The notes under the pieces: generated by a model
The model's input: the letters and a program-made list of their open reading frames with translations, nothing else
Database searches by the model: none
Told to the model about the DNA's origin: nothing
Assembly (NCBI GenBank): GCA_020633675.1
Contig: JACKDE010000003.1
Span: 459,633-523,632, forward strand
Reading direction: 5' to 3'
From: Deferribacteres bacterium
GTDB lineage: Bacteria > Zhuqueibacterota > Zhuqueibacteria > Zhuqueibacterales > Geothermadaptataceae
Length of the DNA: 64,000 nucleotides
In this document: positions 1 to 64,000 of the stretch, piece by piece
Position numbering within the stretch: the stretch's first letter is position 1
Layout of the letters: each line of letters begins with the position of its first letter
Position numbers and translations under genes: made by a program

Positions 1-173
1 TTAGCAAAGCACTGTTCGAAAATGATATCTTTGCCATGTCAATCACCTTCCCGACTGTGCCGCAAGGCACGGAGCGCATCCGGCTGATGAATAGCGCCAC
101 CCACTCCGAAAAAGACATTCAGTTCGCACTCGACGCGTTCGAAAAAGTCGGCAAAGACCTGAAAGTCATCTGA
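1..173 (+). CDS. C-terminal fragment of a PLP-dependent alpha-oxoamine synthase (Kbl/BioF-like); 5' end lies outside the window
   Basis: Frame 3 reads ...[47 protein letters not shown] and stops at TGA 171-173. This resembles the conserved C-terminal VP.G..RIR...SA.H block of 2-amino-3-ketobutyrate CoA ligase / 8-amino-7-oxononanoate synthase as I remember it. It is absent from the ORF track because no start lies in the window. Confidence 0.6.
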
Positions 174-415
174 TTTTTTGCAGGGGCGGCCCACCGGATC
201 GCCCCTGCAAATTCATCATCATTTTTCTCCAAACTGCCCCATCTTCCCATTCACTGCTCATATCGCGCTGCTTATACTCACCACATATATGGAATTTTTG
301 TTACGTACAACCTGTTCAACTTTTTGTATCCACAGGCATCGCAAGAGTGCTGCTTCAAGCGAAGCCACTAATTGGAATCCTTGTTCAAACAACCCAAATT
401 CATCGAGGAAACATA

Positions 416-1195
416 ATGATTGCATCGATCATCCAATTGAGCATTTTATTTTTTGTCAGTTTTTTTCACATGCTGCATTTTTCGGCAAATCTACAACCTG
501 CTGCAGCATATTCCGGCGGAAATGGCTTTGCTGTGATCGAGCTTTTTACTTCCGAAAGCTGATCGAGTTGCCCCCCTGCTGACCAGTTGGCCGGCGAGCT
601 TTACCGCAGCTATCGCGCACAAAATCAAAACGTTTTTGTGCTGGCGTTTCATGTCGATTACTGGAATCATCTGCACTGGAACGATCCGTACAGCAGTCGC
701 GCATACACCGACCGTCAGCGCGCCTATGCGCGCATTCTCGATATTCGGTCGCTGTATACGCCACAAATGGTCATCAATGGCCAGATCGAATTTACCGGCT
801 CCAACCGCTCGAAAGCACTCAAGGCGATCGATTTCTCCCTGGCGTCTTCGTCTGCCGCCAAAATCGAGCTTGAGGCACTTTCCCCGCAAGCCACACCCGC
901 TTTTCAGCTCAACTACCGCGTGACTGGTGCAGACACTGGCACGGACATCCATTTTGCGCTGGTTGAAGGGGGCTTGGTGCGCAAAATTGGTCGCGGCGAG
1001 AATGCGGGCAAAACGCTCCGCCATGAGCATGTTGTACGCGCTTTCCGCACCGAACATCTGGATGGCAACATGAGCGCGACCACAGCCGTCAATCTCCCGC
1101 GCGATCTGAAGTTCCGGAATGCGAAAATCGTTGTTTACACCCAACAGCGCGACAGCGGTCACATTACTGCTGCTGCAGAATTATCATTGCAGTGA
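416..1195 (+). CDS. DUF1223-family thioredoxin-fold protein with an in-frame TGA (560-562) at the first Cys of the CxxC motif: candidate selenoprotein (UxxC), alternatively a pseudogene
   Basis: ORFs 347..562 and 587..1195 share one frame. The joined reading is MIASIIQLSILFFVSFFHMLHFSA(signal-like)...NGFAVIELFTSES-TGA-SSCPPADQLAGELY...VLAFHVDYWNHLHWNDPY...YTPQMVINGQ, and the remembered family consensus is ELFTS.GCSSCPPAD. GAGGAA lies 6 nt upstream of ATG 416. The downstream piece alone has only a TTG start and would lack both the signal peptide and the redox motif. Confidence 0.6.
578..595 (+). promoter_or_regulatory. Candidate SECIS-like hairpin downstream of the in-frame UGA
   Basis: GCUGACC-AGUU-GGCCGGC folds as G-C, C-G, U.G, G-C, an A/C mismatch, C-G, C-G with a 4-nt G/U-containing loop. 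The stem starts 16 nt after the UGA. It is short and imperfect and was not evaluated with a SECIS model. Confidence 0.3.
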
Positions 1196-1349
1196 GCCAT
1201 CTTTGTGCAGTCTGCAGGCTCGAACCTGCTCGCTCCCCAATCGGCGCTTGGCTTTCGTTCTGCAAAAATTGCATTTCTGCAGCTTGCCTGCTATCATATC
1301 AAACTGTTTGCGCTAAACCGGCCATCCCACATCCTGCAAGGAATACAAA

Positions 1350-3845
1350 ATGAATCGCCCAAAATCCCATTTGGTACTCTGGTCTTTTTTGTTCGCCACT
1401 ATCTTTGCGTCGCCTGTCATTTTGCTGGCACAAATGCGAAGCAATCCATCGGCTGCCGAAATCCAGCTTGCTTTGCAGAAGATGCAAACAATGGGCAGCG
1501 TATTGTATATCGGCGCCCACCCGGATGATGAAAACAACGACTTGCTGAGCTATCTCGCACAAAGCGCACACTACCGCACTGCATACTTATCCGCCACCCG
1601 TGGCGATGGCGGGCAAAACCATATTGGCGATGAACTGGGCGCCAGTCTCGGGATTTTGCGTACCCAGGAATTGTTGGCTGCTCGACGTATCGATGGTGGC
1701 GAACAGTTTTTTTCACGCGCGCTCGATTTTGGTTATACGACTTCACCGGAGGCAACGCTGAAGAAATGGGGACACGAGGCGATTTTGGCGGACTTTGTCT
1801 GGGTTATCCGGCGTTTTCAGCCCGATATCATGATTGCCCGCTTCCCCACTACCGGCGAAGGTCGGCATGGCCACCACACCGCCTCGGCCATACTCGCCGG
1901 CGAGGCATTCCGTGCCGCTGCTGATCCACAGCGCTTCCCCGAGCAGCTCGAATATGTGCAGCCCTGGCAGGCCAAAAGGTTACTTTGGAATGCCTGGCCA
2001 GAGGTCATTTCTGCACGCGGTGGCGATCCTGCAAAATTGATCAAAATGGATATCGGCAGCTTCAATCCACTGCTTGGGCAGTCCTATACAGAAATCGGCG
2101 CAGCAGCGCGCAGCATGCACAAATGTCAGGGGATGGGCACGCTCAGTTCGCGCGGCCCTGAAATTGAATATTTTGAGGTTTTGAATGGCGAGTCGGCTTC
2201 GAATGCTTTGTTCGAAAATATCGACACCAGTTGGAAGCGCATCGATGGCGGCATTGCAGTCGGCTGGCAGCTGGCAGAAGCGCTGCATAGCTTCGAGCCT
2301 GCCGCGCCGCAGAAAACCCTGCCTGCGCTGGCAAAGGCCTATCGTGAGTTACAGAGTCTGCCAAAGAGCCAGTGGATCGATTATAAAATGCGCGAGCTTA
2401 AAACGCTGATCAAAGCCTGCGCAGGCTTGTGGATGCAGGCAATCGCAGACGACTATTCAGCCGCCCCCGGAGACTCGGTCCACATTACGACGACGCTGAT
2501 CAACCGCAGCGATGCGCAGATCGAATTAGCCGCACTCAAAATCAACGAATTTTCCTGGCAGCAAACCACCGATCTGCCGAACAACCAGCCATTCGCGCAG
2601 CGCATCGCTATAGCTCTGCCAGCCGATGCACCCATTTCGCAACCGTATTGGCTGCGTCAGCCAGCACTCCCTGGCCGGTATGTGGTCGAGGATCAACAAC
2701 TGATCGGCCGTCCGGAAAATGCGCCTGCGCTGGCGGTGCAGGCAAAAGTTCGCATCGGCGATGCTGAGCTGGAATTCGATTTGCCGGTAGAATATCGCTG
2801 GCGCGATCAATTCGATGGCGACCGCTATCGTCCATTTGAAATCGTGCCCAAAGCCACCGCCAATATCGAGCAGAGCGCTTACATTTTCGTGGATCAGCAA
2901 GCCAAGCCGGTGCGTGTGCGGATTAAAAGCGGCCGCAACAATATCACTGGAACACTCCACCTTGAATTGCCTGCAGGCTGGAATGCAAAACCGGCTTCAC
3001 ACATTTTTTCGCTCCAGCACAAAGAAGATGAGGCATTGCTGGCATTTTCCGTCCATCCTCCTGCGCAAGCCTCCGATGCTCCCATACGTGCCTTGCTGCA
3101 AATCGATGGGCAAACGCTCTCTCAGGAACTGGTTCGGATCGATTACAAGCACGTGCCCATGAATAGTTATTTTCCCCCAGCTTCCGCACGCGCAATCCGG
3201 CTCGACCTGAAAAAGGGCGATGAAAAAATAGGCTATGTGATGGGTGCGGGCGATCTCGTCCAGCAGAGTCTGGAGCAAATCGGCTATTCTGTAACATTGC
3301 TGTCGGATGATGATCTCGAAAAAAACGATTTGAGTGCGTTTCAAACCATCATCACCGGTGTGCGCGCTTATTCAACACGCCAGCGCTTGAAGCAACTACA
3401 CCAGCGCTTGCTGGATTTTGTTGCGGCCGGCGGTACGCTGGTGGTGCAGTACAATGGTAATCGCGGCAATGTGATCGACAATATCGGGCCATACCCGATG
3501 CGGCTGAGCTTCGAGCGCGTCGATGAAGAAGACGCCCCTATCACTTTTGTCGCGCCGGATCATCCACTGCTGAACCGGCCAAATCGCATCACCCAGCAAG
3601 ATTTCGAGGGTTGGGTGCATGATCGCGGTATTTACTTTGCCGACCAATATGACCCGCACTATCAAACCGTGCTTTCCAGCCACGATACCGGAAAAGCGCC
3701 TCTCGAAGGTGGCCTGTTGTATGCTAAATATGGCAAAGGCATTTTCATCTACACCGGCCTGTCCTTTTTCCGGCAATTGCCTGCCGGCGTACCCGGTGGT
3801 TACAGACTGCTGGTCAACCTGATCTCGGCGAAACAAGGAGAATAG
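1350..3845 (+). CDS. PIG-L (LmbE-like) family deacetylase with a long C-terminal extension, secreted
   Basis: N-terminal signal peptide (LFATIFASPVILLAQ). PIG-L signature GAHPDDENNDLLSYL...RGDGGQN plus GEGRHGHH. AAGGAA RBS before the ATG. 831 aa. Confidence 0.8.
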   Translation: MNRPKSHLVLWSFLFATIFASPVILLAQMRSNPSAAEIQLALQKMQTMGSVLYIGAHPDDENNDLLSYLAQSAHYRTAYLSATRGDGGQNHIGDELGASLGILRTQELLAARRIDGGEQFFSRALDFGYTTSPEATLKKWGHEAILADFVWVIRRFQPDIMIARFPTTGEGRHGHHTASAILAGEAFRAAADPQRFPEQLEYVQPWQAKRLLWNAWPEVISARGGDPAKLIKMDIGSFNPLLGQSYTEIGAAARSMHKCQGMGTLSSRGPEIEYFEVLNGESASNALFENIDTSWKRIDGGIAVGWQLAEALHSFEPAAPQKTLPALAKAYRELQSLPKSQWIDYKMRELKTLIKACAGLWMQAIADDYSAAPGDSVHITTTLINRSDAQIELAALKINEFSWQQTTDLPNNQPFAQRIAIALPADAPISQPYWLRQPALPGRYVVEDQQLIGRPENAPALAVQAKVRIGDAELEFDLPVEYRWRDQFDGDRYRPFEIVPKATANIEQSAYIFVDQQAKPVRVRIKSGRNNITGTLHLELPAGWNAKPASHIFSLQHKEDEALLAFSVHPPAQASDAPIRALLQIDGQTLSQELVRIDYKHVPMNSYFPPASARAIRLDLKKGDEKIGYVMGAGDLVQQSLEQIGYSVTLLSDDDLEKNDLSAFQTIITGVRAYSTRQRLKQLHQRLLDFVAAGGTLVVQYNGNRGNVIDNIGPYPMRLSFERVDEEDAPITFVAPDHPLLNRPNRITQQDFEGWVHDRGIYFADQYDPHYQTVLSSHDTGKAPLEGGLLYAKYGKGIFIYTGLSFFRQLPAGVPGGYRLLVNLISAKQGE

Positions 3846-3926
3846 ACAATTAGTCTGTAGGCTGAAAGTTTTTAGAAGATTTCTACAGCCTGATAGTCTA
3901 CAGCCTATCCACCTGTCTTCAAAACG

Positions 3927-4625
3927 ATGTCAAAAAAAATAGATGTGCTGCTGGAGATGCTGCAGCATCCCCCGCACAATCACAACATTTTCAATCCGTG
4001 GTACGACAACGATCATGAGAATGACGGCGGGCCGCGTGCGCCGGAAATTCGCCGCTGGCAGTTGGATGCGTACCTGCGTACGCGCCTGCGCAGGGCGAAA
4101 TATCTGCTGCTGGCGGAGGCCGTCGGCTATCAGGGCGGCCATTTCAGCGGCATCGCCATGACCTCCGAGCGCATTTTGCTGGGCCAGCTCGCCGACCGCG
4201 GTGTGCTGCCCGAGCATGTACTGCCGAATCGCAAGGCTCGGCAGACCAGCCACCCAGCCAAATTTGTCAATGGCTTTTCCGAGCCGACCGCTACCATTGT
4301 CTGGCAGGCGCTCATGCATTCCGGTCTCGATCCGGCGGAATTTGTGCTGTGGAATATTTTCCCCTGGCATCCGTTTCAGCCGGAAAAGGGTCTGCTCAGC
4401 AACCGCACACCAACCAATAGCGAGCTGCAGTCAGCCATCCCGATTGTGGAGTATGTGTTACGGACATTCAAAAAAGCCAAGATTGCCGCGGTGGGGCGAA
4501 AATCGGCAGGGATTTTGGAACAACTTGGGGTGCAGGCCACCGCCATGCGTCATCCGGCGCAGGGCGGCGCCACACTTTTCCGCCAGCAGTTTGCGGCGTG
4601 GGTGAGCACGTCTCAGGATAGATAG
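3927..4625 (+). CDS. Uracil-DNA glycosylase superfamily protein
   Basis: A motif-A-like segment LLLAEAVGYQGGHFSGIAMTSE and a C-terminal MRHPAQGG block (HPS-type motif B position), at a size typical of UDG-fold proteins. The subfamily is not resolved. Confidence 0.55.
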   Translation: MSKKIDVLLEMLQHPPHNHNIFNPWYDNDHENDGGPRAPEIRRWQLDAYLRTRLRRAKYLLLAEAVGYQGGHFSGIAMTSERILLGQLADRGVLPEHVLPNRKARQTSHPAKFVNGFSEPTATIVWQALMHSGLDPAEFVLWNIFPWHPFQPEKGLLSNRTPTNSELQSAIPIVEYVLRTFKKAKIAAVGRKSAGILEQLGVQATAMRHPAQGGATLFRQQFAAWVSTSQDR

Positions 4626-4917
4626 CGCGCTCCACGAACACATTCTATCCAGTTCATGCAATGGACTGCGTAGCTCTCCTCCCCGACATACTAATCTTTT
4701 TTTGACCACCAAAACAGCCAAAGCACTTGCTACAACGCCAACTGCCTGCAAGCTGCCGAAAACATACCGCGCACAAACATTCAGTAAGCGTAGTCTCTTG
4801 TGTTAATGTCGCCAGAATAGCACAGCATGCTTTCAACCAGCTTCACAGAAACTGATGGATGTCAACCTATTTTCAAAACCGCACGCCTGCTCAGCAACCG
4901 CAACACTGGCGCAATCT

Positions 4918-6033
4918 TCAATCAGCAGCTCTCGCTGAGGGCGTAAAAAAGTACTTTTTGATCATGAGCACCCAGACCGCGATGCCGATGACGAACAGAA
5001 CCAGAAACAAAATCAGCACATCCAGTTGCGTTTTGACCACCAGGTCGCTCGATTTGAAATAGGGGGACAGGTACGCCGTGCGCAAAATATCCCGCATGAT
5101 GGCCATAAAAACGACCACAATCCCGGTGATTCCCATCGCCCAAATGGCCGGTTTTCTCGGGTCTTCATTTCGAATGCCATTGGACATCACAAAGATGGAC
5201 GCCAGCCCACCTAGGATGCTGATCAGCAGAGAAACGGTGCCCAACATGTTACCACCCATGAATTGCAGCATCAACTCCCGGGGAAGGCTGATCAAAAACC
5301 AGATGCCTACTAAAAACTGCACCATCGTGGCATACATAAACCATTTCCCGCCACGGACGATCAAAAAGCGGGCATAGTCCTGTTCTCTTTTCCAGCGAAA
5401 AAGTCCAATGATGATCAGAAGAAAAGAACCAATTGCGATCGACGCGACCAGGAAATGCAAAAATCGCGGGATCAGGGTTGTTTCAGACAGGTTCAAGTTC
5501 CAGCCGGACGGATCATGAAAATATTTCGCTGCCCAGGAAGAGGGCGTGTTCATCAAGGTAAAATTGTTGCTGTAGAAAAATCCCACCAGGAAGATGAAGA
5601 ACACACTGATCAGCATTAGCCACCCTATGCTTCGGGATTTTTTATCCTTGTTGAATGAGACGATGTAGAATCCGTAATAAGCCAACACTAATAAAACCAG
5701 CACCAAAAACCATGGCCAGGCCATGATGATGGATGAAGTGTAAAGGAACTGGCCATAGAGCACTTGTACAAAAAGCAACGGCGCGATCCCGAGTGTAACC
5801 GTTGCCGCCAGCAGTGATGGGATTTTGGGGACAATGTCCTTGAACAAGCGTTGATCCTTGTCATTTTTCTGCCCAAAAAATCTGGTCCATACAGCAATAA
5901 GGCCACCACCAAACATGAAGTTCATCACCACTATATGGAGAATAAAGGTTAACACCAACAACACTTTAAAAAGCCAGAATGGCGCTGGAAGTGGCATGGG
6001 ATCAATTGCAGGAATGATGATTTCCGTACCCAT
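4918..6033 (-). CDS. Polytopic membrane protein, probable second subunit (CydA-paralog-like) of the bd-like oxidoreductase
   Basis: About 9-10 hydrophobic helices. Its N-terminal helix LTFILHIVVMNFMFGGGL mirrors helix 1 of the upstream CydA-like protein (ITHVFVSHFAIGGGL). GAGGAG RBS. It starts 32 nt after the upstream gene's stop on the same strand. Confidence 0.6.
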   Translation of the reverse strand: MGTEIIIPAIDPMPLPAPFWLFKVLLVLTFILHIVVMNFMFGGGLIAVWTRFFGQKNDKDQRLFKDIVPKIPSLLAATVTLGIAPLLFVQVLYGQFLYTSSIIMAWPWFLVLVLLVLAYYGFYIVSFNKDKKSRSIGWLMLISVFFIFLVGFFYSNNFTLMNTPSSWAAKYFHDPSGWNLNLSETTLIPRFLHFLVASIAIGSFLLIIIGLFRWKREQDYARFLIVRGGKWFMYATMVQFLVGIWFLISLPRELMLQFMGGNMLGTVSLLISILGGLASIFVMSNGIRNEDPRKPAIWAMGITGIVVVFMAIMRDILRTAYLSPYFKSSDLVVKTQLDVLILFLVLFVIGIAVWVLMIKKYFFTPSARAAD

Positions 6034-6065
6034 GATTCTTCTCCTCTATCTTGAATGTATATTTG

Positions 6066-7619
6066 CTATTTAAACTGTACCGGAATCCAGCGGGCTAAAG
6101 CTTCCCGTTCTGCGTCGCTGCCCTCGAAGGGCGGCATTTCCTCGCTCAGGGAATCCAGCCTGGTGATCAAATAGGATACCTCGGAGAAATCATATTTCCC
6201 CATGGAGACAAACATGGTATCACTCGCAGCATATTCATGGCAGTCGGCACAATTTGCTTCGAAAACGACTTCGCCGCTGATATCGATGTCCGTCACTTCA
6301 ACATCTTCAGGCGCGACCGGCGCCAGTGTGGTCAGGTATGCTGCCAGCGTCTCTCTCTCCTCATCTGTTCCCGCAAATGGCGGCATGACCGCGTTGAACA
6401 TATTTTCCAGAGATGAAATCCTGCGGGAAATTGCCGTTTGGCTCCATTTTTTCTCAACAAGCACCTTCCGGATGCCTCGATATCCGTCGATAGTATGGCA
6501 GCTTTGGCATTGAATCCTGAAAATCTCCATGCCTGCTGCCATTTGGTTCTCGCTCGTTATCTCCTTACTCTCGGCCCATTTGGCGACCGGAAGAAGTCCC
6601 TTTTGTTGTATGTTCTGAATCGACATGCCACCATCACCGGGAAACTGGTCTTTATAGATTGAATTTGCATACATATAATCATAGATGATATAAGGTTTGC
6701 GAATCGCTTCGCGGATAAATTCAAACGAACCCATGGTGCCAAAGGCCAGCAGGAAAATCAGCACACTCAAGGCAAAGGGCACTTTCTTTGGCTTGATTAA
6801 TGTGAGCAGGGAAAAGAGAAAAGTGAGAGCGGAGAAAATCAGGATAGAATTGGCATATTGAGTCGCGGTGGGCATTTTCCCTCTGGCGCTTTCCCACACA
6901 ACATCGGGAATGTTGCCGATGTACCACCAGGCAAAGATCGGAATGATGATGAAAGCGGGGATGATCCACTTCACACTCCATTTGACGATTTTACCCTTCA
7001 ACTCCAGGTCCTTCTGGAGCGTACCGGTGATGAGCGCGTAGACTCCGGCCAGTGCAAAGGCAAAAGTCGTTCTCAACAGCAGGGACGGGAAATAGGTCGG
7101 ATTAAAGAATCCCTGCCAGAAATTCTGCGTTTCCAGCCATTTCCCTGGCGTGAGCATGAAAGCTAAAATACCGTTGATCACCACCATGCTTAGATATGCT
7201 GCGATAAAGTAAATCCAGCCGAGCCAAAGGTGGGTTTTGCGATCCAGTTTATTCCAGCCGTACAGATAAAGCAAGGCAGCCGTGATTTCCAGGAAAAAGA
7301 AAATCCATTCAATTGCCCAACCCCAGACATAAGCGTGAATCAGAGCGCTGGTACCGGATGGATGGATCAGGCCAATGGTAAACCAGATGCCGACCCCTGA
7401 AATCGCGCCAAAAACCACTGTCACCAACACAAAAAACTTGGTGTGTCGCTTCAGCCAGTCCAACAGTGAAGCATCATCTTCCCGGTAGGCTTTTTTTTCG
7501 GTCAGCACCAGGAACAAGCCGCCTCCGATGGCGAAATGGGAGACAAACACATGGGTGATTGCTACAATAGCTATGAGCAATCCCGCACCAAAAGCAACAT
7601 CCCAAACCGGGTAATTCAT
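6066..7619 (-). CDS. Cytochrome bd-type quinol oxidase subunit I (CydA) homolog fused to a C-terminal di-heme cytochrome c domain
   Basis: The N-terminal ~340 aa are polytopic, with a CydA-like helix-1 His (AITHVFVSHFAIGGGLF) and a WGWAIEW block. The C-terminal ~170 aa are soluble and carry two CxxCH motifs (CQSCH, CADCH). GGGAGG RBS. Confidence 0.75.
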   Translation of the reverse strand: MNYPVWDVAFGAGLLIAIVAITHVFVSHFAIGGGLFLVLTEKKAYREDDASLLDWLKRHTKFFVLVTVVFGAISGVGIWFTIGLIHPSGTSALIHAYVWGWAIEWIFFFLEITAALLYLYGWNKLDRKTHLWLGWIYFIAAYLSMVVINGILAFMLTPGKWLETQNFWQGFFNPTYFPSLLLRTTFAFALAGVYALITGTLQKDLELKGKIVKWSVKWIIPAFIIIPIFAWWYIGNIPDVVWESARGKMPTATQYANSILIFSALTFLFSLLTLIKPKKVPFALSVLIFLLAFGTMGSFEFIREAIRKPYIIYDYMYANSIYKDQFPGDGGMSIQNIQQKGLLPVAKWAESKEITSENQMAAGMEIFRIQCQSCHTIDGYRGIRKVLVEKKWSQTAISRRISSLENMFNAVMPPFAGTDEERETLAAYLTTLAPVAPEDVEVTDIDISGEVVFEANCADCHEYAASDTMFVSMGKYDFSEVSYLITRLDSLSEEMPPFEGSDAEREALARWIPVQFK

Positions 7620-7638
7620 CTCGGCCTCCCTTCTTGAA

Positions 7639-7672
7639 GTATTTGATTGTGTATTTGAACACTGTATTTTGA
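7639..7672. repeat. Three direct repeats GTATTTGA / GTATTTGA / GTATTTTGA spaced 12-13 nt, just upstream of the cydA-like start
   Basis: Read directly at 7639-7646, 7651-7658 and 7664-7672. On the transcribed minus strand they read TCAAATAC and lie 20-50 nt upstream of the ATG at 7619. Function unknown. Confidence 0.3.
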
Positions 7673-7966
7673 GGAATGATATGAATTGAACTCGAGAACC
7701 AAACTGAGTTCAGGAAGGATTGTCGTGCAGATAATAAGCGGCTCATCTCTGAATCACTTTTAATCGAATTGTCCGGAGAGATTGCATGCATCGATATCTG
7801 AATTTTTCCAATACATGCGTGTTTGACACAAGTTATCGGCAGCTACGGAATTTGTCCACGAATATCAGGGAGCATTCTGCAACAACAGCATCTTTCTGCA
7901 AATGCATAGTCAAAATATTCCATCGCTGAAACCAGCAAAAGCTTTATCCATCCCCATAGCAGATTG

Positions 7967-8003
7967 GCAAAGCTGCAAAGAAAGTGCTTCTCTTGCAGCT
8001 TGC
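7967..8003 (-). terminator. Possible hairpin terminator after pdxJ
   Basis: Inverted repeat AAGCTGCAA ... TTGCAGCTT (9 perfect bp, extendable with one bulge, 14-nt loop), about 17 nt downstream of the pdxJ stop. There is no clear U-tract. Confidence 0.35.
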
Positions 8004-8020
8004 ACAGTCTAAAACTCCCC

Positions 8021-8734
8021 TTACCGTACCAAATCCAGCATGTCACGGACGGCGCGTTCCATCCCCACCATCACGGCTTTGCTGACTATGGCGTGGCCAA
8101 TGTTGATCTCTTCAACGGCCGCAATGCGGGCAATGTCGCCGACGTTTTGATACCCCAATCCGACGCCTGCACTGACGCCCAACCCGAGCTTGCTGGCGCC
8201 CATCGCGACCGCCCGGATGCGCTCGACTTCATCCATAATCTCATTGTAGTCGGTGCTTTTTGAATACACACCTGTGTAAATTTCGATGAAATCGACTTTG
8301 AGCTTGGCCGCGGCGCGAATTTGATGCACTGCCGGCTCGATCAGCAGATTGATGGCAAGGTTTTGTGTGCGCAGCATATCGACCACTTCCTGCAAATAAT
8401 CGAGATGGGTGTTGGCATCGAGCGCAGTTTCGCCATGCTCCTCCTTCCAACGCTCCGGCACCAAGGTCACCATATCCGGCACCACCTCCAGCGCGACCTT
8501 GATGAGTTCTTCGGTTGGTGCGATCTGCAGATTGAAGTGGCTTTTCACAATTTCTTTTAGCAGGTAAACATCTTTTTCGGTAATATGGTTGCGGTCCTCA
8601 CGCAGATGGCAAACGATGCCATCAGCACCAGCTTGTTCGATCAGCACCGACGCAGCTACCGGGTCCGGCAATTTGCTGCCTGCAGACTTGCGCAGCACCG
8701 CGATCTGATCAACCTTCACTCCCAATCTCGCCAT
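8021..8734 (-). CDS. pdxJ: Pyridoxine 5'-phosphate synthase
   Basis: MARLGVKVDQIAVLRKS...PDPVAASVLIEQAGADGIVCHLREDRNHI matches the PdxJ N-terminal signature. 237 aa, the typical length. GAGGAG RBS. Confidence 0.9.
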   Translation of the reverse strand: MARLGVKVDQIAVLRKSAGSKLPDPVAASVLIEQAGADGIVCHLREDRNHITEKDVYLLKEIVKSHFNLQIAPTEELIKVALEVVPDMVTLVPERWKEEHGETALDANTHLDYLQEVVDMLRTQNLAINLLIEPAVHQIRAAAKLKVDFIEIYTGVYSKSTDYNEIMDEVERIRAVAMGASKLGLGVSAGVGLGYQNVGDIARIAAVEEINIGHAIVSKAVMVGMERAVRDMLDLVR

Positions 8735-8779
8735 TTCCTCTCCTCAGTTTCATTGGATCATCGGTGAAATTTCAGCTCA

Positions 8780-9892
8780 TTATTGTGATTGTTCTTTTAT
8801 CAGTTGGTTTACTTGGACAAACCGGAAGCCCTGCTCACTCAGCACCGGCATCACTTTGTGCAAAACAGCCAATGTATTTGGCCGCGGGTGGCCAATAGCG
8901 ATGGCATGGCCATTTTTTGCCGCAACATCTGCCAATGCAAACATTTTTTTCTCGATTTCTTCGACTTCATCGACCGGATCAAGGAACAAATCATTCTCAA
9001 GCGCCGGCACATGCCGTTTTCGCGCCATCGCATAAGCGATGGATTCGGTGGAAGTACGGCTATCGATGAAGAAGTAATCGTCCTTGCGCAATGCTTTGAA
9101 TGCGGCATCCAGCAGCAGGCTATCTGTTGTGGCTTTGGAGCCCATATGATTGTTGATACCCTTGGCGAACGGTACAGCCTTCACGGCTTTTTCGATGCGC
9201 TTGCTGATTTCTTTTGGTTCATATTTGGTCAGCAAGGTAAATTCGCCATCTTCCACCGGGCCTTGTTGTGGCTCCATCGGAATGTGAATCATCACAGCCT
9301 TGTCCATTTTGCCCAGCAACTCGGCAATTTCTACCGAATACGATAGGCCCGGAATAATCGAATAGGTAATCTCGAAAGGCAAATCGATAAGTGCCTGCAC
9401 AGTCTCGTTGCGATGGTAGCCAAAATCATCGATAATGATGGCAATTTCCGCGTTGGTGCGGTGCAAGGTGGTATCCGGAATGAACCAGATGTTGCGAAGT
9501 TGCTCATTTTCAAGGGTAAAGGCAAGCGACATTTTACCGGTTGATTCGGCTTTGCCTTGTTCAATTTTTCCACCTTTTTCAGCAATCACACGCGACAATT
9601 TTTGATAAATGAGCAGGGGGTGCATTTCAGCCGGCAGCCGGACATTGAGCGTTTTGCCTTGCTGCGATATCCAGCTTGACGAAATGCCATAGCTGTTGAG
9701 TGTGGCTTTCACGTCGATTGCGGGAACCGTGACTTTACGAGTGCCATTGCGCGAGGCGAGACTCGGCAAACCCACTTCGAGCACGTAGCCCGTCACCACA
9801 AGAATCGACAGAAAGATAGCGAGGGTCGAAACCAGCCGTGAAAAGAAACTTTTGCGAGGTGGCGTTTTTTTACGTGTTCTTTTCTTTGTCAT
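8780..9892 (-). CDS. Divergent polysaccharide deacetylase (YibQ-like) with an N-terminal membrane anchor
   Basis: IAIIIDDFGYH motif, later HIPMEPQ and INNHMGS blocks, and an N-terminal TM (LVSTLAIFLSILVVTGYV). The ORF track starts at a GTG at 9937 that overlaps the upstream gene. I prefer ATG 9892 (MTKKRTRKK), but the start is uncertain. Confidence 0.7.
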   Translation of the reverse strand: MTKKRTRKKTPPRKSFFSRLVSTLAIFLSILVVTGYVLEVGLPSLASRNGTRKVTVPAIDVKATLNSYGISSSWISQQGKTLNVRLPAEMHPLLIYQKLSRVIAEKGGKIEQGKAESTGKMSLAFTLENEQLRNIWFIPDTTLHRTNAEIAIIIDDFGYHRNETVQALIDLPFEITYSIIPGLSYSVEIAELLGKMDKAVMIHIPMEPQQGPVEDGEFTLLTKYEPKEISKRIEKAVKAVPFAKGINNHMGSKATTDSLLLDAAFKALRKDDYFFIDSRTSTESIAYAMARKRHVPALENDLFLDPVDEVEEIEKKMFALADVAAKNGHAIAIGHPRPNTLAVLHKVMPVLSEQGFRFVQVNQLIKEQSQ

Positions 9893-9903
9893 AAAATTGA
9901 TAT

Positions 9904-10515
9904 TTAGTTTCCGTAAACAGCCTTTAGCGTACTCCACGTCGGCTCATCGCCGACAGCCACATCTTCCCACCGGTAGATTGCCCAATCGCCAAAAGAGTCG
10001 ACGCCCATATTAAAGCGTGCCTGGCCGGCAACCACGGCCGGGACGCCTTTATCTTGTTGTGTGTGCTTGACGGTCAGAGTGTAATTTTCGACGAACAGGG
10101 CGGAATCAGCAAACTGTGTGGATTGCACAACTTGCAGATTTAATATATGCAGCGAATCTGGAGGAATAAGTGCCCGGAGTTGGCTGAAGTAACTTTTTTC
10201 GTTATCCTTTGTCCAGCGCTCGAACAAACCCGGATTTTCTGAAGCGACGCCGGCATCCGCAATGAACCGAAATCCTTGCGGCAAGCGGGTGGAATCTCCG
10301 AGGCAACGCAAATAGTTTTCCAGGTTTTGTTCCAAAATGGCATTGCGCAAGTTGATCAATACCACCTCCGGCGTTCTGGGTGGAATAAAGGACAGGCTCC
10401 CTTCACTCGGTGCTTCAGGTTCACGGGTCGCAAATGGATTGGTACATGCGCAAAGAAGCGCACATACAGCAATGGGGAACTTTATCAAATAGCGGCTTCG
10501 TTTGAGCCTGACCAT
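9904..10515 (-). CDS. Hypothetical lipoprotein
   Basis: Lipobox-like AVCALLCAC at the N-terminus. No family recognised. Long ORF co-directional with its neighbours. Confidence 0.5.
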   Translation of the reverse strand: MVRLKRSRYLIKFPIAVCALLCACTNPFATREPEAPSEGSLSFIPPRTPEVVLINLRNAILEQNLENYLRCLGDSTRLPQGFRFIADAGVASENPGLFERWTKDNEKSYFSQLRALIPPDSLHILNLQVVQSTQFADSALFVENYTLTVKHTQQDKGVPAVVAGQARFNMGVDSFGDWAIYRWEDVAVGDEPTWSTLKAVYGN

Positions 10516-10745
10516 AAAAGCGATACGATTTATTTTAACAGAAATTCAAAAAAGCACGGACTTGAAATTTTGGGCCGCATGCGGTCGAAGAGGTATGTTT
10601 TGAACACCATTCAATATCTCTACAATCCTGTTTCGACTGCATTTTCTACAAAGACCACAACCTTCCATCACGTTCGAATTAACTGTTAATATATCGTATT
10701 CTCAATACGTTAGCAAGGAAAAACGGGCATGTGCAACAATCGCTC

Positions 10746-12776
10746 TTAGCGCATGTAGATCATTTTGCGAACAGCAGTAAATGACCCGGCTTGCATTTTG
10801 GTAAAATAAACTCCTGATGCCACAGCTTTACCGTTGCCGTCCATGCCACCCCAGTGTTCCTCATAGCTGCCTGTTGCAAGCTCCTGATCCAGCAGAGTGG
10901 TGACTTGCTGGCCATCGATTGTGTAAATTTCCAGCGTGACATGCGCTTTGTGGGGTACGGAAAAAGGAATGACGGTGCCGGCGTTGAACGGATTCGGATA
11001 ATTTTGCTGCAACTCAAAATGCTCCGGAACACCACTTTCCGTTTCGGTTGCTACCGCAGAAGCCACTGTAAAATCATCGAGACTACGTGGCATGAGCTGA
11101 TAGCCACTATTGTATGGCGCTGTACCATCGAACTGCGTTACAATACCGGTGATATTGACGACACCTTGCAGGGCTGCCGTGCCGGCTATATCCGTGTCGC
11201 CATCGATGCGCATGACACAGGAACCGGAGCCATCATCGATGGAAAGATTGGCATTGGCGCCTGTTGGTGGAAATCGTCCAGTGATGGTCGCTCCGACAAT
11301 GGTCACCAGTTGTCCTTCGAATTGTTCGCCATCCTGGGCGAGCTGGCCTGTGGAGGCTTGCAGGGGCGCCGGGAACGGCTTAAGCCCGAGACGCGTGACC
11401 GAGTATGGGATGATTTGGGATAGGCCATTAAAAGTGTTGATCGTGCCGGTCACCTCGAATTCGAATGCGAACGCTGGAATGACTTTGCCGACAAAAAGCG
11501 AACCAAAGACGGCAATACCGCCTGTATCATCTTGAATATAGCCGGGACCGCTGCTGCCGAACTGTGGCCCGGCAGTGGCTACACCGCGGACCGTCACATT
11601 GGTTTCGCCGAGCCTGCGCGGCAAGCCATTTGCGATATTCTCATGCAAATCTGCGATCGCAACCGCCTCGACCTCTGGAGCTGTGTACTGACCAGGCGAA
11701 TTGATCCATATAGGGCTGGACCAGAGAAAATCACCATCTTCCTGCACTAATTTGACGAAATAATAGCTTTCGCCAAAACTTGCAGAGTCGCTCGTGTCCC
11801 AGGTAAAATCGGTGCTGCGTGGCTCGAAACGCCGGATAAGCAGGCCATTTTTATACAATTGTGCCGATAGAAATGGGCTTTCGGCGTGGGCCGAGACAGT
11901 GAATTTCACGGCATTGTCATCGTTCTCAAACTGCTCGCCCATCCAGTGGTCATCTGCTGTAAATTCAGTCAGATACATGCGATCACTGGCAGGACTGGCT
12001 TCGAATGCAAAGGTTCTATGATTCTGATAGGCTTCTAAAATGTGTGTTTTGGTCAGGCTATCTGCCAAGATACCGGTCAGGTAAATATCGCCGGCCGTGG
12101 AGATGTTGTCGCCGTAGCGGCTGGCATGGTTGTCCTGATCGCCGACGGCACCGAGATGCCAGCCATTTTTAAGCGCCAATAGATAATAATACTCATAATC
12201 TGAGGAGCGTCGGCCATTGATGACCTCCAACGCTTTGATTTGCAAATCGACCGGCTGAAAATACGCCAGATCATTGAAATTGCTGTTACCATTCTCGGTC
12301 GTCGGATGGTTGAATTGCGCCAACAATTCATTGTCAATTAAAAACTGATAAGCAGACTGCAAATTATAGCGGGTATCGTTATCGCTGATATTGTCGGCAC
12401 GCATCAACGGTTCAAAAATGTTCATATGGCCATAGCCCGAGCTGCCGAGGCTGCCCAGCTCCTGCCCAGCGATCGCAACGAATTGGCTGTCCTGATTGTC
12501 ATACAACTGCGAAGCCGCCCGCACTAACTGATAGTTGCTTTCGGACAGGCCATTGGTGTGATCCGTGATCGCCATAAAATCGATTTTCGCGACATTTTTC
12601 GCATATGCATAGGCTGCGGCAGGGGTTTTCGCACCGGATTGCGCATCCCATGAAAAGATAGAATGCTGGTGCAGATCACCAAAATAGACCTGATAATTTT
12701 GTGCGTTCACCGTCGCTGCCAGAGCAAGGCTGACAATGATGATGAACTTACGAGCAGCTAACTGAGCTAATTTCAT
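10746..12776 (-). CDS. Secreted PHP-domain metallophosphoesterase-like protein with a T9SS C-terminal sorting domain
   Basis: Signal peptide ending VNAQ. PHP-type motifs YFGDLHQHS and MAITDHTNG. The central region looks like beta-sandwich/OB-like domains (not resolved). The last 90 aa (10746-11018), FELQQNYPNPFNAGTV...GVYF...RKMIYMR, form a T9SS type-A CTD. Confidence 0.7.
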   Translation of the reverse strand: MKLAQLAARKFIIIVSLALAATVNAQNYQVYFGDLHQHSIFSWDAQSGAKTPAAAYAYAKNVAKIDFMAITDHTNGLSESNYQLVRAASQLYDNQDSQFVAIAGQELGSLGSSGYGHMNIFEPLMRADNISDNDTRYNLQSAYQFLIDNELLAQFNHPTTENGNSNFNDLAYFQPVDLQIKALEVINGRRSSDYEYYYLLALKNGWHLGAVGDQDNHASRYGDNISTAGDIYLTGILADSLTKTHILEAYQNHRTFAFEASPASDRMYLTEFTADDHWMGEQFENDDNAVKFTVSAHAESPFLSAQLYKNGLLIRRFEPRSTDFTWDTSDSASFGESYYFVKLVQEDGDFLWSSPIWINSPGQYTAPEVEAVAIADLHENIANGLPRRLGETNVTVRGVATAGPQFGSSGPGYIQDDTGGIAVFGSLFVGKVIPAFAFEFEVTGTINTFNGLSQIIPYSVTRLGLKPFPAPLQASTGQLAQDGEQFEGQLVTIVGATITGRFPPTGANANLSIDDGSGSCVMRIDGDTDIAGTAALQGVVNITGIVTQFDGTAPYNSGYQLMPRSLDDFTVASAVATETESGVPEHFELQQNYPNPFNAGTVIPFSVPHKAHVTLEIYTIDGQQVTTLLDQELATGSYEEHWGGMDGNGKAVASGVYFTKMQAGSFTAVRKMIYMR

Positions 12777-12842
12777 GAAGAAATCTCTCCAATATCATTT
12801 GAGAATTCTACGCAACCATTTTCTAATGCATTTCGACGATAA

Positions 12843-14174
12843 TCAATCGAGCATTTTTTCAATCACGGTGCGGCCCTCTGTGGCTTCCTGCAGGCCAAAG
12901 AGGGCACCGATAGTTGCAAACAAATCGGTGGATTGCAGATAGCCGATATTTCCATTCGCCGCAATGCCAGGGCCGGCCGCGATGAAACCTGCCAGCATCT
13001 CCGGTTTGTTCGGCAAATAGCCGTGGGTGGATTTGCTTGATGCGGGGATTGTCAATTCGCCTTGCGAGCTACTGCCAAACGCATAGCCAGGTTTTGCCTC
13101 AAACATGACCTCGGCATTCGGATCCCCTCCCAAGGAATCGATTTGCGCGCGGTAAAATACAGACTCGATGCCCTGATGCCGTGCAAGGCTATCCGCAATG
13201 TTCAACACAGCAGCGCGGGCGTTGGCATCGCTTGTATCTCGCAGAATGATAGAGCAAGCCCCACCAGCAGGTACGATCATCGCACGCCAATTGGTTGAAT
13301 TGGATGCTGGCTCAAGTAAACCGGCCTCGGCAAGCAAAACACCGGGATTGATTTGCCAGGAAATATCCGCGTGGCCGTGATCGGAAACGATCATAAAAAT
13401 TGTGCGCTCAAAAATGCCGGCATCGCGCGCCGCCTGAACAATGCGGCCGATCTGTTTGTCCTGCATTTCAGCCGTCGCATTGGCTTCCGGGGAAAACTTG
13501 CCATGCAAATGCTGCAAATAGTCAAAATGCGAATAATGCAACAGCAGCAGATTAGGGCGGTATTTTTTAAGCAGATAAATGGCAGCATCGGTTTTAACGG
13601 TATCGCTCTCAAAGTACTTCTCGAGTGGCGCGCCGATATAGGCACGCAGACTATCAATCAAGCCGGGTGTTGAGACCTGCAATTGTTTTTGCAGACGCAC
13701 TGCATCGTTGCCCTTGTCAGCATCCCACCACACTTCCGGAATCAGCCAGTCAATCGGCTCTTCAACCGTTACCGGCCAAAAGACCGCAGCACTGGAAAGT
13801 CCGTTGCGTCTAAATATTCGCCAAATCGGTGTGCTTTGATAGAAATTGCCAGAGACGACAGGCCTGCGTTCACCATCAAAATAGTAGCTGTTTGCATAAA
13901 TGCCATGCTCTTTCGGCAAAACGCCGGTTGCCATCGATGCGTGCGCAGGGTAGGTTAACGAAGGATAGACCGACTGCATGCCGTCGCTATAAACGCCGCG
14001 CGACATGAGCTCGCGCAAATTCGGCAGCGCCAGACCATGCTTTTCTGCTTCGAGGTAATATGCCGGCGGCAGCCCGTCCATGGAAATGATGACAAGATGC
14101 TGCTTGTCCGCAGGATGTTTTTCGCAAGATAGCAACGGCAACAACATGAAAATCAGTATGCTGATGCCCAACAT
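12843..14174 (-). CDS. Alkaline-phosphatase superfamily nucleotide pyrophosphatase/phosphodiesterase (NPP-like) lipoprotein
   Basis: Lipobox LLPLLSC. Motifs ISMDGL, SLTYPAHASMATG (Thr nucleophile context) and VSDHGH. Confidence 0.8.
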   Translation of the reverse strand: MLGISILIFMLLPLLSCEKHPADKQHLVIISMDGLPPAYYLEAEKHGLALPNLRELMSRGVYSDGMQSVYPSLTYPAHASMATGVLPKEHGIYANSYYFDGERRPVVSGNFYQSTPIWRIFRRNGLSSAAVFWPVTVEEPIDWLIPEVWWDADKGNDAVRLQKQLQVSTPGLIDSLRAYIGAPLEKYFESDTVKTDAAIYLLKKYRPNLLLLHYSHFDYLQHLHGKFSPEANATAEMQDKQIGRIVQAARDAGIFERTIFMIVSDHGHADISWQINPGVLLAEAGLLEPASNSTNWRAMIVPAGGACSIILRDTSDANARAAVLNIADSLARHQGIESVFYRAQIDSLGGDPNAEVMFEAKPGYAFGSSSQGELTIPASSKSTHGYLPNKPEMLAGFIAAGPGIAANGNIGYLQSTDLFATIGALFGLQEATEGRTVIEKMLD

Positions 14175-14232
14175 GCGTCGCCAGCCATTCCCTTGTTCGG
14201 CAAAAATGAATTGAGTTGAATGTAAAAAAAAA

Positions 14233-15669
14233 CTAATCAGTTGACATCACCACAGATTTGGTTTCCATGTAATAATCGAGCGCTTCATCGCCGTGCTCCT
14301 TGCCGAGGCCGCTTTGTTTTGCTCCGCCAAATGGCATTTCATCGAAAATGGTTTGAGCCGAATTCACCCAGGTATACCCGGCTTCGAGACGCTCTGCCGC
14401 TTCGTTGGCGCGTTTGAGGTCACGCGTCCAAATTGAAGAGCCGAGACCATATATCGAGTTGTTGGCTTTTTCCAGTGCTTCTTCAAAATCGCGCACACGG
14501 ATAATCGGCAGTGCCGGCCCGAACACCTCTTCGGTCAGCATGCGCGAAGACGCATCAACATCGGTAACCAACGTCGGCAAATAAAAGTGCCCCTTGGCGT
14601 ATTCCGCGCCATCCGGGCGGCTACCACCGATCAGTACTCGCGCCCCCTTGTCGACGGCGTCCTGTACCTGCGACTCAACTTCATCCCGCTGGTTGGCCGA
14701 ATGCAGCGGGCCGATAATCGTACCCGGCGTCAGGCCGTTGCCAATACGGAGTTTCTTGACTTTTTCAACCAGCTTTTCGATGAAGTCATCGGCAATGCTG
14801 TCGAAAAGGTACAATCGCTTGATCGCCAAACATGCCTGTCCGCAGTTAAAAAAGCGCCCGACCGAGGCTGCGCTTACGGCACGATCGATGTCAGCATCAT
14901 CACAAACAATCATCGGATCGCTGCCGCCGAGCTCGAGTGTAACTCGTTTGACCGTGTCTGCAGCGAGGCGCATAACCTGCTTGCCGACAGGTGTTGAGCC
15001 GGTAAATCCCACCTTGGCTACCTGAGGGTGCAATACGATTTCCTCGCCGACTTCATTGCCTGTGCCCGGCACACAATTGAGCACACCTTTGGGCAAACCA
15101 GCGTGCTGGAATAGCTCGATACATTTTGTGGCCGTCACCGGCGTGGTGTTGGCAGGCTTGACCACAAACGTGTTGCCGGCCAGCAGTCCCGGCGCGATTT
15201 TATTCCCCATCAGCGCCACAGGAAAATTCCATGGTACAATCGCACCACACACACCAAGCGGTTTTTTGATAATCATACCGTATTTGTTTTTATCGAGCAG
15301 CGGTACATAGCCCCCTCTTACGCTTTTCGCCAGGCCGGCATAATGTTCGATCGTATGAACAAAGCGCCGGATTTCCAGCATGCCCTCCCGCATTGGCTTG
15401 CCTTGCTCTTTCACCAGCGATGTTGCAAGCTCCTTCTCATTTTCCTTGATCAAATGAGCGGCTTTAAAGAGTATTTCGCCACGCTGCGAAAAGGGCATCC
15501 TGGACCAGGATGCAAATGCCTCGCGCGCGACTTCCACAGCCATACGCACGTCATCTTTTGTGCTCATCACAACCTGTTCCACCACCTCGCCTGTTGCGGG
15601 ATTGCATATATTATCGATATGGGTAGATTTCGATTGGATATATTCACCATTGATAAACATGTTGATCAT
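14233..15669 (-). CDS. NAD(P)-dependent aldehyde dehydrogenase family protein
   Basis: FINGEYI...NPATGEVV, ELGGSDP and catalytic FNCGQAC motifs. I place the start at ATG 15669 (MINMFINGEY), which has GGAGG 8 nt upstream. The track ORF extends to 15798. Confidence 0.85.
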   Translation of the reverse strand: MINMFINGEYIQSKSTHIDNICNPATGEVVEQVVMSTKDDVRMAVEVAREAFASWSRMPFSQRGEILFKAAHLIKENEKELATSLVKEQGKPMREGMLEIRRFVHTIEHYAGLAKSVRGGYVPLLDKNKYGMIIKKPLGVCGAIVPWNFPVALMGNKIAPGLLAGNTFVVKPANTTPVTATKCIELFQHAGLPKGVLNCVPGTGNEVGEEIVLHPQVAKVGFTGSTPVGKQVMRLAADTVKRVTLELGGSDPMIVCDDADIDRAVSAASVGRFFNCGQACLAIKRLYLFDSIADDFIEKLVEKVKKLRIGNGLTPGTIIGPLHSANQRDEVESQVQDAVDKGARVLIGGSRPDGAEYAKGHFYLPTLVTDVDASSRMLTEEVFGPALPIIRVRDFEEALEKANNSIYGLGSSIWTRDLKRANEAAERLEAGYTWVNSAQTIFDEMPFGGAKQSGLGKEHGDEALDYYMETKSVVMSTD

Positions 15670-15871
15670 TGCGGAATAGCCTCCAAATTCGGCAGTGGAA
15701 ATCGTGACTCTAAGTGTTGCTGTGAAAGCCTGGGCTTTTTGGGTGTGTAATTTAAGAAACAAACGACGAAACCCAAGCATTTTCTGGCAAGGTGCCACTG
15801 TTGCTCGCAGGCAAAAAAAAGCCCAATCACTTCATATTGAAACGATTGGGCGCATGGATCGAGTTGCAATT

Positions 15872-16885
15872 TTAATTGGCATGAGCCTTGGCTTCGACAC
15901 GCACACCGCTGCTTTCAAGTGCTTTCATCGCTCTTTCGTAAGCAGCCATTGCAGAGTCCACTTTGACTTCGCGCATGTATTTCATGGCTTCGAGCTGTTT
16001 TAACGACAGCAGTGCCTTAACGTTCGCACGTTCAGCATCCTTCATCTCGGCTTTGCGCTGCATCATCTGTTCAAGCGAGATCAATTCCATTCGGACGCGC
16101 CGCATTTCGCGTGCGACTTCCTGCTGCAAATCTTTCTCCCAATGCACCATTTTGCCCTTTTCAAGCTGTTCAATTTCCATACTCAGATTTCGGATTGCTT
16201 CGCGTTTCAGGCGCATTTTAACAGTCGGGTCGATGGCGATCTTCAAGCCGTTATCGTTGCGAAAGCGCAAATATCTGCTCAGCTCCTTTGCATCATCGCC
16301 GCTGCTTCTGGCTATCGACCGCTGCAATTTCTCGTTAAACTCGCACATCGATTTCAGGCGCTCTCCTACCTCAACAAGTTGGTCGGGGCGAACAGGTCTC
16401 GGTACGGGTGGCATTACATGCACAACAGGAACGTTCGGTATCTCCGGAATAGCAATATCCGGGATATCGGCATTCGCGATGACGGCAGTATCCGGCATCG
16501 TATACACTTTGAACTCATAGTCGTATTTGGCAGAATCGTTTTTAAATTCAATTTGGGGAATTTCGTTCAAGTACAAAATGGCTTGTACCTGATCTGGATT
16601 GAGCTTGGCATTGCTCTGACTCAAGTTCAAAATATTCGCAGCAACTGTCTCAACCTTTTCTGGTGCAACTTGCTGATCGCGGACGTCATTGCTAAACTTT
16701 GCGTACATTTCCTTGATCGCGCCGCGATCTTTTTCGTTTGGCACCATCGCCAGCAATTTGTCGCCAAGTAGGTCAAGCGAGTAACCTAAAACGTCTTCTT
16801 TATAATTATTGTAAAGCCAAATGCCGCCGGTCACCACCACCAGCAACACGACGTACACCCCGATATCTTTTATCATTTGACGCAT
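15872..16885 (-). CDS. Hypothetical membrane-anchored coiled-coil protein
   Basis: One N-terminal TM ([16 protein letters not shown]), a Pro-rich linker and a charged heptad-like C-terminal half (EIEQLEKGK...[22 protein letters not shown]). GAGGAG RBS. No family recognised. Confidence 0.5.
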
Positions 16886-16965
16886 GACGACAACTCCTCA
16901 CAGTAAAAACATCCTGATCTGTATCAAGTAAGACGTTTTGAATCCGCATTTGGTTTATCACTTTT

Positions 16966-18063
16966 TTAAAATCGCAACTCGGTACCAATGCTTACTTCAA
17001 ATCCACTCAGATCCGTTTCGTTCAGCAAGCTGCCCGAATAAAGCATCAATCGCACGGGAATTGTTAAAAGCCGCGAAACTGCAATCTCCGGCATTATCCC
17101 AAGTCCTAAAAGCTTTGCCCCCGAGAAGGGCGAACTGGTTTCTTCGAAAAAGCGTCCTTCCGCCAGGATACGGAAATGCAGATTTCGCCGGAAACGCATG
17201 CGATAGTGCGCCATAAACTCGAATTGATTCGGGGTGGTCTTTTCGCTCTCTTCAACCAAAGCGCCGGCCTGCACCAGCTGATTTTTGGCTCGAGAGCGAT
17301 AGCTGGCAAAAAACCATAATTCATTGAAGTCAAAAAATTTGCGAAATTGCAGATTAAAAGTCAGTTTATTGCCAGAGTTAAAAATCTCAAAACCAGCGAT
17401 TTTATCGGCGCGGTAGCTGGAAAAGGTCAAATCCGTGCTGAGCGTGGCTGTTGGTGTAAGGCGGAAATCCATGCCAGCGGTAGCAAGCATTTCATCTCCG
17501 GGCTCGTACTCGCCCGGGAAAACTGCCAGCGGCTTGAAGGCATTGCGGCGTTGGTAGGTGGCGCCGAGCCCGGCCACCACATTATCGCTCAGCGGAATGG
17601 CCCAGGTGATTCCGGGCGCAAAGCCAAAACCCTCGCCAAAATTCGGCACACGAAAGCGAAACACAGAGTAACTGATCAGACTGGAGCTGATAAACTCATC
17701 AACTGTCAGCTCCTTTTTACCACTCGGCAAATTAATACCCAAGCTCAAAAACAGATTGGCTTTCTCGATGTGATAGGTGAGCATCAATTGCGTATCGGTG
17801 AAACTGCCTATGCCCGGAACGTCGTCGCCCGAGACATTGGCACGGTTGGCGTGCAGCGAAAGATTGAAATTGTAGCCGAAGGGCAAATAGAGAAAAACCG
17901 GTGTGCTGATTTCATCCACGCTGCGATTATCTGCGATATCCCAGGTTTGGTAATAAGACGACAGGCTGAAGATGCGAGTTTGCTGCACATCCTGCAGCGA
18001 CTCCTGCGCCCATATTGATGCGAAACTGCTAATAATCAAAATGATTATGAGGAACACCCTCAT
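16966..18063 (-). CDS. Putative outer-membrane beta-barrel protein
   Basis: Signal peptide (IISSFASIWAQ), alternating amphipathic strands throughout, and a C-terminal ...TELRF ending in Phe, as is typical of OMPs. AGGAGA RBS. Confidence 0.5.
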   Translation of the reverse strand: MRVFLIIILIISSFASIWAQESLQDVQQTRIFSLSSYYQTWDIADNRSVDEISTPVFLYLPFGYNFNLSLHANRANVSGDDVPGIGSFTDTQLMLTYHIEKANLFLSLGINLPSGKKELTVDEFISSSLISYSVFRFRVPNFGEGFGFAPGITWAIPLSDNVVAGLGATYQRRNAFKPLAVFPGEYEPGDEMLATAGMDFRLTPTATLSTDLTFSSYRADKIAGFEIFNSGNKLTFNLQFRKFFDFNELWFFASYRSRAKNQLVQAGALVEESEKTTPNQFEFMAHYRMRFRRNLHFRILAEGRFFEETSSPFSGAKLLGLGIMPEIAVSRLLTIPVRLMLYSGSLLNETDLSGFEVSIGTELRF

Positions 18064-18161
18064 GGCTTCTCCTGCTCTCTTGTTGAATCAACCGCCTGGA
18101 ATAGCTGGCTTGTTTGTTTGCATTCCATTTTTTCCATCATTCAAAAAGGAAACCTTTGAAC

Positions 18162-21100
18162 CTAACGCACCAATAGCATTTTGCGCGATGAAACGAGATT
18201 GCCGGCACGCAGCCGATAGAGATAAATCCCGCTCGGCACGGCTTGGCCGTCAGCACTGCGGCCATCCCATTTTACCAAATGCTCACCGGCTGATTGTCTG
18301 GTTTGCACCAACACCGCGACTTCCCTGCCCATGCGATCAAAAACTGTCAACTCAACTTCGCCTGCTTCGGAAAGTTGGTAACGGATCACGGTTTCCGGAT
18401 TGAACGGATTGGGATAGTTTTGCTGCAATTCAAAGGCTGTCGGCACCAGCGGAATGTCACCAACTGCATCGCCGGCTGCTTTCTCGGTGCCGATCACAAT
18501 TTTATACAGCCTTCCGTCCTTGGCAGCGTCGCTCGCAACACGAAACATGCCATTCTGAAGCGGCACAATCGCTTCCTTCTGCATGTCAAACACAAAAATG
18601 CCGAACTCATCCGGCAAGGCACCGATTTTCCGCAACGAAACAAGAATATCACTTTTCAACGAGTTCGCATCGATCCGCACATCCCAAGAGCTGCCTTCGG
18701 TATTGTTATCGCGAAAATTGCCGGCAAACTGATCGCCATTTTCAATGATCGAGATGCTTAGCTCATCCGAAATCGCCGGAGCATCGAAGAAATCGAAATC
18801 ATCCAATCCAGCTTTTGCGCCATCGCGGAAACCGATAAAATTCTGTGTGTCACGGAACGATTCTCCAGCAGCTTGAGCGCTAATTTGCAGGACAAACTCT
18901 CGCGAACTGATGTCCGTGAGGGCGCGTGAGGCCATTTTGCCCTGCCGGGTGGTGGCGATCTCTGCCTCGACCGGTGGAATCGTCAAAATCGTCGGTGTCA
19001 GGCTCAAATTGAAGACAAAGTAACCCTGCCATGGCTCCAGCACCGGCACATCGAATTGATATTCATCACCGTCGAAAAAGACTGGATTTTGTACTGCGCC
19101 ATCCGCTGAAACAGCGTCCCAGGATACCGGGAACGCGAAAGGACAGGCAATTTGGTTCCAGCCCGGGCGCAGGGTGATTTGGTACGGCGCCGCTGCGCTG
19201 ACTGAGGTCGCATTGTCAACGTCGAAATTGACAGCTTCGCGGGTGATCAGCCAAAATGCCGTTCCCGGCGTAAATTCCGCCTCGATCTCGGAGTATTCCC
19301 GGTAGCCCAATCGCTCCCATCGGAACAAGCGCCACGCTCGCGGGAAAGTCTCGTAGCGGCCCAAATCGTCGAAAAGTACGGAATCGATAGCGGATTGCGC
19401 CAAAGTCATCGGCACGGAAATCATTCGGAATTTTTCCGCTGTTGGTGTACTCGCTGCTGCGAGACGGCTGATACGGGCCGGTATAAAACGCGGATTGTTT
19501 TGTGGATCGATCGGTGGCAGAGTAATGGTTGTCTCGCCGTCGGTGATTTCAATGTAATACTGTACGCCGCGTTCGGTCACCGCCGACGGTGGGATGGTCA
19601 CGTTCAAAGAGCTGCCGCTGACATTGATCGGTTCACTTTCATAGGTACTTCGCCCGGCTGAGCGGTAGAAAAGCTGGCCGCTGACTGCTGTGAACGCCTG
19701 CGGTGGCATAACGTCGATGACCAAACTCTCACCAACCCGGGTTTGCTCCGGCTCGACCACTGCAATCTCGCCATATTCGGTTATTTTTTCTGTGATTGCC
19801 AGGAATTGTTTAGCGACAAAAGCGCCCAGTGTTTCTTTTCCACCGGATGGCCATTCGATGATCAGCGCACTGGCAGTCTGCGCCGTTCCGAGTCCGAAAA
19901 ATGCTTGCGCGCTATTTTGTCCACCGAATCCACCGCCAGTTTGCGCCGCGATTTCGCGGAATTGCGAAACAGGCTGCCCGTCTATACTCGTTTGCAAGGT
20001 GATCTTTGCACCAATCGCTGATCGGTTTGATTTCGACCCGATAAGCTGAATGCTGATCCAGTTGTTATTGTGACCGTTATTCCGGTAGAGAAAATTCCGC
20101 CCATTGTTGGCAATCGCAAAATCGAGATCGCCATCGTTGTCAAAATCAGCTGTGCTCACGCCATTCGCCAGCACCGATGCTGCTAAGTTGTTTGGCAATA
20201 TCTGTGGCTCAAAAGCGCCATTGCCCAGGTTCAGAAACAGCACATTGTTTCCGACTTCACTATCATTTCCCGCGACCACCAAATCGAGATCGCCATCGCC
20301 GTCAAAATCCCCCCATGCACTGCCGGTATTGAACGCGAACGTGCCGGTGAAGCCGCTATCGTTCATTTTGCTAAAACTGCCATCGCCATTATTCTGATAG
20401 AAAAAGTTGGACGCAGCATCGTGATTGGTCACGATCAAGTCGAGATCGCCATCGTTGTCAAAATCGCCCCAGCTGGCACCGCGTGACGATCCCCCTTCTG
20501 TCGAAATCATCACGTCGGCCAATTTTGTAAAACCGCCATCGCCGTTGTTGCGATAAAGTGTGTTATTGGCTCCAGCGCCATTGAGCACAAAAAGATCAAC
20601 ATCACCATCTCTGTCATAATCCGCCCAGGTGCATCCAAATGAGTCGGCACCATCCGTTACGACTTCGCCGGTGGTGATTTTTGCAAAACGTATAGAATCA
20701 GCAGAGCTGGTATTCCGATACAGGAAATTACCGCCTTGCTGATTTGCCACGAACAAATCGAGCATGCCATCGTGATCGAAATCTGCCCAACTGGCCGCCA
20801 CGGAAAAGCCTCCGTCTGTCACGATCGCGCCATACAGGACTCTCGTAAAACTGCCATCGCCGTTGTTGATGTACAAAGCATTATCCGCAGCGCTGAAGCT
20901 GGCAATCAAGAAATCGCTATTGGATACATCCGCATTGGCAATAAACACATCGGCATCGCCATCGTTGTCGATATCGCCCCAGGAGGCCGCAAAGGATTGC
21001 ATCACATCGCTGGTAAGGGCTCCCGCATCTGCTAAGCTGAAATTTCCTGCACCATCGTTCTCAAAAAGCTGATTCGGCACATCAGCATCGCCGGTCGTGA

Positions 21101-24100
21101 AAAACAGATCGAAATCACCGTCAAGGTCGAAATCGACCCAACTGCTGCTGGTGGAATTGTACGATTCTGCAACAACCGGCCCTTCAACGATTTGGGTAAA
21201 CATGTCGAATGGCTGCACGCCGGTGCCGTGCAATTGCACTCTATCCGGGCTTGATGGCGCGTTGCTGGTGACGGTCAGATCGGCGATGCGCTGCCCCGAT
21301 GCTGACGGCTGAAACGCGATGGTCAGGTTTGCGCTCTCTCCGGGCTGCAGCGAGATGGTGCTGCCCGTATCCTGTAAAATAAAATCCGTGCTATTGGCGC
21401 CTGCGATTGCAATAGCCGCAACAGAAAGTGTGGTGCCACCGTCGTTTGTCAGCGTAACTGTGCGCAGGCTTTCTTTGCCAAGCCCCATCTCGCCAAATTC
21501 GACGGTCTGCGGTGTCAACGTCAGGGCGGGTTCGACCGTCATGCCTCTGCCTTGCAATTGCACAGTGTCGGGGCTTGAGGGTGCATTGCTCACGATCACC
21601 AGTTCAGCGACACGCTCACCTGCCGCTAATGGCTGGAACGCAACCTGCAAATTGGCGCTTTCGCCAGGTTGCAGCGTGATGGGGCTGCTGGTATCTTGCA
21701 AAACGAAATCTGTGCTATGGGTGCCAGCAATGACAATGGAACTGACAACCGCCGCAGCTTCGCCGACGTTTGCGAGATTGATGGTGCGCAAGACCGAATC
21801 CCCAAGCTGTGTTGCGCCAAAGTCGATCGCTTGCGGCGTCAGCATCAAGGCAGGTTCGACCATCATGCCTCTGCCTTGCAATTGCACGGTGTCCGGGCTT
21901 GATGGTGCATTGCTGACAATCACCAGTCCTGCGATGCGCTCACCTGCCACTAATGGCTGGAACGCAACCTGCAAATTGGCGCTTTCGCCTGCTTGCAGCG
22001 TGATGGGGCTGCTGGTATCTTGCAAAACGAAATCTGTGCTATGGGTACCAGCAATTGCGATGGAACTGACAACGGCCGCAGCTTCGCCAACATTTGCGAG
22101 TTTGATGGTGCGCAAGACCGAATCCCCAAGCTGTGTTGCGCCAAAATCGACCGTTTGTGGCGTCAGCATCAAGGCAGGTTCAACGACCACGCCTGTGCCA
22201 CGCAATTGCACCAAATCCGGGCTCGTAGGCGCGTTGCTGGTGACGGTCAACTCAGACACACGCTCGCCTGCGGCTGATGGCTGGAACGCAACCTGTAAAT
22301 TAGAGCTTTCGCCAGGTTGCAGCGTGATTGGGCTGCTGGTATCTTGCAAAACGAAATCTGTATTGTGCGCGCCAGTGACCGCAACCGTAGTTACCGAAAC
22401 CGGAATGCTGCCAGTGTTTGCTAAAGCAATGGTACGCAAAACTCGTTCTCCGAGCTGTGTTGCGCCAAAATCGACCGTTTGTGGCGTCAATGTCAGGTTT
22501 GGCGCTACCGTCACAAATGAGTAATCGTTCGCGCCAATTTCGGTCTGGAAACGCAGCGCATCATTGATTTGCAAGCCGTTTACCGTGGTAAAATCACCGT
22601 TGAGTGAGCCAAATCCAATCAATGCAAATCGATTGTCTGGCGCGGGCACAAAGCCATTGAGCAGCAGAATATCCAACCTGCCAGCCAAATTGGTAACACC
22701 ACTGATGGACACACGATCAAAACTGCTTTCACTGCCGATTTCCATTTCGAGCAAACCGGACTCGCTCTGCGTGTAGTCACCACGTACTTCCAACAAGCCG
22801 ATATCCGCGCCGGGCTGAAATTGCCCTCCCATCACCAGATTTGCCGCAATCAGTCCTGCACCGCGCAATGCACCGCCGGATATTTCAATGCTGCCAGCGG
22901 ATTCGATGCTGCCGCCAGCGAGAATCGTCGCACCAGAATTCTGCTTCATTCCGCTCGGGATGCGCAGAATGCCATTTTGCACGTCGATCTGACCACTGTT
23001 TTGCAAATCGAGATCGAGCGCGGCTTGTGCGCCATTTGCAGAGAAAGTGATCTTGCCGCGGTTTACCAGACTGGTAGTGCTGCCAGGATCAGGATTGCCA
23101 TTCCATTGCAGCGTGCCTTCGATCTGGAACACACCGTTCGCAGCGTTCAGCAGGCTTGCACCACTACCGCTTTGTAGAGAGAAAGTATCGGCAACACGCA
23201 CAATTCCACTATTTTTGAGCGCAAAACCATTCTGCCAAAACTTGTCCGCCGTGGTTTCTAAATCAACCGCGCCACTGTTCTCGAGCGTATCTTGGGCGGA
23301 AATGGCGCCACCCTGCCAGGTGATCGTCCCCAGATTTTCAAGCCTGCCAGCGAAAGAAAGTACACTCTGTACCGTGACAAGCAGCTCAGCTTGTGGTTGA
23401 ATTTTGGCAGCGCCGCCGATGGCAAGCGTCTGGTTGTTGGTCGACAAAATTTGCCTTCCGGTCGCTGGCGCATCAAGCGCGCCCAGTTCGAGGTGCTGCA
23501 CTGTGGCCGGAATATCCAATGTGACGGTGTAGTCTCCAGCTTGCGTTATGAAAACACGATCGAGTGCTGTGGGCACTGTATTTGTGCTCCAGTTGCCCGG
23601 CTCACTCCAATTTCCGGATAGCGCCGCGTTCCAGAAAACATCCTGCGCGCCAAGTGGCAGTGCATTCACAAAAACACCTTGACCATCTATGCCGGCAAAA
23701 ATCTGGTTTTGGCTATCGATCGTGAGCGACAACACGGCCGCGGCAGGCAATCCATCACTGAATAACTGCCATGAACGGCCGTTGTCTGCGGAAACAAACA
23801 CGCCCTGATTTTCTGCCAGCGCCAACAGCACACCGTTTTTTGCAGTCACCATTTTGTTGATGGTCGTGCGCTGCGCAATCGCTCCAATGCCAGACCAACT
23901 TTGGCCGTCATCAAGTGACGAGAATAGCGCCCCGCTTGCGCTGACCGCCAGCAGTTCGCCCCCCAACCTCTGAGCCATGGCCGTGATGCGTGTGCCTTCC
24001 ACGCCATTGGTGACCGGTAGCCAGGATTGGCCGCTATCCGAGGAGCGCAGCATGCGGGCAGCGCTGGTCGTCACAAAAAGGATGTCCTTTGCGCTCACAA

Positions 24101-25535
24101 ACAGCTCGACAATCAACTCATCCGCCAAACCAATGTTCACCAAGCTCCAACTCGAACCGTTATCCTGAGAGAGGTAAAGGTTATCACCGGCCGCCCATAA
24201 TTCGCCTTTGGTGTTCTGGGCAAGCTTTTGTATTGCGGGCGCGTTTTCCAGGCCCTTGGTGAACTGTACCCAGGTGTCGCCATCATTGCTTGAACGAAAA
24301 ATTCCGGCCCCAAACGCGTCCACCGCCACTAAAACGGCACCCTGACTCTGAGGATCAAAGAGCATATCGTTGACAGGACCGATATCGAGACCGCGGGTTA
24401 ACCAGGTCCACGTACCACCGCTATCGCGCGAACGAAAAATGCCGTTGCCCCGGGTGCCGGCCAAAATACTGCCCCGGTCTGTAGTCAATAGCGCACTGAC
24501 CCTGGTATTGGTCAGCCCGTTATTGGCGACTTCCCAGCTTTTACCACCGTCAGTCGAGCGATAAACACCGAGACTGGCAGTCGCAGCTGCGCTTGCGCCA
24601 CCTGTACCGACAAAAAGCTCACCATTGATTCCTTTGGCAATCGCTAAAATCGAATTGCTGGTCAAGCCCTTATCTGTCAGCACCCAGTTCGTGCCAAAAT
24701 CGGTTGACTGGTACAGGCCGCCGCCATCTGTGCCGGCATAAATTTCACCTTGTACTCCGACGGCAAGAGCCTGAACGACCGGCACAGCCAGGCCAGTGTT
24801 CGCAGGCACCCAATTCAAGCCATTGTCTCGCGAGAGGTAAATGCCTTCAGCCGTTCCCGCAAAAATAAAATTGTCGCCAGCAAACGTGATGGACGTTGCT
24901 CCGAATCCGCTATCGATTTGCTCCCACTTGCCTCCCTGGTCGGCACTGCGAAACAAGCCTGCTTGCGGAATACCGGCCAGCAGCTCCAAAGTGAACGGAT
25001 TGACAGCAAGCGCTTCAACAGCGATGTCGTTCGGCAAGCCAGCAGTAGCTGGTCCCCACGAATCACCGTTATCTGTCGAGCGCAGCACACCGTTGCCGGT
25101 ACCGAGATAAATATTCTGAGATTCCGGTTCAATTGCTATGGCAAGAACGGAAAATTGTGCACCAATCAGTCCGGTATTGACCGGTTGCCAACTCTGGCCG
25201 GCATCGGATGATCGGAAAACACCGCCGCCATTTGTGCCGGCAAAAATCTGATCTTCGATATTGACCGCCAAAGCGCGGATATCCAGACTCGCCAAACCGC
25301 TGGCCGCAGCTTGCCAATTCGTGCCAGCATCTTCCGATCGAAAAATGCCCGCCCCTTGAGTGCCGGCAAACAGCTGTCCCTTGGCATTGCTGACAATCGT
25401 CTGAACCGTACCACCATATGGCCCTTGCGTCGGTTTCCATGGATTTTGCGCCATAACGGTGCTATTTAGCAACAAGCAAATTAAGCTCATAAATGAAAGA
25501 GCTGCAAATTTTTGAAATTTTAACTGGTTCATCAT
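18162..25535 (-). CDS. Giant (2457 aa) secreted multi-propeller surface protein, T9SS cargo
   Basis: Signal peptide. About 13 Asp-box/BNR-like S.D.G..W motifs in the first ~620 aa. A G/S/N-rich beta-helix-like segment. Four tandem ~108-aa Ig-like repeats (LTPQTVDFGATQLG...). Seven FG-GAP/VCBS-type FD.DGD.DL motifs followed by an ASPIC/UnbV-like block. A ~600-aa unassigned region. The last 90 aa (18162-18434) are a T9SS type-A CTD. Confidence 0.85.
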   Translation of the reverse strand: MMNQLKFQKFAALSFMSLICLLLNSTVMAQNPWKPTQGPYGGTVQTIVSNAKGQLFAGTQGAGIFRSEDAGTNWQAAASGLASLDIRALAVNIEDQIFAGTNGGGVFRSSDAGQSWQPVNTGLIGAQFSVLAIAIEPESQNIYLGTGNGVLRSTDNGDSWGPATAGLPNDIAVEALAVNPFTLELLAGIPQAGLFRSADQGGKWEQIDSGFGATSITFAGDNFIFAGTAEGIYLSRDNGLNWVPANTGLAVPVVQALAVGVQGEIYAGTDGGGLYQSTDFGTNWVLTDKGLTSNSILAIAKGINGELFVGTGGASAAATASLGVYRSTDGGKSWEVANNGLTNTRVSALLTTDRGSILAGTRGNGIFRSRDSGGTWTWLTRGLDIGPVNDMLFDPQSQGAVLVAVDAFGAGIFRSSNDGDTWVQFTKGLENAPAIQKLAQNTKGELWAAGDNLYLSQDNGSSWSLVNIGLADELIVELFVSAKDILFVTTSAARMLRSSDSGQSWLPVTNGVEGTRITAMAQRLGGELLAVSASGALFSSLDDGQSWSGIGAIAQRTTINKMVTAKNGVLLALAENQGVFVSADNGRSWQLFSDGLPAAAVLSLTIDSQNQIFAGIDGQGVFVNALPLGAQDVFWNAALSGNWSEPGNWSTNTVPTALDRVFITQAGDYTVTLDIPATVQHLELGALDAPATGRQILSTNNQTLAIGGAAKIQPQAELLVTVQSVLSFAGRLENLGTITWQGGAISAQDTLENSGAVDLETTADKFWQNGFALKNSGIVRVADTFSLQSGSGASLLNAANGVFQIEGTLQWNGNPDPGSTTSLVNRGKITFSANGAQAALDLDLQNSGQIDVQNGILRIPSGMKQNSGATILAGGSIESAGSIEISGGALRGAGLIAANLVMGGQFQPGADIGLLEVRGDYTQSESGLLEMEIGSESSFDRVSISGVTNLAGRLDILLLNGFVPAPDNRFALIGFGSLNGDFTTVNGLQINDALRFQTEIGANDYSFVTVAPNLTLTPQTVDFGATQLGERVLRTIALANTGSIPVSVTTVAVTGAHNTDFVLQDTSSPITLQPGESSNLQVAFQPSAAGERVSELTVTSNAPTSPDLVQLRGTGVVVEPALMLTPQTVDFGATQLGDSVLRTIKLANVGEAAAVVSSIAIAGTHSTDFVLQDTSSPITLQAGESANLQVAFQPLVAGERIAGLVIVSNAPSSPDTVQLQGRGMMVEPALMLTPQAIDFGATQLGDSVLRTINLANVGEAAAVVSSIVIAGTHSTDFVLQDTSSPITLQPGESANLQVAFQPLAAGERVAELVIVSNAPSSPDTVQLQGRGMTVEPALTLTPQTVEFGEMGLGKESLRTVTLTNDGGTTLSVAAIAIAGANSTDFILQDTGSTISLQPGESANLTIAFQPSASGQRIADLTVTSNAPSSPDRVQLHGTGVQPFDMFTQIVEGPVVAESYNSTSSSWVDFDLDGDFDLFFTTGDADVPNQLFENDGAGNFSLADAGALTSDVMQSFAASWGDIDNDGDADVFIANADVSNSDFLIASFSAADNALYINNGDGSFTRVLYGAIVTDGGFSVAASWADFDHDGMLDLFVANQQGGNFLYRNTSSADSIRFAKITTGEVVTDGADSFGCTWADYDRDGDVDLFVLNGAGANNTLYRNNGDGGFTKLADVMISTEGGSSRGASWGDFDNDGDLDLIVTNHDAASNFFYQNNGDGSFSKMNDSGFTGTFAFNTGSAWGDFDGDGDLDLVVAGNDSEVGNNVLFLNLGNGAFEPQILPNNLAASVLANGVSTADFDNDGDLDFAIANNGRNFLYRNNGHNNNWISIQLIGSKSNRSAIGAKITLQTSIDGQPVSQFREIAAQTGGGFGGQNSAQAFFGLGTAQTASALIIEWPSGGKETLGAFVAKQFLAITEKITEYGEIAVVEPEQTRVGESLVIDVMPPQAFTAVSGQLFYRSAGRSTYESEPINVSGSSLNVTIPPSAVTERGVQYYIEITDGETTITLPPIDPQNNPRFIPARISRLAAASTPTAEKFRMISVPMTLAQSAIDSVLFDDLGRYETFPRAWRLFRWERLGYREYSEIEAEFTPGTAFWLITREAVNFDVDNATSVSAAAPYQITLRPGWNQIACPFAFPVSWDAVSADGAVQNPVFFDGDEYQFDVPVLEPWQGYFVFNLSLTPTILTIPPVEAEIATTRQGKMASRALTDISSREFVLQISAQAAGESFRDTQNFIGFRDGAKAGLDDFDFFDAPAISDELSISIIENGDQFAGNFRDNNTEGSSWDVRIDANSLKSDILVSLRKIGALPDEFGIFVFDMQKEAIVPLQNGMFRVASDAAKDGRLYKIVIGTEKAAGDAVGDIPLVPTAFELQQNYPNPFNPETVIRYQLSEAGEVELTVFDRMGREVAVLVQTRQSAGEHLVKWDGRSADGQAVPSGIYLYRLRAGNLVSSRKMLLVR
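21215..22510. repeat. Four in-frame tandem repeats of 324 bp (108 aa) inside the giant gene
   Basis: The anchor string cacctgcc(g/a)ctaatggctggaacgcaacctgcaaattggcgctttcgcc recurs at ~21618 and ~21942 (offset 324). The two central copies are near-identical by eye and the outer copies are more diverged. Off-frame shadow ORFs 21626..21820 and 21950..22144 are copies of each other. Confidence 0.8.
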
Positions 25536-25549
25536 ATTTTGTTGTGGTG

Positions 25550-26902
25550 TTATTTTCTTCCTGAAGTCACCGACTCACGAACGGGCGGCGGCGGCGGTTC
25601 CGGCAAATCTTCCAGGCCGGCGGAGGATGCTTCCTCAACTGTTTTGCGCTTGTCAATGCCGAGCAGAATGGCAGCGCCGATGTTCTCTCCCAAATGGCGA
25701 AGACGTGCTTCCACAAGGGCTTCCTTGCTGGCACGCAAAAAACGCTCTCGCCGCATGGTCGCGGCCAGCACATCTTCGCGTCGGCTGCGCATCTCGCTTG
25801 CTGCATTGGTTATTTCCAGCTTTTCGGCAGCCGTTTGAAACGCAGGATCGATTTGTGTGGCTTGCTGAAATGAACGGAATGCCGCGATGTACAAGCCGTT
25901 GCTTTCCTGTTGGAGACCACGACAAAACATCAAAAATGCCTGCAAATTGCGGGTGGGGACACGCAGGATTTCTTCCTGCTCTTCCTGTGTCAACTCGATA
26001 CCCATTTGGTCGAGAATGCCAAATACAATGGATTTTTCAAGGCGATAAAACTGGTTGAGCGCATCCGATTTAGATGCTGTGCGCGCTGCATAATCCTGCC
26101 GCACATCCGAGGCAATGACATCAACGTGCAGCTCTTTCTGCTCGCGCACATCCAGCGCGCCGGAGATGACTTTGCCTGCGCCCAGCAACAACCCGGTGCG
26201 CGGCGCAGTCGCCTGCTCAACCAGACTGGTTTGTGCAAATTCCAGCTCTTCGGATAGCGCCTGCAAACGCACGCGTTCAAGCACCCTCAGCACGCTTACC
26301 TTTGCCAAATCGATCGAAATCATCTCGCTCAACCCGTATCCCAGGTGCGCATACTGTGTATCGATGCCGGCATATTTAAACGGAAACACTGCAACGGCGC
26401 TGCGTACGATACGATCTTTGCTCAGTTCCTTCTCAAGCACCACCAGCGAGTCGATATCACGACGCAGCTTGCTTAAAAAAAGCCGCTGATAGCGCCCTGC
26501 CATCATTTTCCGAAAGGGTGACGATTCGGGATAATTGCGATAGCGGGAGTGAATCGCGATGGCAATTTCATCCTTGCCGCGAAATTCATATGCGAGGCCG
26601 GTGTAAAAGGCAATGCGTGGATCGTCCGGCTGTTTTTCGAAAGCATTGCGCAGATAGCCTTCCGCGCGGCGATAATCTTCTACGGCAAAATAAATCACGC
26701 CAAGATCAGCAATGGCCTGGGCATCCTGCGGATTGGCGAGGATTTTTTTCTGCAGTGTCCGAATTTTCGGGCGAAACTGGCTGAGGCCCTCCTGATATTG
26801 CACACGCGGCGCACAGGCACTAAAAACCAGCACGACCGCAAGCAGCAGCCCGCAAATGTGCTGGTTTTTCGAGATGAGATTTCTAATCCTGTTTTTAGGC
26901 AT
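25550..26902 (-). CDS. Lipoprotein with N-terminal TPR, a central CsgG/LpoB-like alpha/beta domain and C-terminal TPR-like helices
   Basis: Lipobox VLVFSAC. TPR-like YFAVEDYRRAEGYLRNAFE. Central block SAVAVFPFKYAG...GYGLSEMISIDLAKVSVLRVLERVRLQALSEELEF...GLLLGAGKVISGAL follows the CsgG-type pattern as I remember it. The ATG abuts the upstream stop. Confidence 0.55.
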   Translation of the reverse strand: MPKNRIRNLISKNQHICGLLLAVVLVFSACAPRVQYQEGLSQFRPKIRTLQKKILANPQDAQAIADLGVIYFAVEDYRRAEGYLRNAFEKQPDDPRIAFYTGLAYEFRGKDEIAIAIHSRYRNYPESSPFRKMMAGRYQRLFLSKLRRDIDSLVVLEKELSKDRIVRSAVAVFPFKYAGIDTQYAHLGYGLSEMISIDLAKVSVLRVLERVRLQALSEELEFAQTSLVEQATAPRTGLLLGAGKVISGALDVREQKELHVDVIASDVRQDYAARTASKSDALNQFYRLEKSIVFGILDQMGIELTQEEQEEILRVPTRNLQAFLMFCRGLQQESNGLYIAAFRSFQQATQIDPAFQTAAEKLEITNAASEMRSRREDVLAATMRRERFLRASKEALVEARLRHLGENIGAAILLGIDKRKTVEEASSAGLEDLPEPPPPPVRESVTSGRK

Positions 26903-27946
26903 TTATCCAATCCATGCTCTGATGCTATCGATTTTCTTTTGAGCCTTTTCGTAGCCGGGATCGAACTTGAGCGCCATCTGAAATTTGGCATAAGCCTGCT
27001 TGTAATTGCCGCTCTCAAGCTGGGTCAAGCCATCGGAGTAAGCCAGCATTGCCTCAAGTGATTTGGTTTCGGTGCGCGCTTCCATTTGCGCCTTGCTGAC
27101 GGTGACATCAATTTTTTTGGCCACTTTCTCGCCGAGTTTTTGGGTCAGCTCAAAAAACTTGTCGGTTTTGCCCTTCACATCTTCGGTCATCAAAATCTCG
27201 CTGGTTTCAACCTTTACCAGCCGCGCGCCAAGCCAGAGTGTGTTGTCTGCATTGATGTAGCTGCCCAGCAGCACTGAGTGTACACCCAGTTGCTTACCGA
27301 CCCGCACAGCCGAGTTGACATCAAATTTGCCAGGATCGTTTTCCAGCCCGATTTCATCCAGTATCCATTGAATGCGTTCGCGCTCGATCACTTTCAGATC
27401 GATGACACCGGTAAGCTGGTTGATGAGCAATTCGCTGAAGCCTTTTTCGAGCGGATGAAGCCGTTCACGGTCATCGATTGAGCGATTGCTGAAATCCAGT
27501 ATGGCGATGGTTTTGATACCTGGATCGGCGCGCTCCACTTCATAACTGCCGGCTTTGTCTTTGCGGACCTCGTAATACAGTTTCATCATCGGTGGCGATT
27601 CGACATCCGGATCGGGTTCCGTCAGTGGCGGTTCAAGCTCCAGCAGTTCACCGATCGCCTCTTTGGCGTCTTTTTGCAAATCTTTCGCCACATAGCTGCG
27701 GCCAAGATTCCACAACACGATCCGCTTTTCTTCGCGCGCCAGGCTTCGGTCTTGTACCAAAATCGAGTACAGTTCGATCGCTTTGTCATAATTGGCGCTG
27801 TTAAAATATTGCTGTGCCTGCTTCAGTTTTGCTTTGCTATCCTGCTGGCTGATGGCCACCTGAACAGCCGCGATGGAAATCAGAAAAACGCTGAGCAGCA
27901 AAGTAGCTCTGAGCAAGCATGAAAAATGAAAACGTGGTCTATGCAT
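26903..27946 (-). CDS. Secreted TPR / CsgG-like domain / TPR protein (paralog of 25550..26902)
   Basis: Signal peptide. TPR-like FNSANYDKAIELYSILV. Central block KTIAILDFSNRS...GFSELLINQLTGVIDLKVIERERIQWILDEIGL...VGKQLGVHSVLLGSY. C-terminal TPR YKQAYAKFQMALKFDPGYEKA. Confidence 0.55.
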   Translation of the reverse strand: MHRPRFHFSCLLRATLLLSVFLISIAAVQVAISQQDSKAKLKQAQQYFNSANYDKAIELYSILVQDRSLAREEKRIVLWNLGRSYVAKDLQKDAKEAIGELLELEPPLTEPDPDVESPPMMKLYYEVRKDKAGSYEVERADPGIKTIAILDFSNRSIDDRERLHPLEKGFSELLINQLTGVIDLKVIERERIQWILDEIGLENDPGKFDVNSAVRVGKQLGVHSVLLGSYINADNTLWLGARLVKVETSEILMTEDVKGKTDKFFELTQKLGEKVAKKIDVTVSKAQMEARTETKSLEAMLAYSDGLTQLESGNYKQAYAKFQMALKFDPGYEKAQKKIDSIRAWIG

Positions 27947-28095
27947 TTGGCGCTCCTTCTGTGCAGATATTGCGTTCCGTGCAAATTAGATAATTTTTGC
28001 TTTTGACATGATTAGAATTTTGGCGGAAGAGATATGTGTTTGTGCACTCTTTGGCACACAGTTCAACTCATTCTCGTATGAAAAAGCTGATGTGC

Positions 28096-29997
28096 TCATT
28101 TCTGCTTGTCTATATGAAAAACCAAGCGAATAACCTGGCGCGAAAATGCCGGTTTGATAGCAACCACCTGTGGTTTTTCTAATACATCATAGCCGGTTTT
28201 CGCTACCGAAATCGTATACTGTCCCGGCGCTAAAACATAATCGGCCATTGGTGTGGTTTCACCGGTATTCCGGCCATTGATGACCACGCTGGCCCAAATC
28301 GGATTTTCGTTTTCAAGCAAAGATTGAACATTGAGATAGCTTTCAAAATAGCAGGTAAGATACTGCCGCTGTCCTGCCGTCAAAACCAGCGTGGTGTCAA
28401 TGGTGCCGAATTGAGGATGTTGAAATTGCACAGTGTAGGTGCCGGATTGCAGATTGTACGCCAGGGGTGTGCCGACCGATGCGGACGCTGAATGATCAAC
28501 GATGCGAACGCTGCCCGATGGGACGGCCTGCAAAGTAAGCGTAGCAGTAGGCGTAGCCACTGACCGAGATGACGTGCGAAGTTGTGCTTCGGTATTTCGC
28601 CTGTTTTGCTCTGCCGGTGGTTTTTGCTCAGTTAATTGGCCGATTGAAGCCGTTTTCTCGACCGGCAAGGGCTGAGCTGCAAGCATAAACGAGAAGCTCA
28701 CCCGTTGCCCCAATGGCGCTCGTACCGTGGAATCGATGCCGATGAAGCCGCTTTTTTTAATCTGCAGGTGCGGGCGTTCATTTTGCAATTGCAGATCCTG
28801 CAACGGTGTGACGCCGATCGAATCGCCGTCCAAAATAACAGTAGCGCCTGCGGGTTGCGAATCGATTGCCACAATCGCAGGAGCCGGCGACTCAGAGGCG
28901 CGAAAGAGCGATCTCCCGAAATCGCTCAGGCCAAGATAAGCTGCTATAGCGGCGATCATTACTACTCCGACAAAAGGCACTGCGGATCGTTTCTTTTTCG
29001 GGGCTGGCTGCACTGGAACCGCTGGCTGTGCCTGCTGTTGTTTTTGTGTTTGCCCCGATGGCTGAGCTGGAGCTGCGCCCTGCTTTTGAGCATCAAGCTC
29101 GCGGATCGGGGCTGGCATTGTCAGGGTGGCTGATGATTCTTCTTCATCATCAAAAAAATCTGCGACGATCACAGCGGCCGTTTCAGGCAATGGCTCCATG
29201 CGTTTCAAGTCCGCGATCAGCTCATCCATACTCTGGTAGCGTTCATCCGGATTTTTAAACAGGCATTTCATGACAATGCTGGCGAACTCTGGCGGCAGAT
29301 CCTTGCGCACCGCACTGATTCTTTCCGGTTCCTTGTAAACGATCGAGTAGATGCTCGCAGCTTCGTTATTTTTCTTAAACGGCGAGATGCCGGTCAACAT
29401 TTCATACATCACCACGCCCAGCGACCAAATATCGGTGCGCCGATCCAGAAACTGGCTTTGAGCCTGCTCTGGCGACATGTAGCTGACCGTGCCCATCACC
29501 GTGCCGGGTTTGGTCAGCGCCGCACCCTGCGACTTTGCCAGGCCGAAATCCAGCAACTTGGCGATGCCATCACTGGTGATCATAACATTGGCAGGCTTCA
29601 CGTCACGGTGAATAATATTTTGTGCATGGGCCTTCTGCAAACCCCGCGCAATTTGCAGTGTCAAATCCTGGGTTTGGCGCAAGGTGAGCGGGCCTGTGGA
29701 CAACATGCTTTTGAGCGTCACGCCGTCATAGTATGCCATCGCGATATACAGGTGGCCATCTTCGGTTTCCCCAATTTCATATACCGTGCAAATGTTGGGA
29801 TGATCAAGTGCGGATGCGGATTGCGCTTCGCGGATAAAGCGCTCTGTACCAGACTTGCTGACGTCCAGATCCTGCGGCAAGAATTTGAGCGCGGCAAAAC
29901 GATTTAACTTGGTGTCACGGGCTTTGTACACCACTCCCATGCCACCGCTGCCGAGTTTTTCGATAATCTCGTAATGAGCGACCGTTGTTCCAATCAT
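28096..29997 (-). CDS. Transmembrane Ser/Thr protein kinase with three extracytoplasmic PEGA-like domains
   Basis: Hanks kinase motifs GSGGMGVVYKA, HRDVKPANVM, DFGLAK and SPEQ. A Q/P-rich linker, then a TM (VPFVGVVMIAAIAAYLGL). PEGA-type repeats (e.g. IDSQPAGATVILDGDSIGVTPL and ASVVINGRNTGETTP). Confidence 0.9.
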   Translation of the reverse strand: MIGTTVAHYEIIEKLGSGGMGVVYKARDTKLNRFAALKFLPQDLDVSKSGTERFIREAQSASALDHPNICTVYEIGETEDGHLYIAMAYYDGVTLKSMLSTGPLTLRQTQDLTLQIARGLQKAHAQNIIHRDVKPANVMITSDGIAKLLDFGLAKSQGAALTKPGTVMGTVSYMSPEQAQSQFLDRRTDIWSLGVVMYEMLTGISPFKKNNEAASIYSIVYKEPERISAVRKDLPPEFASIVMKCLFKNPDERYQSMDELIADLKRMEPLPETAAVIVADFFDDEEESSATLTMPAPIRELDAQKQGAAPAQPSGQTQKQQQAQPAVPVQPAPKKKRSAVPFVGVVMIAAIAAYLGLSDFGRSLFRASESPAPAIVAIDSQPAGATVILDGDSIGVTPLQDLQLQNERPHLQIKKSGFIGIDSTVRAPLGQRVSFSFMLAAQPLPVEKTASIGQLTEQKPPAEQNRRNTEAQLRTSSRSVATPTATLTLQAVPSGSVRIVDHSASASVGTPLAYNLQSGTYTVQFQHPQFGTIDTTLVLTAGQRQYLTCYFESYLNVQSLLENENPIWASVVINGRNTGETTPMADYVLAPGQYTISVAKTGYDVLEKPQVVAIKPAFSRQVIRLVFHIDKQK

Positions 29998-30253
29998 AAC
30001 AATAATTTGCGGAAGTTGTTGCTAATTGTCAAGTGAATCCTTTGCCAGTGCATGTTTGCGGCTGGTGCCTTTTTCTTTGCCAAACTAACTGCAAAAGTGT
30101 ATCAATGTGTCACCGGTACGCATAAAAGCTATTGCACCGTTGTATTCAAGCGTTGCCATTTAACGCGATGCACCGTTCCCCCAAAAGATGCTTTTGCGAG
30201 ACAATCTTTCCCGCAAAAATTCAAATAATACAGAAAAATAACGCGGAGGTTCC

Positions 30254-31546
30254 ATGAATCGGCTCATCCTTTCTGCTTTTTGCGCTCTGGCTCTCGCTGC
30301 AACAGCAGCATTCGGCCAGCAAGAAAAGATCGACCAGCTTGTCAAAAAAATTGCGCCGGATATCATCAAAATGCGCGAACATATTCACCAAAATCCGGAG
30401 CTTGGAAATCGGGAATTCAAAACCGCTGAATTGGTGGCAAACCACCTGCGCAGCCTGGGCATGGAAGTCACGACCGGCGTTGCACACACCGGGGTGGTCG
30501 GTTTGCTTAAGGGCGGCAAGCCCGGTCCCGTGGTGGCCGTCCGCGCGGACATGGATGCCCTGCCTGTTACGGAAGAAACCGGCTACAGCTTCAAATCCAC
30601 AACCAAAACCCAATATCTCGGCAAAGAAGTGGGTGTGATGCACGCATGTGGACATGACATTCATACCTCGGTGCAACTCGGCGTTGCCTCGGTGCTTGCC
30701 GCCCTAAAAGACGAGTTGCCGGGCACGGTGAAATTTATTTTTCAGCCTGCCGAAGAAGGTCCACCACCCGATGAAGAAGGCGGCGCAGAACTGATGATGA
30801 AAGAAAAAGTGCTCGAGAACCCGCGTCCGAGCGCAATCTTCGGACTGCATACATTGGCCAGCATGGAAGTCGGCAAGGTCGGCTACACTTCCGGCCCGGC
30901 AATGGCTGCCGTCGATCATTTCAAGATTGATCTGCATGGCAAGCAGGCACACGGCGCCAAACCGGAAGAATCGATCGATCCGATTGTGATGGCATCGCAA
31001 GTGGTGATGGCTTTCCAAACCATTCGGGCGCGCTCATTGCCGCCGCTTGCCCCGAGTGTGGTGACGGTCGGCATCATCCAGGCGGGTGAGCGTTTCAACA
31101 TTATCCCGGCATCTGCGCACATAGAAGGCACTGTTCGCACTTATGATGCCGAAGTGCGCAATACCGTCGAGCAGCGTATGCATGCTATTCTAAAAGGCAT
31201 CACCGGTGCGTACGGCGGCTCGTATGAAATGCAGTACGATCGCGGCGCTCCGGCAACCATAAACAATCCGGAATTGACAGCGCAAATGATACCATCGATT
31301 GTGAGCGTGCTCGGTGAGGAAAATGTGGAAATAATATCGCCAACCATGACTGGCGAGGATTTCGCTTACTTTGCTCTGGATGTGCCGGGTTTATACTATC
31401 GTCTGGGCATGGTTAAGCCAGGCACAGTATCTGGCGGTCATCACACGCCGACTTTCGCGGCAGATAATGAGGCTGTATCTGTTGGTATGCGGGTGATGTC
31501 TCGCCTGTTGGTGGATTATCTCGAAATGCAAAAGAATGCACAATGA
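30254..31546 (+). CDS. M20-family amidohydrolase (N-acyl-amino acid amidohydrolase / hippurate hydrolase-like), secreted
   Basis: Signal peptide. IHQNPELGNREFKTAELV and MHACGHDIH metal-binding motifs. Confidence 0.85.
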   Translation: MNRLILSAFCALALAATAAFGQQEKIDQLVKKIAPDIIKMREHIHQNPELGNREFKTAELVANHLRSLGMEVTTGVAHTGVVGLLKGGKPGPVVAVRADMDALPVTEETGYSFKSTTKTQYLGKEVGVMHACGHDIHTSVQLGVASVLAALKDELPGTVKFIFQPAEEGPPPDEEGGAELMMKEKVLENPRPSAIFGLHTLASMEVGKVGYTSGPAMAAVDHFKIDLHGKQAHGAKPEESIDPIVMASQVVMAFQTIRARSLPPLAPSVVTVGIIQAGERFNIIPASAHIEGTVRTYDAEVRNTVEQRMHAILKGITGAYGGSYEMQYDRGAPATINNPELTAQMIPSIVSVLGEENVEIISPTMTGEDFAYFALDVPGLYYRLGMVKPGTVSGGHHTPTFAADNEAVSVGMRVMSRLLVDYLEMQKNAQ

Positions 31547-31566
31547 GGTAATGAAACAGAGGGAGT

Positions 31567-32100
31567 ATGAAACTACAATTTGACAAATACTGTGTTCGCA
31601 GTTGGGAAGAAGATGACGCGCCTGCATTGGCAAAATACGCCAACAACCGCAAAATCTGGCTCAATCTGCGCGACGCCTTCCCCCATCCATACGACCTCCA
31701 GAATGCCCGGCAATTCATAGAAGGTGTTCAGGAGATGCAGCCTGAGACCATCTTTGCCATTGCCACGGAAACAGAAGCAATTGGCAGCATCGGCTTTCAG
31801 CTCGGGCAGGATGTGCACAGACACAGCGCTGAGTTGGGCTACTGGCTGGCAGAGCCGTTTTGGGGACGAGGCATTGTCTCTGAGGCCATTCTTGCTCTGA
31901 CGGATTTCGCCTTTCAACATTTCAACCTGGCACGCATTTATGCCGAGCCCTATGCATCAAATGTGGCTTCTGTGCGTGTGCTTGAAAAAGCGGGTTTCCA
32001 ATGCGAAGGACGGTTGGTTCGCAACGCGCTCAAAAACGGTGAGTTGCAGGATCAGTTCATGTTTGCCAAAGTCAATTCCGGCTTCAGGATAAAGCGTTGA
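31567..32100 (+). CDS. GNAT-family N-acetyltransferase (RimJ/RimL-like)
   Basis: 177 aa. ELGYWLAEPFWGRGI and a VRVLEKAGF block, typical of the acetyltransferase fold. Confidence 0.8.
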   Translation: MKLQFDKYCVRSWEEDDAPALAKYANNRKIWLNLRDAFPHPYDLQNARQFIEGVQEMQPETIFAIATETEAIGSIGFQLGQDVHRHSAELGYWLAEPFWGRGIVSEAILALTDFAFQHFNLARIYAEPYASNVASVRVLEKAGFQCEGRLVRNALKNGELQDQFMFAKVNSGFRIKR

Positions 32101-32124
32101 GATGTGCAGAAATCCAACAAAAAA

Positions 32125-32147
32125 CCCGGCAACGTGTTGCTGCCGGG
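32125..32147 (-). terminator. Rho-independent terminator for lipoprotein gene 32180..32806
   Basis: CCCGGCA / TGCCGGG 7-bp GC-rich stem with a 9-nt loop. On the minus strand it is followed by TTTTTTGTTGG, and it lies 32 nt after the stop. It also sits 24 nt after the convergent GNAT gene. Confidence 0.65.
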
Positions 32148-32179
32148 CCTGGAGGAGGAGTTATTGAACGAGAAAAATG

Positions 32180-32806
32180 TTACCGGCGCACATAACTGGC
32201 ACGCAAATCCCGCGTAACTTTAAATATGAGCACATCAACCAATTCGCCGTAGGCTTTGTCCGGATTTTTGGCATAAAGGAAAAATGGACGGCCCGCGCCT
32301 GCAGATAGAAAGCCAACGTTTTTTCGGTCGCGCGCGACAGCAGTCCAACGCGTCGTCCCACGCTCTACATCGATCAGCCTTGCCTTGATTTTGGCATCAA
32401 CCTCCGCACGCACAGACACATCCCGCAGCAAATGTAACACATGCACATGTGGCTTGATGTTCGAAATATCGAGGGTGCCAACGATTATCGCATCCAGGCC
32501 ATATTCGCGTCCCAGCTCCCTAATGGCGTCCCGATCAAGTGTATTATAACCGACTTTTGCTAAAACACTGTCTACCGGGCCGAGTTCGAGAATATCTGCA
32601 CCGGGTTGGGCGAAACTGATTTCTTCCAGAAAACGATCATTCAAATACGCATCAAAATTCCCTTCCGTCCTTGATTCGAAATTGATGAAGCCGATTGTTT
32701 GATAAGCACGCAAATCGAGTCGCGGCGGGACCTGCACTTTGGGACCGCATGCTGCCAGCAAAGCAGCCGTCAACAAAAGACTCAAAGTCATTTTTTGGGT
32801 TTTCAT
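32180..32806 (-). CDS. Hypothetical lipoprotein
   Basis: Lipobox LLAAC. 208 aa. No confident family assignment. Confidence 0.5.
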   Translation of the reverse strand: MKTQKMTLSLLLTAALLAACGPKVQVPPRLDLRAYQTIGFINFESRTEGNFDAYLNDRFLEEISFAQPGADILELGPVDSVLAKVGYNTLDRDAIRELGREYGLDAIIVGTLDISNIKPHVHVLHLLRDVSVRAEVDAKIKARLIDVERGTTRWTAVARDRKNVGFLSAGAGRPFFLYAKNPDKAYGELVDVLIFKVTRDLRASYVRR

Positions 32807-33008
32807 AAGTCGCCTCCTCGTGGCATCAATCCATTATACTCTTTAGACAGGTCGCTTGTGCCGCGTTAAGTGCAACGGCCATGCCAATAGTGGATGGGGG
32901 AGTTTTTAGGAACCATATGCGAGGAAGGCGTAGTGGAATGACACAGCCAACAAAACAAAGTTATCAACTAATAAAAAATGGCTTGTTCAAAACAAAACGA
33001 GCATGAAA

Positions 33009-34445
33009 TTATAACCTGGCTGGTTCCAGGTTTCGGAGCGGCTGTTCAGGAATTTGGGCAACGATGTTTTTTTTGCGGCCATCCAGGCGGACGAGTATCT
33101 CAGGCAAAATCCGTTCTTCGAAATCGGCTAAAGTATCTTCGACCGTGCTGCTGGTATCAAGCACGTAGAATCCGTATTCCCGCGCAATTTCGGCATAAAC
33201 CCGACGCGATTGCTGCAACTGCTTTTCGGTCAATTGTGGCTTACGTGCATAAATCACTTCCGGTGAGGCATCAAGCACGATCCCAACGTCCGGTTTTGGG
33301 TAGAACGAGCACAGGCGCTGGCGCAACTTGACATGATAGTCTATCGGCTTATTTTTATAGCCGGTCAAAATATCATAAAAATAGCGATCGCTGAGCACCA
33401 ACCTGCCCTGCCGAAGCAATGGGAGCACCAACACCAGCCAGCGTGTCGCCATCTCGAACAACAAAAGCGCATAGTACAGGACGCTGCGCGTTTGAAATCG
33501 CACGTTTTGCATGCCTTTCAGCGGCCCCGGCTTTTTTGCAATGCGCCCCTTGTCAAACGCCTTGTAGTCGTCCCGATAGGGTTTTAAATGCAGCAATGAA
33601 ATAATCGTCTGCAGATTCAAAATACTGCCGCCCCATGGACCGAGATAGGCCATTTTGTTGCTGACGCCGATATCTTTCAGGCGATCTCGAATGGCATCGA
33701 TGGTCGTGCTTTTTCCTGCTCCGTCAGGTCCGAGAAAGGTCACAATGATGCCGCGTTTTTTGCCAAAAAATTTCACTTTTTTTTCGCGCGCGGCAATCTG
33801 CCATACCCGCCAACGATTCGCAAATTTGCGACGGATCAGCTTTTTTTGTGTCCGCTTGGCAATTTCCCGAACCAGTGCAGGCTGCTTGTACATCTGCTCA
33901 AACTGTCCCGTCAATTCTTCAAAAATCTTTTGCAGCCCAAAGGGCTTGAGGTGGGCATGCAGCACTTGCTGGTTTTTGGCATACATCATCAGATCAAACA
34001 ATAACGATGCATGTTTTTGCTGAATTCGCTTTTTGGCAAGCACATTATGAAAGAGCAAGCTGATGAGGAACTCTTCCGGGGCCAGGCGATAAAAGCCGCC
34101 CACACGCTGACGGTTGGCGAGTGCCTTTTTGCTATCGAGGAAAACCAGCCCACGAAAAATGACTTCCGTGTGCACATCTAAAATGAGCGGCGTGCCTTCT
34201 TCCATTTTCAAATACACACGTTTACACGGATTTAGATAGCCATCCTTGATCAAATAAAAGCCGTGGCTTGCAGCGAACGAGTCGAACGCGGCCATTTGCT
34301 TTCGAGAAACCAGTATATCGAGGTCACGTATTGGCTTATCGGTTCGCATATCATCACGAAGGAGAGCGTACTGCACATCAGCTTCGTGCAGATCAGCCAG
34401 CAAGTTCCGGTAAGTCGTATTCGGGTGCTGAATCATCTTTTCCAC
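33009..34445 (-). CDS. Two-domain protein: N-terminal nucleotidyltransferase-like region plus a C-terminal thymidylate-kinase-like P-loop domain
   Basis: Walker A FLGPDGAGKST and a downstream LSDRYFYD (DRY-type motif of dTMP-kinase-like folds). The N-terminal ~230 aa (YALLRDD...DLDILV) resemble uncharacterised nucleotidyltransferases. Last gene of the EPS strand run. Confidence 0.5.
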   Translation of the reverse strand: MEKMIQHPNTTYRNLLADLHEADVQYALLRDDMRTDKPIRDLDILVSRKQMAAFDSFAASHGFYLIKDGYLNPCKRVYLKMEEGTPLILDVHTEVIFRGLVFLDSKKALANRQRVGGFYRLAPEEFLISLLFHNVLAKKRIQQKHASLLFDLMMYAKNQQVLHAHLKPFGLQKIFEELTGQFEQMYKQPALVREIAKRTQKKLIRRKFANRWRVWQIAAREKKVKFFGKKRGIIVTFLGPDGAGKSTTIDAIRDRLKDIGVSNKMAYLGPWGGSILNLQTIISLLHLKPYRDDYKAFDKGRIAKKPGPLKGMQNVRFQTRSVLYYALLLFEMATRWLVLVLPLLRQGRLVLSDRYFYDILTGYKNKPIDYHVKLRQRLCSFYPKPDVGIVLDASPEVIYARKPQLTEKQLQQSRRVYAEIAREYGFYVLDTSSTVEDTLADFEERILPEILVRLDGRKKNIVAQIPEQPLRNLEPARL

Positions 34446-34447
34446 TG

Positions 34448-36253
34448 TTACTTGATCAAACCTTCAAAAATCTTCAAGGGCTCAAAAAAATTGCGTTTAA
34501 CAAACGATTTATCCATGTACTTGAGAGTATCAAGATGGCCTTGTATTCTGCAAATCCAGTACATCATCACGAATGCGTGGCAATCTTCCATCTCCAGCTC
34601 AAAACTATCCTGATACATTTGCAGAATGCTGGCAAAGAGGGTATCCTGGTTGCGCTTTTCCAGTGCGTGCACCAACTGGGCAATAATCGAACGGCTTCCC
34701 ACGCCGATCTGGGCCCGCACAAAATAGTGAAATGCATCGAGCACGGGAAAAGCCATGCGTTGTGCCATATCCCAATCGATAACGCCTTGCAAAGTGTATG
34801 TTTTTTCATCGAGAATGATATTTTTGCTGGAAAAATCGCCATGAATCATCGATAGCGTAAATTCTCGATTCGCAAAGCGCTCGCGCAAATATTCCGTTAA
34901 GCGAGAGCACGCCTTTAAATGTGTTTCTTCAGCACGATAAAAGGCAAAAATGCGCTTTAAAGGCGCAGTCACATGCACATCAAACGTCGCAGGATCGAAA
35001 AAGTAGCGCTTTGCAAAAGTTTGTTGAATGCCGAGCCAAAAGGCAAAAACCTGATGCGTGAAATGCTCGTATTCAGGCTTTTTCATTTTGACGACATCGC
35101 CAGATTTGCCGTGCAGCCAATCTTCTGCATAAAAAGGCTGTCCTTCAAATTGCCGTGCGACAAATGGTTTTGGAAAAAACTGCCGGCGATTGTCGCCCAA
35201 TTCAGTCGAATTGGCGAAATGCTCCAGGAAGTCATGATTCTTTTTGACCTTTTTCTCGGCATTCGCATTGAGTGGTAACTTGATGATCGCTCGCGGTGCG
35301 TCGGCAGACTGGTGGTATTTTAGGAACAGCAGCACCTTGCCACCGGGGGATATGAAATAGCGTTCTATTCGCCCTTTGCCGGTATGAATTTCATGCAGTT
35401 GCTCGAGAAAACGGTCCAAATAGTTTTGCTGCGGCTGCTTGGCGCTGGCCCCGATCACAACATCCTCGACCATTAAGCGCTGAAAGGCGGGCGCACTGCT
35501 TGAGGTAACTTGCCCATTGCTGCCTTGCTTGAGCTTGTTGACGGTGCGCGCATCGATGATTGTCGGTGCGAGACCTATTTTTTCGAACGGCGTGCAATCC
35601 ATATCCTGCAAAAAGGCCAACGCTTGCTGCGTCAAAATTGGCCGCGTATAGCCGAATTGAAAGCGAATGCCGTGCGTGTTGTTGCGCTGCTTTTTGGTGC
35701 TTTTTCCGCGCGATTTTTTCCATACCCGCCGGATGGCTTGCTTGGCATATCCAAGGCTGAGTTGATTGCTGGCAATGATCCAGAATTCGGTGTGCGGATG
35801 CAGCAACCGATTAATTTCAGCCTTTTTCAAATAAAGAATTGAATCTGCCGGCTGCGTCGCTGCTGACACAATCAGATCAAACTTGGTGGCAAGATCCGTC
35901 ATATCCTGAATGCAGCTATAATTGGTAATGCCGCGCTTGACCGCCAAATCTTGAAAAAGCTCAATCTCATCCGGCAGCATACCGTGCACAATCACAAACG
36001 CATTGTTGCGCGCCAGCGATAACGGCAAAGTAGTGAAGCCATCGACCAGTACCAGCACTTGCTTTTCTTTCCCCAAAGCCATGAAATATTTCCATGCCGA
36101 GGTCAGTTCGTAGTGCACATCGCGCAATATTCGTTTGATGATGCTGGCAGGCAGCACCTTGCTGAGTTCAGCAATGCGTTCAATTATGGCAGCCGGCTGT
36201 GCAACCGCCTCATCGCTGAATTCGGGATCTATTTTGGGAGCCAAATCGTGCAT
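34448..36253 (-). CDS. Aminoglycoside/choline-kinase-type phosphotransferase (APH fold) with an N-terminal Rossmann-like domain
   Basis: The C-terminal half has the Brenner/APH catalytic motif MIHGDFSSKNIIL and the downstream GVIDWDMA. The N-terminal ~200 aa look like a degenerate methyltransferase-type Rossmann fold (VLVLVDGF...DLIVSA). Confidence 0.6.
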   Translation of the reverse strand: MHDLAPKIDPEFSDEAVAQPAAIIERIAELSKVLPASIIKRILRDVHYELTSAWKYFMALGKEKQVLVLVDGFTTLPLSLARNNAFVIVHGMLPDEIELFQDLAVKRGITNYSCIQDMTDLATKFDLIVSAATQPADSILYLKKAEINRLLHPHTEFWIIASNQLSLGYAKQAIRRVWKKSRGKSTKKQRNNTHGIRFQFGYTRPILTQQALAFLQDMDCTPFEKIGLAPTIIDARTVNKLKQGSNGQVTSSSAPAFQRLMVEDVVIGASAKQPQQNYLDRFLEQLHEIHTGKGRIERYFISPGGKVLLFLKYHQSADAPRAIIKLPLNANAEKKVKKNHDFLEHFANSTELGDNRRQFFPKPFVARQFEGQPFYAEDWLHGKSGDVVKMKKPEYEHFTHQVFAFWLGIQQTFAKRYFFDPATFDVHVTAPLKRIFAFYRAEETHLKACSRLTEYLRERFANREFTLSMIHGDFSSKNIILDEKTYTLQGVIDWDMAQRMAFPVLDAFHYFVRAQIGVGSRSIIAQLVHALEKRNQDTLFASILQMYQDSFELEMEDCHAFVMMYWICRIQGHLDTLKYMDKSFVKRNFFEPLKIFEGLIK

Positions 36254-36258
36254 GCGTT

Positions 36259-37617
36259 TCAGGAAACCAAATAATCGTACAACTGCTCGACTAAAACTTT
36301 GCCATTGAAACGGGTCAAAACCTGTTCATCAATCGACCAGCTTTTTGCCTCGTTGGATTCAAAAAAGCGGTGAATTTCGGTAAGCTTATCAGCTATTTCT
36401 TCATTGCGGTCAAATTGCGCCCACCACCCAAGCTTGTTGTCCAGCACGATATCAGCAGTCGCACCAGCCGCGCTGACTGCCAAAATCGGTTTTTGGGTAG
36501 CAATATACTCAAAAATCTTGGCAGGGATTTGTACTGGCGTAACCGGCTGTACAATCAGCATGACGTCCGCGTACATAATTTCCTGCAAACAAGCGCGGTG
36601 CGGTATCGGCGCAATCACTTCAACGCTGTTTTGCAAGTCATTTTCCTGCAGAAATCGTTCGACCTCCGCGGCAAATTCACCCAAGCCACCAATCAATTTA
36701 ACCTTAAAACGATCACGAGGGACATTGCCGCTCCGAATCGCGTCGCGCAAACCTGCAAGAAAGGACATCGGCGAGCGTTCGCGGTAAAATGTGCCGGTAT
36801 GGCAAATCACGATTTGCTTGTCGCTGCGACCGTTTTTCGCTGCCAAGCCTTCAAAATCCGCCGGATCAAAACCATTGGTGATCGCAAGCGATTTTTGATC
36901 AATCTTCGCGCCGTAATGTTTGCGAAAATCTGCCAGCAACTCAGGCGTATTCATAATCAATGTGTCTGCCTGGCTCACTGTGCGTTTCTCAAACTCGACG
37001 ATTTTCCGTCGTTTAAATGGGGTCATCTCCGGATTGAACCAGCGTTTTTGTGCCCATGGATCACGAAAATCGGCAATCCAGTTCACGCCGGTGCGATTCT
37101 TCAGATGCGAGCAGACAACGTGCGAGGTGCCGGGTGGACTGCTTGAAAAAACATTCTGAATGCCGTTTTCCCGGATGATTTTTTCACCGGCCTTGATTGC
37201 CGGATAAATCCACATCGCATAGTTGTCCGGGGTATGCATATTGTACGTAAGTGTGTCTTTGAGCTTTTGAAGAGTCGACTTTTCTTTTGTGCGGTTGCCG
37301 CCGGAATTCGCCGTGGCAGTTGAACTGCCATTCGTCTGAGATGGCGGAGATGGCTTGCTGCGATTTTTCAATGCGAGCATTTTTTTGAAAAGTTGCAGGG
37401 CCGGCACACGATAAATGTTGACAGAATCGGGCACTTTGGCGAGCAATTCATGATCGTATTTGTAGCTTTTGGGCAGCGTCGTTTCATCGACAGTCAGCAC
37501 CGAAATATCCACGCCCATTTCGTTCAAATAGCGTGAAATCCGGATGATTCGATGAATGCCGCTGGAGGTTACCGGCGGAAATACCGCGCTAACAATCAGT
37601 AGTTTTTTATTTGCCAT
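36259..37617 (-). CDS. Glycosyltransferase, GT4 (group 1) family
   Basis: GT-B layout with N-terminal KLLIVSAVFPPVTSSGIHR and a C-terminal sugar-nucleotide-binding half with an E-containing motif (PAKIFEYIATQKPIL). Confidence 0.75.
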   Translation of the reverse strand: MANKKLLIVSAVFPPVTSSGIHRIIRISRYLNEMGVDISVLTVDETTLPKSYKYDHELLAKVPDSVNIYRVPALQLFKKMLALKNRSKPSPPSQTNGSSTATANSGGNRTKEKSTLQKLKDTLTYNMHTPDNYAMWIYPAIKAGEKIIRENGIQNVFSSSPPGTSHVVCSHLKNRTGVNWIADFRDPWAQKRWFNPEMTPFKRRKIVEFEKRTVSQADTLIMNTPELLADFRKHYGAKIDQKSLAITNGFDPADFEGLAAKNGRSDKQIVICHTGTFYRERSPMSFLAGLRDAIRSGNVPRDRFKVKLIGGLGEFAAEVERFLQENDLQNSVEVIAPIPHRACLQEIMYADVMLIVQPVTPVQIPAKIFEYIATQKPILAVSAAGATADIVLDNKLGWWAQFDRNEEIADKLTEIHRFFESNEAKSWSIDEQVLTRFNGKVLVEQLYDYLVS

Positions 37618-37722
37618 ATCGTTCGAGTATTCATTTCGTAATTGGGCCTTGGCAACGAGCCGGAAGCCTGTGTCTTCAGATTAATGTTCAAACGTCGCAC
37701 TATCAAACTGCACGCGACAAAC

Positions 37723-38832
37723 CTATGCAGCCTGCGCCTGCTCACGCAATACCGCCACAATGCGCTCGGCAGCGCGGCCATCCCAGAGTGGTGGTAAAAG
37801 GCCTTTCTTGCCATTGCCAGCCAGTATTTTTTGCGCTTCAGAAAAAATACGTTCAGGATCCCGGCCAACAATAATGTTGGTGCCGACATCGACAGTAACC
37901 GGCCGTTCGGTATTATCACGGGCCGTAATGCAAGGTACGCCCAGTACTGAAGTTTCTTCCTGAATGCCGCCGGAATCGGTCACAACGGCCTGGCTGTTCG
38001 CCATGATGTGCAGAAAATCGAGATAGCCGACAGGATCAACCAGTTTCAATGCGGGATAATCCTGGAGTTTTTGATCGAGCGCGAACTCTTTTACCCGGTT
38101 GCGGGTGCGCGGATGGACAGGAAAAACCACCGTCGTCAATTCTGACAAGCGCGCCAGCACATCCAGCAGTTGCGTGAGTATTTCTTTATCATCCACGTTG
38201 GCAGGCCGGTGCAGCGTTACCAGCAAATAGGAATTGGGCTGCAAACCCAACTCGGTTAGAACCTGGCTTTGTCCGGCTTTCTCGCGGTGTTTGAGCAGGC
38301 TATCGATCATCACGTTACCGACGAAATGCACTTTCTCGGCAGAGATGCCTTCCCGCTCGAGATTTTGCTGCGCCGATGCTTCGGTCGTGAAAAGGTAGTC
38401 CGAAATCTGATCGGTTAAAACACGGTTGATTTCTTCCGGCATGGTGCGGTCAAACGAACGAAGACCGGCTTCCACGTGCACAAGCTTGATGCCGAGCTTG
38501 GTTGCAACCAGTCCGCAGGCAATGGTTGAATTGACATCACCAACCACCAGTACCATATCCGGTTGCAAATCATGCATGCATTTTTCGAATTCGATCATGA
38601 TCCTGCCGGTTTGTTCACCGTGCCCTCCCGAGCCGATTCCCAAATAGATATCCGGCTTCGGCAAGCCCAACTGGTCAAAAAACAATTCTGACATAACTCG
38701 ATCATAATGCTGGCCGGTATGTAATAAATAAGGCATGATATCATCATGCTTTTTCATTTCATCGATAATCGGCGCAATTTTCATAAAATTCGGGCGGGCG
38801 CCGACGACATTGACAATTTTTAAAGATTTCAT
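37723..38832 (-). CDS. wecB: UDP-N-acetylglucosamine 2-epimerase (non-hydrolysing)
   Basis: VVGARPNFMKIAPI, HTGQHYD..MS..FF and SGGIQEE motifs. 369 aa. Confidence 0.9.
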   Translation of the reverse strand: MKSLKIVNVVGARPNFMKIAPIIDEMKKHDDIMPYLLHTGQHYDRVMSELFFDQLGLPKPDIYLGIGSGGHGEQTGRIMIEFEKCMHDLQPDMVLVVGDVNSTIACGLVATKLGIKLVHVEAGLRSFDRTMPEEINRVLTDQISDYLFTTEASAQQNLEREGISAEKVHFVGNVMIDSLLKHREKAGQSQVLTELGLQPNSYLLVTLHRPANVDDKEILTQLLDVLARLSELTTVVFPVHPRTRNRVKEFALDQKLQDYPALKLVDPVGYLDFLHIMANSQAVVTDSGGIQEETSVLGVPCITARDNTERPVTVDVGTNIIVGRDPERIFSEAQKILAGNGKKGLLPPLWDGRAAERIVAVLREQAQAA

Positions 38833-38922
38833 TCGACCTCATCCATCAGTCAGTTTGTACAAAATGCGATAATTATATGCCCTTCCCGGTCAATCAGCAT
38901 ACAAAACGATGTCCTCACACCA

Positions 38923-39957
38923 TCAAATAAGCTTTTGGAGCCTGGGCTGCACGCCAGTAATTTTGGCGACAAAAAACGAAAAATTTTTAGACCGAGCAAT
39001 GTTGATGCGCTTCAATGCATACATATCATCGCCCGGCAGGTTAAAGCCAGTAATCTGCGACAAGGCTGCACGATAGCCGAGTTCCCTAAGGATGGCCTGG
39101 TCCCGCTTGGTAAAATCGCGTTCGAAACCATTGGGATAGCTGAACAAATTGCATTCCTTTTGAAGCTCGCTTTCTATGACTTCCTTCGACATTCTCAGCT
39201 CGGCACGCGCTTCATCCGGGCTCAGTGTCGACAAAATCGAGTTGGTCATCGTGTGCGAGCCAAATTCGATCCCGCCATCGGCCATATTGCGCACGTCATC
39301 CCAGGTCAAAAATGCATAGCGTTCATCGACTTCCTCGACAGATTCACGCACAGCATCGACCTGCAATTCAAGCGATAAAATTTTCTTTTCACGCTCGGCA
39401 GGATTAATCGTCTTAAGATAGCGACGAATGCTGTCTGAAGCCTTCTCTTTGGTTTCTTTGTTGGAGACATCAAAAGTCGCCAGATCACCATTCATCTGCA
39501 GCGAAAGCCGGCGTGATGTGGACGTTTGAATAATCGAGTCCACGTGCTCAGTCCACATTTTTCGGCCACGCTGCCCGATAAAATCGGTCGTGAGAAAAAT
39601 GGTTGCCGGCAAATTGTATTTTAACAACAGCGGAAATGCGTTGATGAAGTTGTTGCGAAAACCGTCATCAAATGTGATGGTTGCTGCATACTCCGGCAAG
39701 GTACGCCTTCCCTCCAGCCCATCCAGTACTTCGGACAGCGGCAAGACAGTGTAGTGGCGTTTGAGCCAGCGCAATTGCATTTCAAACATATCTGCCGGAA
39801 TGCAATTGCGATTGACATAGCTTTCACTGCCGGTTTGCAGCACGCCGTGATAAGTCAAAATCAGCACATCGTTTCGGTGCGACCGGCGTGCATACTGTAA
39901 CACTCCTGAATAATTCAGCGAGTTGTAAAATACACTTTTAGTAAACGCTTTTGTCAT
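38923..39957 (-). CDS. Polysaccharide deacetylase (CE4 / NodB-homology)
   Basis: TFDDGFRNN motif 1 and the later FGSHTMTN (His motif). Confidence 0.8.
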   Translation of the reverse strand: MTKAFTKSVFYNSLNYSGVLQYARRSHRNDVLILTYHGVLQTGSESYVNRNCIPADMFEMQLRWLKRHYTVLPLSEVLDGLEGRRTLPEYAATITFDDGFRNNFINAFPLLLKYNLPATIFLTTDFIGQRGRKMWTEHVDSIIQTSTSRRLSLQMNGDLATFDVSNKETKEKASDSIRRYLKTINPAEREKKILSLELQVDAVRESVEEVDERYAFLTWDDVRNMADGGIEFGSHTMTNSILSTLSPDEARAELRMSKEVIESELQKECNLFSYPNGFERDFTKRDQAILRELGYRAALSQITGFNLPGDDMYALKRINIARSKNFSFFVAKITGVQPRLQKLI

Positions 39958-40029
39958 TTTTTAAACCATTTCACTTCGTGATGATGCAGTTCGCTGATGT
40001 CAATACAAGCAAAGTCAAATGGTTATTTC

Positions 40030-42840
40030 TCACTGCGATTGTGAGAAGGCGTAATTATCATAATTCATCCATGGTAAAATCTGCCAGGGCTGATACGCTT
40101 TTTCGAGTTCCAGACTGGGAGAAACAACATACTGGTTCATCCGCTTCGAATACTTTGCGAACAGTTTTTCTTCAAAGGCAGCCTTTTCAAGTTTTTTCTG
40201 TTTGCGAAAGGTATGGCTCAGAAAATAGTGCGCGATCGGATCGTCCGGCGCAAAACGCGTGACCGCACGAAACATGCGATGCGCCGCGATGTAACTATCG
40301 AGCAAGTAATACGTGTGGCCAAGCTCGTTTAGAATTGCCCGATCTTCCGGAATATCTTTGCGAAGCTTGCTCAGGATGTCTTTTGCCGTATCAAAATCAC
40401 CCTGGCCCTTGTGAGCCAGAGCCAGGAAAAACTGCACCTTTGGCAGGTCACGATCCGTTTCCGGTACCCGCTCAAGAGCCTTTTGCGCTTCCATATGCTC
40501 GCCCGTCAGCAAAAAAGTGCGACTGATGTTCACATATGCTTCCGTCAGTTCGGGCTGCAGTTGCACCGCATGCTCAAATGCCATGCGGGCTTGTAAAAGT
40601 TCATTTTGCAGCAAAAATCCGATGCCGTAATCATTCCAAACCTGTGCCGAATCAGGGCGTTGCTTCAGAGCGCTTTTGTTGCTCTGATGACCGATATGCA
40701 ATTCATCTGTGCTGAGCGTGGTAATCGGTCCATACTTGAGTGTCAGACCATGCGCCGCGCCGTTGGAGGAGGCGTCTTTGCCATGTGTACCGCCGTTGGT
40801 TTCATCATGGCTATCTGTGGCTGCAGCCGCAAAAAACGTACGCTTGCGATAGTGCAACTTTGCTGAAATATGCAACTTGCGGCCAGCTTCTTCGGGCAGA
40901 CGAAATTTGTGTTGCGATAAGTACACTGCATTGGGTATCAACAAGTTAAAACGTTCAACCTTTTCTGCACCAATGCCATGCGCCCAGAAAACCGGCTGAT
41001 TTTCATTATCGAGAAATTGTACACCAAAATAGGGTGCGTTCGGGTCGATATCTTTATCATCGAGTGCACTGCCGATGTGATAGAAGATGTTGCCTTGTTC
41101 ATCTGTCGCTGCAATTTCCAGCCAGGCTTCTGATGCGCCGGGACTGCCTGCGGGAAATGCATGACCAATATTCCCTGATTTGATCAGCACATCGACTTCC
41201 ACAACACTGCCGGCCCGAAAAGATGATCGGTCAAAAATGCGCGTTGCCAGATCATGGCCAGATTTTTTACTCAACTGCGAAGTTCCGCTTGTTGCGCCGG
41301 CTGAACTGATTACCGCATTGGCGAACTGCGGTTGCGTGTGCTCCGGCAAGCTCGCTCGCGAAGCCGCTAATTGAGGACGCACTGCAAAAATTTCTACTTC
41401 AAACAGGCGTTTGGTATTCTCTCCAAGAGAATCAGCTGCTGCGCCAGCATCCATAAAATCCACAATGCCTGCCTTTGGCATTTTGAAGGAGTGGCTGCTG
41501 ACAATCGCCTTGGAATTGCCAGGCTCTGAGCCTCTGGTATCTGGCATATGGCAATCCACACACCCACGATCATCCTGAATTGATCCGAATGCTTTGATAT
41601 CCTGTCTGGCAAAGGAGCTGCCTGCCCAATAGTCGTAATTCGTTAGGCCCGGCACTGGCGACTTTTGCACGAAAGGCTTTTCAAGCGTGAGCTTGTGGCA
41701 AGCCGAGCAAAATTCGCCGGATTGCTTTTTCATAAACGGCTGAAACATAAACTCGCGATGTGGATCCGGATCGGCAAAAACCAAAAAATCGTGCAGCTTG
41801 TTGAGCTTCTCATTTTTAGAAATCGACAAATTTGCAATTGCAGGTTTATCGAGGATATAGGCACCGTTGCCAAGGGTGTTTTTTACAGATTGAATCGCAT
41901 GGCAACTGGCGCAGGAAAATTTTGCCATATGCCTCTCCTGCGCAGACATGCGCAATGTTGCCTGATTGACACTGCCGTCGAACAAGAGTGCGGGTGTGTG
42001 GCAACCTGCACAGAATTTGCCGGCATCATCTCCGAAGCGATTCTGCACGTAGGAGAACGTCGCAAGGTAAAGCGGATGGTCCAGCGATGAGGTATTGTGA
42101 CGCGAATCAGCAAACTGCCTGGCAATGTCAATATGGCAATCGACCCGTCCGCAGGATTGCGATTCCTGCATGAAACGGGTATCGAGAAGTTTTTTCGGCT
42201 CAGTTTCCGCCGGACTTGGGTAAAACAGGCTCTCATCGCCTTCATCATTGGCTTCTTCCAGCGAACTCGGAATAATGCCTTCATTTTGGATGCTGTCGCT
42301 GTCGTCAACAAAGGCCGAATGGATCATAAATGAAAAAAGCGGGATAACCAACGAAATGACAAAAATTGTCAGTCCCCACCGCCCTGCCCGCCAATAGGTG
42401 TTTTCAACACTGACATTGTAGGCTGCCCGCCGGATTGAGCTGATCAAACACATCGCAGCAAAAAAACCGGTAATCGCATGGGCAAAAAAGACGTGGCCTT
42501 CCCCACTTACATTGCCGACAATGAGCAAATAGATGCCGGTCCAGAAAGAAAATTGCATGGCCAAATAGCCCACGCGTCCAACAGTCTCGCCAAAGGTCTT
42601 GCCAATCAGCATATCGGTTTTGATGAAATGCCGCACCTTGGTATACAGCGGTACGATCAACAGCAGGCCTAAAACGATGTGCAGGACAATATTGGCATAG
42701 TAAAAAATCGACGAACTCGATGCGCCCGCCAGATAGCCAGCATTGATAAGCAGCAGCAAAAAGCCGCCAAAAATCGCTTTGTAATATTTCGAGTTAACGA
42801 TTTCCGGACTTCCGTCCGCACTTTTGAACTCCAAATCCAT
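40030..42840 (-). CDS. Membrane-anchored multiheme c-type cytochrome domain fused to C-terminal TPR repeats
   Basis: About 4-5 N-terminal TM helices (aa ~20-175). Four CxxCH motifs (CAGCH, CASCH, CSACH, CVDCH) plus one CX4CH (CGRVDCH) between aa 230-431 (nt 41548-42153). C-terminal TPR-like helices (AFEHAVQLQPELTEAYVN..., GDFDTAKDILSKL...). Confidence 0.7.
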   Translation of the reverse strand: MDLEFKSADGSPEIVNSKYYKAIFGGFLLLLINAGYLAGASSSSIFYYANIVLHIVLGLLLIVPLYTKVRHFIKTDMLIGKTFGETVGRVGYLAMQFSFWTGIYLLIVGNVSGEGHVFFAHAITGFFAAMCLISSIRRAAYNVSVENTYWRAGRWGLTIFVISLVIPLFSFMIHSAFVDDSDSIQNEGIIPSSLEEANDEGDESLFYPSPAETEPKKLLDTRFMQESQSCGRVDCHIDIARQFADSRHNTSSLDHPLYLATFSYVQNRFGDDAGKFCAGCHTPALLFDGSVNQATLRMSAQERHMAKFSCASCHAIQSVKNTLGNGAYILDKPAIANLSISKNEKLNKLHDFLVFADPDPHREFMFQPFMKKQSGEFCSACHKLTLEKPFVQKSPVPGLTNYDYWAGSSFARQDIKAFGSIQDDRGCVDCHMPDTRGSEPGNSKAIVSSHSFKMPKAGIVDFMDAGAAADSLGENTKRLFEVEIFAVRPQLAASRASLPEHTQPQFANAVISSAGATSGTSQLSKKSGHDLATRIFDRSSFRAGSVVEVDVLIKSGNIGHAFPAGSPGASEAWLEIAATDEQGNIFYHIGSALDDKDIDPNAPYFGVQFLDNENQPVFWAHGIGAEKVERFNLLIPNAVYLSQHKFRLPEEAGRKLHISAKLHYRKRTFFAAAATDSHDETNGGTHGKDASSNGAAHGLTLKYGPITTLSTDELHIGHQSNKSALKQRPDSAQVWNDYGIGFLLQNELLQARMAFEHAVQLQPELTEAYVNISRTFLLTGEHMEAQKALERVPETDRDLPKVQFFLALAHKGQGDFDTAKDILSKLRKDIPEDRAILNELGHTYYLLDSYIAAHRMFRAVTRFAPDDPIAHYFLSHTFRKQKKLEKAAFEEKLFAKYSKRMNQYVVSPSLELEKAYQPWQILPWMNYDNYAFSQSQ

Positions 42841-43086
42841 GCGTTACTCCGCTAACCCCTATTATTTAATACACTTCCGTAAATTCACAGCCCGATGTGA
42901 ATTGCGTTCGTTTTGGTTTGCACAGGTGGCAAAAATTGCCTTTTCCCATACAAAGCCATATTCTTGATTTACCGACTATCCGGCTTCTTCGCGAAGATTT
43001 TGCTCGCACTTTTATACGCCAACGCACCCGGAGCTTTCTCTGGCCGCAGAGCCGGTACAGCGCGACTAATGCGCAAAAATTTTTCG

Positions 43087-44109
43087 CTAAAATATGCGAT
43101 CCCACTCCATGCCAGAAACAGTTTCGACAAGAGACGGCACCGTCCGCACCCGTCTGAGCGCAAAATGATCACTGTCCGGGCCGGCAAATCCAGCATAGCT
43201 GGTGGTGGAGGACAAATAGCCACACGATTCCACCAAATCGCGGATTTCTTCCGTGTAATAATCATACGGCCCGCTGTTCGGATAGGAAAAGTGCGCAATT
43301 TGGCAATCGAGTTTTTCTTCCAGCAAGGCCTTGCACTCCTTTATCTCAAGCAGGGCATCGTCTTGTCCTGCATTCGGCAAATTGAGATGGGTCATTGTGT
43401 GCCCACCCAGGGTCATGCCTGCATTCTTCATTTCTGCAACCTGCTCCCAGGTCAACATGATGTTTTTCTCAACCTGTTGGAAATTGACATCATTGAGCTC
43501 ACTGCGAATCTGCGCACGAATTTTCTCGCGCAGGGCGCGATTGTTGCCTTTTATAATGCCAACGACCTTTTCAATCATGCGCCAGCGCTTTTCGTTATCC
43601 GCTTGTTTAAAAGAAAAAGGCACAACTTCACCGCTGTCTAAATTCAGTTCAAAAGAAGGCTTCTGGGAATGCAGGAAATAGTAAATCAACTCGGAAAGCC
43701 AAAATGGCTCCTGCCGGTCAATGCAGGCCGCAGTCAGGTAAAAAGTGCCGGTCGCGCTATATTTTTTGAGAATTTTCGCCGCATACAAATTATCTGCATA
43801 ACCATCGTCAAAGGTGAATGCAACGGCATTCTTTGGCAGTGGCGTGTTGGTGCGCAAAGCCTGTATGACCTGGTCGAGCGAAAGGACGGTGTAACGGCTG
43901 GCGAAATATTTTACATGCTGCTCAAACTTCTTTTTCGAAAGGCAAATGGTCGGATGGGCATAATGATTATCGTGGTCATCGACAATCGCATGGTAGCGCA
44001 AGATAGCCACCTTCGAATTTGGCTTGAACTTTCGAATCAGGGCATATACGCCGCTATAAAAAAGAATGGTTTTCAGCAGTTTGGTGATCTGCATTTTCAA
44101 CGAGCGCAC
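43087..44109 (-). CDS. Polysaccharide deacetylase (CE4 / NodB-homology)
   Basis: FTFDDGYADN motif 1 and LGGHTMTH His motif. N-terminal hydrophobic anchor. Confidence 0.8.
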   Translation of the reverse strand: MRSLKMQITKLLKTILFYSGVYALIRKFKPNSKVAILRYHAIVDDHDNHYAHPTICLSKKKFEQHVKYFASRYTVLSLDQVIQALRTNTPLPKNAVAFTFDDGYADNLYAAKILKKYSATGTFYLTAACIDRQEPFWLSELIYYFLHSQKPSFELNLDSGEVVPFSFKQADNEKRWRMIEKVVGIIKGNNRALREKIRAQIRSELNDVNFQQVEKNIMLTWEQVAEMKNAGMTLGGHTMTHLNLPNAGQDDALLEIKECKALLEEKLDCQIAHFSYPNSGPYDYYTEEIRDLVESCGYLSSTTSYAGFAGPDSDHFALRRVRTVPSLVETVSGMEWDRIF

Positions 44110-44115
44110 CGGTTG

Positions 44116-45261
44116 TTACCTCTCTCTTACAGTATTCCAGACCGTATAAGTATGGCCTTGGTAGTTTTCTAAAATCCCTTTCAAACTCGCCCAGTTGACC
44201 AGGCAAAAATAGTACGGCACGTAAAAAATCTTGGAAATCTCGGTCTGTTCGCGCTTGAGCAGGCCAATTCCGGCAAACAGGTAAAATGCTGATTGCAGCA
44301 GCACCATCACACGATAGAATGGCTCCACTTCAACCAAAAACAGGTTGCTGACAAATGCACACACCATGAATACTGGCACCAGCCAACGCAGCAGTTTGTG
44401 CGAAATGGCCTGGATGGCGAAGAAGCCATATCGTAGCGGATTCAGCAATTGCCGCATGCTCATCATGCCGCGCCAGGCCCGGTTTACAATACGGACCTTG
44501 CGACGAAATTCCTTTTCAAAGCTCTCCCCGCCTTTTTCGTAAGAGAACGCTTCGCCTTCATAAACATTGCGATAGCCCTGCACTACGATTTGGAGCGGAT
44601 TGACAAAATCGGATAAGTCGGAGGGATTGAGCTGCCGATAGAGTTTTTGCCGAATTGCATAAATCGCTCCATCCCCTCCCACCAGCGAGCCAAGACCGGA
44701 CTCCATACGTTTAAGCGCCAGCTCGTATCGCCAGTATAAATTTTCGCTATCGGTTGAAGTATCGCCCTCATCGATCGCATAGCGGGACTCGCCGGTGACC
44801 GCTCCGACTTCAGAGTCGGCAAAATTGCGCACCATCATGCGGACCACGTTGCGATCGTACATGGCATTGGCATCGGAGAAAATGACGATTTCCCCTTCGG
44901 CATTCGGGACCACCGCGTTCAAGCCCATGGTTTTGCCGCCGCGCTCGGACATGCGGTGCAGCTTGACACCGCGATCCGCAAAACCTTGCACAATTTCATC
45001 GGTTGCGTCCGATGATTGATCGGAAATCACAATAATTTCCAGTTTATCGGCCGGGTAGTCCAGTTCGAGCGAGTTTTTGAGCTTTTTGGCGATCACGTCT
45101 TCTTCATTGTAAGCAGAGATGATCAGGGTCACCTTCGGCTCGATTTCTTGCTGCCGATGCAAGCGCTGTCCGCGAAGATGCTTCATCAGGAGCAGCAAAA
45201 CCGGGTAGCCAGCATAGACGTAAATGATGAGCGCCACGCTCAAATAAAACAAGATTTCCAC
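44116..45261 (-). CDS. Glycosyltransferase family 2, membrane-embedded (synthase-like)
   Basis: N-terminal TM, VTLIISAYNEEDVI...IVISDQSSD (GT-A DxD context), FSDANAMY, and C-terminal TM helices. The start lies 6 nt after the upstream... (minus-strand) gap to 43087..44109 is 6 nt. Confidence 0.85.
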   Translation of the reverse strand: MEILFYLSVALIIYVYAGYPVLLLLMKHLRGQRLHRQQEIEPKVTLIISAYNEEDVIAKKLKNSLELDYPADKLEIIVISDQSSDATDEIVQGFADRGVKLHRMSERGGKTMGLNAVVPNAEGEIVIFSDANAMYDRNVVRMMVRNFADSEVGAVTGESRYAIDEGDTSTDSENLYWRYELALKRMESGLGSLVGGDGAIYAIRQKLYRQLNPSDLSDFVNPLQIVVQGYRNVYEGEAFSYEKGGESFEKEFRRKVRIVNRAWRGMMSMRQLLNPLRYGFFAIQAISHKLLRWLVPVFMVCAFVSNLFLVEVEPFYRVMVLLQSAFYLFAGIGLLKREQTEISKIFYVPYYFCLVNWASLKGILENYQGHTYTVWNTVRER

Positions 45262-45390
45262 TTTTTCACCTTATGCTTAAAAAAATGCCACAATCAATTT
45301 CGTAAAATTGCAATGGCACGATGCCCGACACCCGCCGGGAAAACGGCGATTTGAATAATTATTGGATACAAAAAGGAAGCGAAAGCAGCC

Positions 45391-46419
45391 TTAGGGAATG
45401 TTGCGTACAATCGATGGCCCGATCACTTTGGTCAACGGTACCGGCAGTTTTTGCCAAAGACGAATTGCCTTTTGATATTTATCATTTTTGGGGCTGATAT
45501 CCGGTATTTGCTGGCCTTCAGGCAGCCAGTATTCCCAATTCAGATCGAGCGGCTCCGCGCCCCACTGCGCTTTGAATTTGTAGGTGCCTTCGCCAGGTGT
45601 GCTGCGGCCAAAATCAAATATTTTAAAGCCATTTTCTATTGCGACTTTGAGTGATTGCCAGTACACCAACATATTGGCAGCCAGGCGATTGTACTCCCGC
45701 AAGGACGATGCCCATGGAATTTCAATCGTGTTCCGAAAGCCCAATAAAAAACCTGCAGCCAACGGCAAGTCATCCTTGTAGGCAGCGATGATCCAACTCG
45801 ATTTGGGGAACGCGTTCAGGACATTAATAAACAGTTTTTTAGTATAAACGGGTGTGCCGAGATCGCGCATATTCATCGAAAAGACGTGGTAGAAATCATC
45901 CACCAGGTCGAGACGGCCAACTTTCGTTGTCACGCCTTCCTTTTCGGGCTTGCGGATTTGACTGCGCAGCTTCGATTTAAAACCACTCCACAACTCTTCT
46001 TCAGACTCCGGCAAATCGAGCAACATGGCAACTTTGGCCTGTTTGTGCTGCAATTTTTCGAATTGTCGATGCGTGTGACGCAGCTCGAGATGCACGCAGT
46101 CGCGGATTCTGGCTTCATCAACTGCGGCATCGATTAATGCCTGACGCGCTTCATCGTTATCGGCGCAAACACCGCCGTAATTGAAAAAGGGAACCGAGAT
46201 CAAAAAATTGCCAAAGAGACGGCTATTCATGTGCACCAATGGAACCGTTCCAATGACGCCTGTCTGGTTTTTCGCCGCCAGCGAGACTGTTTGATGCCCA
46301 AACGTATCATGAATGGCGCGCAAAATATTGGAGTGATGGTAAATGGTGCCATCGGCAGCCGTTTCGATGTATTTGTTGACAGCTTCGCTTCCAAAATCAG
46401 TTTTTTCAATCGTAATCAT
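45391..46419 (-). CDS. FemAB-family acyl/aminoacyl-transferase of the type associated with PEP-CTERM EPS loci
   Basis: 342 aa. LISVPFFNYGGV and the C-terminal FDFGRSTPGEGTYKFKAQWGAEP blocks match my recollection of the PEP-CTERM-locus FemAB-related family. Confidence 0.7.
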   Translation of the reverse strand: MITIEKTDFGSEAVNKYIETAADGTIYHHSNILRAIHDTFGHQTVSLAAKNQTGVIGTVPLVHMNSRLFGNFLISVPFFNYGGVCADNDEARQALIDAAVDEARIRDCVHLELRHTHRQFEKLQHKQAKVAMLLDLPESEEELWSGFKSKLRSQIRKPEKEGVTTKVGRLDLVDDFYHVFSMNMRDLGTPVYTKKLFINVLNAFPKSSWIIAAYKDDLPLAAGFLLGFRNTIEIPWASSLREYNRLAANMLVYWQSLKVAIENGFKIFDFGRSTPGEGTYKFKAQWGAEPLDLNWEYWLPEGQQIPDISPKNDKYQKAIRLWQKLPVPLTKVIGPSIVRNIP

Positions 46420-46534
46420 ATTTATCCGAAATTCTATTCAAGATACCTTTGGGTAAATCAGGTGGCGTTGAGCTTGATCCCGGGCAAATTGCTGCAAGGC
46501 TCAACAGCCGGGAGCGTATAGCGTGATGCCCAAT

Positions 46535-47485
46535 CTATTTCAGCAAAACTTCTTTGCTGCCTCGGCTAAATGAATGGTCAACACCATTGAGCGAAATCTG
46601 TTCGGTCATGCGATCTTCCGCCGCAGTTTCAGGCCAGCGCTTCAGCACCTCTGTTTGCTGCAAAACCTGATCAACAGTCCCGAAACGAAATGATTTGAGC
46701 AAGTTGGCAATGCGCTCCTCCATCAATGCCAGATTGCCATAGTGTCGAATGCGCTTCATCCTGCCAACATTGATGCGTGGCAGTTGCGGATCCAACTCCC
46801 ATGGATGGAAATAGATAACCGCAGGCTTGCCTTCAGCATTGAGCTTGCTGATGCCGTATTTGAAAAACCAATACGGGTACAAACGCAGGTAGCCACCGCC
46901 GGCCATCGGCACATTTTTGCCAAACAATTTGATTGTGGAAATAGGAAATTCAACCAGCTTTTGGTTGCCATCGAGGTAGACATTGAAAGGAAATCGCGGC
47001 GCATCGGCAATGCCGTACAGGTCATGCTTGATTGGAAAGACGCTGGAATCGTACGTCAATCCCAATTTGACCAGTTTTTCCCATGCCCAAAGCGATTTGC
47101 GTGTAATCGAGTAACTCGGTGCACGATAGCCCTTGATTTTCTCGCCGGTAATTCCTTCGAGAATTTCAATGGAGCGATGCACATCTTCGTAAAATTCATC
47201 CCGGGACTGTTCATAAATCACCTGGTGGCCGTAGCCATGTGAGGCGATTTCATGACCATGCTCTTTGATCGCAACAACAATCTCCGGATAGCGCTCGGCT
47301 ACCCAACCAAGAATGAAAAAGGTTGCCTTGGCATTGTGACGGTCAAACAGGTCCAAAATTTTACAGACATTGGAAACAACGGTATTTTCGAGCTCGTTCC
47401 ATTCCGATCGTTTGATATGGTGTCTGAAAAGTGAGACGTGAAACCAATCTTCAACGTCAACACTGAGTGCGTTTAGTATTCCCAT
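46535..47485 (-). CDS. Polysaccharide deacetylase, DUF3473-containing subfamily (PEP-CTERM-locus type)
   Basis: MGILNALSVDVEDWFHV start motif, HGYGH, and C-terminal FHPWELD. I prefer ATG 47485; the track ORF extends to 47536. Confidence 0.8.
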   Translation of the reverse strand: MGILNALSVDVEDWFHVSLFRHHIKRSEWNELENTVVSNVCKILDLFDRHNAKATFFILGWVAERYPEIVVAIKEHGHEIASHGYGHQVIYEQSRDEFYEDVHRSIEILEGITGEKIKGYRAPSYSITRKSLWAWEKLVKLGLTYDSSVFPIKHDLYGIADAPRFPFNVYLDGNQKLVEFPISTIKLFGKNVPMAGGGYLRLYPYWFFKYGISKLNAEGKPAVIYFHPWELDPQLPRINVGRMKRIRHYGNLALMEERIANLLKSFRFGTVDQVLQQTEVLKRWPETAAEDRMTEQISLNGVDHSFSRGSKEVLLK

Positions 47486-47803
47486 GGATGCTCGTCTTTG
47501 GTGCAAATTAACATTAACGCATTGATTATTTGGCACGTTTGATCGCGCCTTTTTGTCGGGTAAAGCAAACCGCCGCCATGCAGTTTCGGCGTATTGCGCC
47601 GATATTGCGCTGTGCGATTGAAAGCGCCCGACTTTTAAATAAATAACAATTTCGGGTAGGTTTTGCGGAAGAAAAACAGAACGTTTCAGCCTGAAAAATT
47701 GCTTTATCTGGCGGAATCATCGCGACTTCGGCCGCTATGCGACCAGCTATCTGGATGTGATGGCAGAATTAGCCAGATTTTTCAAGCTGAAACGCACACG
47801 AAA

Positions 47804-48748
47804 TTATGCATGTCCATTAAACTTGTCGCGATACCACGCAACTGTTTTTTCCACGCCTTCCTTGAAAGAAACAGCGGGATCGTACCCGATGTGCTTGCGC
47901 GCGAGCTCAATGGAAGCTTGAGAATGTTTGACATCGCCTACGCGAGGCTCTTCATATCTCGGATTGGCGGTCAAGCCCATCACCTCTTCGAGCACCTTGA
48001 CCAGATGGTTGAGCGTGTAGCGATCGCCACAAGCCGTGTTGATAAAGCAGCCCGCAGCATCCGACTCGCATGCCAGCAAATTGGCGTTTACGACATTTTC
48101 GATGTAGGTAAAATCGCGAGACTGCTCACCGTCGCCATAAATGACTGGCGGTTCATTGGACAGCATCGCTTTGATGAATTTAGGCAGGACGGCTGCGTAA
48201 TGAGAATTCGGGTCCTGGCGGGGACCGAAAACATTGAAGTAGCGCAGCGCAACGGTGGGAAAGCCATAAACTTTATGAAAATTCATCGCATATTTTTCTG
48301 CGGCCAATTTAGAGGTCGCATAAGGAGACATCGGCTGCGGCGGCATATCTTCATGCTTTGGCAAGGTTGGCGTGTCGCCATATACGGATGAGCTGGATGC
48401 CATGACCAGCTTTTTGCAATTGCTGTCGCGTGCTGCAACCAGCAAATTCAGCGTCCCCTCGACGTTGACGCGATTCGAAGCGATCGGATCTTTTACCGAT
48501 CTCGGTACCGAAGGCAAGGCTGCCTGGTGCAAAACAAAATCGACACCGTCAACTGCCTTTTTCACTGTTTCGAAATCGCATATATCGCCTTCAATAAAAT
48601 CTAAATCGCCGTTGAGCGATTCGATATTTTCCAATTTACCGGTTGATAAGTTGTCGATCACACGCACTTTCTCGCCGCGTGCCAACAATTCATTCGCGAT
48701 ATTTGAACCGATGAAGCCAGCTCCACCTGTAATCAAATACAGAGCCAT
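47804..48748 (-). CDS. NAD-dependent sugar-nucleotide epimerase (SDR family; WbpP/TviC-like UDP-HexNAc(A) 4-epimerase candidate)
   Basis: ITGGAGFIGSN Rossmann motif and the catalytic YATSK. About 315 aa. The start is probably MALYLITGG (48748); the track ORF starts at 48766. Confidence 0.85.
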   Translation of the reverse strand: MALYLITGGAGFIGSNIANELLARGEKVRVIDNLSTGKLENIESLNGDLDFIEGDICDFETVKKAVDGVDFVLHQAALPSVPRSVKDPIASNRVNVEGTLNLLVAARDSNCKKLVMASSSSVYGDTPTLPKHEDMPPQPMSPYATSKLAAEKYAMNFHKVYGFPTVALRYFNVFGPRQDPNSHYAAVLPKFIKAMLSNEPPVIYGDGEQSRDFTYIENVVNANLLACESDAAGCFINTACGDRYTLNHLVKVLEEVMGLTANPRYEEPRVGDVKHSQASIELARKHIGYDPAVSFKEGVEKTVAWYRDKFNGHA

Positions 48749-48945
48749 AGAAGAAACCTCCGTCAAAAACCTGGATGAGTTGCGTGAATAGTCCCTAGAT
48801 GTAAATAGCCAGATCCATGGCTTTTGCTAACCAGACCGTCATGGCAAGTTGAGCTGAACAAGGCTGCTTCGCCTCGCATAGTCTAATCGTGCCGGATAAC
48901 GGCTGATTGGATATGATGATGCTGGACGCACCGAGAACTGCTCAC

Positions 48946-49653
48946 CTACAATTGATGTTTTTTGGTGTAATAATCGTAACCGTAATACTTGTAATCGTAG
49001 TAGTACGGCAACACACCTTTTTGATTGTTAATAATGGTGCCGAGCAAATTCAGCCCTGAATTTCTCATCAACTCCACAGCACGGCGGACCACGTCCTTAT
49101 GCGTCTGGCCAGCTTTAATGACCACCAGTGCACCGTCCATTTCCGGACTGAGAATCAGCGAGTCCGTCACGGGTAAAACAGGTGGGCTGTCGACGATAAC
49201 CGTGTCAAAGTAGAACTTAATTTCCGAGAACAAATCTTTCATTCTCTGCGAATTAAAGAGCTCAGTCGGATTGTCGATAATGCCGCCGGATGTCAGCACT
49301 TTCAAATTTTCGACTGCTGTTGCTTTGAAGCAGGAGTCCAGTTTGCGCTTCCCCATCAAAACGTCAGCCATGCCTTCTTCTTTGGCCATACCAAACAGCT
49401 GGTGCACGCTCGGCCGGCGCAAATCGCAATCGACAATAATGGTTTTGGTTTCGCGATAACGAGCAACGGTGCAAGCCAAAAGCGCTGCAGAAGTGCTTTT
49501 GCCTTCATTCATGGTCGCGCTGGTTACCAGCAGATTTTTTAAATCATGGCCGGCATAGATGTTCTTGAGCTTGGAGTGCAGCCTTCTAAACTCCGCAGCC
49601 TCGGGGCTCTCGTCATCAAAATAGTCGACAATACTTCCGACAAACTTATCCAT
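48946..49653 (-). CDS. CpsD/CapB-type bacterial tyrosine (BY) kinase, stand-alone cytoplasmic domain
   Basis: Walker A TSATMNEGKST, Walker A'-like IIVDCDLRRP, Walker B VIVDSPPV, and a C-terminal Tyr cluster YYYDYKYYGYDYY. Confidence 0.85.
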   Translation of the reverse strand: MDKFVGSIVDYFDDESPEAAEFRRLHSKLKNIYAGHDLKNLLVTSATMNEGKSTSAALLACTVARYRETKTIIVDCDLRRPSVHQLFGMAKEEGMADVLMGKRKLDSCFKATAVENLKVLTSGGIIDNPTELFNSQRMKDLFSEIKFYFDTVIVDSPPVLPVTDSLILSPEMDGALVVIKAGQTHKDVVRRAVELMRNSGLNLLGTIINNQKGVLPYYYDYKYYGYDYYTKKHQL

Positions 49654-49679
49654 TCGGTGAATTCCTTTTCAATAAATCC

Positions 49680-50798
49680 CTATTTTAAAATTGCGTCAAA
49701 CAGGAGCTGAATACCCTTGTGGTCGTATTCGGCCAGGCGCTTGTTGCGTTTGGCCTTCTCGAAATTCGGGTTGATTTTCATCGCCTGATCGAACAATTGA
49801 ATGGCTTTATTATTGACGATCTTGCTCATAATCACATAGGCTACACCCAGATGATTGTACAAATCGGCATAATTCGGATATTTTTTCAGCAGTGCTTCCA
49901 ACCTGCGGATATGTCGCCAGATCATTGAACTTCTCAGCTTTTTGCCGCTGTGGATGACCCGAAGATAGAAATCCAGGATGAATGACATATCGTTGGTCTG
50001 CGCACCGCTGCCGTAGCCCTTCTCGAATTCCTGGTAAGCGCTGAGATATTCATTTCTGCGCAGGAATTCTTCGCCTCGCTCAAAGTACTCATTTTTAAAA
50101 TTTGGGTTGATGCGGGCTGCCTTTTCCATGTACTCCATTACTTTGGTGTAGCAATCGACAGACAGCGCGAAATCTTCCCGCGTGTGGGCATTAAGAATGT
50201 AGGCCAGGGCGAGATTGTAGTAGGCATCCGGGTAGTAGGTATTGATCGAAATTGCTTTTTCGAAAGCGCCAACAGCATTTTTGCACTGTGACATTTTCAG
50301 GTAGGCACGACCAAGATTGTTGTGCAAATCGGCAAAATCCGGGCTCAGCAAGATGGCTTTCTCCAACACATCGATAGCCTCTTCAAGGCGCTCGACTTCG
50401 ATGTAAGCATTGCCCAGGTTGTTGTAAATGATGGAATTTTCAGGATCCAGCACAATGGCGTCTTCGAATTCATCGATCGCTTCATTGAACATGCCTTTGC
50501 GCATGAACGCCAGACCGAGCAAATTTTTGGTCTCCGGCTGCTTGGCCTGTTTCAGCTTTTCGCTGAGGTCGAGCAGCGACTTGACTTCCGATTTCTTTTC
50601 TTCATGAAAGCCGCGCGTCAAATCCAGCAGCGTCTCTTCCGAAAGATTTGTATCGTACTCACGGTTTTGCGAATCCAGCAAAGTGCCATTGCGAAAAAAA
50701 GACGAGATGACCCGGTGCTGATAGATACTGTTCGCCGTTCTTAAAAAGTATTCTCCACTTTTTGAACGAATCACATCGTTAAAAACAAATTCTGCCAT
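49680..50798 (-). CDS. TPR-repeat protein
   Basis: At least six canonical 34-aa repeats (e.g. LGLAFMRKGMFNEAIDEFEDAIVLDPEN and YNNLGNAYIEVERLEEAIDVLEKAILLSPDF). No signal peptide is evident. Confidence 0.75.
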   Translation of the reverse strand: MAEFVFNDVIRSKSGEYFLRTANSIYQHRVISSFFRNGTLLDSQNREYDTNLSEETLLDLTRGFHEEKKSEVKSLLDLSEKLKQAKQPETKNLLGLAFMRKGMFNEAIDEFEDAIVLDPENSIIYNNLGNAYIEVERLEEAIDVLEKAILLSPDFADLHNNLGRAYLKMSQCKNAVGAFEKAISINTYYPDAYYNLALAYILNAHTREDFALSVDCYTKVMEYMEKAARINPNFKNEYFERGEEFLRRNEYLSAYQEFEKGYGSGAQTNDMSFILDFYLRVIHSGKKLRSSMIWRHIRRLEALLKKYPNYADLYNHLGVAYVIMSKIVNNKAIQLFDQAMKINPNFEKAKRNKRLAEYDHKGIQLLFDAILK

Positions 50799-50826
50799 GT
50801 TGTTGCCCTAAGTTGCATTGTGTGTT

Positions 50827-52101
50827 TTAAAGCGAATTGGCACGTGCAAAAGCGATACGCTTGGCACGTGTGCTGAGGTCATATTCTTCCAGTTTACGAT
50901 AAATATCCGAGCGCGTAAGCGACTCGTCGGCCATGCTTAGCCTGATCAGCATCTGCCGAATTGCGCTGGGCCCGTAGGCCGGATTGGCGATAACCACGCT
51001 GACTATTTTTTCCAGCATGGTATCGGTGCTGAGATCGGTCGGACGAATCTTGGAGTAGGCCAGATAGTCTGATGCCCCTCCACTATAGCCATTGCTGACA
51101 TTATTTTCATAGTGAATGCCGTTTTTCTCTTCGCGCTCTGAATGCGCGCTTTGCTGTTGAACTTCCTGCACCTCTTCGAAGTAGTGTTCGTGCTCGACTT
51201 CAGGCTGCTCATAGACCGGTTCAGGCGCAACGGGCCGTGGTTGCGGCTGAGGCTGTGGCCTGGGAGCTTGTGGCGCGGGCCGAGGTGGTGCAGGTCGCGG
51301 TTGCACTGGTTTGGGAGCAGCTTGTGCCGGAGCAGGTTGTGGCCGGGAAACGGGTGCAGGTGCAGCCTGTACGGGTGCAGGTTGGGCTGGAGCCGGTCTG
51401 GCTTGTGCAACGCGACTTTGTTGCTGCACAGGCTGGACTTCTTCAGCGGCCCTTTCCAATTTAGGTGGATCAAGATTGACAGAAAGTTCAAGTTCTCCCT
51501 CGCCCTCAAACCACGGATCAATTATTTTGCTTCGTACCCGTTCAGCCGTGTCTTCGAAAATATCGGTGGTTGTCTCCAACGCTTCACTGACCTGCAGTTC
51601 TGCCGCTGGCGCATGCGCCGCTTTGGGTTTGGCAGCGGATTTCGCAGCAGGCTGTGCAGCGGGTTTGGCGCTTTCACTCTCATCTGTTTTTTTCTTGCGA
51701 GAAAACAGCGATGGTTTGCTGGCCGCTTTATCTTTAACACCGACGATATTCTTCGAAAAATCGATCAATGCCTCATCGACATTGGCGTAGGATTTAATAA
51801 ACATATCGAGCTCAAGAAGGAGAAAAACATCGTACACCTCCTTGCTCATGCCGGCAAGCTTGAGATCGCCTTTGTTGTCGCGGATATTTTGCAGTTCCCC
51901 GACAAAATTGCCCCAACCCGCCGAACTGATGAATTCGACTTTGCCTAAATCGATGACAAACTTATAGTACTTCTTTGTCATCAGATACTGCAACACCTGT
52001 TCGAATTCATCGGCAGTGGATGCATCAAAAACCGATTTGAGATGAAGGATATGTACTTTTTCTTCTGTCACCTCGACAGAATCAATTAGTCGATATTTCA
52101 C
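50827..52101 (-). CDS. STAS-domain (SpoIIAA/anti-sigma-antagonist fold) protein with a long Pro/Ala/Gln-rich linker and an unassigned C-terminal domain
   Basis: N-terminal ~115 aa: FVIDLGKVEFISSAGWGNFVGEL...LKLAGMSKEVYDVFLLLELD, a STAS pattern with Ser at the usual phospho-site position. aa ~130-300 are low-complexity (PAPAQPAPVQAAPAPVSRPQPAPAQ...). The C-terminal ~90 aa are ordered. Confidence 0.7.
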   Translation of the reverse strand: MKYRLIDSVEVTEEKVHILHLKSVFDASTADEFEQVLQYLMTKKYYKFVIDLGKVEFISSAGWGNFVGELQNIRDNKGDLKLAGMSKEVYDVFLLLELDMFIKSYANVDEALIDFSKNIVGVKDKAASKPSLFSRKKKTDESESAKPAAQPAAKSAAKPKAAHAPAAELQVSEALETTTDIFEDTAERVRSKIIDPWFEGEGELELSVNLDPPKLERAAEEVQPVQQQSRVAQARPAPAQPAPVQAAPAPVSRPQPAPAQAAPKPVQPRPAPPRPAPQAPRPQPQPQPRPVAPEPVYEQPEVEHEHYFEEVQEVQQQSAHSEREEKNGIHYENNVSNGYSGGASDYLAYSKIRPTDLSTDTMLEKIVSVVIANPAYGPSAIRQMLIRLSMADESLTRSDIYRKLEEYDLSTRAKRIAFARANSL

Positions 52102-52126
52102 GGCTAGTACCTACTTTGTTAGAAAT

Positions 52127-53647
52127 TCAAAACGAAAAGTTGTTTTTCTTAGCTGTTTGTGCCTTGTCCACAAATTCAACTTTTGGGACAGTGCCCAAAA
52201 CGACGAGCCCGAGATAATTTTCAACTTCATCAACAGACTTAAATGATTGATCGATAAACTCGAGCAGGTAGATAAAACCTGCACCGACGCCCAATCCCAT
52301 AATCAAGGATACCAAAATAACCTGGTTCGTACTGGCGTTGACTGGCTTGGTCGGCAACTGCGCCGGATCGATCACCCGATAGCGAATCTGTCGATTGACT
52401 TCCTGCATCGCACCGGTGATTTGCGCGCTGCGCACCTGGTCGGCAAAAATCTGGTACATTTCGAGATACTTATCGAAGTCTGCCTGCAGCTTTTGCGCAG
52501 TCACTTCATAGGCAGGCATGGTGTTGTTGTTGCTGCTGTACGAGCGTCGCAGACGTGAAAGCGTTTTTTGCTGCGCTTGCAAAAAGGTAATCTCTGCCTT
52601 GACGATTTCCTTTTGCACTGCGAGATCGACAATGTTTCCCGGAACCAGACCGCGCAGATGCCGTGCGCCATATTTTTCGACCTCATTTGCCATGGCCTCC
52701 CGAAGATCAGCGATTTCGGATTTTAAACGCAAAATATCGCCTGAATTCCAATTGAGCGAGATCATCAGCTTCGCCAGGTCTGTGAGTTTTTCGATCAGCG
52801 ATGCCTTGATCTCCGCAAAGCGCTGAGTCTGCTGAATGTGAACTTCAGAACCATAGCGTCCAAGTTGCTGATCGAGTTCACTCGACTCTTTGATTTTCTT
52901 GGAGAGCTCGACCGAGTTGGTGGAGACCAGGCTCTGAACCTGTTCAATATTCGCCGGACTGATCGGAACAACGTTGTCATTCGCTGCCGCCACGGACTGC
53001 CTGAAATTCCGAAGGCGTTCTTCTGCTTGATCCGCTTCTTGCTTAAAAATCTTCATTTGCTCTTCAGAAAATCGCAAGGTGCCTTGGACGTTTTCCTGCT
53101 CTTCAAGCATTACGTCTTCAATGAAAAGCTCGACCAGATACTTCGTCACCAGATAGGCTTCCTGGGGATCACGGGAAGTGGTCGAGACTTCAATGTAGGT
53201 GCCTCGATTCGGGAATATGACTTCGATATCACTGCGCAGGGATGCGGCCTGAATCGTGCGAGCGGCTTCTTCAAGGCTGAGTGAAGGCTGAGCTGCAACC
53301 AATTTCTTTGCGCGTTCTTTTTGGGAATTGCTTGGCTCAAAGCCTGCTCGTTCAACCACTTTCTTAAGCAAATTCGTGCTGAGCAATTGCTTCATGAACG
53401 TCTCTTTATGGTCGCGCATTTTTATTTTATCGCGCGCTTCAACGCCCGGCAAAACATCGCCCATATTGTTCGTCAGGACATAGTTTTTGTTGATCACTAC
53501 TGTAGCTGTCGATTTGTATTCCGACACCAACGTAATGATGCGAATGTACCCACCGATGCTGGCAAGAATAAGCGGAATGATGATAAACCATTTTCTTCTT
53601 TTCACCAGGTGCAGCAGCGCCTGCACATCAATGTTATTCTTTTGCAT
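52127..53647 (-). CDS. Polysaccharide chain-length determinant (Wzz/GumC, PCP family) without a fused kinase domain
   Basis: N-terminal TM after RRKWFIIIPLILASIGGY, a long coiled periplasmic region, and a C-terminal TM VILVSLIMGLGVGAGFIYLLEF. Confidence 0.8.
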   Translation of the reverse strand: MQKNNIDVQALLHLVKRRKWFIIIPLILASIGGYIRIITLVSEYKSTATVVINKNYVLTNNMGDVLPGVEARDKIKMRDHKETFMKQLLSTNLLKKVVERAGFEPSNSQKERAKKLVAAQPSLSLEEAARTIQAASLRSDIEVIFPNRGTYIEVSTTSRDPQEAYLVTKYLVELFIEDVMLEEQENVQGTLRFSEEQMKIFKQEADQAEERLRNFRQSVAAANDNVVPISPANIEQVQSLVSTNSVELSKKIKESSELDQQLGRYGSEVHIQQTQRFAEIKASLIEKLTDLAKLMISLNWNSGDILRLKSEIADLREAMANEVEKYGARHLRGLVPGNIVDLAVQKEIVKAEITFLQAQQKTLSRLRRSYSSNNNTMPAYEVTAQKLQADFDKYLEMYQIFADQVRSAQITGAMQEVNRQIRYRVIDPAQLPTKPVNASTNQVILVSLIMGLGVGAGFIYLLEFIDQSFKSVDEVENYLGLVVLGTVPKVEFVDKAQTAKKNNFSF

Positions 53648-53755
53648 TTTTCATCTCTCTTGGTTGCCGTGGTTCCATTTTGATGATGTAACGAGAAAAG
53701 AGTGAAGCCCAGATTTTTGCGAGCTGTCAGAAAGACAGCGCAGCAAATAGCGAGT

Positions 53756-54778
53756 TTATCTTGTATTGTGAAAAATGATCAAAGACACTGCGATAGATAC
53801 TGCACTCGTCAATACCGTTCTCACGATATTGGTCATCAGGAATCTGCCATAAGCGTCCTTCGCCGGAATGTAGACTGTATCACCAGGCTTCAACTGAAAA
53901 GGTACCGGAATACCTTCTCTCGCATAGCGTTCAAGATTGAGCCTGTACACAACAGAACCGTCCTGTCCGGCTGAAATGATCCTTACAGAGGTCAAGTCAG
54001 GCTGTATTGCAGGTGCACTGGCTCCAGACCGTGAGCCGCCACCAGAAGATGGGCCGCCAGCGATAACGATCGCTTGCAGAACATCCATATGCTCTTCCAG
54101 CTCATAGCGGCCAGGCCGTGAAACCTCGCCAAAAATGTAAATCACTTTTTTCTTCGCGTACAAGCTGACGCCACCTGGACCGGTGCCTCCTGCACCACCT
54201 TCACCATTTGTCGCGGCGCTCGGCACATAAACGTTATCGTTTGGTCTCAGCTCTGGCAGCTTGGTTAGATCATCGAAATAGTTGGTCAGATTGACTGGTA
54301 TGCGTTGCCCGTGATTGTCGCCGCCTCGCAGAATAGTGATGTTGTCGAGACGCGCAGTTTCCAGTGGTCCGCCTGCCTGCAAAATAGCCTCCCAAACGTT
54401 CGGCATTTTGGAAAAGGTCAGTGGCCCCGGCATCAGTACAGCACCGGTGACAAAAATTTTCTTGCTGCCGTACTCAATGATTTTTACCAACGCTTGGGTC
54501 ACATTGCGGTTATAAATATTAATTTGCTGAACAATTTTATTTTCTAATTGTGATATCGTTAAGCCTGCAGCAGTTATTCTGCCAGCTACCGGCACAACAA
54601 TTTTTCCTTCCGAATCGATGGTGGTCTCAATATCAAGACTGGTTTCTTGCCAGAAATGCACCGAGATTCTGTCATTCGTTTCGAGAACATATTCCTGAGC
54701 GAAAGTATTTACCGCCGTGGCCAGGAAAATGAAAAGGGCGTAAATTGTGACTTTCGTACAGCATTTTAAAAATGACAT
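53756..54778 (-). CDS. Polysaccharide export protein (Wza/OPX family; Poly_export plus SLBB domains)
   Basis: Signal peptide. YVLETNDRISVHFWQ...DSEGKIVVPVAGRITAAGLTISQLENKI (Poly_export signature). Repeated SLBB-like V.V.GEV..PG..y blocks. Confidence 0.85.
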   Translation of the reverse strand: MSFLKCCTKVTIYALFIFLATAVNTFAQEYVLETNDRISVHFWQETSLDIETTIDSEGKIVVPVAGRITAAGLTISQLENKIVQQINIYNRNVTQALVKIIEYGSKKIFVTGAVLMPGPLTFSKMPNVWEAILQAGGPLETARLDNITILRGGDNHGQRIPVNLTNYFDDLTKLPELRPNDNVYVPSAATNGEGGAGGTGPGGVSLYAKKKVIYIFGEVSRPGRYELEEHMDVLQAIVIAGGPSSGGGSRSGASAPAIQPDLTSVRIISAGQDGSVVYRLNLERYAREGIPVPFQLKPGDTVYIPAKDAYGRFLMTNIVRTVLTSAVSIAVSLIIFHNTR

Positions 54779-54829
54779 ATTGCGTCCCTACAGTTAAATT
54801 GCTTAATGTATCCTCAAAAAGATTGGCTG

Positions 54830-56128
54830 CTATCGGGTCGAGCCGACAACTTCATTGCTTCCTGCAGTCAGTCCGGTCAAGTCCGACACAAACACTCTAT
54901 AGTAGTAGTCGTTGTTAAGAATGACCGTATCATCCAGATAGTCTATAGTTCGGCGTGCACTAAGGCTTGCGATTAACAGAGCGTTATCCGGAGTTATGTC
55001 GGGATTCTGGGAGCGATAGATGAGATAGGAGGCAAAATCGCTCACCTCTGTGCTTTCTGTCCAGGTCAATTTGATGCCGATCTGCCCGCTGCTGAAATTG
55101 AAGTCGAAAACCGGATCAAAGAGCGTTACCGGATCAGGAGCATGCAGGAATGTTAATCTGGTAATGGAAAAGGCAGATTCGGCAACATTGCCCACGTGAT
55201 CAGTAAAATCGCCGACCACTCTGGCTTGATAAACGTCATCATCAATCTGAACAATGTAGTTTAACGTGTGAATGCCATCATTTGCAACGGCATCACCGTG
55301 CGTGCCATCATCAAACAGTGCCAAATTCTGTGGCCCATTTTCAATTGAAGCTAGTGCTTTGCCGCCGATTTCTCCAGCATCCAGAGTGATGCGAAGTGTA
55401 TCGCCGGCAACCTTTGGCGCTCCGCCGGTATTCTCGCTAACAGAAACAATGTTCGCATGCGTATCAAGGATGATGGAATCGGAGACAGGCATAGAGGTCG
55501 CTTTGCCACTCTGATCGAGGAAACGCACATATATCGTCTTCAATCCGTCACCCAACACCATTGCCCAGTTGATGGACACATCAAAAGGCTGAGGCGCTGC
55601 ATTGGTAAACGACGAATCATTGCTGATCGTCATAAATTCCGGCACGGTAGAAGCGGTGATGGACAGATGGACAGTTGTATTTGAAGTGTATTCTGCCCCG
55701 TCTTCGATAACAACGCTAAATTGGCCAGGTCGGGCAGTGACCACCTCAGATCTTTTGCTCTCAAAGCCATCTTTATTGACCGCTGCAACCTGATAGAAAT
55801 AGTCAGCATTGTTTTGAACATTCCGGTCTTCGAAACTGTTCGTCGTGCTGGATTTGATCAGACTGAAATTGGTCGGTGTGTTGGTCGCGCGATAGATATT
55901 GAATTTTTGGATCGTCCCGGCTGAATCCTGAAAGGACCACTTGACAACAATAATCTGATCGCCAACAACAACACGAATACTGTCTGGTGTATTGGGAAAG
56001 CTTGTTGAAGAAATTTCTTCAACCCCGGTGGGTTTTTTATCGCAGCCGAAAACGGCCATCAGTGCCAGCAGAAACGCGGCGAAGGTTCCTGCTGTGAAAT
56101 GACTTTTTACTCTCATGTTGCGGATCAT
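54830..56128 (-). CDS. Hypothetical lipoprotein with FN3/Ig-like domains
   Basis: Lipobox AVFGC. An FN3-like segment (VVKWSFQDSAG...YRAT...YFYQVAAVN) at the N-terminus and a second one at the C-terminus. AAGGAAG RBS before ATG 56128; the track ORF extends to 56146. Confidence 0.5.
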   Translation of the reverse strand: MIRNMRVKSHFTAGTFAAFLLALMAVFGCDKKPTGVEEISSTSFPNTPDSIRVVVGDQIIVVKWSFQDSAGTIQKFNIYRATNTPTNFSLIKSSTTNSFEDRNVQNNADYFYQVAAVNKDGFESKRSEVVTARPGQFSVVIEDGAEYTSNTTVHLSITASTVPEFMTISNDSSFTNAAPQPFDVSINWAMVLGDGLKTIYVRFLDQSGKATSMPVSDSIILDTHANIVSVSENTGGAPKVAGDTLRITLDAGEIGGKALASIENGPQNLALFDDGTHGDAVANDGIHTLNYIVQIDDDVYQARVVGDFTDHVGNVAESAFSITRLTFLHAPDPVTLFDPVFDFNFSSGQIGIKLTWTESTEVSDFASYLIYRSQNPDITPDNALLIASLSARRTIDYLDDTVILNNDYYYRVFVSDLTGLTAGSNEVVGSTR

Positions 56129-56266
56129 AGCTTCCTTGCAAGTCATTTATAGTTGATCTTTTCCAGAATTGGAAATACGCACGTATCGCAATTTTTGCGA
56201 ACGCAGCGACGATGATTCTTCTGGTGTGATTTTTCTATTACACAGGCATGCGCAAGCATCCCTGAC

Positions 56267-57007
56267 CTACAGCCTGGCAGAAAAACCGAATTTTAAAGAA
56301 CTGTCTTGAATATTTGGTTTAACTGAGAAGTTCAAACCAGCGATATCGAAGTCAGGAAAGAAAAAGAATGCGTCGAGAACGTTGTAAAGGTACACGCTGC
56401 CAGCGATGATCAATGCTGTACGCCGGCGCTCAAAACGCTTGTCGACAGTCGATTGGGTGCTTTGCACTTCTTTGAACAAAGCGCTTGCCAACTCACTGTT
56501 CTTTTGATTTGCCTGATAATTGCTGACAGCTTTTTCAAAATTGTCAACAGCATCCTGGTATTTCACTTCGCGGACGATCAGGTAGGTCAATGCTGCCAGT
56601 GATGCGGAGCGAATAAAGTAAGATTTGGTCTTTTGGCCTGTATAGCTCTGCCCCCAACCCGGAACGATAAACGATCGCATAAAAGCCCGCGCCCGTGTCT
56701 TTCGGGTCAGCCGGATGGAAATACGATGATTCACGCCCGGTTTAAACTGAAACTTGGAATCATAATCTTCATAGCCAGGATATGTTGCCCTGATTCGATA
56801 GAAGCCATCAATACCCTGCTTGATCGTATAGGGTGCGCTTCCTGCGATGCCATACTCTCCGTCAATCTGGACAATAGCGCCTTTTGGGCTCGCAACGATT
56901 TGAACACCTTCAGCCTCTCCTCCTGTCTGGGCATTCGCATCAAATTGTCCGATCATGAAACAGAAAGTCAATATCATCAATGAAAAAGACTTTCGTTTGC
57001 TTCGCAT
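56267..57007 (-). CDS. PEGA-domain protein with a C-terminal membrane region (DUF5683-like PGWGQ motif)
   Basis: Signal peptide. PEGA-like IVASPKGAIVQIDGEYGIAGSAPYTI...YRIRATYPGYEDY. Then FIVPGWGQSYTG and hydrophobic helices. ATG 57007 has GGAGG 8 nt upstream; the track ORF extends to 57097 into the upstream gene. Confidence 0.55.
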   Translation of the reverse strand: MRSKRKSFSLMILTFCFMIGQFDANAQTGGEAEGVQIVASPKGAIVQIDGEYGIAGSAPYTIKQGIDGFYRIRATYPGYEDYDSKFQFKPGVNHRISIRLTRKTRARAFMRSFIVPGWGQSYTGQKTKSYFIRSASLAALTYLIVREVKYQDAVDNFEKAVSNYQANQKNSELASALFKEVQSTQSTVDKRFERRRTALIIAGSVYLYNVLDAFFFFPDFDIAGLNFSVKPNIQDSSLKFGFSARL

Positions 57008-57011
57008 TCGT

Positions 57012-58094
57012 TTAACCTCCAAGTATGAAAGGATTATTAGCTTCAAGGACTTCCTTGCCCCTGATGATGACCCAAAGGGTCTGCAGCAGGATGACAACGT
57101 CAGCTTTTAAATTGCTATTTTCTACGTAAATCAGGTCCCATTTGAGCTTATCTTTTGTGCCTTCAATCGTCACGTCATAGCCGCAGACGATTTGGGCAAT
57201 TCCGGTCAGCCCGGGTTTGACAAGCAACCTGTCAGTATAATTCGGGACTTTCTCCAAAATCTGTGGGATCAGCTGTGGTCTTTCCGGACGGGGACCGACC
57301 AACGACATTTCACCACAGAGAACATTGAAAAACTGTGGAATCTCGTCCACATGCGTAAAGCGTAAGATATTGCCCATCGGCGTAATGCGCGGATCATTTT
57401 TTTGCGCCCAGACAGCACCGCTGCCTTTTTCCGCGTCCTGCCGCATTGTGCGGAACTTGTACACCCAGAAAGGACGTCCGTACAAATCGACTTTGCGGCG
57501 CTGTTCCTTTCGGCGATCGTTCGTGACTTCCAGATTGATTACTCTGCGATCACGTTTTCTGTTATTTACGCCGGAACGTCTTTGCCTATAAAAAATCGGG
57601 CCGCGGCTATCGAACTTGATCAGCAGCGGAATCACCACAAAGAACATTGAGCAGAAAATGAAGCCCAGCACGGCACTAAAAATATCAAAAATTCGCTTGC
57701 CAGCCAGTTCCCAATAATGCATGCTGGAAAGTGGCGTGGTGATGCGCCGGATTAAATCTTCCGGGAAAAACAACAAGACACTGAGTGTCGAGAAAAAGAA
57801 AAATGGTGAGAGAAAATATGTGCCAACAAATTTTCGCAGCTTGATATCAAAATCACTCAAAACCACTTTTCGGTTTGCTTCAACCGGGATGCCCTTTTTG
57901 TTTCTGTCAACGAGCGCCTGGTAACGTTGGTGTACAATCTCCGGCGTTAAGCTGCCATGGCTTGTGCCAATCATGCTTTCGCGGATTTGACCCACAAGTT
58001 GTCGCTGATTCATGAAGCTCCTCTTTGCATCGTATTGGTTCGTCAAGAGAACGCAGCTTGATAGTGAAACGACCTGCAGATATTTCAAATCCAT
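57012..58094 (-). CDS. Polyprenyl-phosphate sugar-1-phosphate transferase (bacterial sugar transferase, WbaP/EpsB-like initiating enzyme)
   Basis: GKRIFDIFSAVLG, FYRQRRSG, DEIPQFFNVLCGEMSLVGPRPERP and KPGLTG motifs. First gene of the EPS strand run. The start is uncertain (58094 or the internal MNQRQL). Confidence 0.85.
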   Translation of the reverse strand: MDLKYLQVVSLSSCVLLTNQYDAKRSFMNQRQLVGQIRESMIGTSHGSLTPEIVHQRYQALVDRNKKGIPVEANRKVVLSDFDIKLRKFVGTYFLSPFFFFSTLSVLLFFPEDLIRRITTPLSSMHYWELAGKRIFDIFSAVLGFIFCSMFFVVIPLLIKFDSRGPIFYRQRRSGVNNRKRDRRVINLEVTNDRRKEQRRKVDLYGRPFWVYKFRTMRQDAEKGSGAVWAQKNDPRITPMGNILRFTHVDEIPQFFNVLCGEMSLVGPRPERPQLIPQILEKVPNYTDRLLVKPGLTGIAQIVCGYDVTIEGTKDKLKWDLIYVENSNLKADVVILLQTLWVIIRGKEVLEANNPFILGG

Positions 58095-58794
58095 GAAATG
58101 ACATGACTCATCCTGAGTGATTTGCTGTCCGTTAACTCAATTGCTTCGAATTGCTAACATCGCTCAACGGCAAAAGCCGTGCCTGATCTTGCAAATATTT
58201 CTGTCTTTTCGTTAAAAAATTCATTTAGCCTTAACAATTTGATATAAAAACATTTACATACATACGTACATCTTCGATTTGGATGAATAATTTTATGAAC
58301 CACCGCATCAAAGTGAGACAGTGTCACACTCGGAACACATTCATTCAAACCAAAAAAGCAGAGAAATTTTGTAAGGATGTACGTTCTTTGCGCAATGCAG
58401 TTTTATATGCACGGCTTAGCGATCCCTGCTAAGAACGTTTGAAAGGCTTATTGCTAAAGGAAAAGGACAAAAAGTGGGAAAAGCAGGCATGCAATTGCCT
58501 ATATCCATCGGATGCTTTTCCAAGTTGTCAATCAAGATGTAAGCAATTAAAAATTCGCAATAAGGATACGTACAATTACGTTTTTTGCGGAAGGAATTGG
58601 CAGGAATTCTGCGGCTTTCTGCCTGTATTTTCAACATTTGGTCGGAAAAATCATGGGGTGCTTCCAATGCCGGCTTGCCGAGATGGAAGTTGTCAGGCGA
58701 GATTTTAAATTTCGTAGATCGGCGCCGCAGGCACTTTGATGCCCAACAACCAGCACTCTCCATTATCGCACACCTGGATCGACCATAATAAATA

Positions 58795-58823
58795 GATGGC
58801 GTGCTAACATGTAGCACGCCATC
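58795..58823 (-). terminator. Rho-independent terminator of ftsZ / dcw cluster
   Basis: Perfect 12-bp inverted repeat GATGGCGTGCTA-acatg-TAGCACGCCATC. On the minus strand it is followed by TATTTATTATGG. It lies 88 nt downstream of the ftsZ stop. Confidence 0.7.
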
Positions 58824-58911
58824 AGGGTCAGCCAGGGTATCAGGGAAAATTACAGGAGTCGCACATAGCGGGTCTCATCCTGCCTGAGCAAGAACGGTGC
58901 TCCAAATCGCT

Positions 58912-60078
58912 CTATCGTTTCCAGCGCCGGCGAATGTAAGCAGGCGACTCGAGATCATCATCGTTGTAGAGGCTGTCTTCGATTTCTGAGACGGTTTCCA
59001 TATGTCCGTTGCCATTGCCATTGCGACGCTGGTAAGTCGGCACATCCAAATCGCTCAGTTCATAGTCGATAATGCGCATGGTCGAGGCTTGTTTGCGAGT
59101 CATGCCATAGCCGTTTTTGTTGAAGCCGGTGGCGATGACCGTGACACGGATTTCCTCTTCCATCTGCGGATCGACAACCGCACCAAAAATCAGGTTAGCA
59201 TCATTGCCTGCCGCATCCGAGATCACGCTGGTGGCATCGTTCACTTCATGCAGCGAAAGCGATTCGCCACCGGTGATGTTGACCAAAACACCTTGGGCAC
59301 CGGCAATCGAAATGTCTTCCAATAGCGGGCTGGCTATGGCTTTCTGTGCTGCCTCGATCGAACGATCATCGCCCGAGGCCACCGCAGAGCCCATCAGAGC
59401 ATCACCCATTTCGCGCATGACCGTTTTCACATCGGCAAAATCAAGATTGATCAGGCCGGGGATGCTAATCAAGTCGGAAATGCCTTTTGTTGCGTGCAAC
59501 AGCACTTCATCCGCCGTGCGAAACGCTGCGGTGAGCGGCGTGCCTTTCGTCACCACAGAGAGCAAGCGCTGATTTGGGATGACGATCAGCGTGTCGACTT
59601 GTTTTTTGAGCTCAAGCAAACCTTCTTCCGCACGCTGCGAGCGTTTATGGCCCTCGAACATGAATGGCTTCGTGACAATGGCGACTGTCAGCGCGCCGAG
59701 GTCTTTTGCAATTTCAGCAACGACCGGTGCAGCACCGGTGCCGGTGCCGCCGCCCATTCCGGCAGTGATAAACACCATGTCGCTATCCTCGAGCGATTCG
59801 ATTACGGAATCGCGGTCTTCTTCAATCGACTTCCGACCAATTTCAGGATCTGCGCCTGCTCCTAATCCGCGCGTACAGGCTCTGCCGATCTGCAAGCGTG
59901 TTGAAGTTTTGCATGCTTCCAAAGCCTGCAAATCCGTGTTGATGCTGACAAAACCGACGCCTGCCAGGTTGGCTTCGATCATACGATTTACGGCATTGCA
60001 GCCGCCGCCACCTACGCCAACAACTTTCATCCTGGCGGTCGGTGTGGGATTTTCGTCAAAATTGAAACGCAAATTCAT
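58912..60078 (-). CDS. ftsZ: Cell division protein FtsZ
   Basis: GVGGGGCNAVNRM, the GMGGGTGTGAAPVVA tubulin signature, and a C-terminal DLESPAYIRRR peptide. The start is placed at MNLRFNF (60078), preceded by AAGGAG; the track ORF extends to 60168. Confidence 0.95.
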   Translation of the reverse strand: MNLRFNFDENPTPTARMKVVGVGGGGCNAVNRMIEANLAGVGFVSINTDLQALEACKTSTRLQIGRACTRGLGAGADPEIGRKSIEEDRDSVIESLEDSDMVFITAGMGGGTGTGAAPVVAEIAKDLGALTVAIVTKPFMFEGHKRSQRAEEGLLELKKQVDTLIVIPNQRLLSVVTKGTPLTAAFRTADEVLLHATKGISDLISIPGLINLDFADVKTVMREMGDALMGSAVASGDDRSIEAAQKAIASPLLEDISIAGAQGVLVNITGGESLSLHEVNDATSVISDAAGNDANLIFGAVVDPQMEEEIRVTVIATGFNKNGYGMTRKQASTMRIIDYELSDLDVPTYQRRNGNGNGHMETVSEIEDSLYNDDDLESPAYIRRRWKR

Positions 60079-60145
60079 GGCTGACTCCTTTTTTGTGATA
60101 CTGATTTTGGCTGAATACGAAAAATATCCTTTGCGCTGGACTACG

Positions 60146-61387
60146 CTATATACCCTTGCTACCGACAAACCAGCGCTTCATTCGTTCCACAATTTTCTCA
60201 AAAACATGTGACTCGCTCGAGCTCAGCGGACCATCGATCATCTCGCTGTTCTCTTTACCATACATAATCAAACCGACGCCGGTCGAATGCAATGGCAGAT
60301 TGATGTCGTCACTGACGCTCTTGATACCCGACGGTACACCCAGCTTCACCGGCATTTCAAAAATTTCTTCGGCCAGCTCGACGGTACCTGGCAGCATGGC
60401 CGCGCCGCCGGTTAAAACAGCGCCCGCCGTCATCAAATGTACGTAATCCGATTTCTTGATTTCGTTGTGCGCCAGGGTCAAAATTTCTTCCATGCGCGGT
60501 TGAATGATATCTACCAGCAGCGATTTGGCCACTTTCCGCGGTGGTCGTCCACCAACGCCCGGCACTTCGACCAGTTTATCTTCGTCCTTTTCGTATTTAA
60601 CCGCCGAGCCAAAATTCACTTTAATCGCTTCTGCACTCTCAATTGGTGTGCGCAAGCCGTGCGCGATGTCGTTGGTGACGTTACGGCCGCCGAGGCTGAC
60701 GATCGCCGTATGCCGGATGCAGCCTTCATAAAACATGGCAATGTCCGTGGTGCCTCCGCCGATGTCGAGCACGCAGACACCAAGGTCTTTTTCGTCTGGC
60801 GTGAGCACAGAATAACTGCTTGCCAATGGCTCGAGCACCAGGTCCATCACTGACATATGCGCACCTTCGATGCTGCGCCAGATATTTTGCGCTGCCGTCA
60901 CTGCGCAGGTGACAATATGGACTTCTGCTTCGAGTCGAACGCCGGACATGCCAACCGGATCGGTAATGCTGCGCTGATCATCGACAATAAACTCTTGCGG
61001 CAAAATATGGATAATTTCACGATCAAACGGCAGCGATACAGCCTTGGCTGCGTCGATCACACGCCGTTTATCTTCCATACTGATGATGTGATTTTCGCCA
61101 GCGACAGCCACCACGCCGCGGCCATTCACGCTGCGAATATGATCCCCTGCAATGCCTGCGTAGACGGCTTCAATCTCAACACCGGCCATGCGTTCGGCTT
61201 CTTCGCGCGCCTTGATAATAGCCTGAATGGTTTTTTCGAGATTGATCACCACGCCGCGACGCAAACCATCCGATGGTGCTGTGCCGACGCCGATGATTTT
61301 CAGCATCGAATTTTCATCGAGTTCAGCGATGAGTGCGCAAATTTTTGTGGTGCCGATGTCCAGGGCACAGATATACTCGTTTGTCAT
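60146..61387 (-). CDS. ftsA: Cell division protein FtsA
   Basis: ALDIGTTKICALIAE and DIGGGTTDIAMF actin-fold motifs. Located between ftsQ and ftsZ. Confidence 0.95.
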   Translation of the reverse strand: MTNEYICALDIGTTKICALIAELDENSMLKIIGVGTAPSDGLRRGVVINLEKTIQAIIKAREEAERMAGVEIEAVYAGIAGDHIRSVNGRGVVAVAGENHIISMEDKRRVIDAAKAVSLPFDREIIHILPQEFIVDDQRSITDPVGMSGVRLEAEVHIVTCAVTAAQNIWRSIEGAHMSVMDLVLEPLASSYSVLTPDEKDLGVCVLDIGGGTTDIAMFYEGCIRHTAIVSLGGRNVTNDIAHGLRTPIESAEAIKVNFGSAVKYEKDEDKLVEVPGVGGRPPRKVAKSLLVDIIQPRMEEILTLAHNEIKKSDYVHLMTAGAVLTGGAAMLPGTVELAEEIFEMPVKLGVPSGIKSVSDDINLPLHSTGVGLIMYGKENSEMIDGPLSSSESHVFEKIVERMKRWFVGSKGI

Positions 61388-61399
61388 ACCCCCACCTCC

Positions 61400-62149
61400 T
61401 TATGTGTGATTTATGGTTCCTTGTTTCTTCTTGGCGATCACCTGATCGTTAAATCGCAAGTCGAGGTATAAAATTTGATCGAACTGGCCTTCACTGGCGA
61501 AGTGTTCCCAAGCCACTTTGAGCTTTTTGCTTTTGTTCAACAGACGATCTTTTCCGAAATAGACCGGAATGTTTTTTTCGACCATGGTCGCTCTCACACC
61601 GTAGGTCGCATTCATGGTGACTTCAGAGATCAAGCTATATATAATGGGCTCGGCTTCCTGCAATTCACCAATAAATTCTGCCAGAACAACGAGCTTGCTG
61701 TTGTCGACTTTTTCACCAGGCAAATGCTCTTTGATGTGCATGCCGGTAATCACCGGAAAGTCCAAGCCGATTTCCGGACGAAAACGCGGCAGCAACACGC
61801 CTTCACGATCGATGCCCCACAGGCCATTGCTGATCAAAATGGCCACAGGTTGACGTTCCCGAATGTCAATGCGGATATTCGATGGAAACATGCGGGAAAC
61901 TTCAACCTGCCGTACCTGCGGCAGCTCAGCCAGTTTCGCCTGAATGCGGTTGATATCCGTATCCCAGATGCTTTCGGCAGAATCGACTTTTGCCGCCGCC
62001 AGCACATCTTCCGTTTCCAGCAACCGATTGCCGCTCACAACAACCTTTTTTACTGAAAAAGCATGGTTATCCTGTATCCACACGCTCAGGTGCAGAAAAA
62101 CCAGGATAATGCTCGTCGAAAAGAACACATATTTGCCTGCCACTCTCAT
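61400..62149 (-). CDS. ftsQ: Cell division protein FtsQ (POTRA-containing)
   Basis: N-terminal TM, then the POTRA-like VKKVVVSGNRLLETEDVLAA. Position between murG and ftsA. 4-nt overlap with murG. Confidence 0.8.
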   Translation of the reverse strand: MRVAGKYVFFSTSIILVFLHLSVWIQDNHAFSVKKVVVSGNRLLETEDVLAAAKVDSAESIWDTDINRIQAKLAELPQVRQVEVSRMFPSNIRIDIRERQPVAILISNGLWGIDREGVLLPRFRPEIGLDFPVITGMHIKEHLPGEKVDNSKLVVLAEFIGELQEAEPIIYSLISEVTMNATYGVRATMVEKNIPVYFGKDRLLNKSKKLKVAWEHFASEGQFDQILYLDLRFNDQVIAKKKQGTINHT

Positions 62150-63300
62150 GGTGATCCCTCCTTGTCTATCAGCTTCAGACAGTCCCTTGCAATCAGCTCG
62201 GCCGCATTGTGCATCGACAGTTTTTTTGCCGCTGCCGACATGCTAACCAGCCGCTCCTCATCTGTAACGAGTTGTCGAATGTGTTCAAAAATTAAATCTG
62301 CTGTCAACTCCCTTTCATGAACCAAAACGCCGCCACCAGCATGTACAACAGCCTGGGCATTGGCAGTTTGATGATCTGCGGTCGCGAACGGAAATGGCAC
62401 ATAAATCGCCGGAATACCGCAGGTCACCAGCTCCGAAATAGTTGAAGCGCCAGCCCTGCATACCGCTAAATCCGCAATCGCGTAGGCCTTGCCCATCTCT
62501 TCGATATAGGGAACGATCCGAATATTCTCCGCTGCGGTGTCGGCCGCTTGTGAGATATGTTCATACCATGTCGTGCCGACAGCCCAAATCACCTGCACAT
62601 CGGGCAGAGCCTGCAAGCCCGGCAGCATCGACAGGATAGTCTCATTCAGTTTCTTCGCGCCCTGGCTACCGCCAAATACCAGCACCGTTTTTTTGCTTTT
62701 GTCCAGATTAAAAAACGAGTAGCCATCGTTTTTATTGGTGTTGAACAAGGAACCGCGTATCGGATTGCCGTATACAAACACATTTTTCTGCGCGGTAAAA
62801 TAGCGCTTTGACGCCTCAAATGTCAAAAAAACAGCGTCAACCGCATTGCCCAGTTTACGATTGACCAGCCCGGGATAATTGTTCTGTTCCTGCACTGCCC
62901 GGGGAATTTTCAGCATCCCGGCAGCCAGCAATGCCGGCCCTGACGCGAATCCACCTGTACCGATCACTATTTGTGGCCGGAAACGCCGGAAAAAGCTGAT
63001 GCATTTCAATACGCTATAAGCCAATCGGAACGGCACCAGCACGTTTTGCCATGTCAATTTTCGCAACAAACCGCGAATCGGTAAGACAAGCAACTCATAG
63101 CCCTGCTCCGGCACCACCCGCGCTTCCAGTCCACGATCCGTGCCAACGAAAACGACGTGTACCGATGGCAGCATCTCACGGAATTTATCTGCAAGCGCCA
63201 GCCCGGGATACAGATGGCCTCCAGTGCCACCGCCGGCAACGACAATACGGATGTCAGCGGTTAATTTTGATTTTTCTGCCTGTTGTAGACTTTTTGCCAT
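62146..63300 (-). CDS. murG: UDP-N-acetylglucosamine--N-acetylmuramyl-(pentapeptide) pyrophosphoryl-undecaprenol GlcNAc transferase
   Basis: VVAGGGTGGHLYPGLALA, and C-terminal RAGASTISEL and HQT.NA motifs. Confidence 0.9.
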   Translation of the reverse strand: MAKSLQQAEKSKLTADIRIVVAGGGTGGHLYPGLALADKFREMLPSVHVVFVGTDRGLEARVVPEQGYELLVLPIRGLLRKLTWQNVLVPFRLAYSVLKCISFFRRFRPQIVIGTGGFASGPALLAAGMLKIPRAVQEQNNYPGLVNRKLGNAVDAVFLTFEASKRYFTAQKNVFVYGNPIRGSLFNTNKNDGYSFFNLDKSKKTVLVFGGSQGAKKLNETILSMLPGLQALPDVQVIWAVGTTWYEHISQAADTAAENIRIVPYIEEMGKAYAIADLAVCRAGASTISELVTCGIPAIYVPFPFATADHQTANAQAVVHAGGGVLVHERELTADLIFEHIRQLVTDEERLVSMSAAAKKLSMHNAAELIARDCLKLIDKEGSP

Positions 63301-64000
63301 ACTTCAATTGAACCGGTTTCAAAGCCCTGAAACCACTTTGCTGACAAATGTTGAGCAATATGCCAATCCCAAACAGATTCATGATAAGCGAAGAGCCTCC
63401 GTAACTTACGAAAGGCATCGGGATGCCGGTCGTAGGCATGAGATTGGTGACAACTGCAATATTCATAAACCCGTATAAAACAATTGCGAAAGTAATGCCG
63501 AGTGCCAGTAATTGTCCTTCCCTGTCTGGCGCTGCCAGCGCAATACGATATCCACGATAGAAAATGACCAGGAACAACAGCACCACTAAAAGCGTGCCGA
63601 TCATTCCGAGTTCTTCACCAATAATGGAATAAATAAAGTCTGTAAATGGATCTGGCAGCCAGTGCATTTTCTGGCGGCTGTGGCCGAGGCCGAGGCCAAA
63701 AACGCCACCGTTTCCAAGGCTGATCAACGATTGTTTGACTTGCCAACCCAATTGTGTTTCATCTTTAAAGCCATCGATGAATCCGAACAAACGCTCGCGC
63801 TGGTACGGGATGCTCATTAAAAACATGAAGGCTGCAGTCAACCCTCCGGCGATGACCGCCAGCAAGTGCCACACGCGCGCGCCTGCAACAAACAGCATAT
63901 AAATGCCGACCACAAATACCATCAATGCAGTGCCGGTATCCGGTTCCAGCATGATGGCTCCGCAGACCAACCCCAGCAGAATGAGCTGCGAGATCACCCC
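63254..64000 (-). CDS. ftsW: SEDS-family peptidoglycan polymerase FtsW (C-terminal part; 5' end beyond the window)
   Basis: LEPDTGTAL, HTDFIYS-like DPFTDFIYSIIGEELG, and GIPMPFVSYGGSSL motifs. The reading frame stays open to the window edge. Confidence 0.85.
   Translation of the reverse strand, partial: GVISQLILLGLVCGAIMLEPDTGTALMVFVVGIYMLFVAGARVWHLLAVIAGGLTAAFMFLMSIPYQRERLFGFIDGFKDETQLGWQVKQSLISLGNGGVFGLGLGHSRQKMHWLPDPFTDFIYSIIGEELGMIGTLLVVLLFLVIFYRGYRIALAAPDREGQLLALGITFAIVLYGFMNIAVVTNLMPTTGIPMPFVSYGGSSLIMNLFGIGILLNICQQSGFRALKPVQLKYGKKSTTGRKIKINR

Follow-up and report, generated by a model that had tools for sequence, protein, structure and literature searches.

The question raised by this locus is whether an in-frame TGA within a gene for a DUF1223 protein ends translation or is decoded as selenocysteine (Sec). 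The gene is contained in a stretch of 64,000 nucleotides of bacterial DNA that is referred to below as the window; coordinates are those of this stretch unless a related locus is named. The initial annotation of the window had proposed a UxxC selenoprotein and had named a nonsense mutation and a sequencing error as competing explanations. Its proposal has since gained support from the occurrence of TGA at the same codon in relatives, from a covarying hairpin, and from the enrichment of this hairpin over the Cys-encoding forms of the gene. It is thus considered likely, with a probability of roughly 0.85, that the gene at 416-1195 is a genuine Sec-decoded DUF1223 selenoprotein of the UxxC type.

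A DUF1223 Gene Interrupted at Its Active Site

On the plus strand, a single frame extends from an ATG at 416-418 through MIASIIQLSILFFVSFFHMLHFSANLQPAAAYSGGNGFAVIELFTSES to the TGA at 560-562, and from there through SSCPPADQLAGELYRSY to its closing TGA at 1193-1195. The first of these two codons, directly preceded by GNGFAVIELFTSES, is the sole interruption of the frame. Read through, the complete coding sequence (416..1195) comprises 259 codons with the proposed Sec (U) as codon 49. A Shine-Dalgarno-like GAGGAA, read off the sequence at 405..410 (plus strand), lies 5 nt 5' of the ATG, and the first codons (416..487) specify a hydrophobic, signal-peptide-like N-terminus, MIASIIQLSILFFVSFFHMLHFSA, with a putative cleavage site past residue 24. 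The only possible start of the downstream piece is the TTG at 587. The single frame, the ATG, the GAGGAA and the TTG-only downstream start that had been described in the initial annotation were all verified in the sequence.

With the TGA read as Cys, the product matched the Pfam family DUF1223 (PF06764) with 181.6 bits (E 2.4e-53; cut-off, 30.7), and the match covers model positions 1-202 of 202. Alignment of 50 full-length homologs placed the TGA on the invariant column C49 of E42 L43 F44 S46 C49 S51 C52 P53, which confirmed the earlier assignment of this codon to the first Cys of the DUF1223 CxxC motif. The active-site stretch of the window protein is ELFTSES-U-SSCPPAD, where the family pattern is ELFTS(E/Q)GCSSCPPAD, and the UGA (560..562) hence occupies the first position of a UxxC motif, U-S-S-C (Sec49, Cys52; 560..571), aligned with the invariant Cys. 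The window protein also matched PDB entry 2AXO with an E-value of 7.2e-22, and the segment of 2AXO aligned to the motif stretch is ELFTSQGCASCPPAD.

The interruption is reflected in the public records. The ORF that begins with TTG 587 (587..1195, plus strand; P0001 in databases) is recorded as a 202-residue "DUF1223 domain-containing protein", and the MAGs in which it is found are labelled "Deferribacteres bacterium" or "candidate division KSB1 bacterium"; the upstream piece was called as a separate 48-aa ORF in the assemblies examined (L154-L163). All public copies consist of a truncated protein of 185-206 residues together with the 48-residue ORF, a systematic misannotation that is ascribed to the UGA, the TTG ORF being an annotation artefact of the same cause. 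Taken at face value, the 48- and 202-residue ORFs given by the gene callers would represent a split gene, encoding a 48-residue secreted peptide and a separate 202-residue protein initiated at TTG 587. Such a downstream protein would have lost its export signal as well as strand 1 and the first residue of the active site, elements that the fold requires, and the split would have to fall exactly on the Cys codon in all of the TGA-containing genes described below (33/33). Nor are the downstream starts conserved. The closest database homologs, P0002 (64% identity) and P0003 (59%), share this point of truncation, with the start of P0002 at the TTG position and that of P0003 17 residues later. A split gene is consequently regarded as highly implausible.

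An error in sequencing or assembly at 560-562, one of the two alternatives raised in the initial annotation, has its prior alone in its favour. Ten independent assemblies, retrieved from NCBI, ENA and Logan and derived from different samples, agree on the TGA at this codon; over 416-1195, nine match the window exactly, and the tenth differs by a single other base. These assemblies contradict the notion of an error and exclude it to within a negligible residual probability.

Conservation of the TGA Codon

The DNA of the two closest orthologs, L001 and L002, was found to contain an in-frame TGA at the equivalent codon, in the context ELFTSES-TGA-SSCPPADQLAGE. The codons surrounding the TGA differ synonymously among these closest orthologs (ACT/ACC, TCG/AGC, AGT/AGC, TGC/TGT, CCC/CCA, and GCT/GCC). 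The gene for an aminotransferase precedes L001 and one for an 830-residue PIG-L protein follows it, as in the window; among the TGA-form loci, a search for a shared gene neighbourhood returned clade-level synteny only, without a functional clue.

A scan of genomes with the pattern TTYACNWSNSARNNN-TGA-NNNNNNTGYCCNCCNGC, taking one genome per species, provided 31 matches. Thirty of these are DUF1223 genes with TGA at this position and with a frame that is open and conserved on both sides; the 31st, from a Clostridiales MAG, proved to be a chance match and not a DUF1223 TGA form. The carriers are labelled as Pyrinomonadaceae and Thermoanaerobaculia (Acidobacteriota), Planctomycetota, Polyangia, SAR324, Latescibacterota, and Poribacteria, and they further include a "Rickettsiales" MAG and several unclassified MAGs. 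With the window gene, L001 and L002, the TGA forms total 33 genes, each with an intact frame. As a control set of Cys forms, the same pattern with TGH was run against metagenome contigs, and at least 120 loci (L034-L153) were obtained. All of the TGH matches listed (at least 120) are Cys forms, 86 with TGC and 34 with TGT, indicating that Sec forms are a small minority. The search of DUF1223 orthologs for Cys/TGA pairs, a check suggested when the locus was first annotated, accordingly had a positive outcome, with TGA in 32 other genes and TGC or TGT elsewhere.

In a neighbour-joining tree, the TGA forms are distributed over six clades, each without any Cys form. The clade of the window gene comprises L001, L002, and the loci from SAR324 (L004), Poribacteria (L033) and Latescibacterota (L022, L023). 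Identity inside the TGA-only clades extends down to about 38-50%, and the persistence of TGA across such divergent clades argues that it is not a nonsense mutation in a dying gene. A pseudogene of this kind, in which a TGY-to-TGA mutation in a Cys-form DUF1223 has left two decaying remnants, would be in keeping with the annotation in databases of the truncated 202-aa piece only. Set against this are the 33 genes, spread over several phyla, that have TGA at this codon and no other stop or frameshift, the retention of TGA to the identities given above, and the conservation of the protein upstream of the TGA despite synonymous changes in the DNA; the hairpin evidence that also bears on this alternative is presented below.

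A locus in a Pyrinomonadaceae MAG (L025) contains tandem Sec/Cys DUF1223 paralogs. The Sec form, with its TGA at 2237-2239 of that locus (minus strand), adjoins a Cys paralog at ~746-1543 (minus strand; LFTAQGCPGCPAAE).

A Conserved Hairpin Downstream of the UGA

According to the consensus model of bacterial SECIS elements (bSECISearch), the loop comprises 3-9 nt with a G in position 1 or 2 that is usually followed by G or U (PMC13188914), and the element is situated 16-37 nt from the UGA with a minimum free energy (MFE) of -7.5 kcal/mol or lower (PMC13188914, Fig. 2A legend). Folding of the 63 nt from each TGA revealed a hairpin that fits this model, with a stem of 6-7 bp in a near-fixed register, a distance of 22 nt from the UGA to the loop, and a loop of 3-6 nt containing GU. 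The loops are AGUU, GGU(U), GGUC, or CGUGC, and the register moves by 1-3 nt between clades. Examples include GCCGAGG-AGUU-CCUCGGC, GCCGAUC-AGUU-GAUCGGC, and GCUGAGA-AGUU-UCUCAGC, together with GGCUGAC-CGUGC-GUUAGCC and CCGACAC-GGUC-GUGUCGG. The hairpin is encoded by the codons for Ala-Asp/Glu-x-x-x-Gly/Ala, just past CPP. The stems of the family typically have energies of -10 to -14 kcal/mol.

The hairpin distinguishes the TGA forms from the Cys forms. Over nt 15-42 past the codon, the mean MFE was -10.5 kcal/mol for the 33 TGA forms vs. -5.3 kcal/mol for the 120 Cys forms (Mann-Whitney p 4e-13, a value that, as with all p-values for the hairpin, overstates independence because the 33 TGA sequences are mutually related). 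Relative to shuffled sequences, the corresponding z-scores were -2.06 and -0.08, respectively, and the G+C contents of this segment were 0.65 and 0.63. Stems of 6 bp or more, capped by a GU-containing loop of 3-7 nt, were present in 23/33 TGA forms vs. 3/120 Cys forms. Folding energies calculated over nt 3-63 did not separate the Sec from the Cys forms (p 0.2), and the claim is therefore limited to the core hairpin and does not extend to a lower helix reaching down from the UGA.

Covariation was observed in two classes of sequence. Within class A (21 sequences in the register of the window gene), 92.9% of the cells of the helix are paired and three of the seven pairs are compensatory, involving CG, GC, and UA types; none of 500 shuffles was as good, and slid registers reached at most 51% pairing. 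For class B (nine sequences with the register shifted by one), 98.4% are paired and compensatory changes affect two of the seven pairs. Pairing has been kept in at least five different stem sequences. A conserved downstream hairpin, which the initial annotation had asked for in related genomes, is thus present, with its position kept, compensatory changes in its stem, and enrichment in TGA over Cys forms. A search of Rfam returned nothing relevant for the whole window at gathering thresholds or for 540-660 at E <= 10.

Two of the TGA forms, L003 (2943-2996, plus strand; 'Rickettsiales' MAG) and L031 (364-417, minus strand; Polyangiaceae MAG), are without the hairpin in its standard register and contain short GGA-loop stems only; their SECIS, if any, may be sited elsewhere.

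Part of the stem also occurs among the Cys forms. At least five of the outer pairs (GCCGA...UCGGC) were found in 12 of the 120 (~10%), at nt 18-35 past the Cys codon; the inner pairs and the AGUU loop are restricted to the TGA forms in this comparison of 33 TGA with 120 Cys sequences. The latent outer stem is explained by the self-complementarity of the codons for Ala-Asp and x-Gly (GCC GAY ... NUC GGC).

The Hairpin of the Window Gene

The SECIS-like hairpin of the window gene folds at 578-595 (plus strand) from GCUGACC (578-584), the loop AGUU (585-588), and GGCCGGC (589-595), spanning codons Ala55-Gly60. The window copy agrees with the SECIS model on four counts: its 4-nt loop has G as the second base and U as the third, the loop lies 22 nt from the UGA, and the energy just reaches the limit. 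A single internal mismatch, A582 x C591, interrupts the stem. Its energy of -7.5 kcal/mol corresponds to z = -0.07 against dinucleotide shuffles, i.e., to chance level. The hairpin had previously been described as modest; it exists at 578-595 as reported, and its strength is better termed marginal given this z-score. L001 and L002 have similar hairpins, for which a 5-bp register with the loop CCAG can also be drawn, and the energies of the three copies range from -7.5 to -7.8 kcal/mol, with z from -0.07 to +0.73. The core codons GAC CAG TTG GCC are identical in all three genes, and codon identity over the hairpin was not significantly raised among these orthologs (6/12 vs. 43/103; p 0.76). The clade formed by the window gene with L001 and L002 has the weakest SECIS candidate of the family.

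The significance of the window hairpin thus derives from the comparison with relatives only, since by itself it is no better than shuffled sequence. This is a second point in favour of the pseudogene, and it is countered by the covarying hairpin that is specific to the TGA forms. The 33 intact TGA genes and this hairpin contradict the nonsense mutation that had been named as an alternative at the outset, and a pseudogene is judged very unlikely.

Decoding of the UGA

TGA is a normal stop codon in the source organism. The 43 genes of the window end in TAA (18), TAG (14) or TGA (11), and the TGA at 560-562 is the only internal one among their 19,390 codons. Together with its recurrence at the equivalent codon of 32 other genes, this places it well outside chance expectation. 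A separate scan of the window for TGA-split ORFs that might represent a second selenoprotein returned shadow-frame or intergenic cases only.

These figures bear on the possibility that the UGA is recoded to a residue other than Sec, whether to Cys through a Sec-like tRNA(Cys)/SelB-type system, by near-cognate read-through, or by genome-wide reassignment. SelB-dependent recoding to Cys has been proposed in some bacteria. Genome-wide reassignment is excluded because TGA ends 11 of the 43 genes and no other internal TGA exists in the 19,390 codons. With respect to the remaining routes, the identity of an inserted residue is not readable from sequence alone, and genes for Sec machinery were not found in the ~84 kb around the gene. 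On the other side, the hairpin matches the SelB-type SECIS model, the TGA occupies the place in a redox motif where Sec and Cys classically alternate, the phylum label is consistent with lineages that have selA, selB and selD, and nothing specific favours a decoding such as that to Cys by a SelB-type route. Recoding to a residue other than Sec is hence thought unlikely.

The search for Sec machinery covered the 64-kb window and 10 kb on each side (~84 kb of a genome of several Mb), and no tRNA-Sec, selA, selB, or selD was detected in it. With ARAGORN, neither the window nor any of 32 related loci gave a tRNA. SelA, SelB and SelD were missing from Pfam scans of 40 ORFs of the window and from the precomputed Pfam matches for the 10 kb on each side, and Sec machinery genes were likewise not seen near the DUF1223 gene in the 32 related loci. 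Elsewhere, selA, selB, and selD are carried by KSB1 MAGs of three of four clades (PMC9012183), a paper in whose supplements the source MAG does not appear, and Sec-containing group 4 hydrogenases have been reported from KSB1, Acidobacteriota, and Poribacteria (PMC13582414). With the phylum label taken from NCBI names, this literature would appear to back the presence of Sec machinery at the phylum level only.

Sec decoding of the UGA at 560-562 is proposed to occur as follows. As the ribosome meets the UGA, a complex of SelB-GTP-Sec-tRNA(Sec) would bind the hairpin at 578-595, and Sec would be inserted without termination. The second TGA, at 1193-1195 and without a hairpin element, would then terminate translation.

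Structure, Export, and Proposed Function

As a structural proxy for the window protein, the AlphaFold model of P0004, its closest full-length Cys homolog, was used (mean pLDDT, 89.9). The model comprises a strand at 42-48, the CSSC turn, a helix at 55-68, and a C-terminal beta-sandwich at 151-258. The best match to it with Foldseek was 2AXO (E 5.4e-14; TM 0.63/0.72), the structure of Atu2684, which has been classed as thioredoxin-like (PMC3091736). The N-terminal domain of P0004 is similar to thioredoxins, and its C-terminal domain to the Omp28 domain and the Ig-like domains of glycosidases. In this model and in the 2AXO match, the redox motif is positioned at the N-terminus of helix 1 of the thioredoxin fold. 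The fold and the placement of the CxxC motif together indicate that the UGA corresponds to the exposed, attacking position of the redox centre.

Hydrophobic or lipoprotein-like N-termini were found upstream of the TGA in 32/32 of the other TGA forms, and based on these sequences, the products of the TGA forms of DUF1223 are likely exported. The product of 416-1195 is thus envisaged as one exported two-domain protein, consisting of a thioredoxin fold and a beta-sandwich with the motif U49-S-S-C52, the export of which would be directed by the N-terminal signal sequence. It would function as a thiol/selenol-disulfide oxidoreductase in which Sec49 serves as the attacking nucleophile and is joined to Cys52 in a selenylsulfide. 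Selection for Sec as the first residue of the CxxC motif speaks for a catalytic role of this residue, as a redox nucleophile outside the cytoplasm.

One DUF1223 protein, P0020 (403 aa), is a fusion with methionine sulfoxide reductase A (PF01625). Its domain composition hints at a role for DUF1223 in the supply of electrons to, or as the redox partner of, an exported methionine sulfoxide reductase.

Other Features of the Window

The largest ORF of the window by far, with 2457 residues, is at 18162-25535 (minus strand). A 517-residue ORF at 6066-7619 (minus strand) combines an N-terminal region like subunit I of cytochrome bd oxidase with C-terminal cytochrome c domains (cbb3-type subunit III), an unusual fusion of domains. 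A large exopolysaccharide cluster followed by division and cell-wall genes occupies ~36259-58094 and 58912-63300 (both minus strand). The former contains glycosyltransferases, polysaccharide deacetylases, Wzz, Poly_export, Bac_transf, PEGA, and TPR proteins; past it, ftsZ-ftsA-ftsQ-murG form the end of a division/cell-wall cluster that runs on beyond the end of the window.

Novelty and Significance

The 2026 table of prokaryotic selenoprotein families, known or predicted (PMC13188914), does not list DUF1223, and the supplementary files of the GOS, ISME 2016 and deep-Sep papers do not mention it. None of the selenoprotein papers in the searchable literature, subscription journals and the BSepDB supplements aside, contains the terms DUF1223, PF06764, or COG5429. 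A scan against NCBIfam at E <= 1 provided matches to Omp28 and an MJ0307-type thioredoxin only, both sub-threshold, and none to a selenoprotein model. The Sec form of DUF1223 thus probably represents a selenoprotein family absent from searchable published lists, with a prior description elsewhere being possible.

A broader and more tentative reading, for which the odds are somewhat unfavourable at present, is that DUF1223 constitutes a widespread, exported and unlisted selenoprotein family of soil, sediment, and marine lineages (Acidobacteriota, Planctomycetota, Polyangia, SAR324, Latescibacterota, Poribacteria, and KSB1, as labelled), in which Cys may have been converted to Sec several times independently. 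As part of this same tentative reading, a SECIS could arise from the latent 5-bp stem with just 2-3 additional inner pairs and a GU loop.

If the UGA is decoded as Sec, the prokaryotic selenoproteome grows by a family not listed in the comprehensive table of 2026, the systematic misannotation of public copies is corrected, and the thousands of proteins of this uncharacterised family gain a hint of their function. Paired with the 120 Cys sequences, the 33 TGA sequences also offer a clean illustration from nature of the emergence of a SECIS within coding sequence under constraint. The UxxC thioredoxin-fold kind of selenoprotein is already well known, and the addition of DUF1223 would be useful to specialists while leaving concepts unchanged.

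Comparison With Known Systems

A further thioredoxin-like UxxC protein that, like the window protein, is uncharacterised and was recognised only through TGA/Cys pairs is GOS_C (NF045500), known from ocean metagenomes (PMC2398784). Identity of the two was considered and rejected, as the window protein gave no match to NF045500 at E <= 1 and the supplementary sequences of GOS do not contain ELFTS.

The closest structural relative is Atu2684 (AGR_C_4864) of Agrobacterium tumefaciens, determined by structural genomics as 2AXO. It shares with the window protein the DUF1223 family, the two-domain fold, and the stretch ELFTSxGCxSCPPAD, but it has Cys in place of the residue specified by UGA.

Among established selenoproteins, thioredoxin (PF00085), glutaredoxin (PF00462), DsbA-like form 1 (PF01323), and the thiol:disulfide interchange protein (PF13098) are known in Sec-containing forms (PMC13188914, Table 1), and in the thioredoxin, glutaredoxin and DsbA-like proteins it is the first Cys of CxxC, at the start of helix 1, that is replaced by Sec (PMC13188914). 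The window protein resembles these UxxC proteins in having a thioredoxin fold and, as proposed, Sec in place of the first Cys. Their genes and that of the window likewise have mostly Cys homologs and a SECIS hairpin, or a candidate for one, within the coding region just past the UGA. Unlike the listed UxxC selenoproteins, the window protein belongs to PF06764, and it possesses an additional C-terminal beta-sandwich and a putative N-terminal export signal.

Follow-up and report, generated by a model that had tools for sequence, protein, structure and literature searches.

To our knowledge, the cytochrome bd oxidases that have been solved and assayed are all quinol oxidases. In qOR enzymes heme b558 is the heme that faces the quinol. 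[quoted passage not shown] In that work OR-C1b is placed among the cydA clades. Its tables include Calditrichota and heme-free OR-C1b entries annotated as 'hypothetical protein', and the OR-C1b list holds heme-free 'hypothetical' proteins of ~370 aa from Acidobacteria. No purification, assay or other biochemistry of an OR-C enzyme was found in the literature that could be searched, where searches yielded only the defining preprint and papers citing its classification. This agrees with an earlier note on the DNA analysed here, according to which bd clades with fused c hemes had been surveyed and were biochemically uncharacterised. Because the family is named, its HMMs are published and its architecture is described, the locus reported below is less novel than that note implied.

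The locus lies in a 64-kb window (the whole stretch of DNA that was analysed) and consists of two co-oriented genes, 32 nt apart:

6066-7619, minus strand: P1, OR-C1a-type CydA homologue, 517 aa, an 8-TM core plus a di-heme cytochrome c domain
4918-6033, minus strand: P2, OR-C1b-type CydA paralogue, 371 aa, 9 TM helices, cysteine-free
6034-6065, minus strand: intergenic spacer between P1 and P2, 32 nt, carrying the Shine-Dalgarno site of P2
7625-7630, minus strand: GGGAGG, Shine-Dalgarno site of P1, from sequence
6041-6046, minus strand: GAGGAG, Shine-Dalgarno site of P2, from sequence

The start codons of both genes are backed by N-termini that are conserved among homologues. A promoter and terminator scan found no terminator-like site between the two genes; over positions 4500-8200 its sites were no commoner than in shuffled controls, and the minus strand was uninformative. 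The two-gene unit is a genuine feature and not a product of chance, because homologue searches returned more than 5000 homologues of P1 and more than 1100 of P2. An identical P1 is present in assembly GCA_020431415.1. The spacing given in the earlier note was correct (gap 6034-6065), and its remark that no cydB or cydDC genes lie nearby holds across the whole 64-kb window, where no ccm or other respiratory genes were found either.

P1 begins with a membrane core, in which the following features are discussed:

6675-7619, minus strand: P1 membrane core, aa 1-315, TM1-TM8 (AF2 helices, positive-inside rule, alignment)
7551-7553, minus strand: P1 H23, counterpart by alignment of E. coli CydA H19, the axial ligand of the active-site heme
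7287-7310, minus strand: P1 E104 to E111, counterparts of the CydA proton-channel and active-site glutamates E99/E107 (profile alignment to E. coli CydA)
6690-6722, minus strand: P1 motif E300-F-I-R-E304-A-I-R-K-P-Y310 at the periplasmic end of TM8 (family conservation, profile positions)

The core can be aligned over its whole length across 150 sequences, each standing for one 50%-identity cluster. In Pfam it matches Cyt_bd_oxida_I (PF01654) with 55.9 bits (cutoff 26.2 bits) over aa 15-194, corresponding to profile positions 5-191 of 418. Among PDB sequences the best matches of P1 are CydA structures, Geobacillus CydA among them (5doq_A, E 7e-6), and a Foldseek search of the PDB with its AF2 model (pLDDT 81.9, 8 TM helices) gives CydA chains as all of the best 10 matches. 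The numbers of K+R in successive loops are 0/6/0/3/1/3/2/3, and by the positive-inside rule both the N-terminus and the C-terminus of the core are predicted to be outside.

Helix 1 (ITHVFVSHFAIGGGLF) includes H23. Its aligned residue is H19 in E. coli CydA and H21 in Geobacillus CydA, and it is conserved in 94% of 96 diverse OR-C1a sequences. These 96 sequences, representatives of 50%-identity clusters, were used for residue conservation in the P1 core. E104 and E111 are conserved in 97% and 96% of them; their spacing is 6 residues compared with 7 in qOR1, and the one-residue qOR1 insertion shows as a gap in the alignment. The signature set of P1 is H23, E104, E111, Y118, Y120, H130 and S144. 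All of these are 85-97% conserved except Y120 (77%).

The quinol side of CydA is different. The column of E. coli H186, and of the corresponding His of 9r2g_A, is occupied in P1 by L182 and across the OR-C1a family by F/L/A/M/V. The TM6-TM7 loop is only ~15 aa long in the AF2 model, no conserved Met was found at the start of TM7 in the family alignment of the 96 representatives, and TM9 is absent relative to canonical CydA. By alignment and model, P1 lacks a quinol site, with neither a Q-loop nor the heme b558 ligands H186/M393. Note that the OR-C1a family profile matches E. coli CydA (E 1.3e-4) over TM1-5 only and is too weak past TM5 to settle ligands.

Another mapping of the helices, in which TM5-7 of P1 would be TM7-9 of CydA after deletion of TM5-6 and the Q-loop, was considered and rejected. 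It was suggested by second HMMER domains of low score (-0.5 and 2.5 bits) that align 'WWYIGNIPDVVW...MPTAT' of P1 with 'GWFVAEYGRQPW...LPTAV'. This WWYIGNIPDVVW-MPTAT motif is not kept family-wide (W242 and M249 are variable), the significant alignments are collinear through TM5, and the motif at the end of P1 TM8 falls on the profile positions of E445.

The TM8-end motif is conserved at 91-99% across the family, in the form E-x-x-R-[KR]-P-[YFW]. Isolated fragments of two P1 relatives match PF01654 at profile positions 311-375 and 319-374. On this profile E. coli E445 and W451 fall at positions 362 and 368, where the OR-C1a Glu and Tyr also lie. These matches are sub-threshold (E about 0.002, 17 bits against the cutoff of 26.2) and were obtained with 2 of 9 fragments; the corresponding fragment of P1 itself gave no PF01654 match. 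E304 is proposed, from these profile positions, as the equivalent of E445, the second active-site heme ligand. Table S6 of the defining preprint lists E445 as absent ('-') from OR-C1a (bioRxiv 10.1101/2021.01.16.426971); the P1 family has a putative E445-equivalent Glu, E304, where that table shows '-'.

The C-terminal part of P1 consists of two Cytochrome_CBB3 (PF13442) domains in Pfam:

6315-6587, minus strand: P1 cytochrome c domain 1, aa 345-435 (PF13442; CcoP-like)
6495-6509, minus strand: P1 CQSCH, aa 371-375, heme c motif of domain 1
6384-6386, minus strand: P1 M412, axial Met of domain 1
6069-6287, minus strand: P1 cytochrome c domain 2, aa 445-517 (second PF13442 stretch)
6237-6251, minus strand: P1 CADCH, aa 457-461, heme c motif of domain 2
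6135-6137, minus strand: P1 M495, axial Met of domain 2

P1 has exactly two CxxCH motifs. They contain all four of its cysteines, and each is paired with an MPPF methionine. In domain 1, C371, C374, H375 and M412 are invariant among homologues; in domain 2, C457, C460 and H461 are invariant and M495 is at least 90% conserved. Both motifs are predicted to be periplasmic because of the 8-TM, N-out topology. In cbb3 oxidases electrons enter through the subunit CcoP. The last 170 aa of P1 resemble its di-heme module, matching TIGR00782 as well as PF13442, and the c domain matches 3mk7_C, 8snh_G and 8smr_G (E 0.002-0.006), weakly and over this domain only.

All that could be checked of the earlier note's reading of the 517-aa protein stands. 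It had described a CydA-type core with a histidine in helix 1, borne out by PF01654, 5doq_A and the Foldseek matches, and a soluble C-terminal part of ~170 aa with CQSCH and CADCH, now located at aa 371-375 and 457-461. It took this part for a covalent c-heme domain absent from canonical bd oxidases, as the two PF13442 domains and their CxxCH motifs also indicate. The cytoplasmic location of these motifs, which the note had raised as an objection, is contrary to the predicted topology. Of the heme ligands that it had suggested checking, equivalents of H19 (H23) and, putatively, E445 (E304) are present, and the b558 ligands H186/M393 are absent from P1.

P1-P2, an OR-C1 pair by homology, signature residues, topology and strict gene pairing, probably works as a terminal oxidase dependent on cytochrome c and not on quinol. 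Heme occupancy, the use of O2 as substrate and electron donation by cytochrome c are inferred; oxygen reduction by P1-P2 is an extrapolation from the qOR enzymes. P1 keeps the four-helix active-site module of CydA, namely H23, E104/E111, two residues of the cytoplasmic proton pathway (H130 and S144) and, presumably, E304. It has traded the Q-loop, the b558 ligands (H186/M393) and TM9 for a CcoP-like di-heme domain placed after TM8 and exported to the periplasm. Electrons would then pass from a periplasmic c-type cytochrome through heme c2/c1 of P1 to two active-site hemes in the pocket of TM1-4/TM8, where O2 would be reduced with cytoplasmic protons. Charge separation would give a membrane potential, as in canonical bd oxidases, and P2 would fill the structural place of CydB.

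Three features of P2 matter here:

5935-5937, minus strand: P2 H33, H19 column, aligned with P1 H23
5455-5457, minus strand: P2 H193, column of CydA H186 (heme b558 His), by hhalign onto P1 L182
5071-5106, minus strand: P2 motif M310-A-I-M-R314-D315-I-L-R318-T-A-Y321, by hhalign parallel to P1 E300-Y310

No Pfam or NCBIfam model matched P2, its profile found no match among PDB sequences even at E 10, and the family profile matched neither the single E. coli CydA sequence nor that of CydB. With hhalign, in contrast, 279 collinear columns of the P2 family align with the OR-C1a core, His on His (probability 98.7%, E 2.6e-16); a further hhalign run for the pair gave 93.7%. E. coli CydB gave no match to the P2 family (probability <1%). 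The AF2 model (pLDDT 80.7) has nine long helices, corresponding to nine hydrophobic segments, with the C-terminus inside. All of its best 16 Foldseek matches in the PDB are bd-oxidase subunits.

These data bear on whether P2 might be a highly diverged CydB, the canonical subunit II, cofactor-free and not derived from a CydA duplicate. CydB also has 9 TM helices, CydA and CydB chains are interleaved among the best Foldseek matches, so that the fold by itself does not tell them apart, and 1 of 32 family members weakly matches the CydB model PF02322 (E 0.022). P2 itself does not match this model, and the Pfam scan was otherwise noise. The hhalign results point the other way, as do the near-invariant His in the H19 and H186 columns, the ligand-type residue in the E445 column and the placement of OR-C1b among the cydA clades (bioRxiv 10.1101/2021.01.16.426971). 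The CydB reading is extremely improbable. By sequence comparison and model, P2 is a diverged paralogue of the P1 membrane core with the bd-oxidase fold, and the earlier note's suggestion that the partner is CydA-paralogue-like and not recognisably CydB was thus sound. We know of no counterpart in canonical CydB of the residues that P2 has in the H19, H186 and E445 columns.

H33 lies in the sequence LTFILHIVVMNFMFGGGL. H193 is assigned to the H186 column because L182 of P1, its hhalign partner, aligns with E. coli H186. H33 and H193 are each conserved in 121 of 121 sequences of one alignment and in 75 of 76 of another. M310 is found in 75 of 76 family members and R314 in all 76; position 315, which hhalign puts in the E445 column, is D in 53, H in 15 and E in 4 of the 76. 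At the E99/E107 columns P2 has A105 and L112, so the proton-channel glutamates are missing. As aligned, P2 complements P1, with ligand-type residues in the H19, H186 and E445 columns and without the channel glutamates.

P2 might be a heme-binding subunit and no inert CydB-like scaffold, the three heme sites and the proton channel having been split between two copies after an ancestral CydA was duplicated, a view we hold to be possible although on balance doubtful. In P1 the O2-reducing pair (columns of H19/E99/E445) would have been retained along with the proton pathway, and the b558 His lost. P2 would have kept H193 in the b558 column, the invariant Met M310, H33 and the Asp/His/Glu in the E445 column, but not the glutamates. 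Two c hemes and four or five non-covalent hemes would then be present in the holoenzyme. If true, there would be an electron path or a second site without counterpart in any solved bd oxidase.

The same residues enter a different explanation, in which the pair is not an oxidase at all and transfers electrons as a transmembrane or quinone-linked module. Examples would be a quinol:cytochrome c oxidoreductase, or a conduit that joins periplasmic cytochromes to the quinone pool. In this scheme b-type hemes (H33, H193, D/H/E315) would sit in P2 together with a quinone site, and the c hemes of P1 would be the periplasmic outlet. The His in the H186 (b558) column in 75 of 76 sequences, M310 and the Asp/His/Glu in the E445 column fit such a role, b558 being the quinol-facing heme of qOR enzymes. 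In structures of E. coli bd-I, the CydB pocket homologous to the heme site is said to hold ubiquinone. However, neither subunit has a Q-loop (TM6-TM7 loops of 13-15 aa in the AF2 models), the full set of active-site and proton-channel residues in P1 would have no purpose if the pair did nothing but pass electrons on, and no quinone metabolism gene was linked to the module in the neighbourhood comparison of 84 loci. Such a module is highly unlikely.

All 68 of the 68 species-representative loci that offered sufficient sequence have a P2 homologue immediately downstream of that of P1. Across 84 loci searched for a donor cytochrome, ccm, cydDC and assembly factors, no neighbour other than P2 recurred in more than 7, and the module never lies inside a respiratory operon in the loci compared. 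P2 is the obligatory partner of P1, and the two form a self-contained module.

Clustering at 50% identity divides the family into at least 952 clusters, and genomes that represent species contain at least 596 stretches of it. Soil Acidobacteriaceae, Calditrichota, KSB1, sulfate reducers and Aquificae are prominent among its carriers, and it occurs frequently in strict or nominal anaerobes (Desulfovibrionia, Thermodesulfovibrio, Geobacter). The clusters nearest P1 include forms of ~800-890 aa with 8 CxxCH that are typical of Desulfovibrionia OR-C1a. The taxa of P1 homologues agree with Supplementary Tables 3 and 7 of Murali et al. (bioRxiv 10.1101/2021.01.16.426971). Against reading the complex as a terminal oxidase, an anaerobe-rich family fits detoxification of O2 or ROS/RNS, or another acceptor, no less well than energy-conserving respiration, and none of the genes for a cytochrome c donor, ccm or cydDC is linked to the module.

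An OR-C1 complex could also be protective and not respiratory, taking electrons from a periplasmic cytochrome c and scavenging O2, H2O2, NO or sulfide-related species while conserving little or no energy. Anaerobes and microaerophiles widely carry OR-C1 (Desulfovibrionia, with up to 8 hemes, Thermodesulfovibrio, Geobacter, Aquificae), canonical bd oxidases are known to help detoxify O2 and NO (PMC10839748), and the module is never set in a respiratory operon. On the other hand, the strong conservation of E104/E111/H130/S144, the set that makes up the cytoplasmic proton pathway of CydA, is expected if charge separation matters, and the clade that holds the P1-P2 locus is mostly aerobic or microaerobic soil Acidobacteriaceae. 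A purely protective role is unlikely here.

If the terminal-oxidase reading is true, OR-C would provide the first bd-type oxidases driven by cytochrome c. Since the family is abundant and taxonomically broad, its activity would bear on the handling of low O2 by many uncultured bacteria. P1-P2 is a compact two-heme representative that should be suited to expression, and the residue map provides targets for mutagenesis: H23, E104, E111 and E304 in P1, and H33, H193, M310 and D315 in P2.

Compared with known systems, P1-P2 resembles canonical CydAB (qOR1-3; E. coli bd-I and the Geobacillus thermodenitrificans bd oxidase) in the homologous TM1-5 (PF01654), the fold, the active-site His/Glu and proton-channel residues of P1, and the two adjacent subunit genes. 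Unlike CydAB, P1 lacks the Q-loop, the b558 ligands and TM9 and has covalent c hemes fused to subunit I; its partner is a CydA paralogue instead of a recognisable CydB (PF02322), and no cydX/cydS-like small subunit or cydDC is found near P1-P2. With archaeal CydAA' (qOR4a/qOR4b, Caldivirga maquilingensis) it shares the heterodimer of two CydA paralogues, the second of which lacks E99/E107 and keeps His19. However, subunit I of CydAA' keeps the quinol site and b558 ligands, uses quinol and has no c hemes, and qOR4b lacks H186 (A190 in Table S6), where P2 has a His in that column. The c module of P1 presumably takes up electrons from periplasmic cytochromes as in CcoP, but it is fused to a bd-type catalytic subunit, while CcoP serves a heme-copper oxidase.

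The closest likeness is to OR-C1. P1 matches the OR-C1a row of Table S6 (H24, E105, E112, Y119, Y121, H131, S145; bioRxiv 10.1101/2021.01.16.426971) almost position for position. It shares the 8 TM helices, the 6-residue Glu spacing, the Tyr-x-Tyr pair, the periplasmic C-terminal CxxCH domain and the lack of the Q-loop and H186/M393. P2 is like OR-C1b in adjoining P1, keeping the His19 equivalent and lacking E99/E107. OR-C1b as published has 8 TM helices and P2 is predicted to have 9, a descriptive difference and not a ground for exclusion. The His in the H186 column and the Asp/His/Glu in the E445 column were not found in the description of OR-C1b by Murali et al. Overall, P1-P2 differs from OR-C1 in nothing essential. 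The locus adds no new kind of system; by its sequences it is a typical member of OR-C1a/OR-C1b, an already named branch of the cytochrome bd family.

The two genes of the pair lie on the minus strand in the same orientation, separated by 32 nt, which confirms the two-gene layout described in the earlier note, and each is preceded by a well-matched Shine-Dalgarno sequence:

6066..7619, minus strand, P1, 517-aa CydA homologue with a C-terminal di-heme cytochrome c domain
7625-7630, GGGAGG, Shine-Dalgarno sequence of P1
4918..6033, minus strand, P2, 371-aa membrane protein encoded downstream of P1
6041-6046, GAGGAG, Shine-Dalgarno sequence of P2

P1 contains the helix ITHVFVSHFAIGGGLF and exactly two CxxCH motifs, CQSCH (residues 371-375) and CADCH (457-461), which hold all four of its cysteines; these elements had been read correctly from the sequence. 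The CydA model PF01654 covers residues 15-194 of P1 (profile positions 5-191 of 418; score 55.9 bits, cutoff 26.2), and by Pfam the C-terminal part carries two Cytochrome_CBB3 domains. The NCBIfam matches are weak and confined to c-cytochrome domains. Among PDB sequences, the top membrane-protein match is Geobacillus CydA (5doq_A, E 7e-6), and the C-terminal part is similar to CcoP, the di-heme subunit of cbb3 oxidases. In the AlphaFold2 model (mean pLDDT 81.9), eight long transmembrane (TM) helices precede two small helical domains, and in Foldseek its ten best PDB matches are all CydA chains (rmsd ~3.9 Å, 331-395 columns), with CydB chains after them. The core is thus of the CydA type by Pfam, PDB sequence and structure, so that the refuting condition of a non-homologous core does not hold. 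The positive-inside rule predicts eight TM helices with both termini outside, and therefore both heme c motifs are periplasmic, not in cytoplasmic loops, the location that the earlier note named as refuting. Maturation of c-type cytochromes is periplasmic.

Residues were compared with E. coli cydAB, whose standard numbering was confirmed before alignment. The P1-family profile pairs H23, E104, E111, H130, and S144 with H19, E99, E107, H126, and S140 of E. coli CydA, and the one-residue insertion characteristic of qOR1, among the quinol-oxidising enzymes, shows as a gap. Among 96 representatives of clusters at 50% identity, conservation is 94% for H23, 97% for E104, 96% for E111, 88% for Y118, 85% for H130, and 88% for S144. 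L182 of P1 occupies the column of H186 (the heme b558 histidine), which is hydrophobic across these 96 representatives. In the AlphaFold2 model the TM6-TM7 loop has only ~15 residues, and therefore P1 has no Q-loop. TM1 carries a second conserved histidine, H28 (window 7536-7538), five residues past the heme ligand; its column is His in 79% and Gln in 14% of the family, and P2 has an invariant asparagine (N38) there. H59 (7443-7445), where TM2 begins on the cytoplasmic side, does not vary within the close clade and is 55% conserved family-wide. E. coli CydA has no equivalent of H28 or of H59.

At the periplasmic end of TM8 is the motif E300-x-x-R303-E304-x-x-R307-[KR]-P309-[YFW], 91-99% conserved family-wide. 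E304 is very probably the equivalent of E445, a ligand of the second active-site heme, because the glutamate and tyrosine of this motif share profile positions with E445 and W451. TM6-8 fragments alone from two distant relatives match PF01654 at positions 311-375 and 319-374 (E ~0.002, under the curated cutoff, in two of nine fragments only; P1's own TM6-8 fragment gives no match). Calibration by E. coli fragments puts E445 at position 362 and W451 at 368, and the two residues of OR-C1a, the subunit type of P1, also fall on 362 and 368 when counted back from the fragment ends. E445 is given as absent from OR-C1a in Table S6 of Murali, Gennis and Hemp (bioRxiv 10.1101/2021.01.16.426971).

P2 contains LTFILHIVVMNFMFGGGL and no cysteines, and it has no match in Pfam, NCBIfam, or PDB sequences. 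Its family profile aligns with that of P1 at 93.7% probability, and broader profiles (121 P2-family against 96 P1-family sequences) reach 98.7% (E 2.6e-16) over 279 collinear columns spanning all eight shared helices. Nine TM helices are seen in its AlphaFold2 model (pLDDT 80.7), whereas eight are published for OR-C1b, the partner subunit type. In Foldseek each of the top 16 PDB matches is a bd-oxidase subunit, with CydA chains mixed among those of CydB. This mixture fits a rival explanation, in which P2 is a diverged CydB without cofactor. From the profile match and the Foldseek hits together, P2 counts as a subunit of the bd superfamily, and by sequence the relative that can be detected is the core of OR-C1a and not CydB. 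The CydA/CydA' pairing suspected earlier agrees with this and with the published OR-C1b, a second cydA-like gene adjacent to OR-C1a (Murali et al.).

In the hhalign columns, P2 H33 corresponds to H19, H193 to P1 L182 and E. coli H186, and D315 to P1 E304 and E445, while A105 and L112 stand in the columns of the two glutamates. In P2 and 75 partners (down to 29% identity; 76 sequences), R190 and R314 are invariant, H33, H193, and M310 each occur in 75, and position 315 is Asp in 53, His in 15, and Glu in 4. Ligand-type residues are kept in P2 and the glutamates replaced, so that, judged by sequence, P1 and P2 hold parts of the ancestral CydA ligands that complement each other, the heme ligands of P2 being putative. 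Hemes in P2 would also serve a rival model in which the pair is a quinone-linked electron conduit, a model that the missing Q-loop of P1 speaks against.

P1 has >5000 and P2 >1100 homologues; in Calditrichota, KSB1, Acidobacteriota, Verrucomicrobiota, and Eisenbacteria their identity is 55-60%. The P1 membrane core, used as query in an exhaustive search, matches 952 of the 50%-identity clusters at E ≤ 1e-3 and 246 at E ≤ 1e-30. In 95 representatives of near-full length, CxxCH motifs number zero (9 proteins), one (46), two (18), three (2), four (1), six (1), seven (1), or eight (17). Species-representative genomes contain at least 596 stretches encoding a P1 homologue. In each of the 68 loci where 1200 nt or more are available downstream, a P2 homologue follows immediately in the same orientation. 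Other ORF families each neighbour the pair in at most 7 of 84 loci, and five contexts inspected closely share nothing except the pair. The OR-C1 family is common in anaerobes, which would fit another rival, a chiefly protective, non-respiratory role. The 64-kb window has no cydB or cydDC, of which the earlier note had seen none nearby, and no ccm, other respiratory, tRNA, or tmRNA genes were found in it. GCA_020431415.1 carries an identical P1, and among named relatives Calditrichia MAGs are the nearest. GC of the window is 0.465-0.54 with no compositional break near the pair, so nothing points to recent horizontal acquisition.

Other features of the window are as follows:

9904-10515, 15872-16885, 16966-18063, and 32180-32806, minus strand, four ORFs (203-365 aa) without Pfam match at E ≤ 1e-3; the order of the first three is kept on related contigs
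10746-12776, minus strand, 676-aa protein with DUF5689 and C-terminal FlgD_ig; Por_Secre_tail is among precomputed Pfam hits
18162-25535, minus strand, giant 2457-aa protein with BNR/Sortilin-Vps10 repeats, at least four ASH/HYDIN/Cep192-type Ig-like domains, seven FG-GAP repeats, an ASPIC/UnbV domain, and C-terminal FlgD_ig
25550-26902, minus strand, TPR protein with a weak CsgG-like region
28096-29997, minus strand, Ser/Thr protein kinase with PEGA domain, followed by two TPR proteins, one of them that at 25550-26902 (block 25550-29997)
~36259-58094, minus strand, long co-oriented exopolysaccharide/capsule cluster: glycosyltransferases, UDP-GlcNAc 2-epimerase, three polysaccharide deacetylases, FemAB-like acyltransferase, NAD-epimerase, Wzz, Poly_export/SLBB, tyrosine-kinase-like P-loop protein, Bac_transf priming transferase, TPR proteins, and a STAS-domain protein
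58912-63300, minus strand, end of the dcw cell-division cluster: murG 62146-63300, ftsQ 61400-62149, ftsA 60146-61387, ftsZ 58912-60168

The C-terminal domain of the 2457-aa protein looks like a T9SS-type sorting tail, which would make it a large secreted or surface protein. The 676-aa protein is a putative second T9SS cargo, consistent with a Calditrichota/FCB-group host.

The observed homology, residues, topology, and pairing of P1 and P2 are best read as a cytochrome c-dependent bd-type O2 reductase, for which heme occupancy, donor, and acceptor are our inference. Electrons would enter via the CcoP-like di-heme domain of P1, which stands in for TM9 at the place where the Q-loop/b558 module would be, and would then reach a pair of non-covalent hemes with H23 and E304 as ligands. 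O2 would then be reduced with cytoplasmic protons conducted through E111, E104, H130, and S144, with P2 as an obligatory partner.

The features seen in P1 are those that define the OR-C family (Murali et al.). P1 agrees to within one residue of numbering with the OR-C1a row of their Table S6 (H24, E105, E112, S145, H131, Y119, Y121, F at H186, no M393). Their tables record OR-C in Calditrichota, their count is 532 sequences in 24,706 GTDB genomes, and their OR-C1b list includes heme-free proteins labelled 'hypothetical protein' in Acidobacteria, Aquificae, Thiomonas, and other taxa. In papers of 2024-2026, OR-C is mentioned solely as a class that has a name and available HMMs. The literature search yielded no OR-C enzyme that had been purified, studied by spectroscopy, or assayed for activity, in line with the clade's earlier description as biochemically uncharacterised. 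The pair is a real feature and was read correctly in the earlier note; what is new here is limited to residue-level refinements, which are valid family-wide and not specific to this pair. As a two-heme form it is typical of its family, which has been named and catalogued before but is biochemically unexplored.
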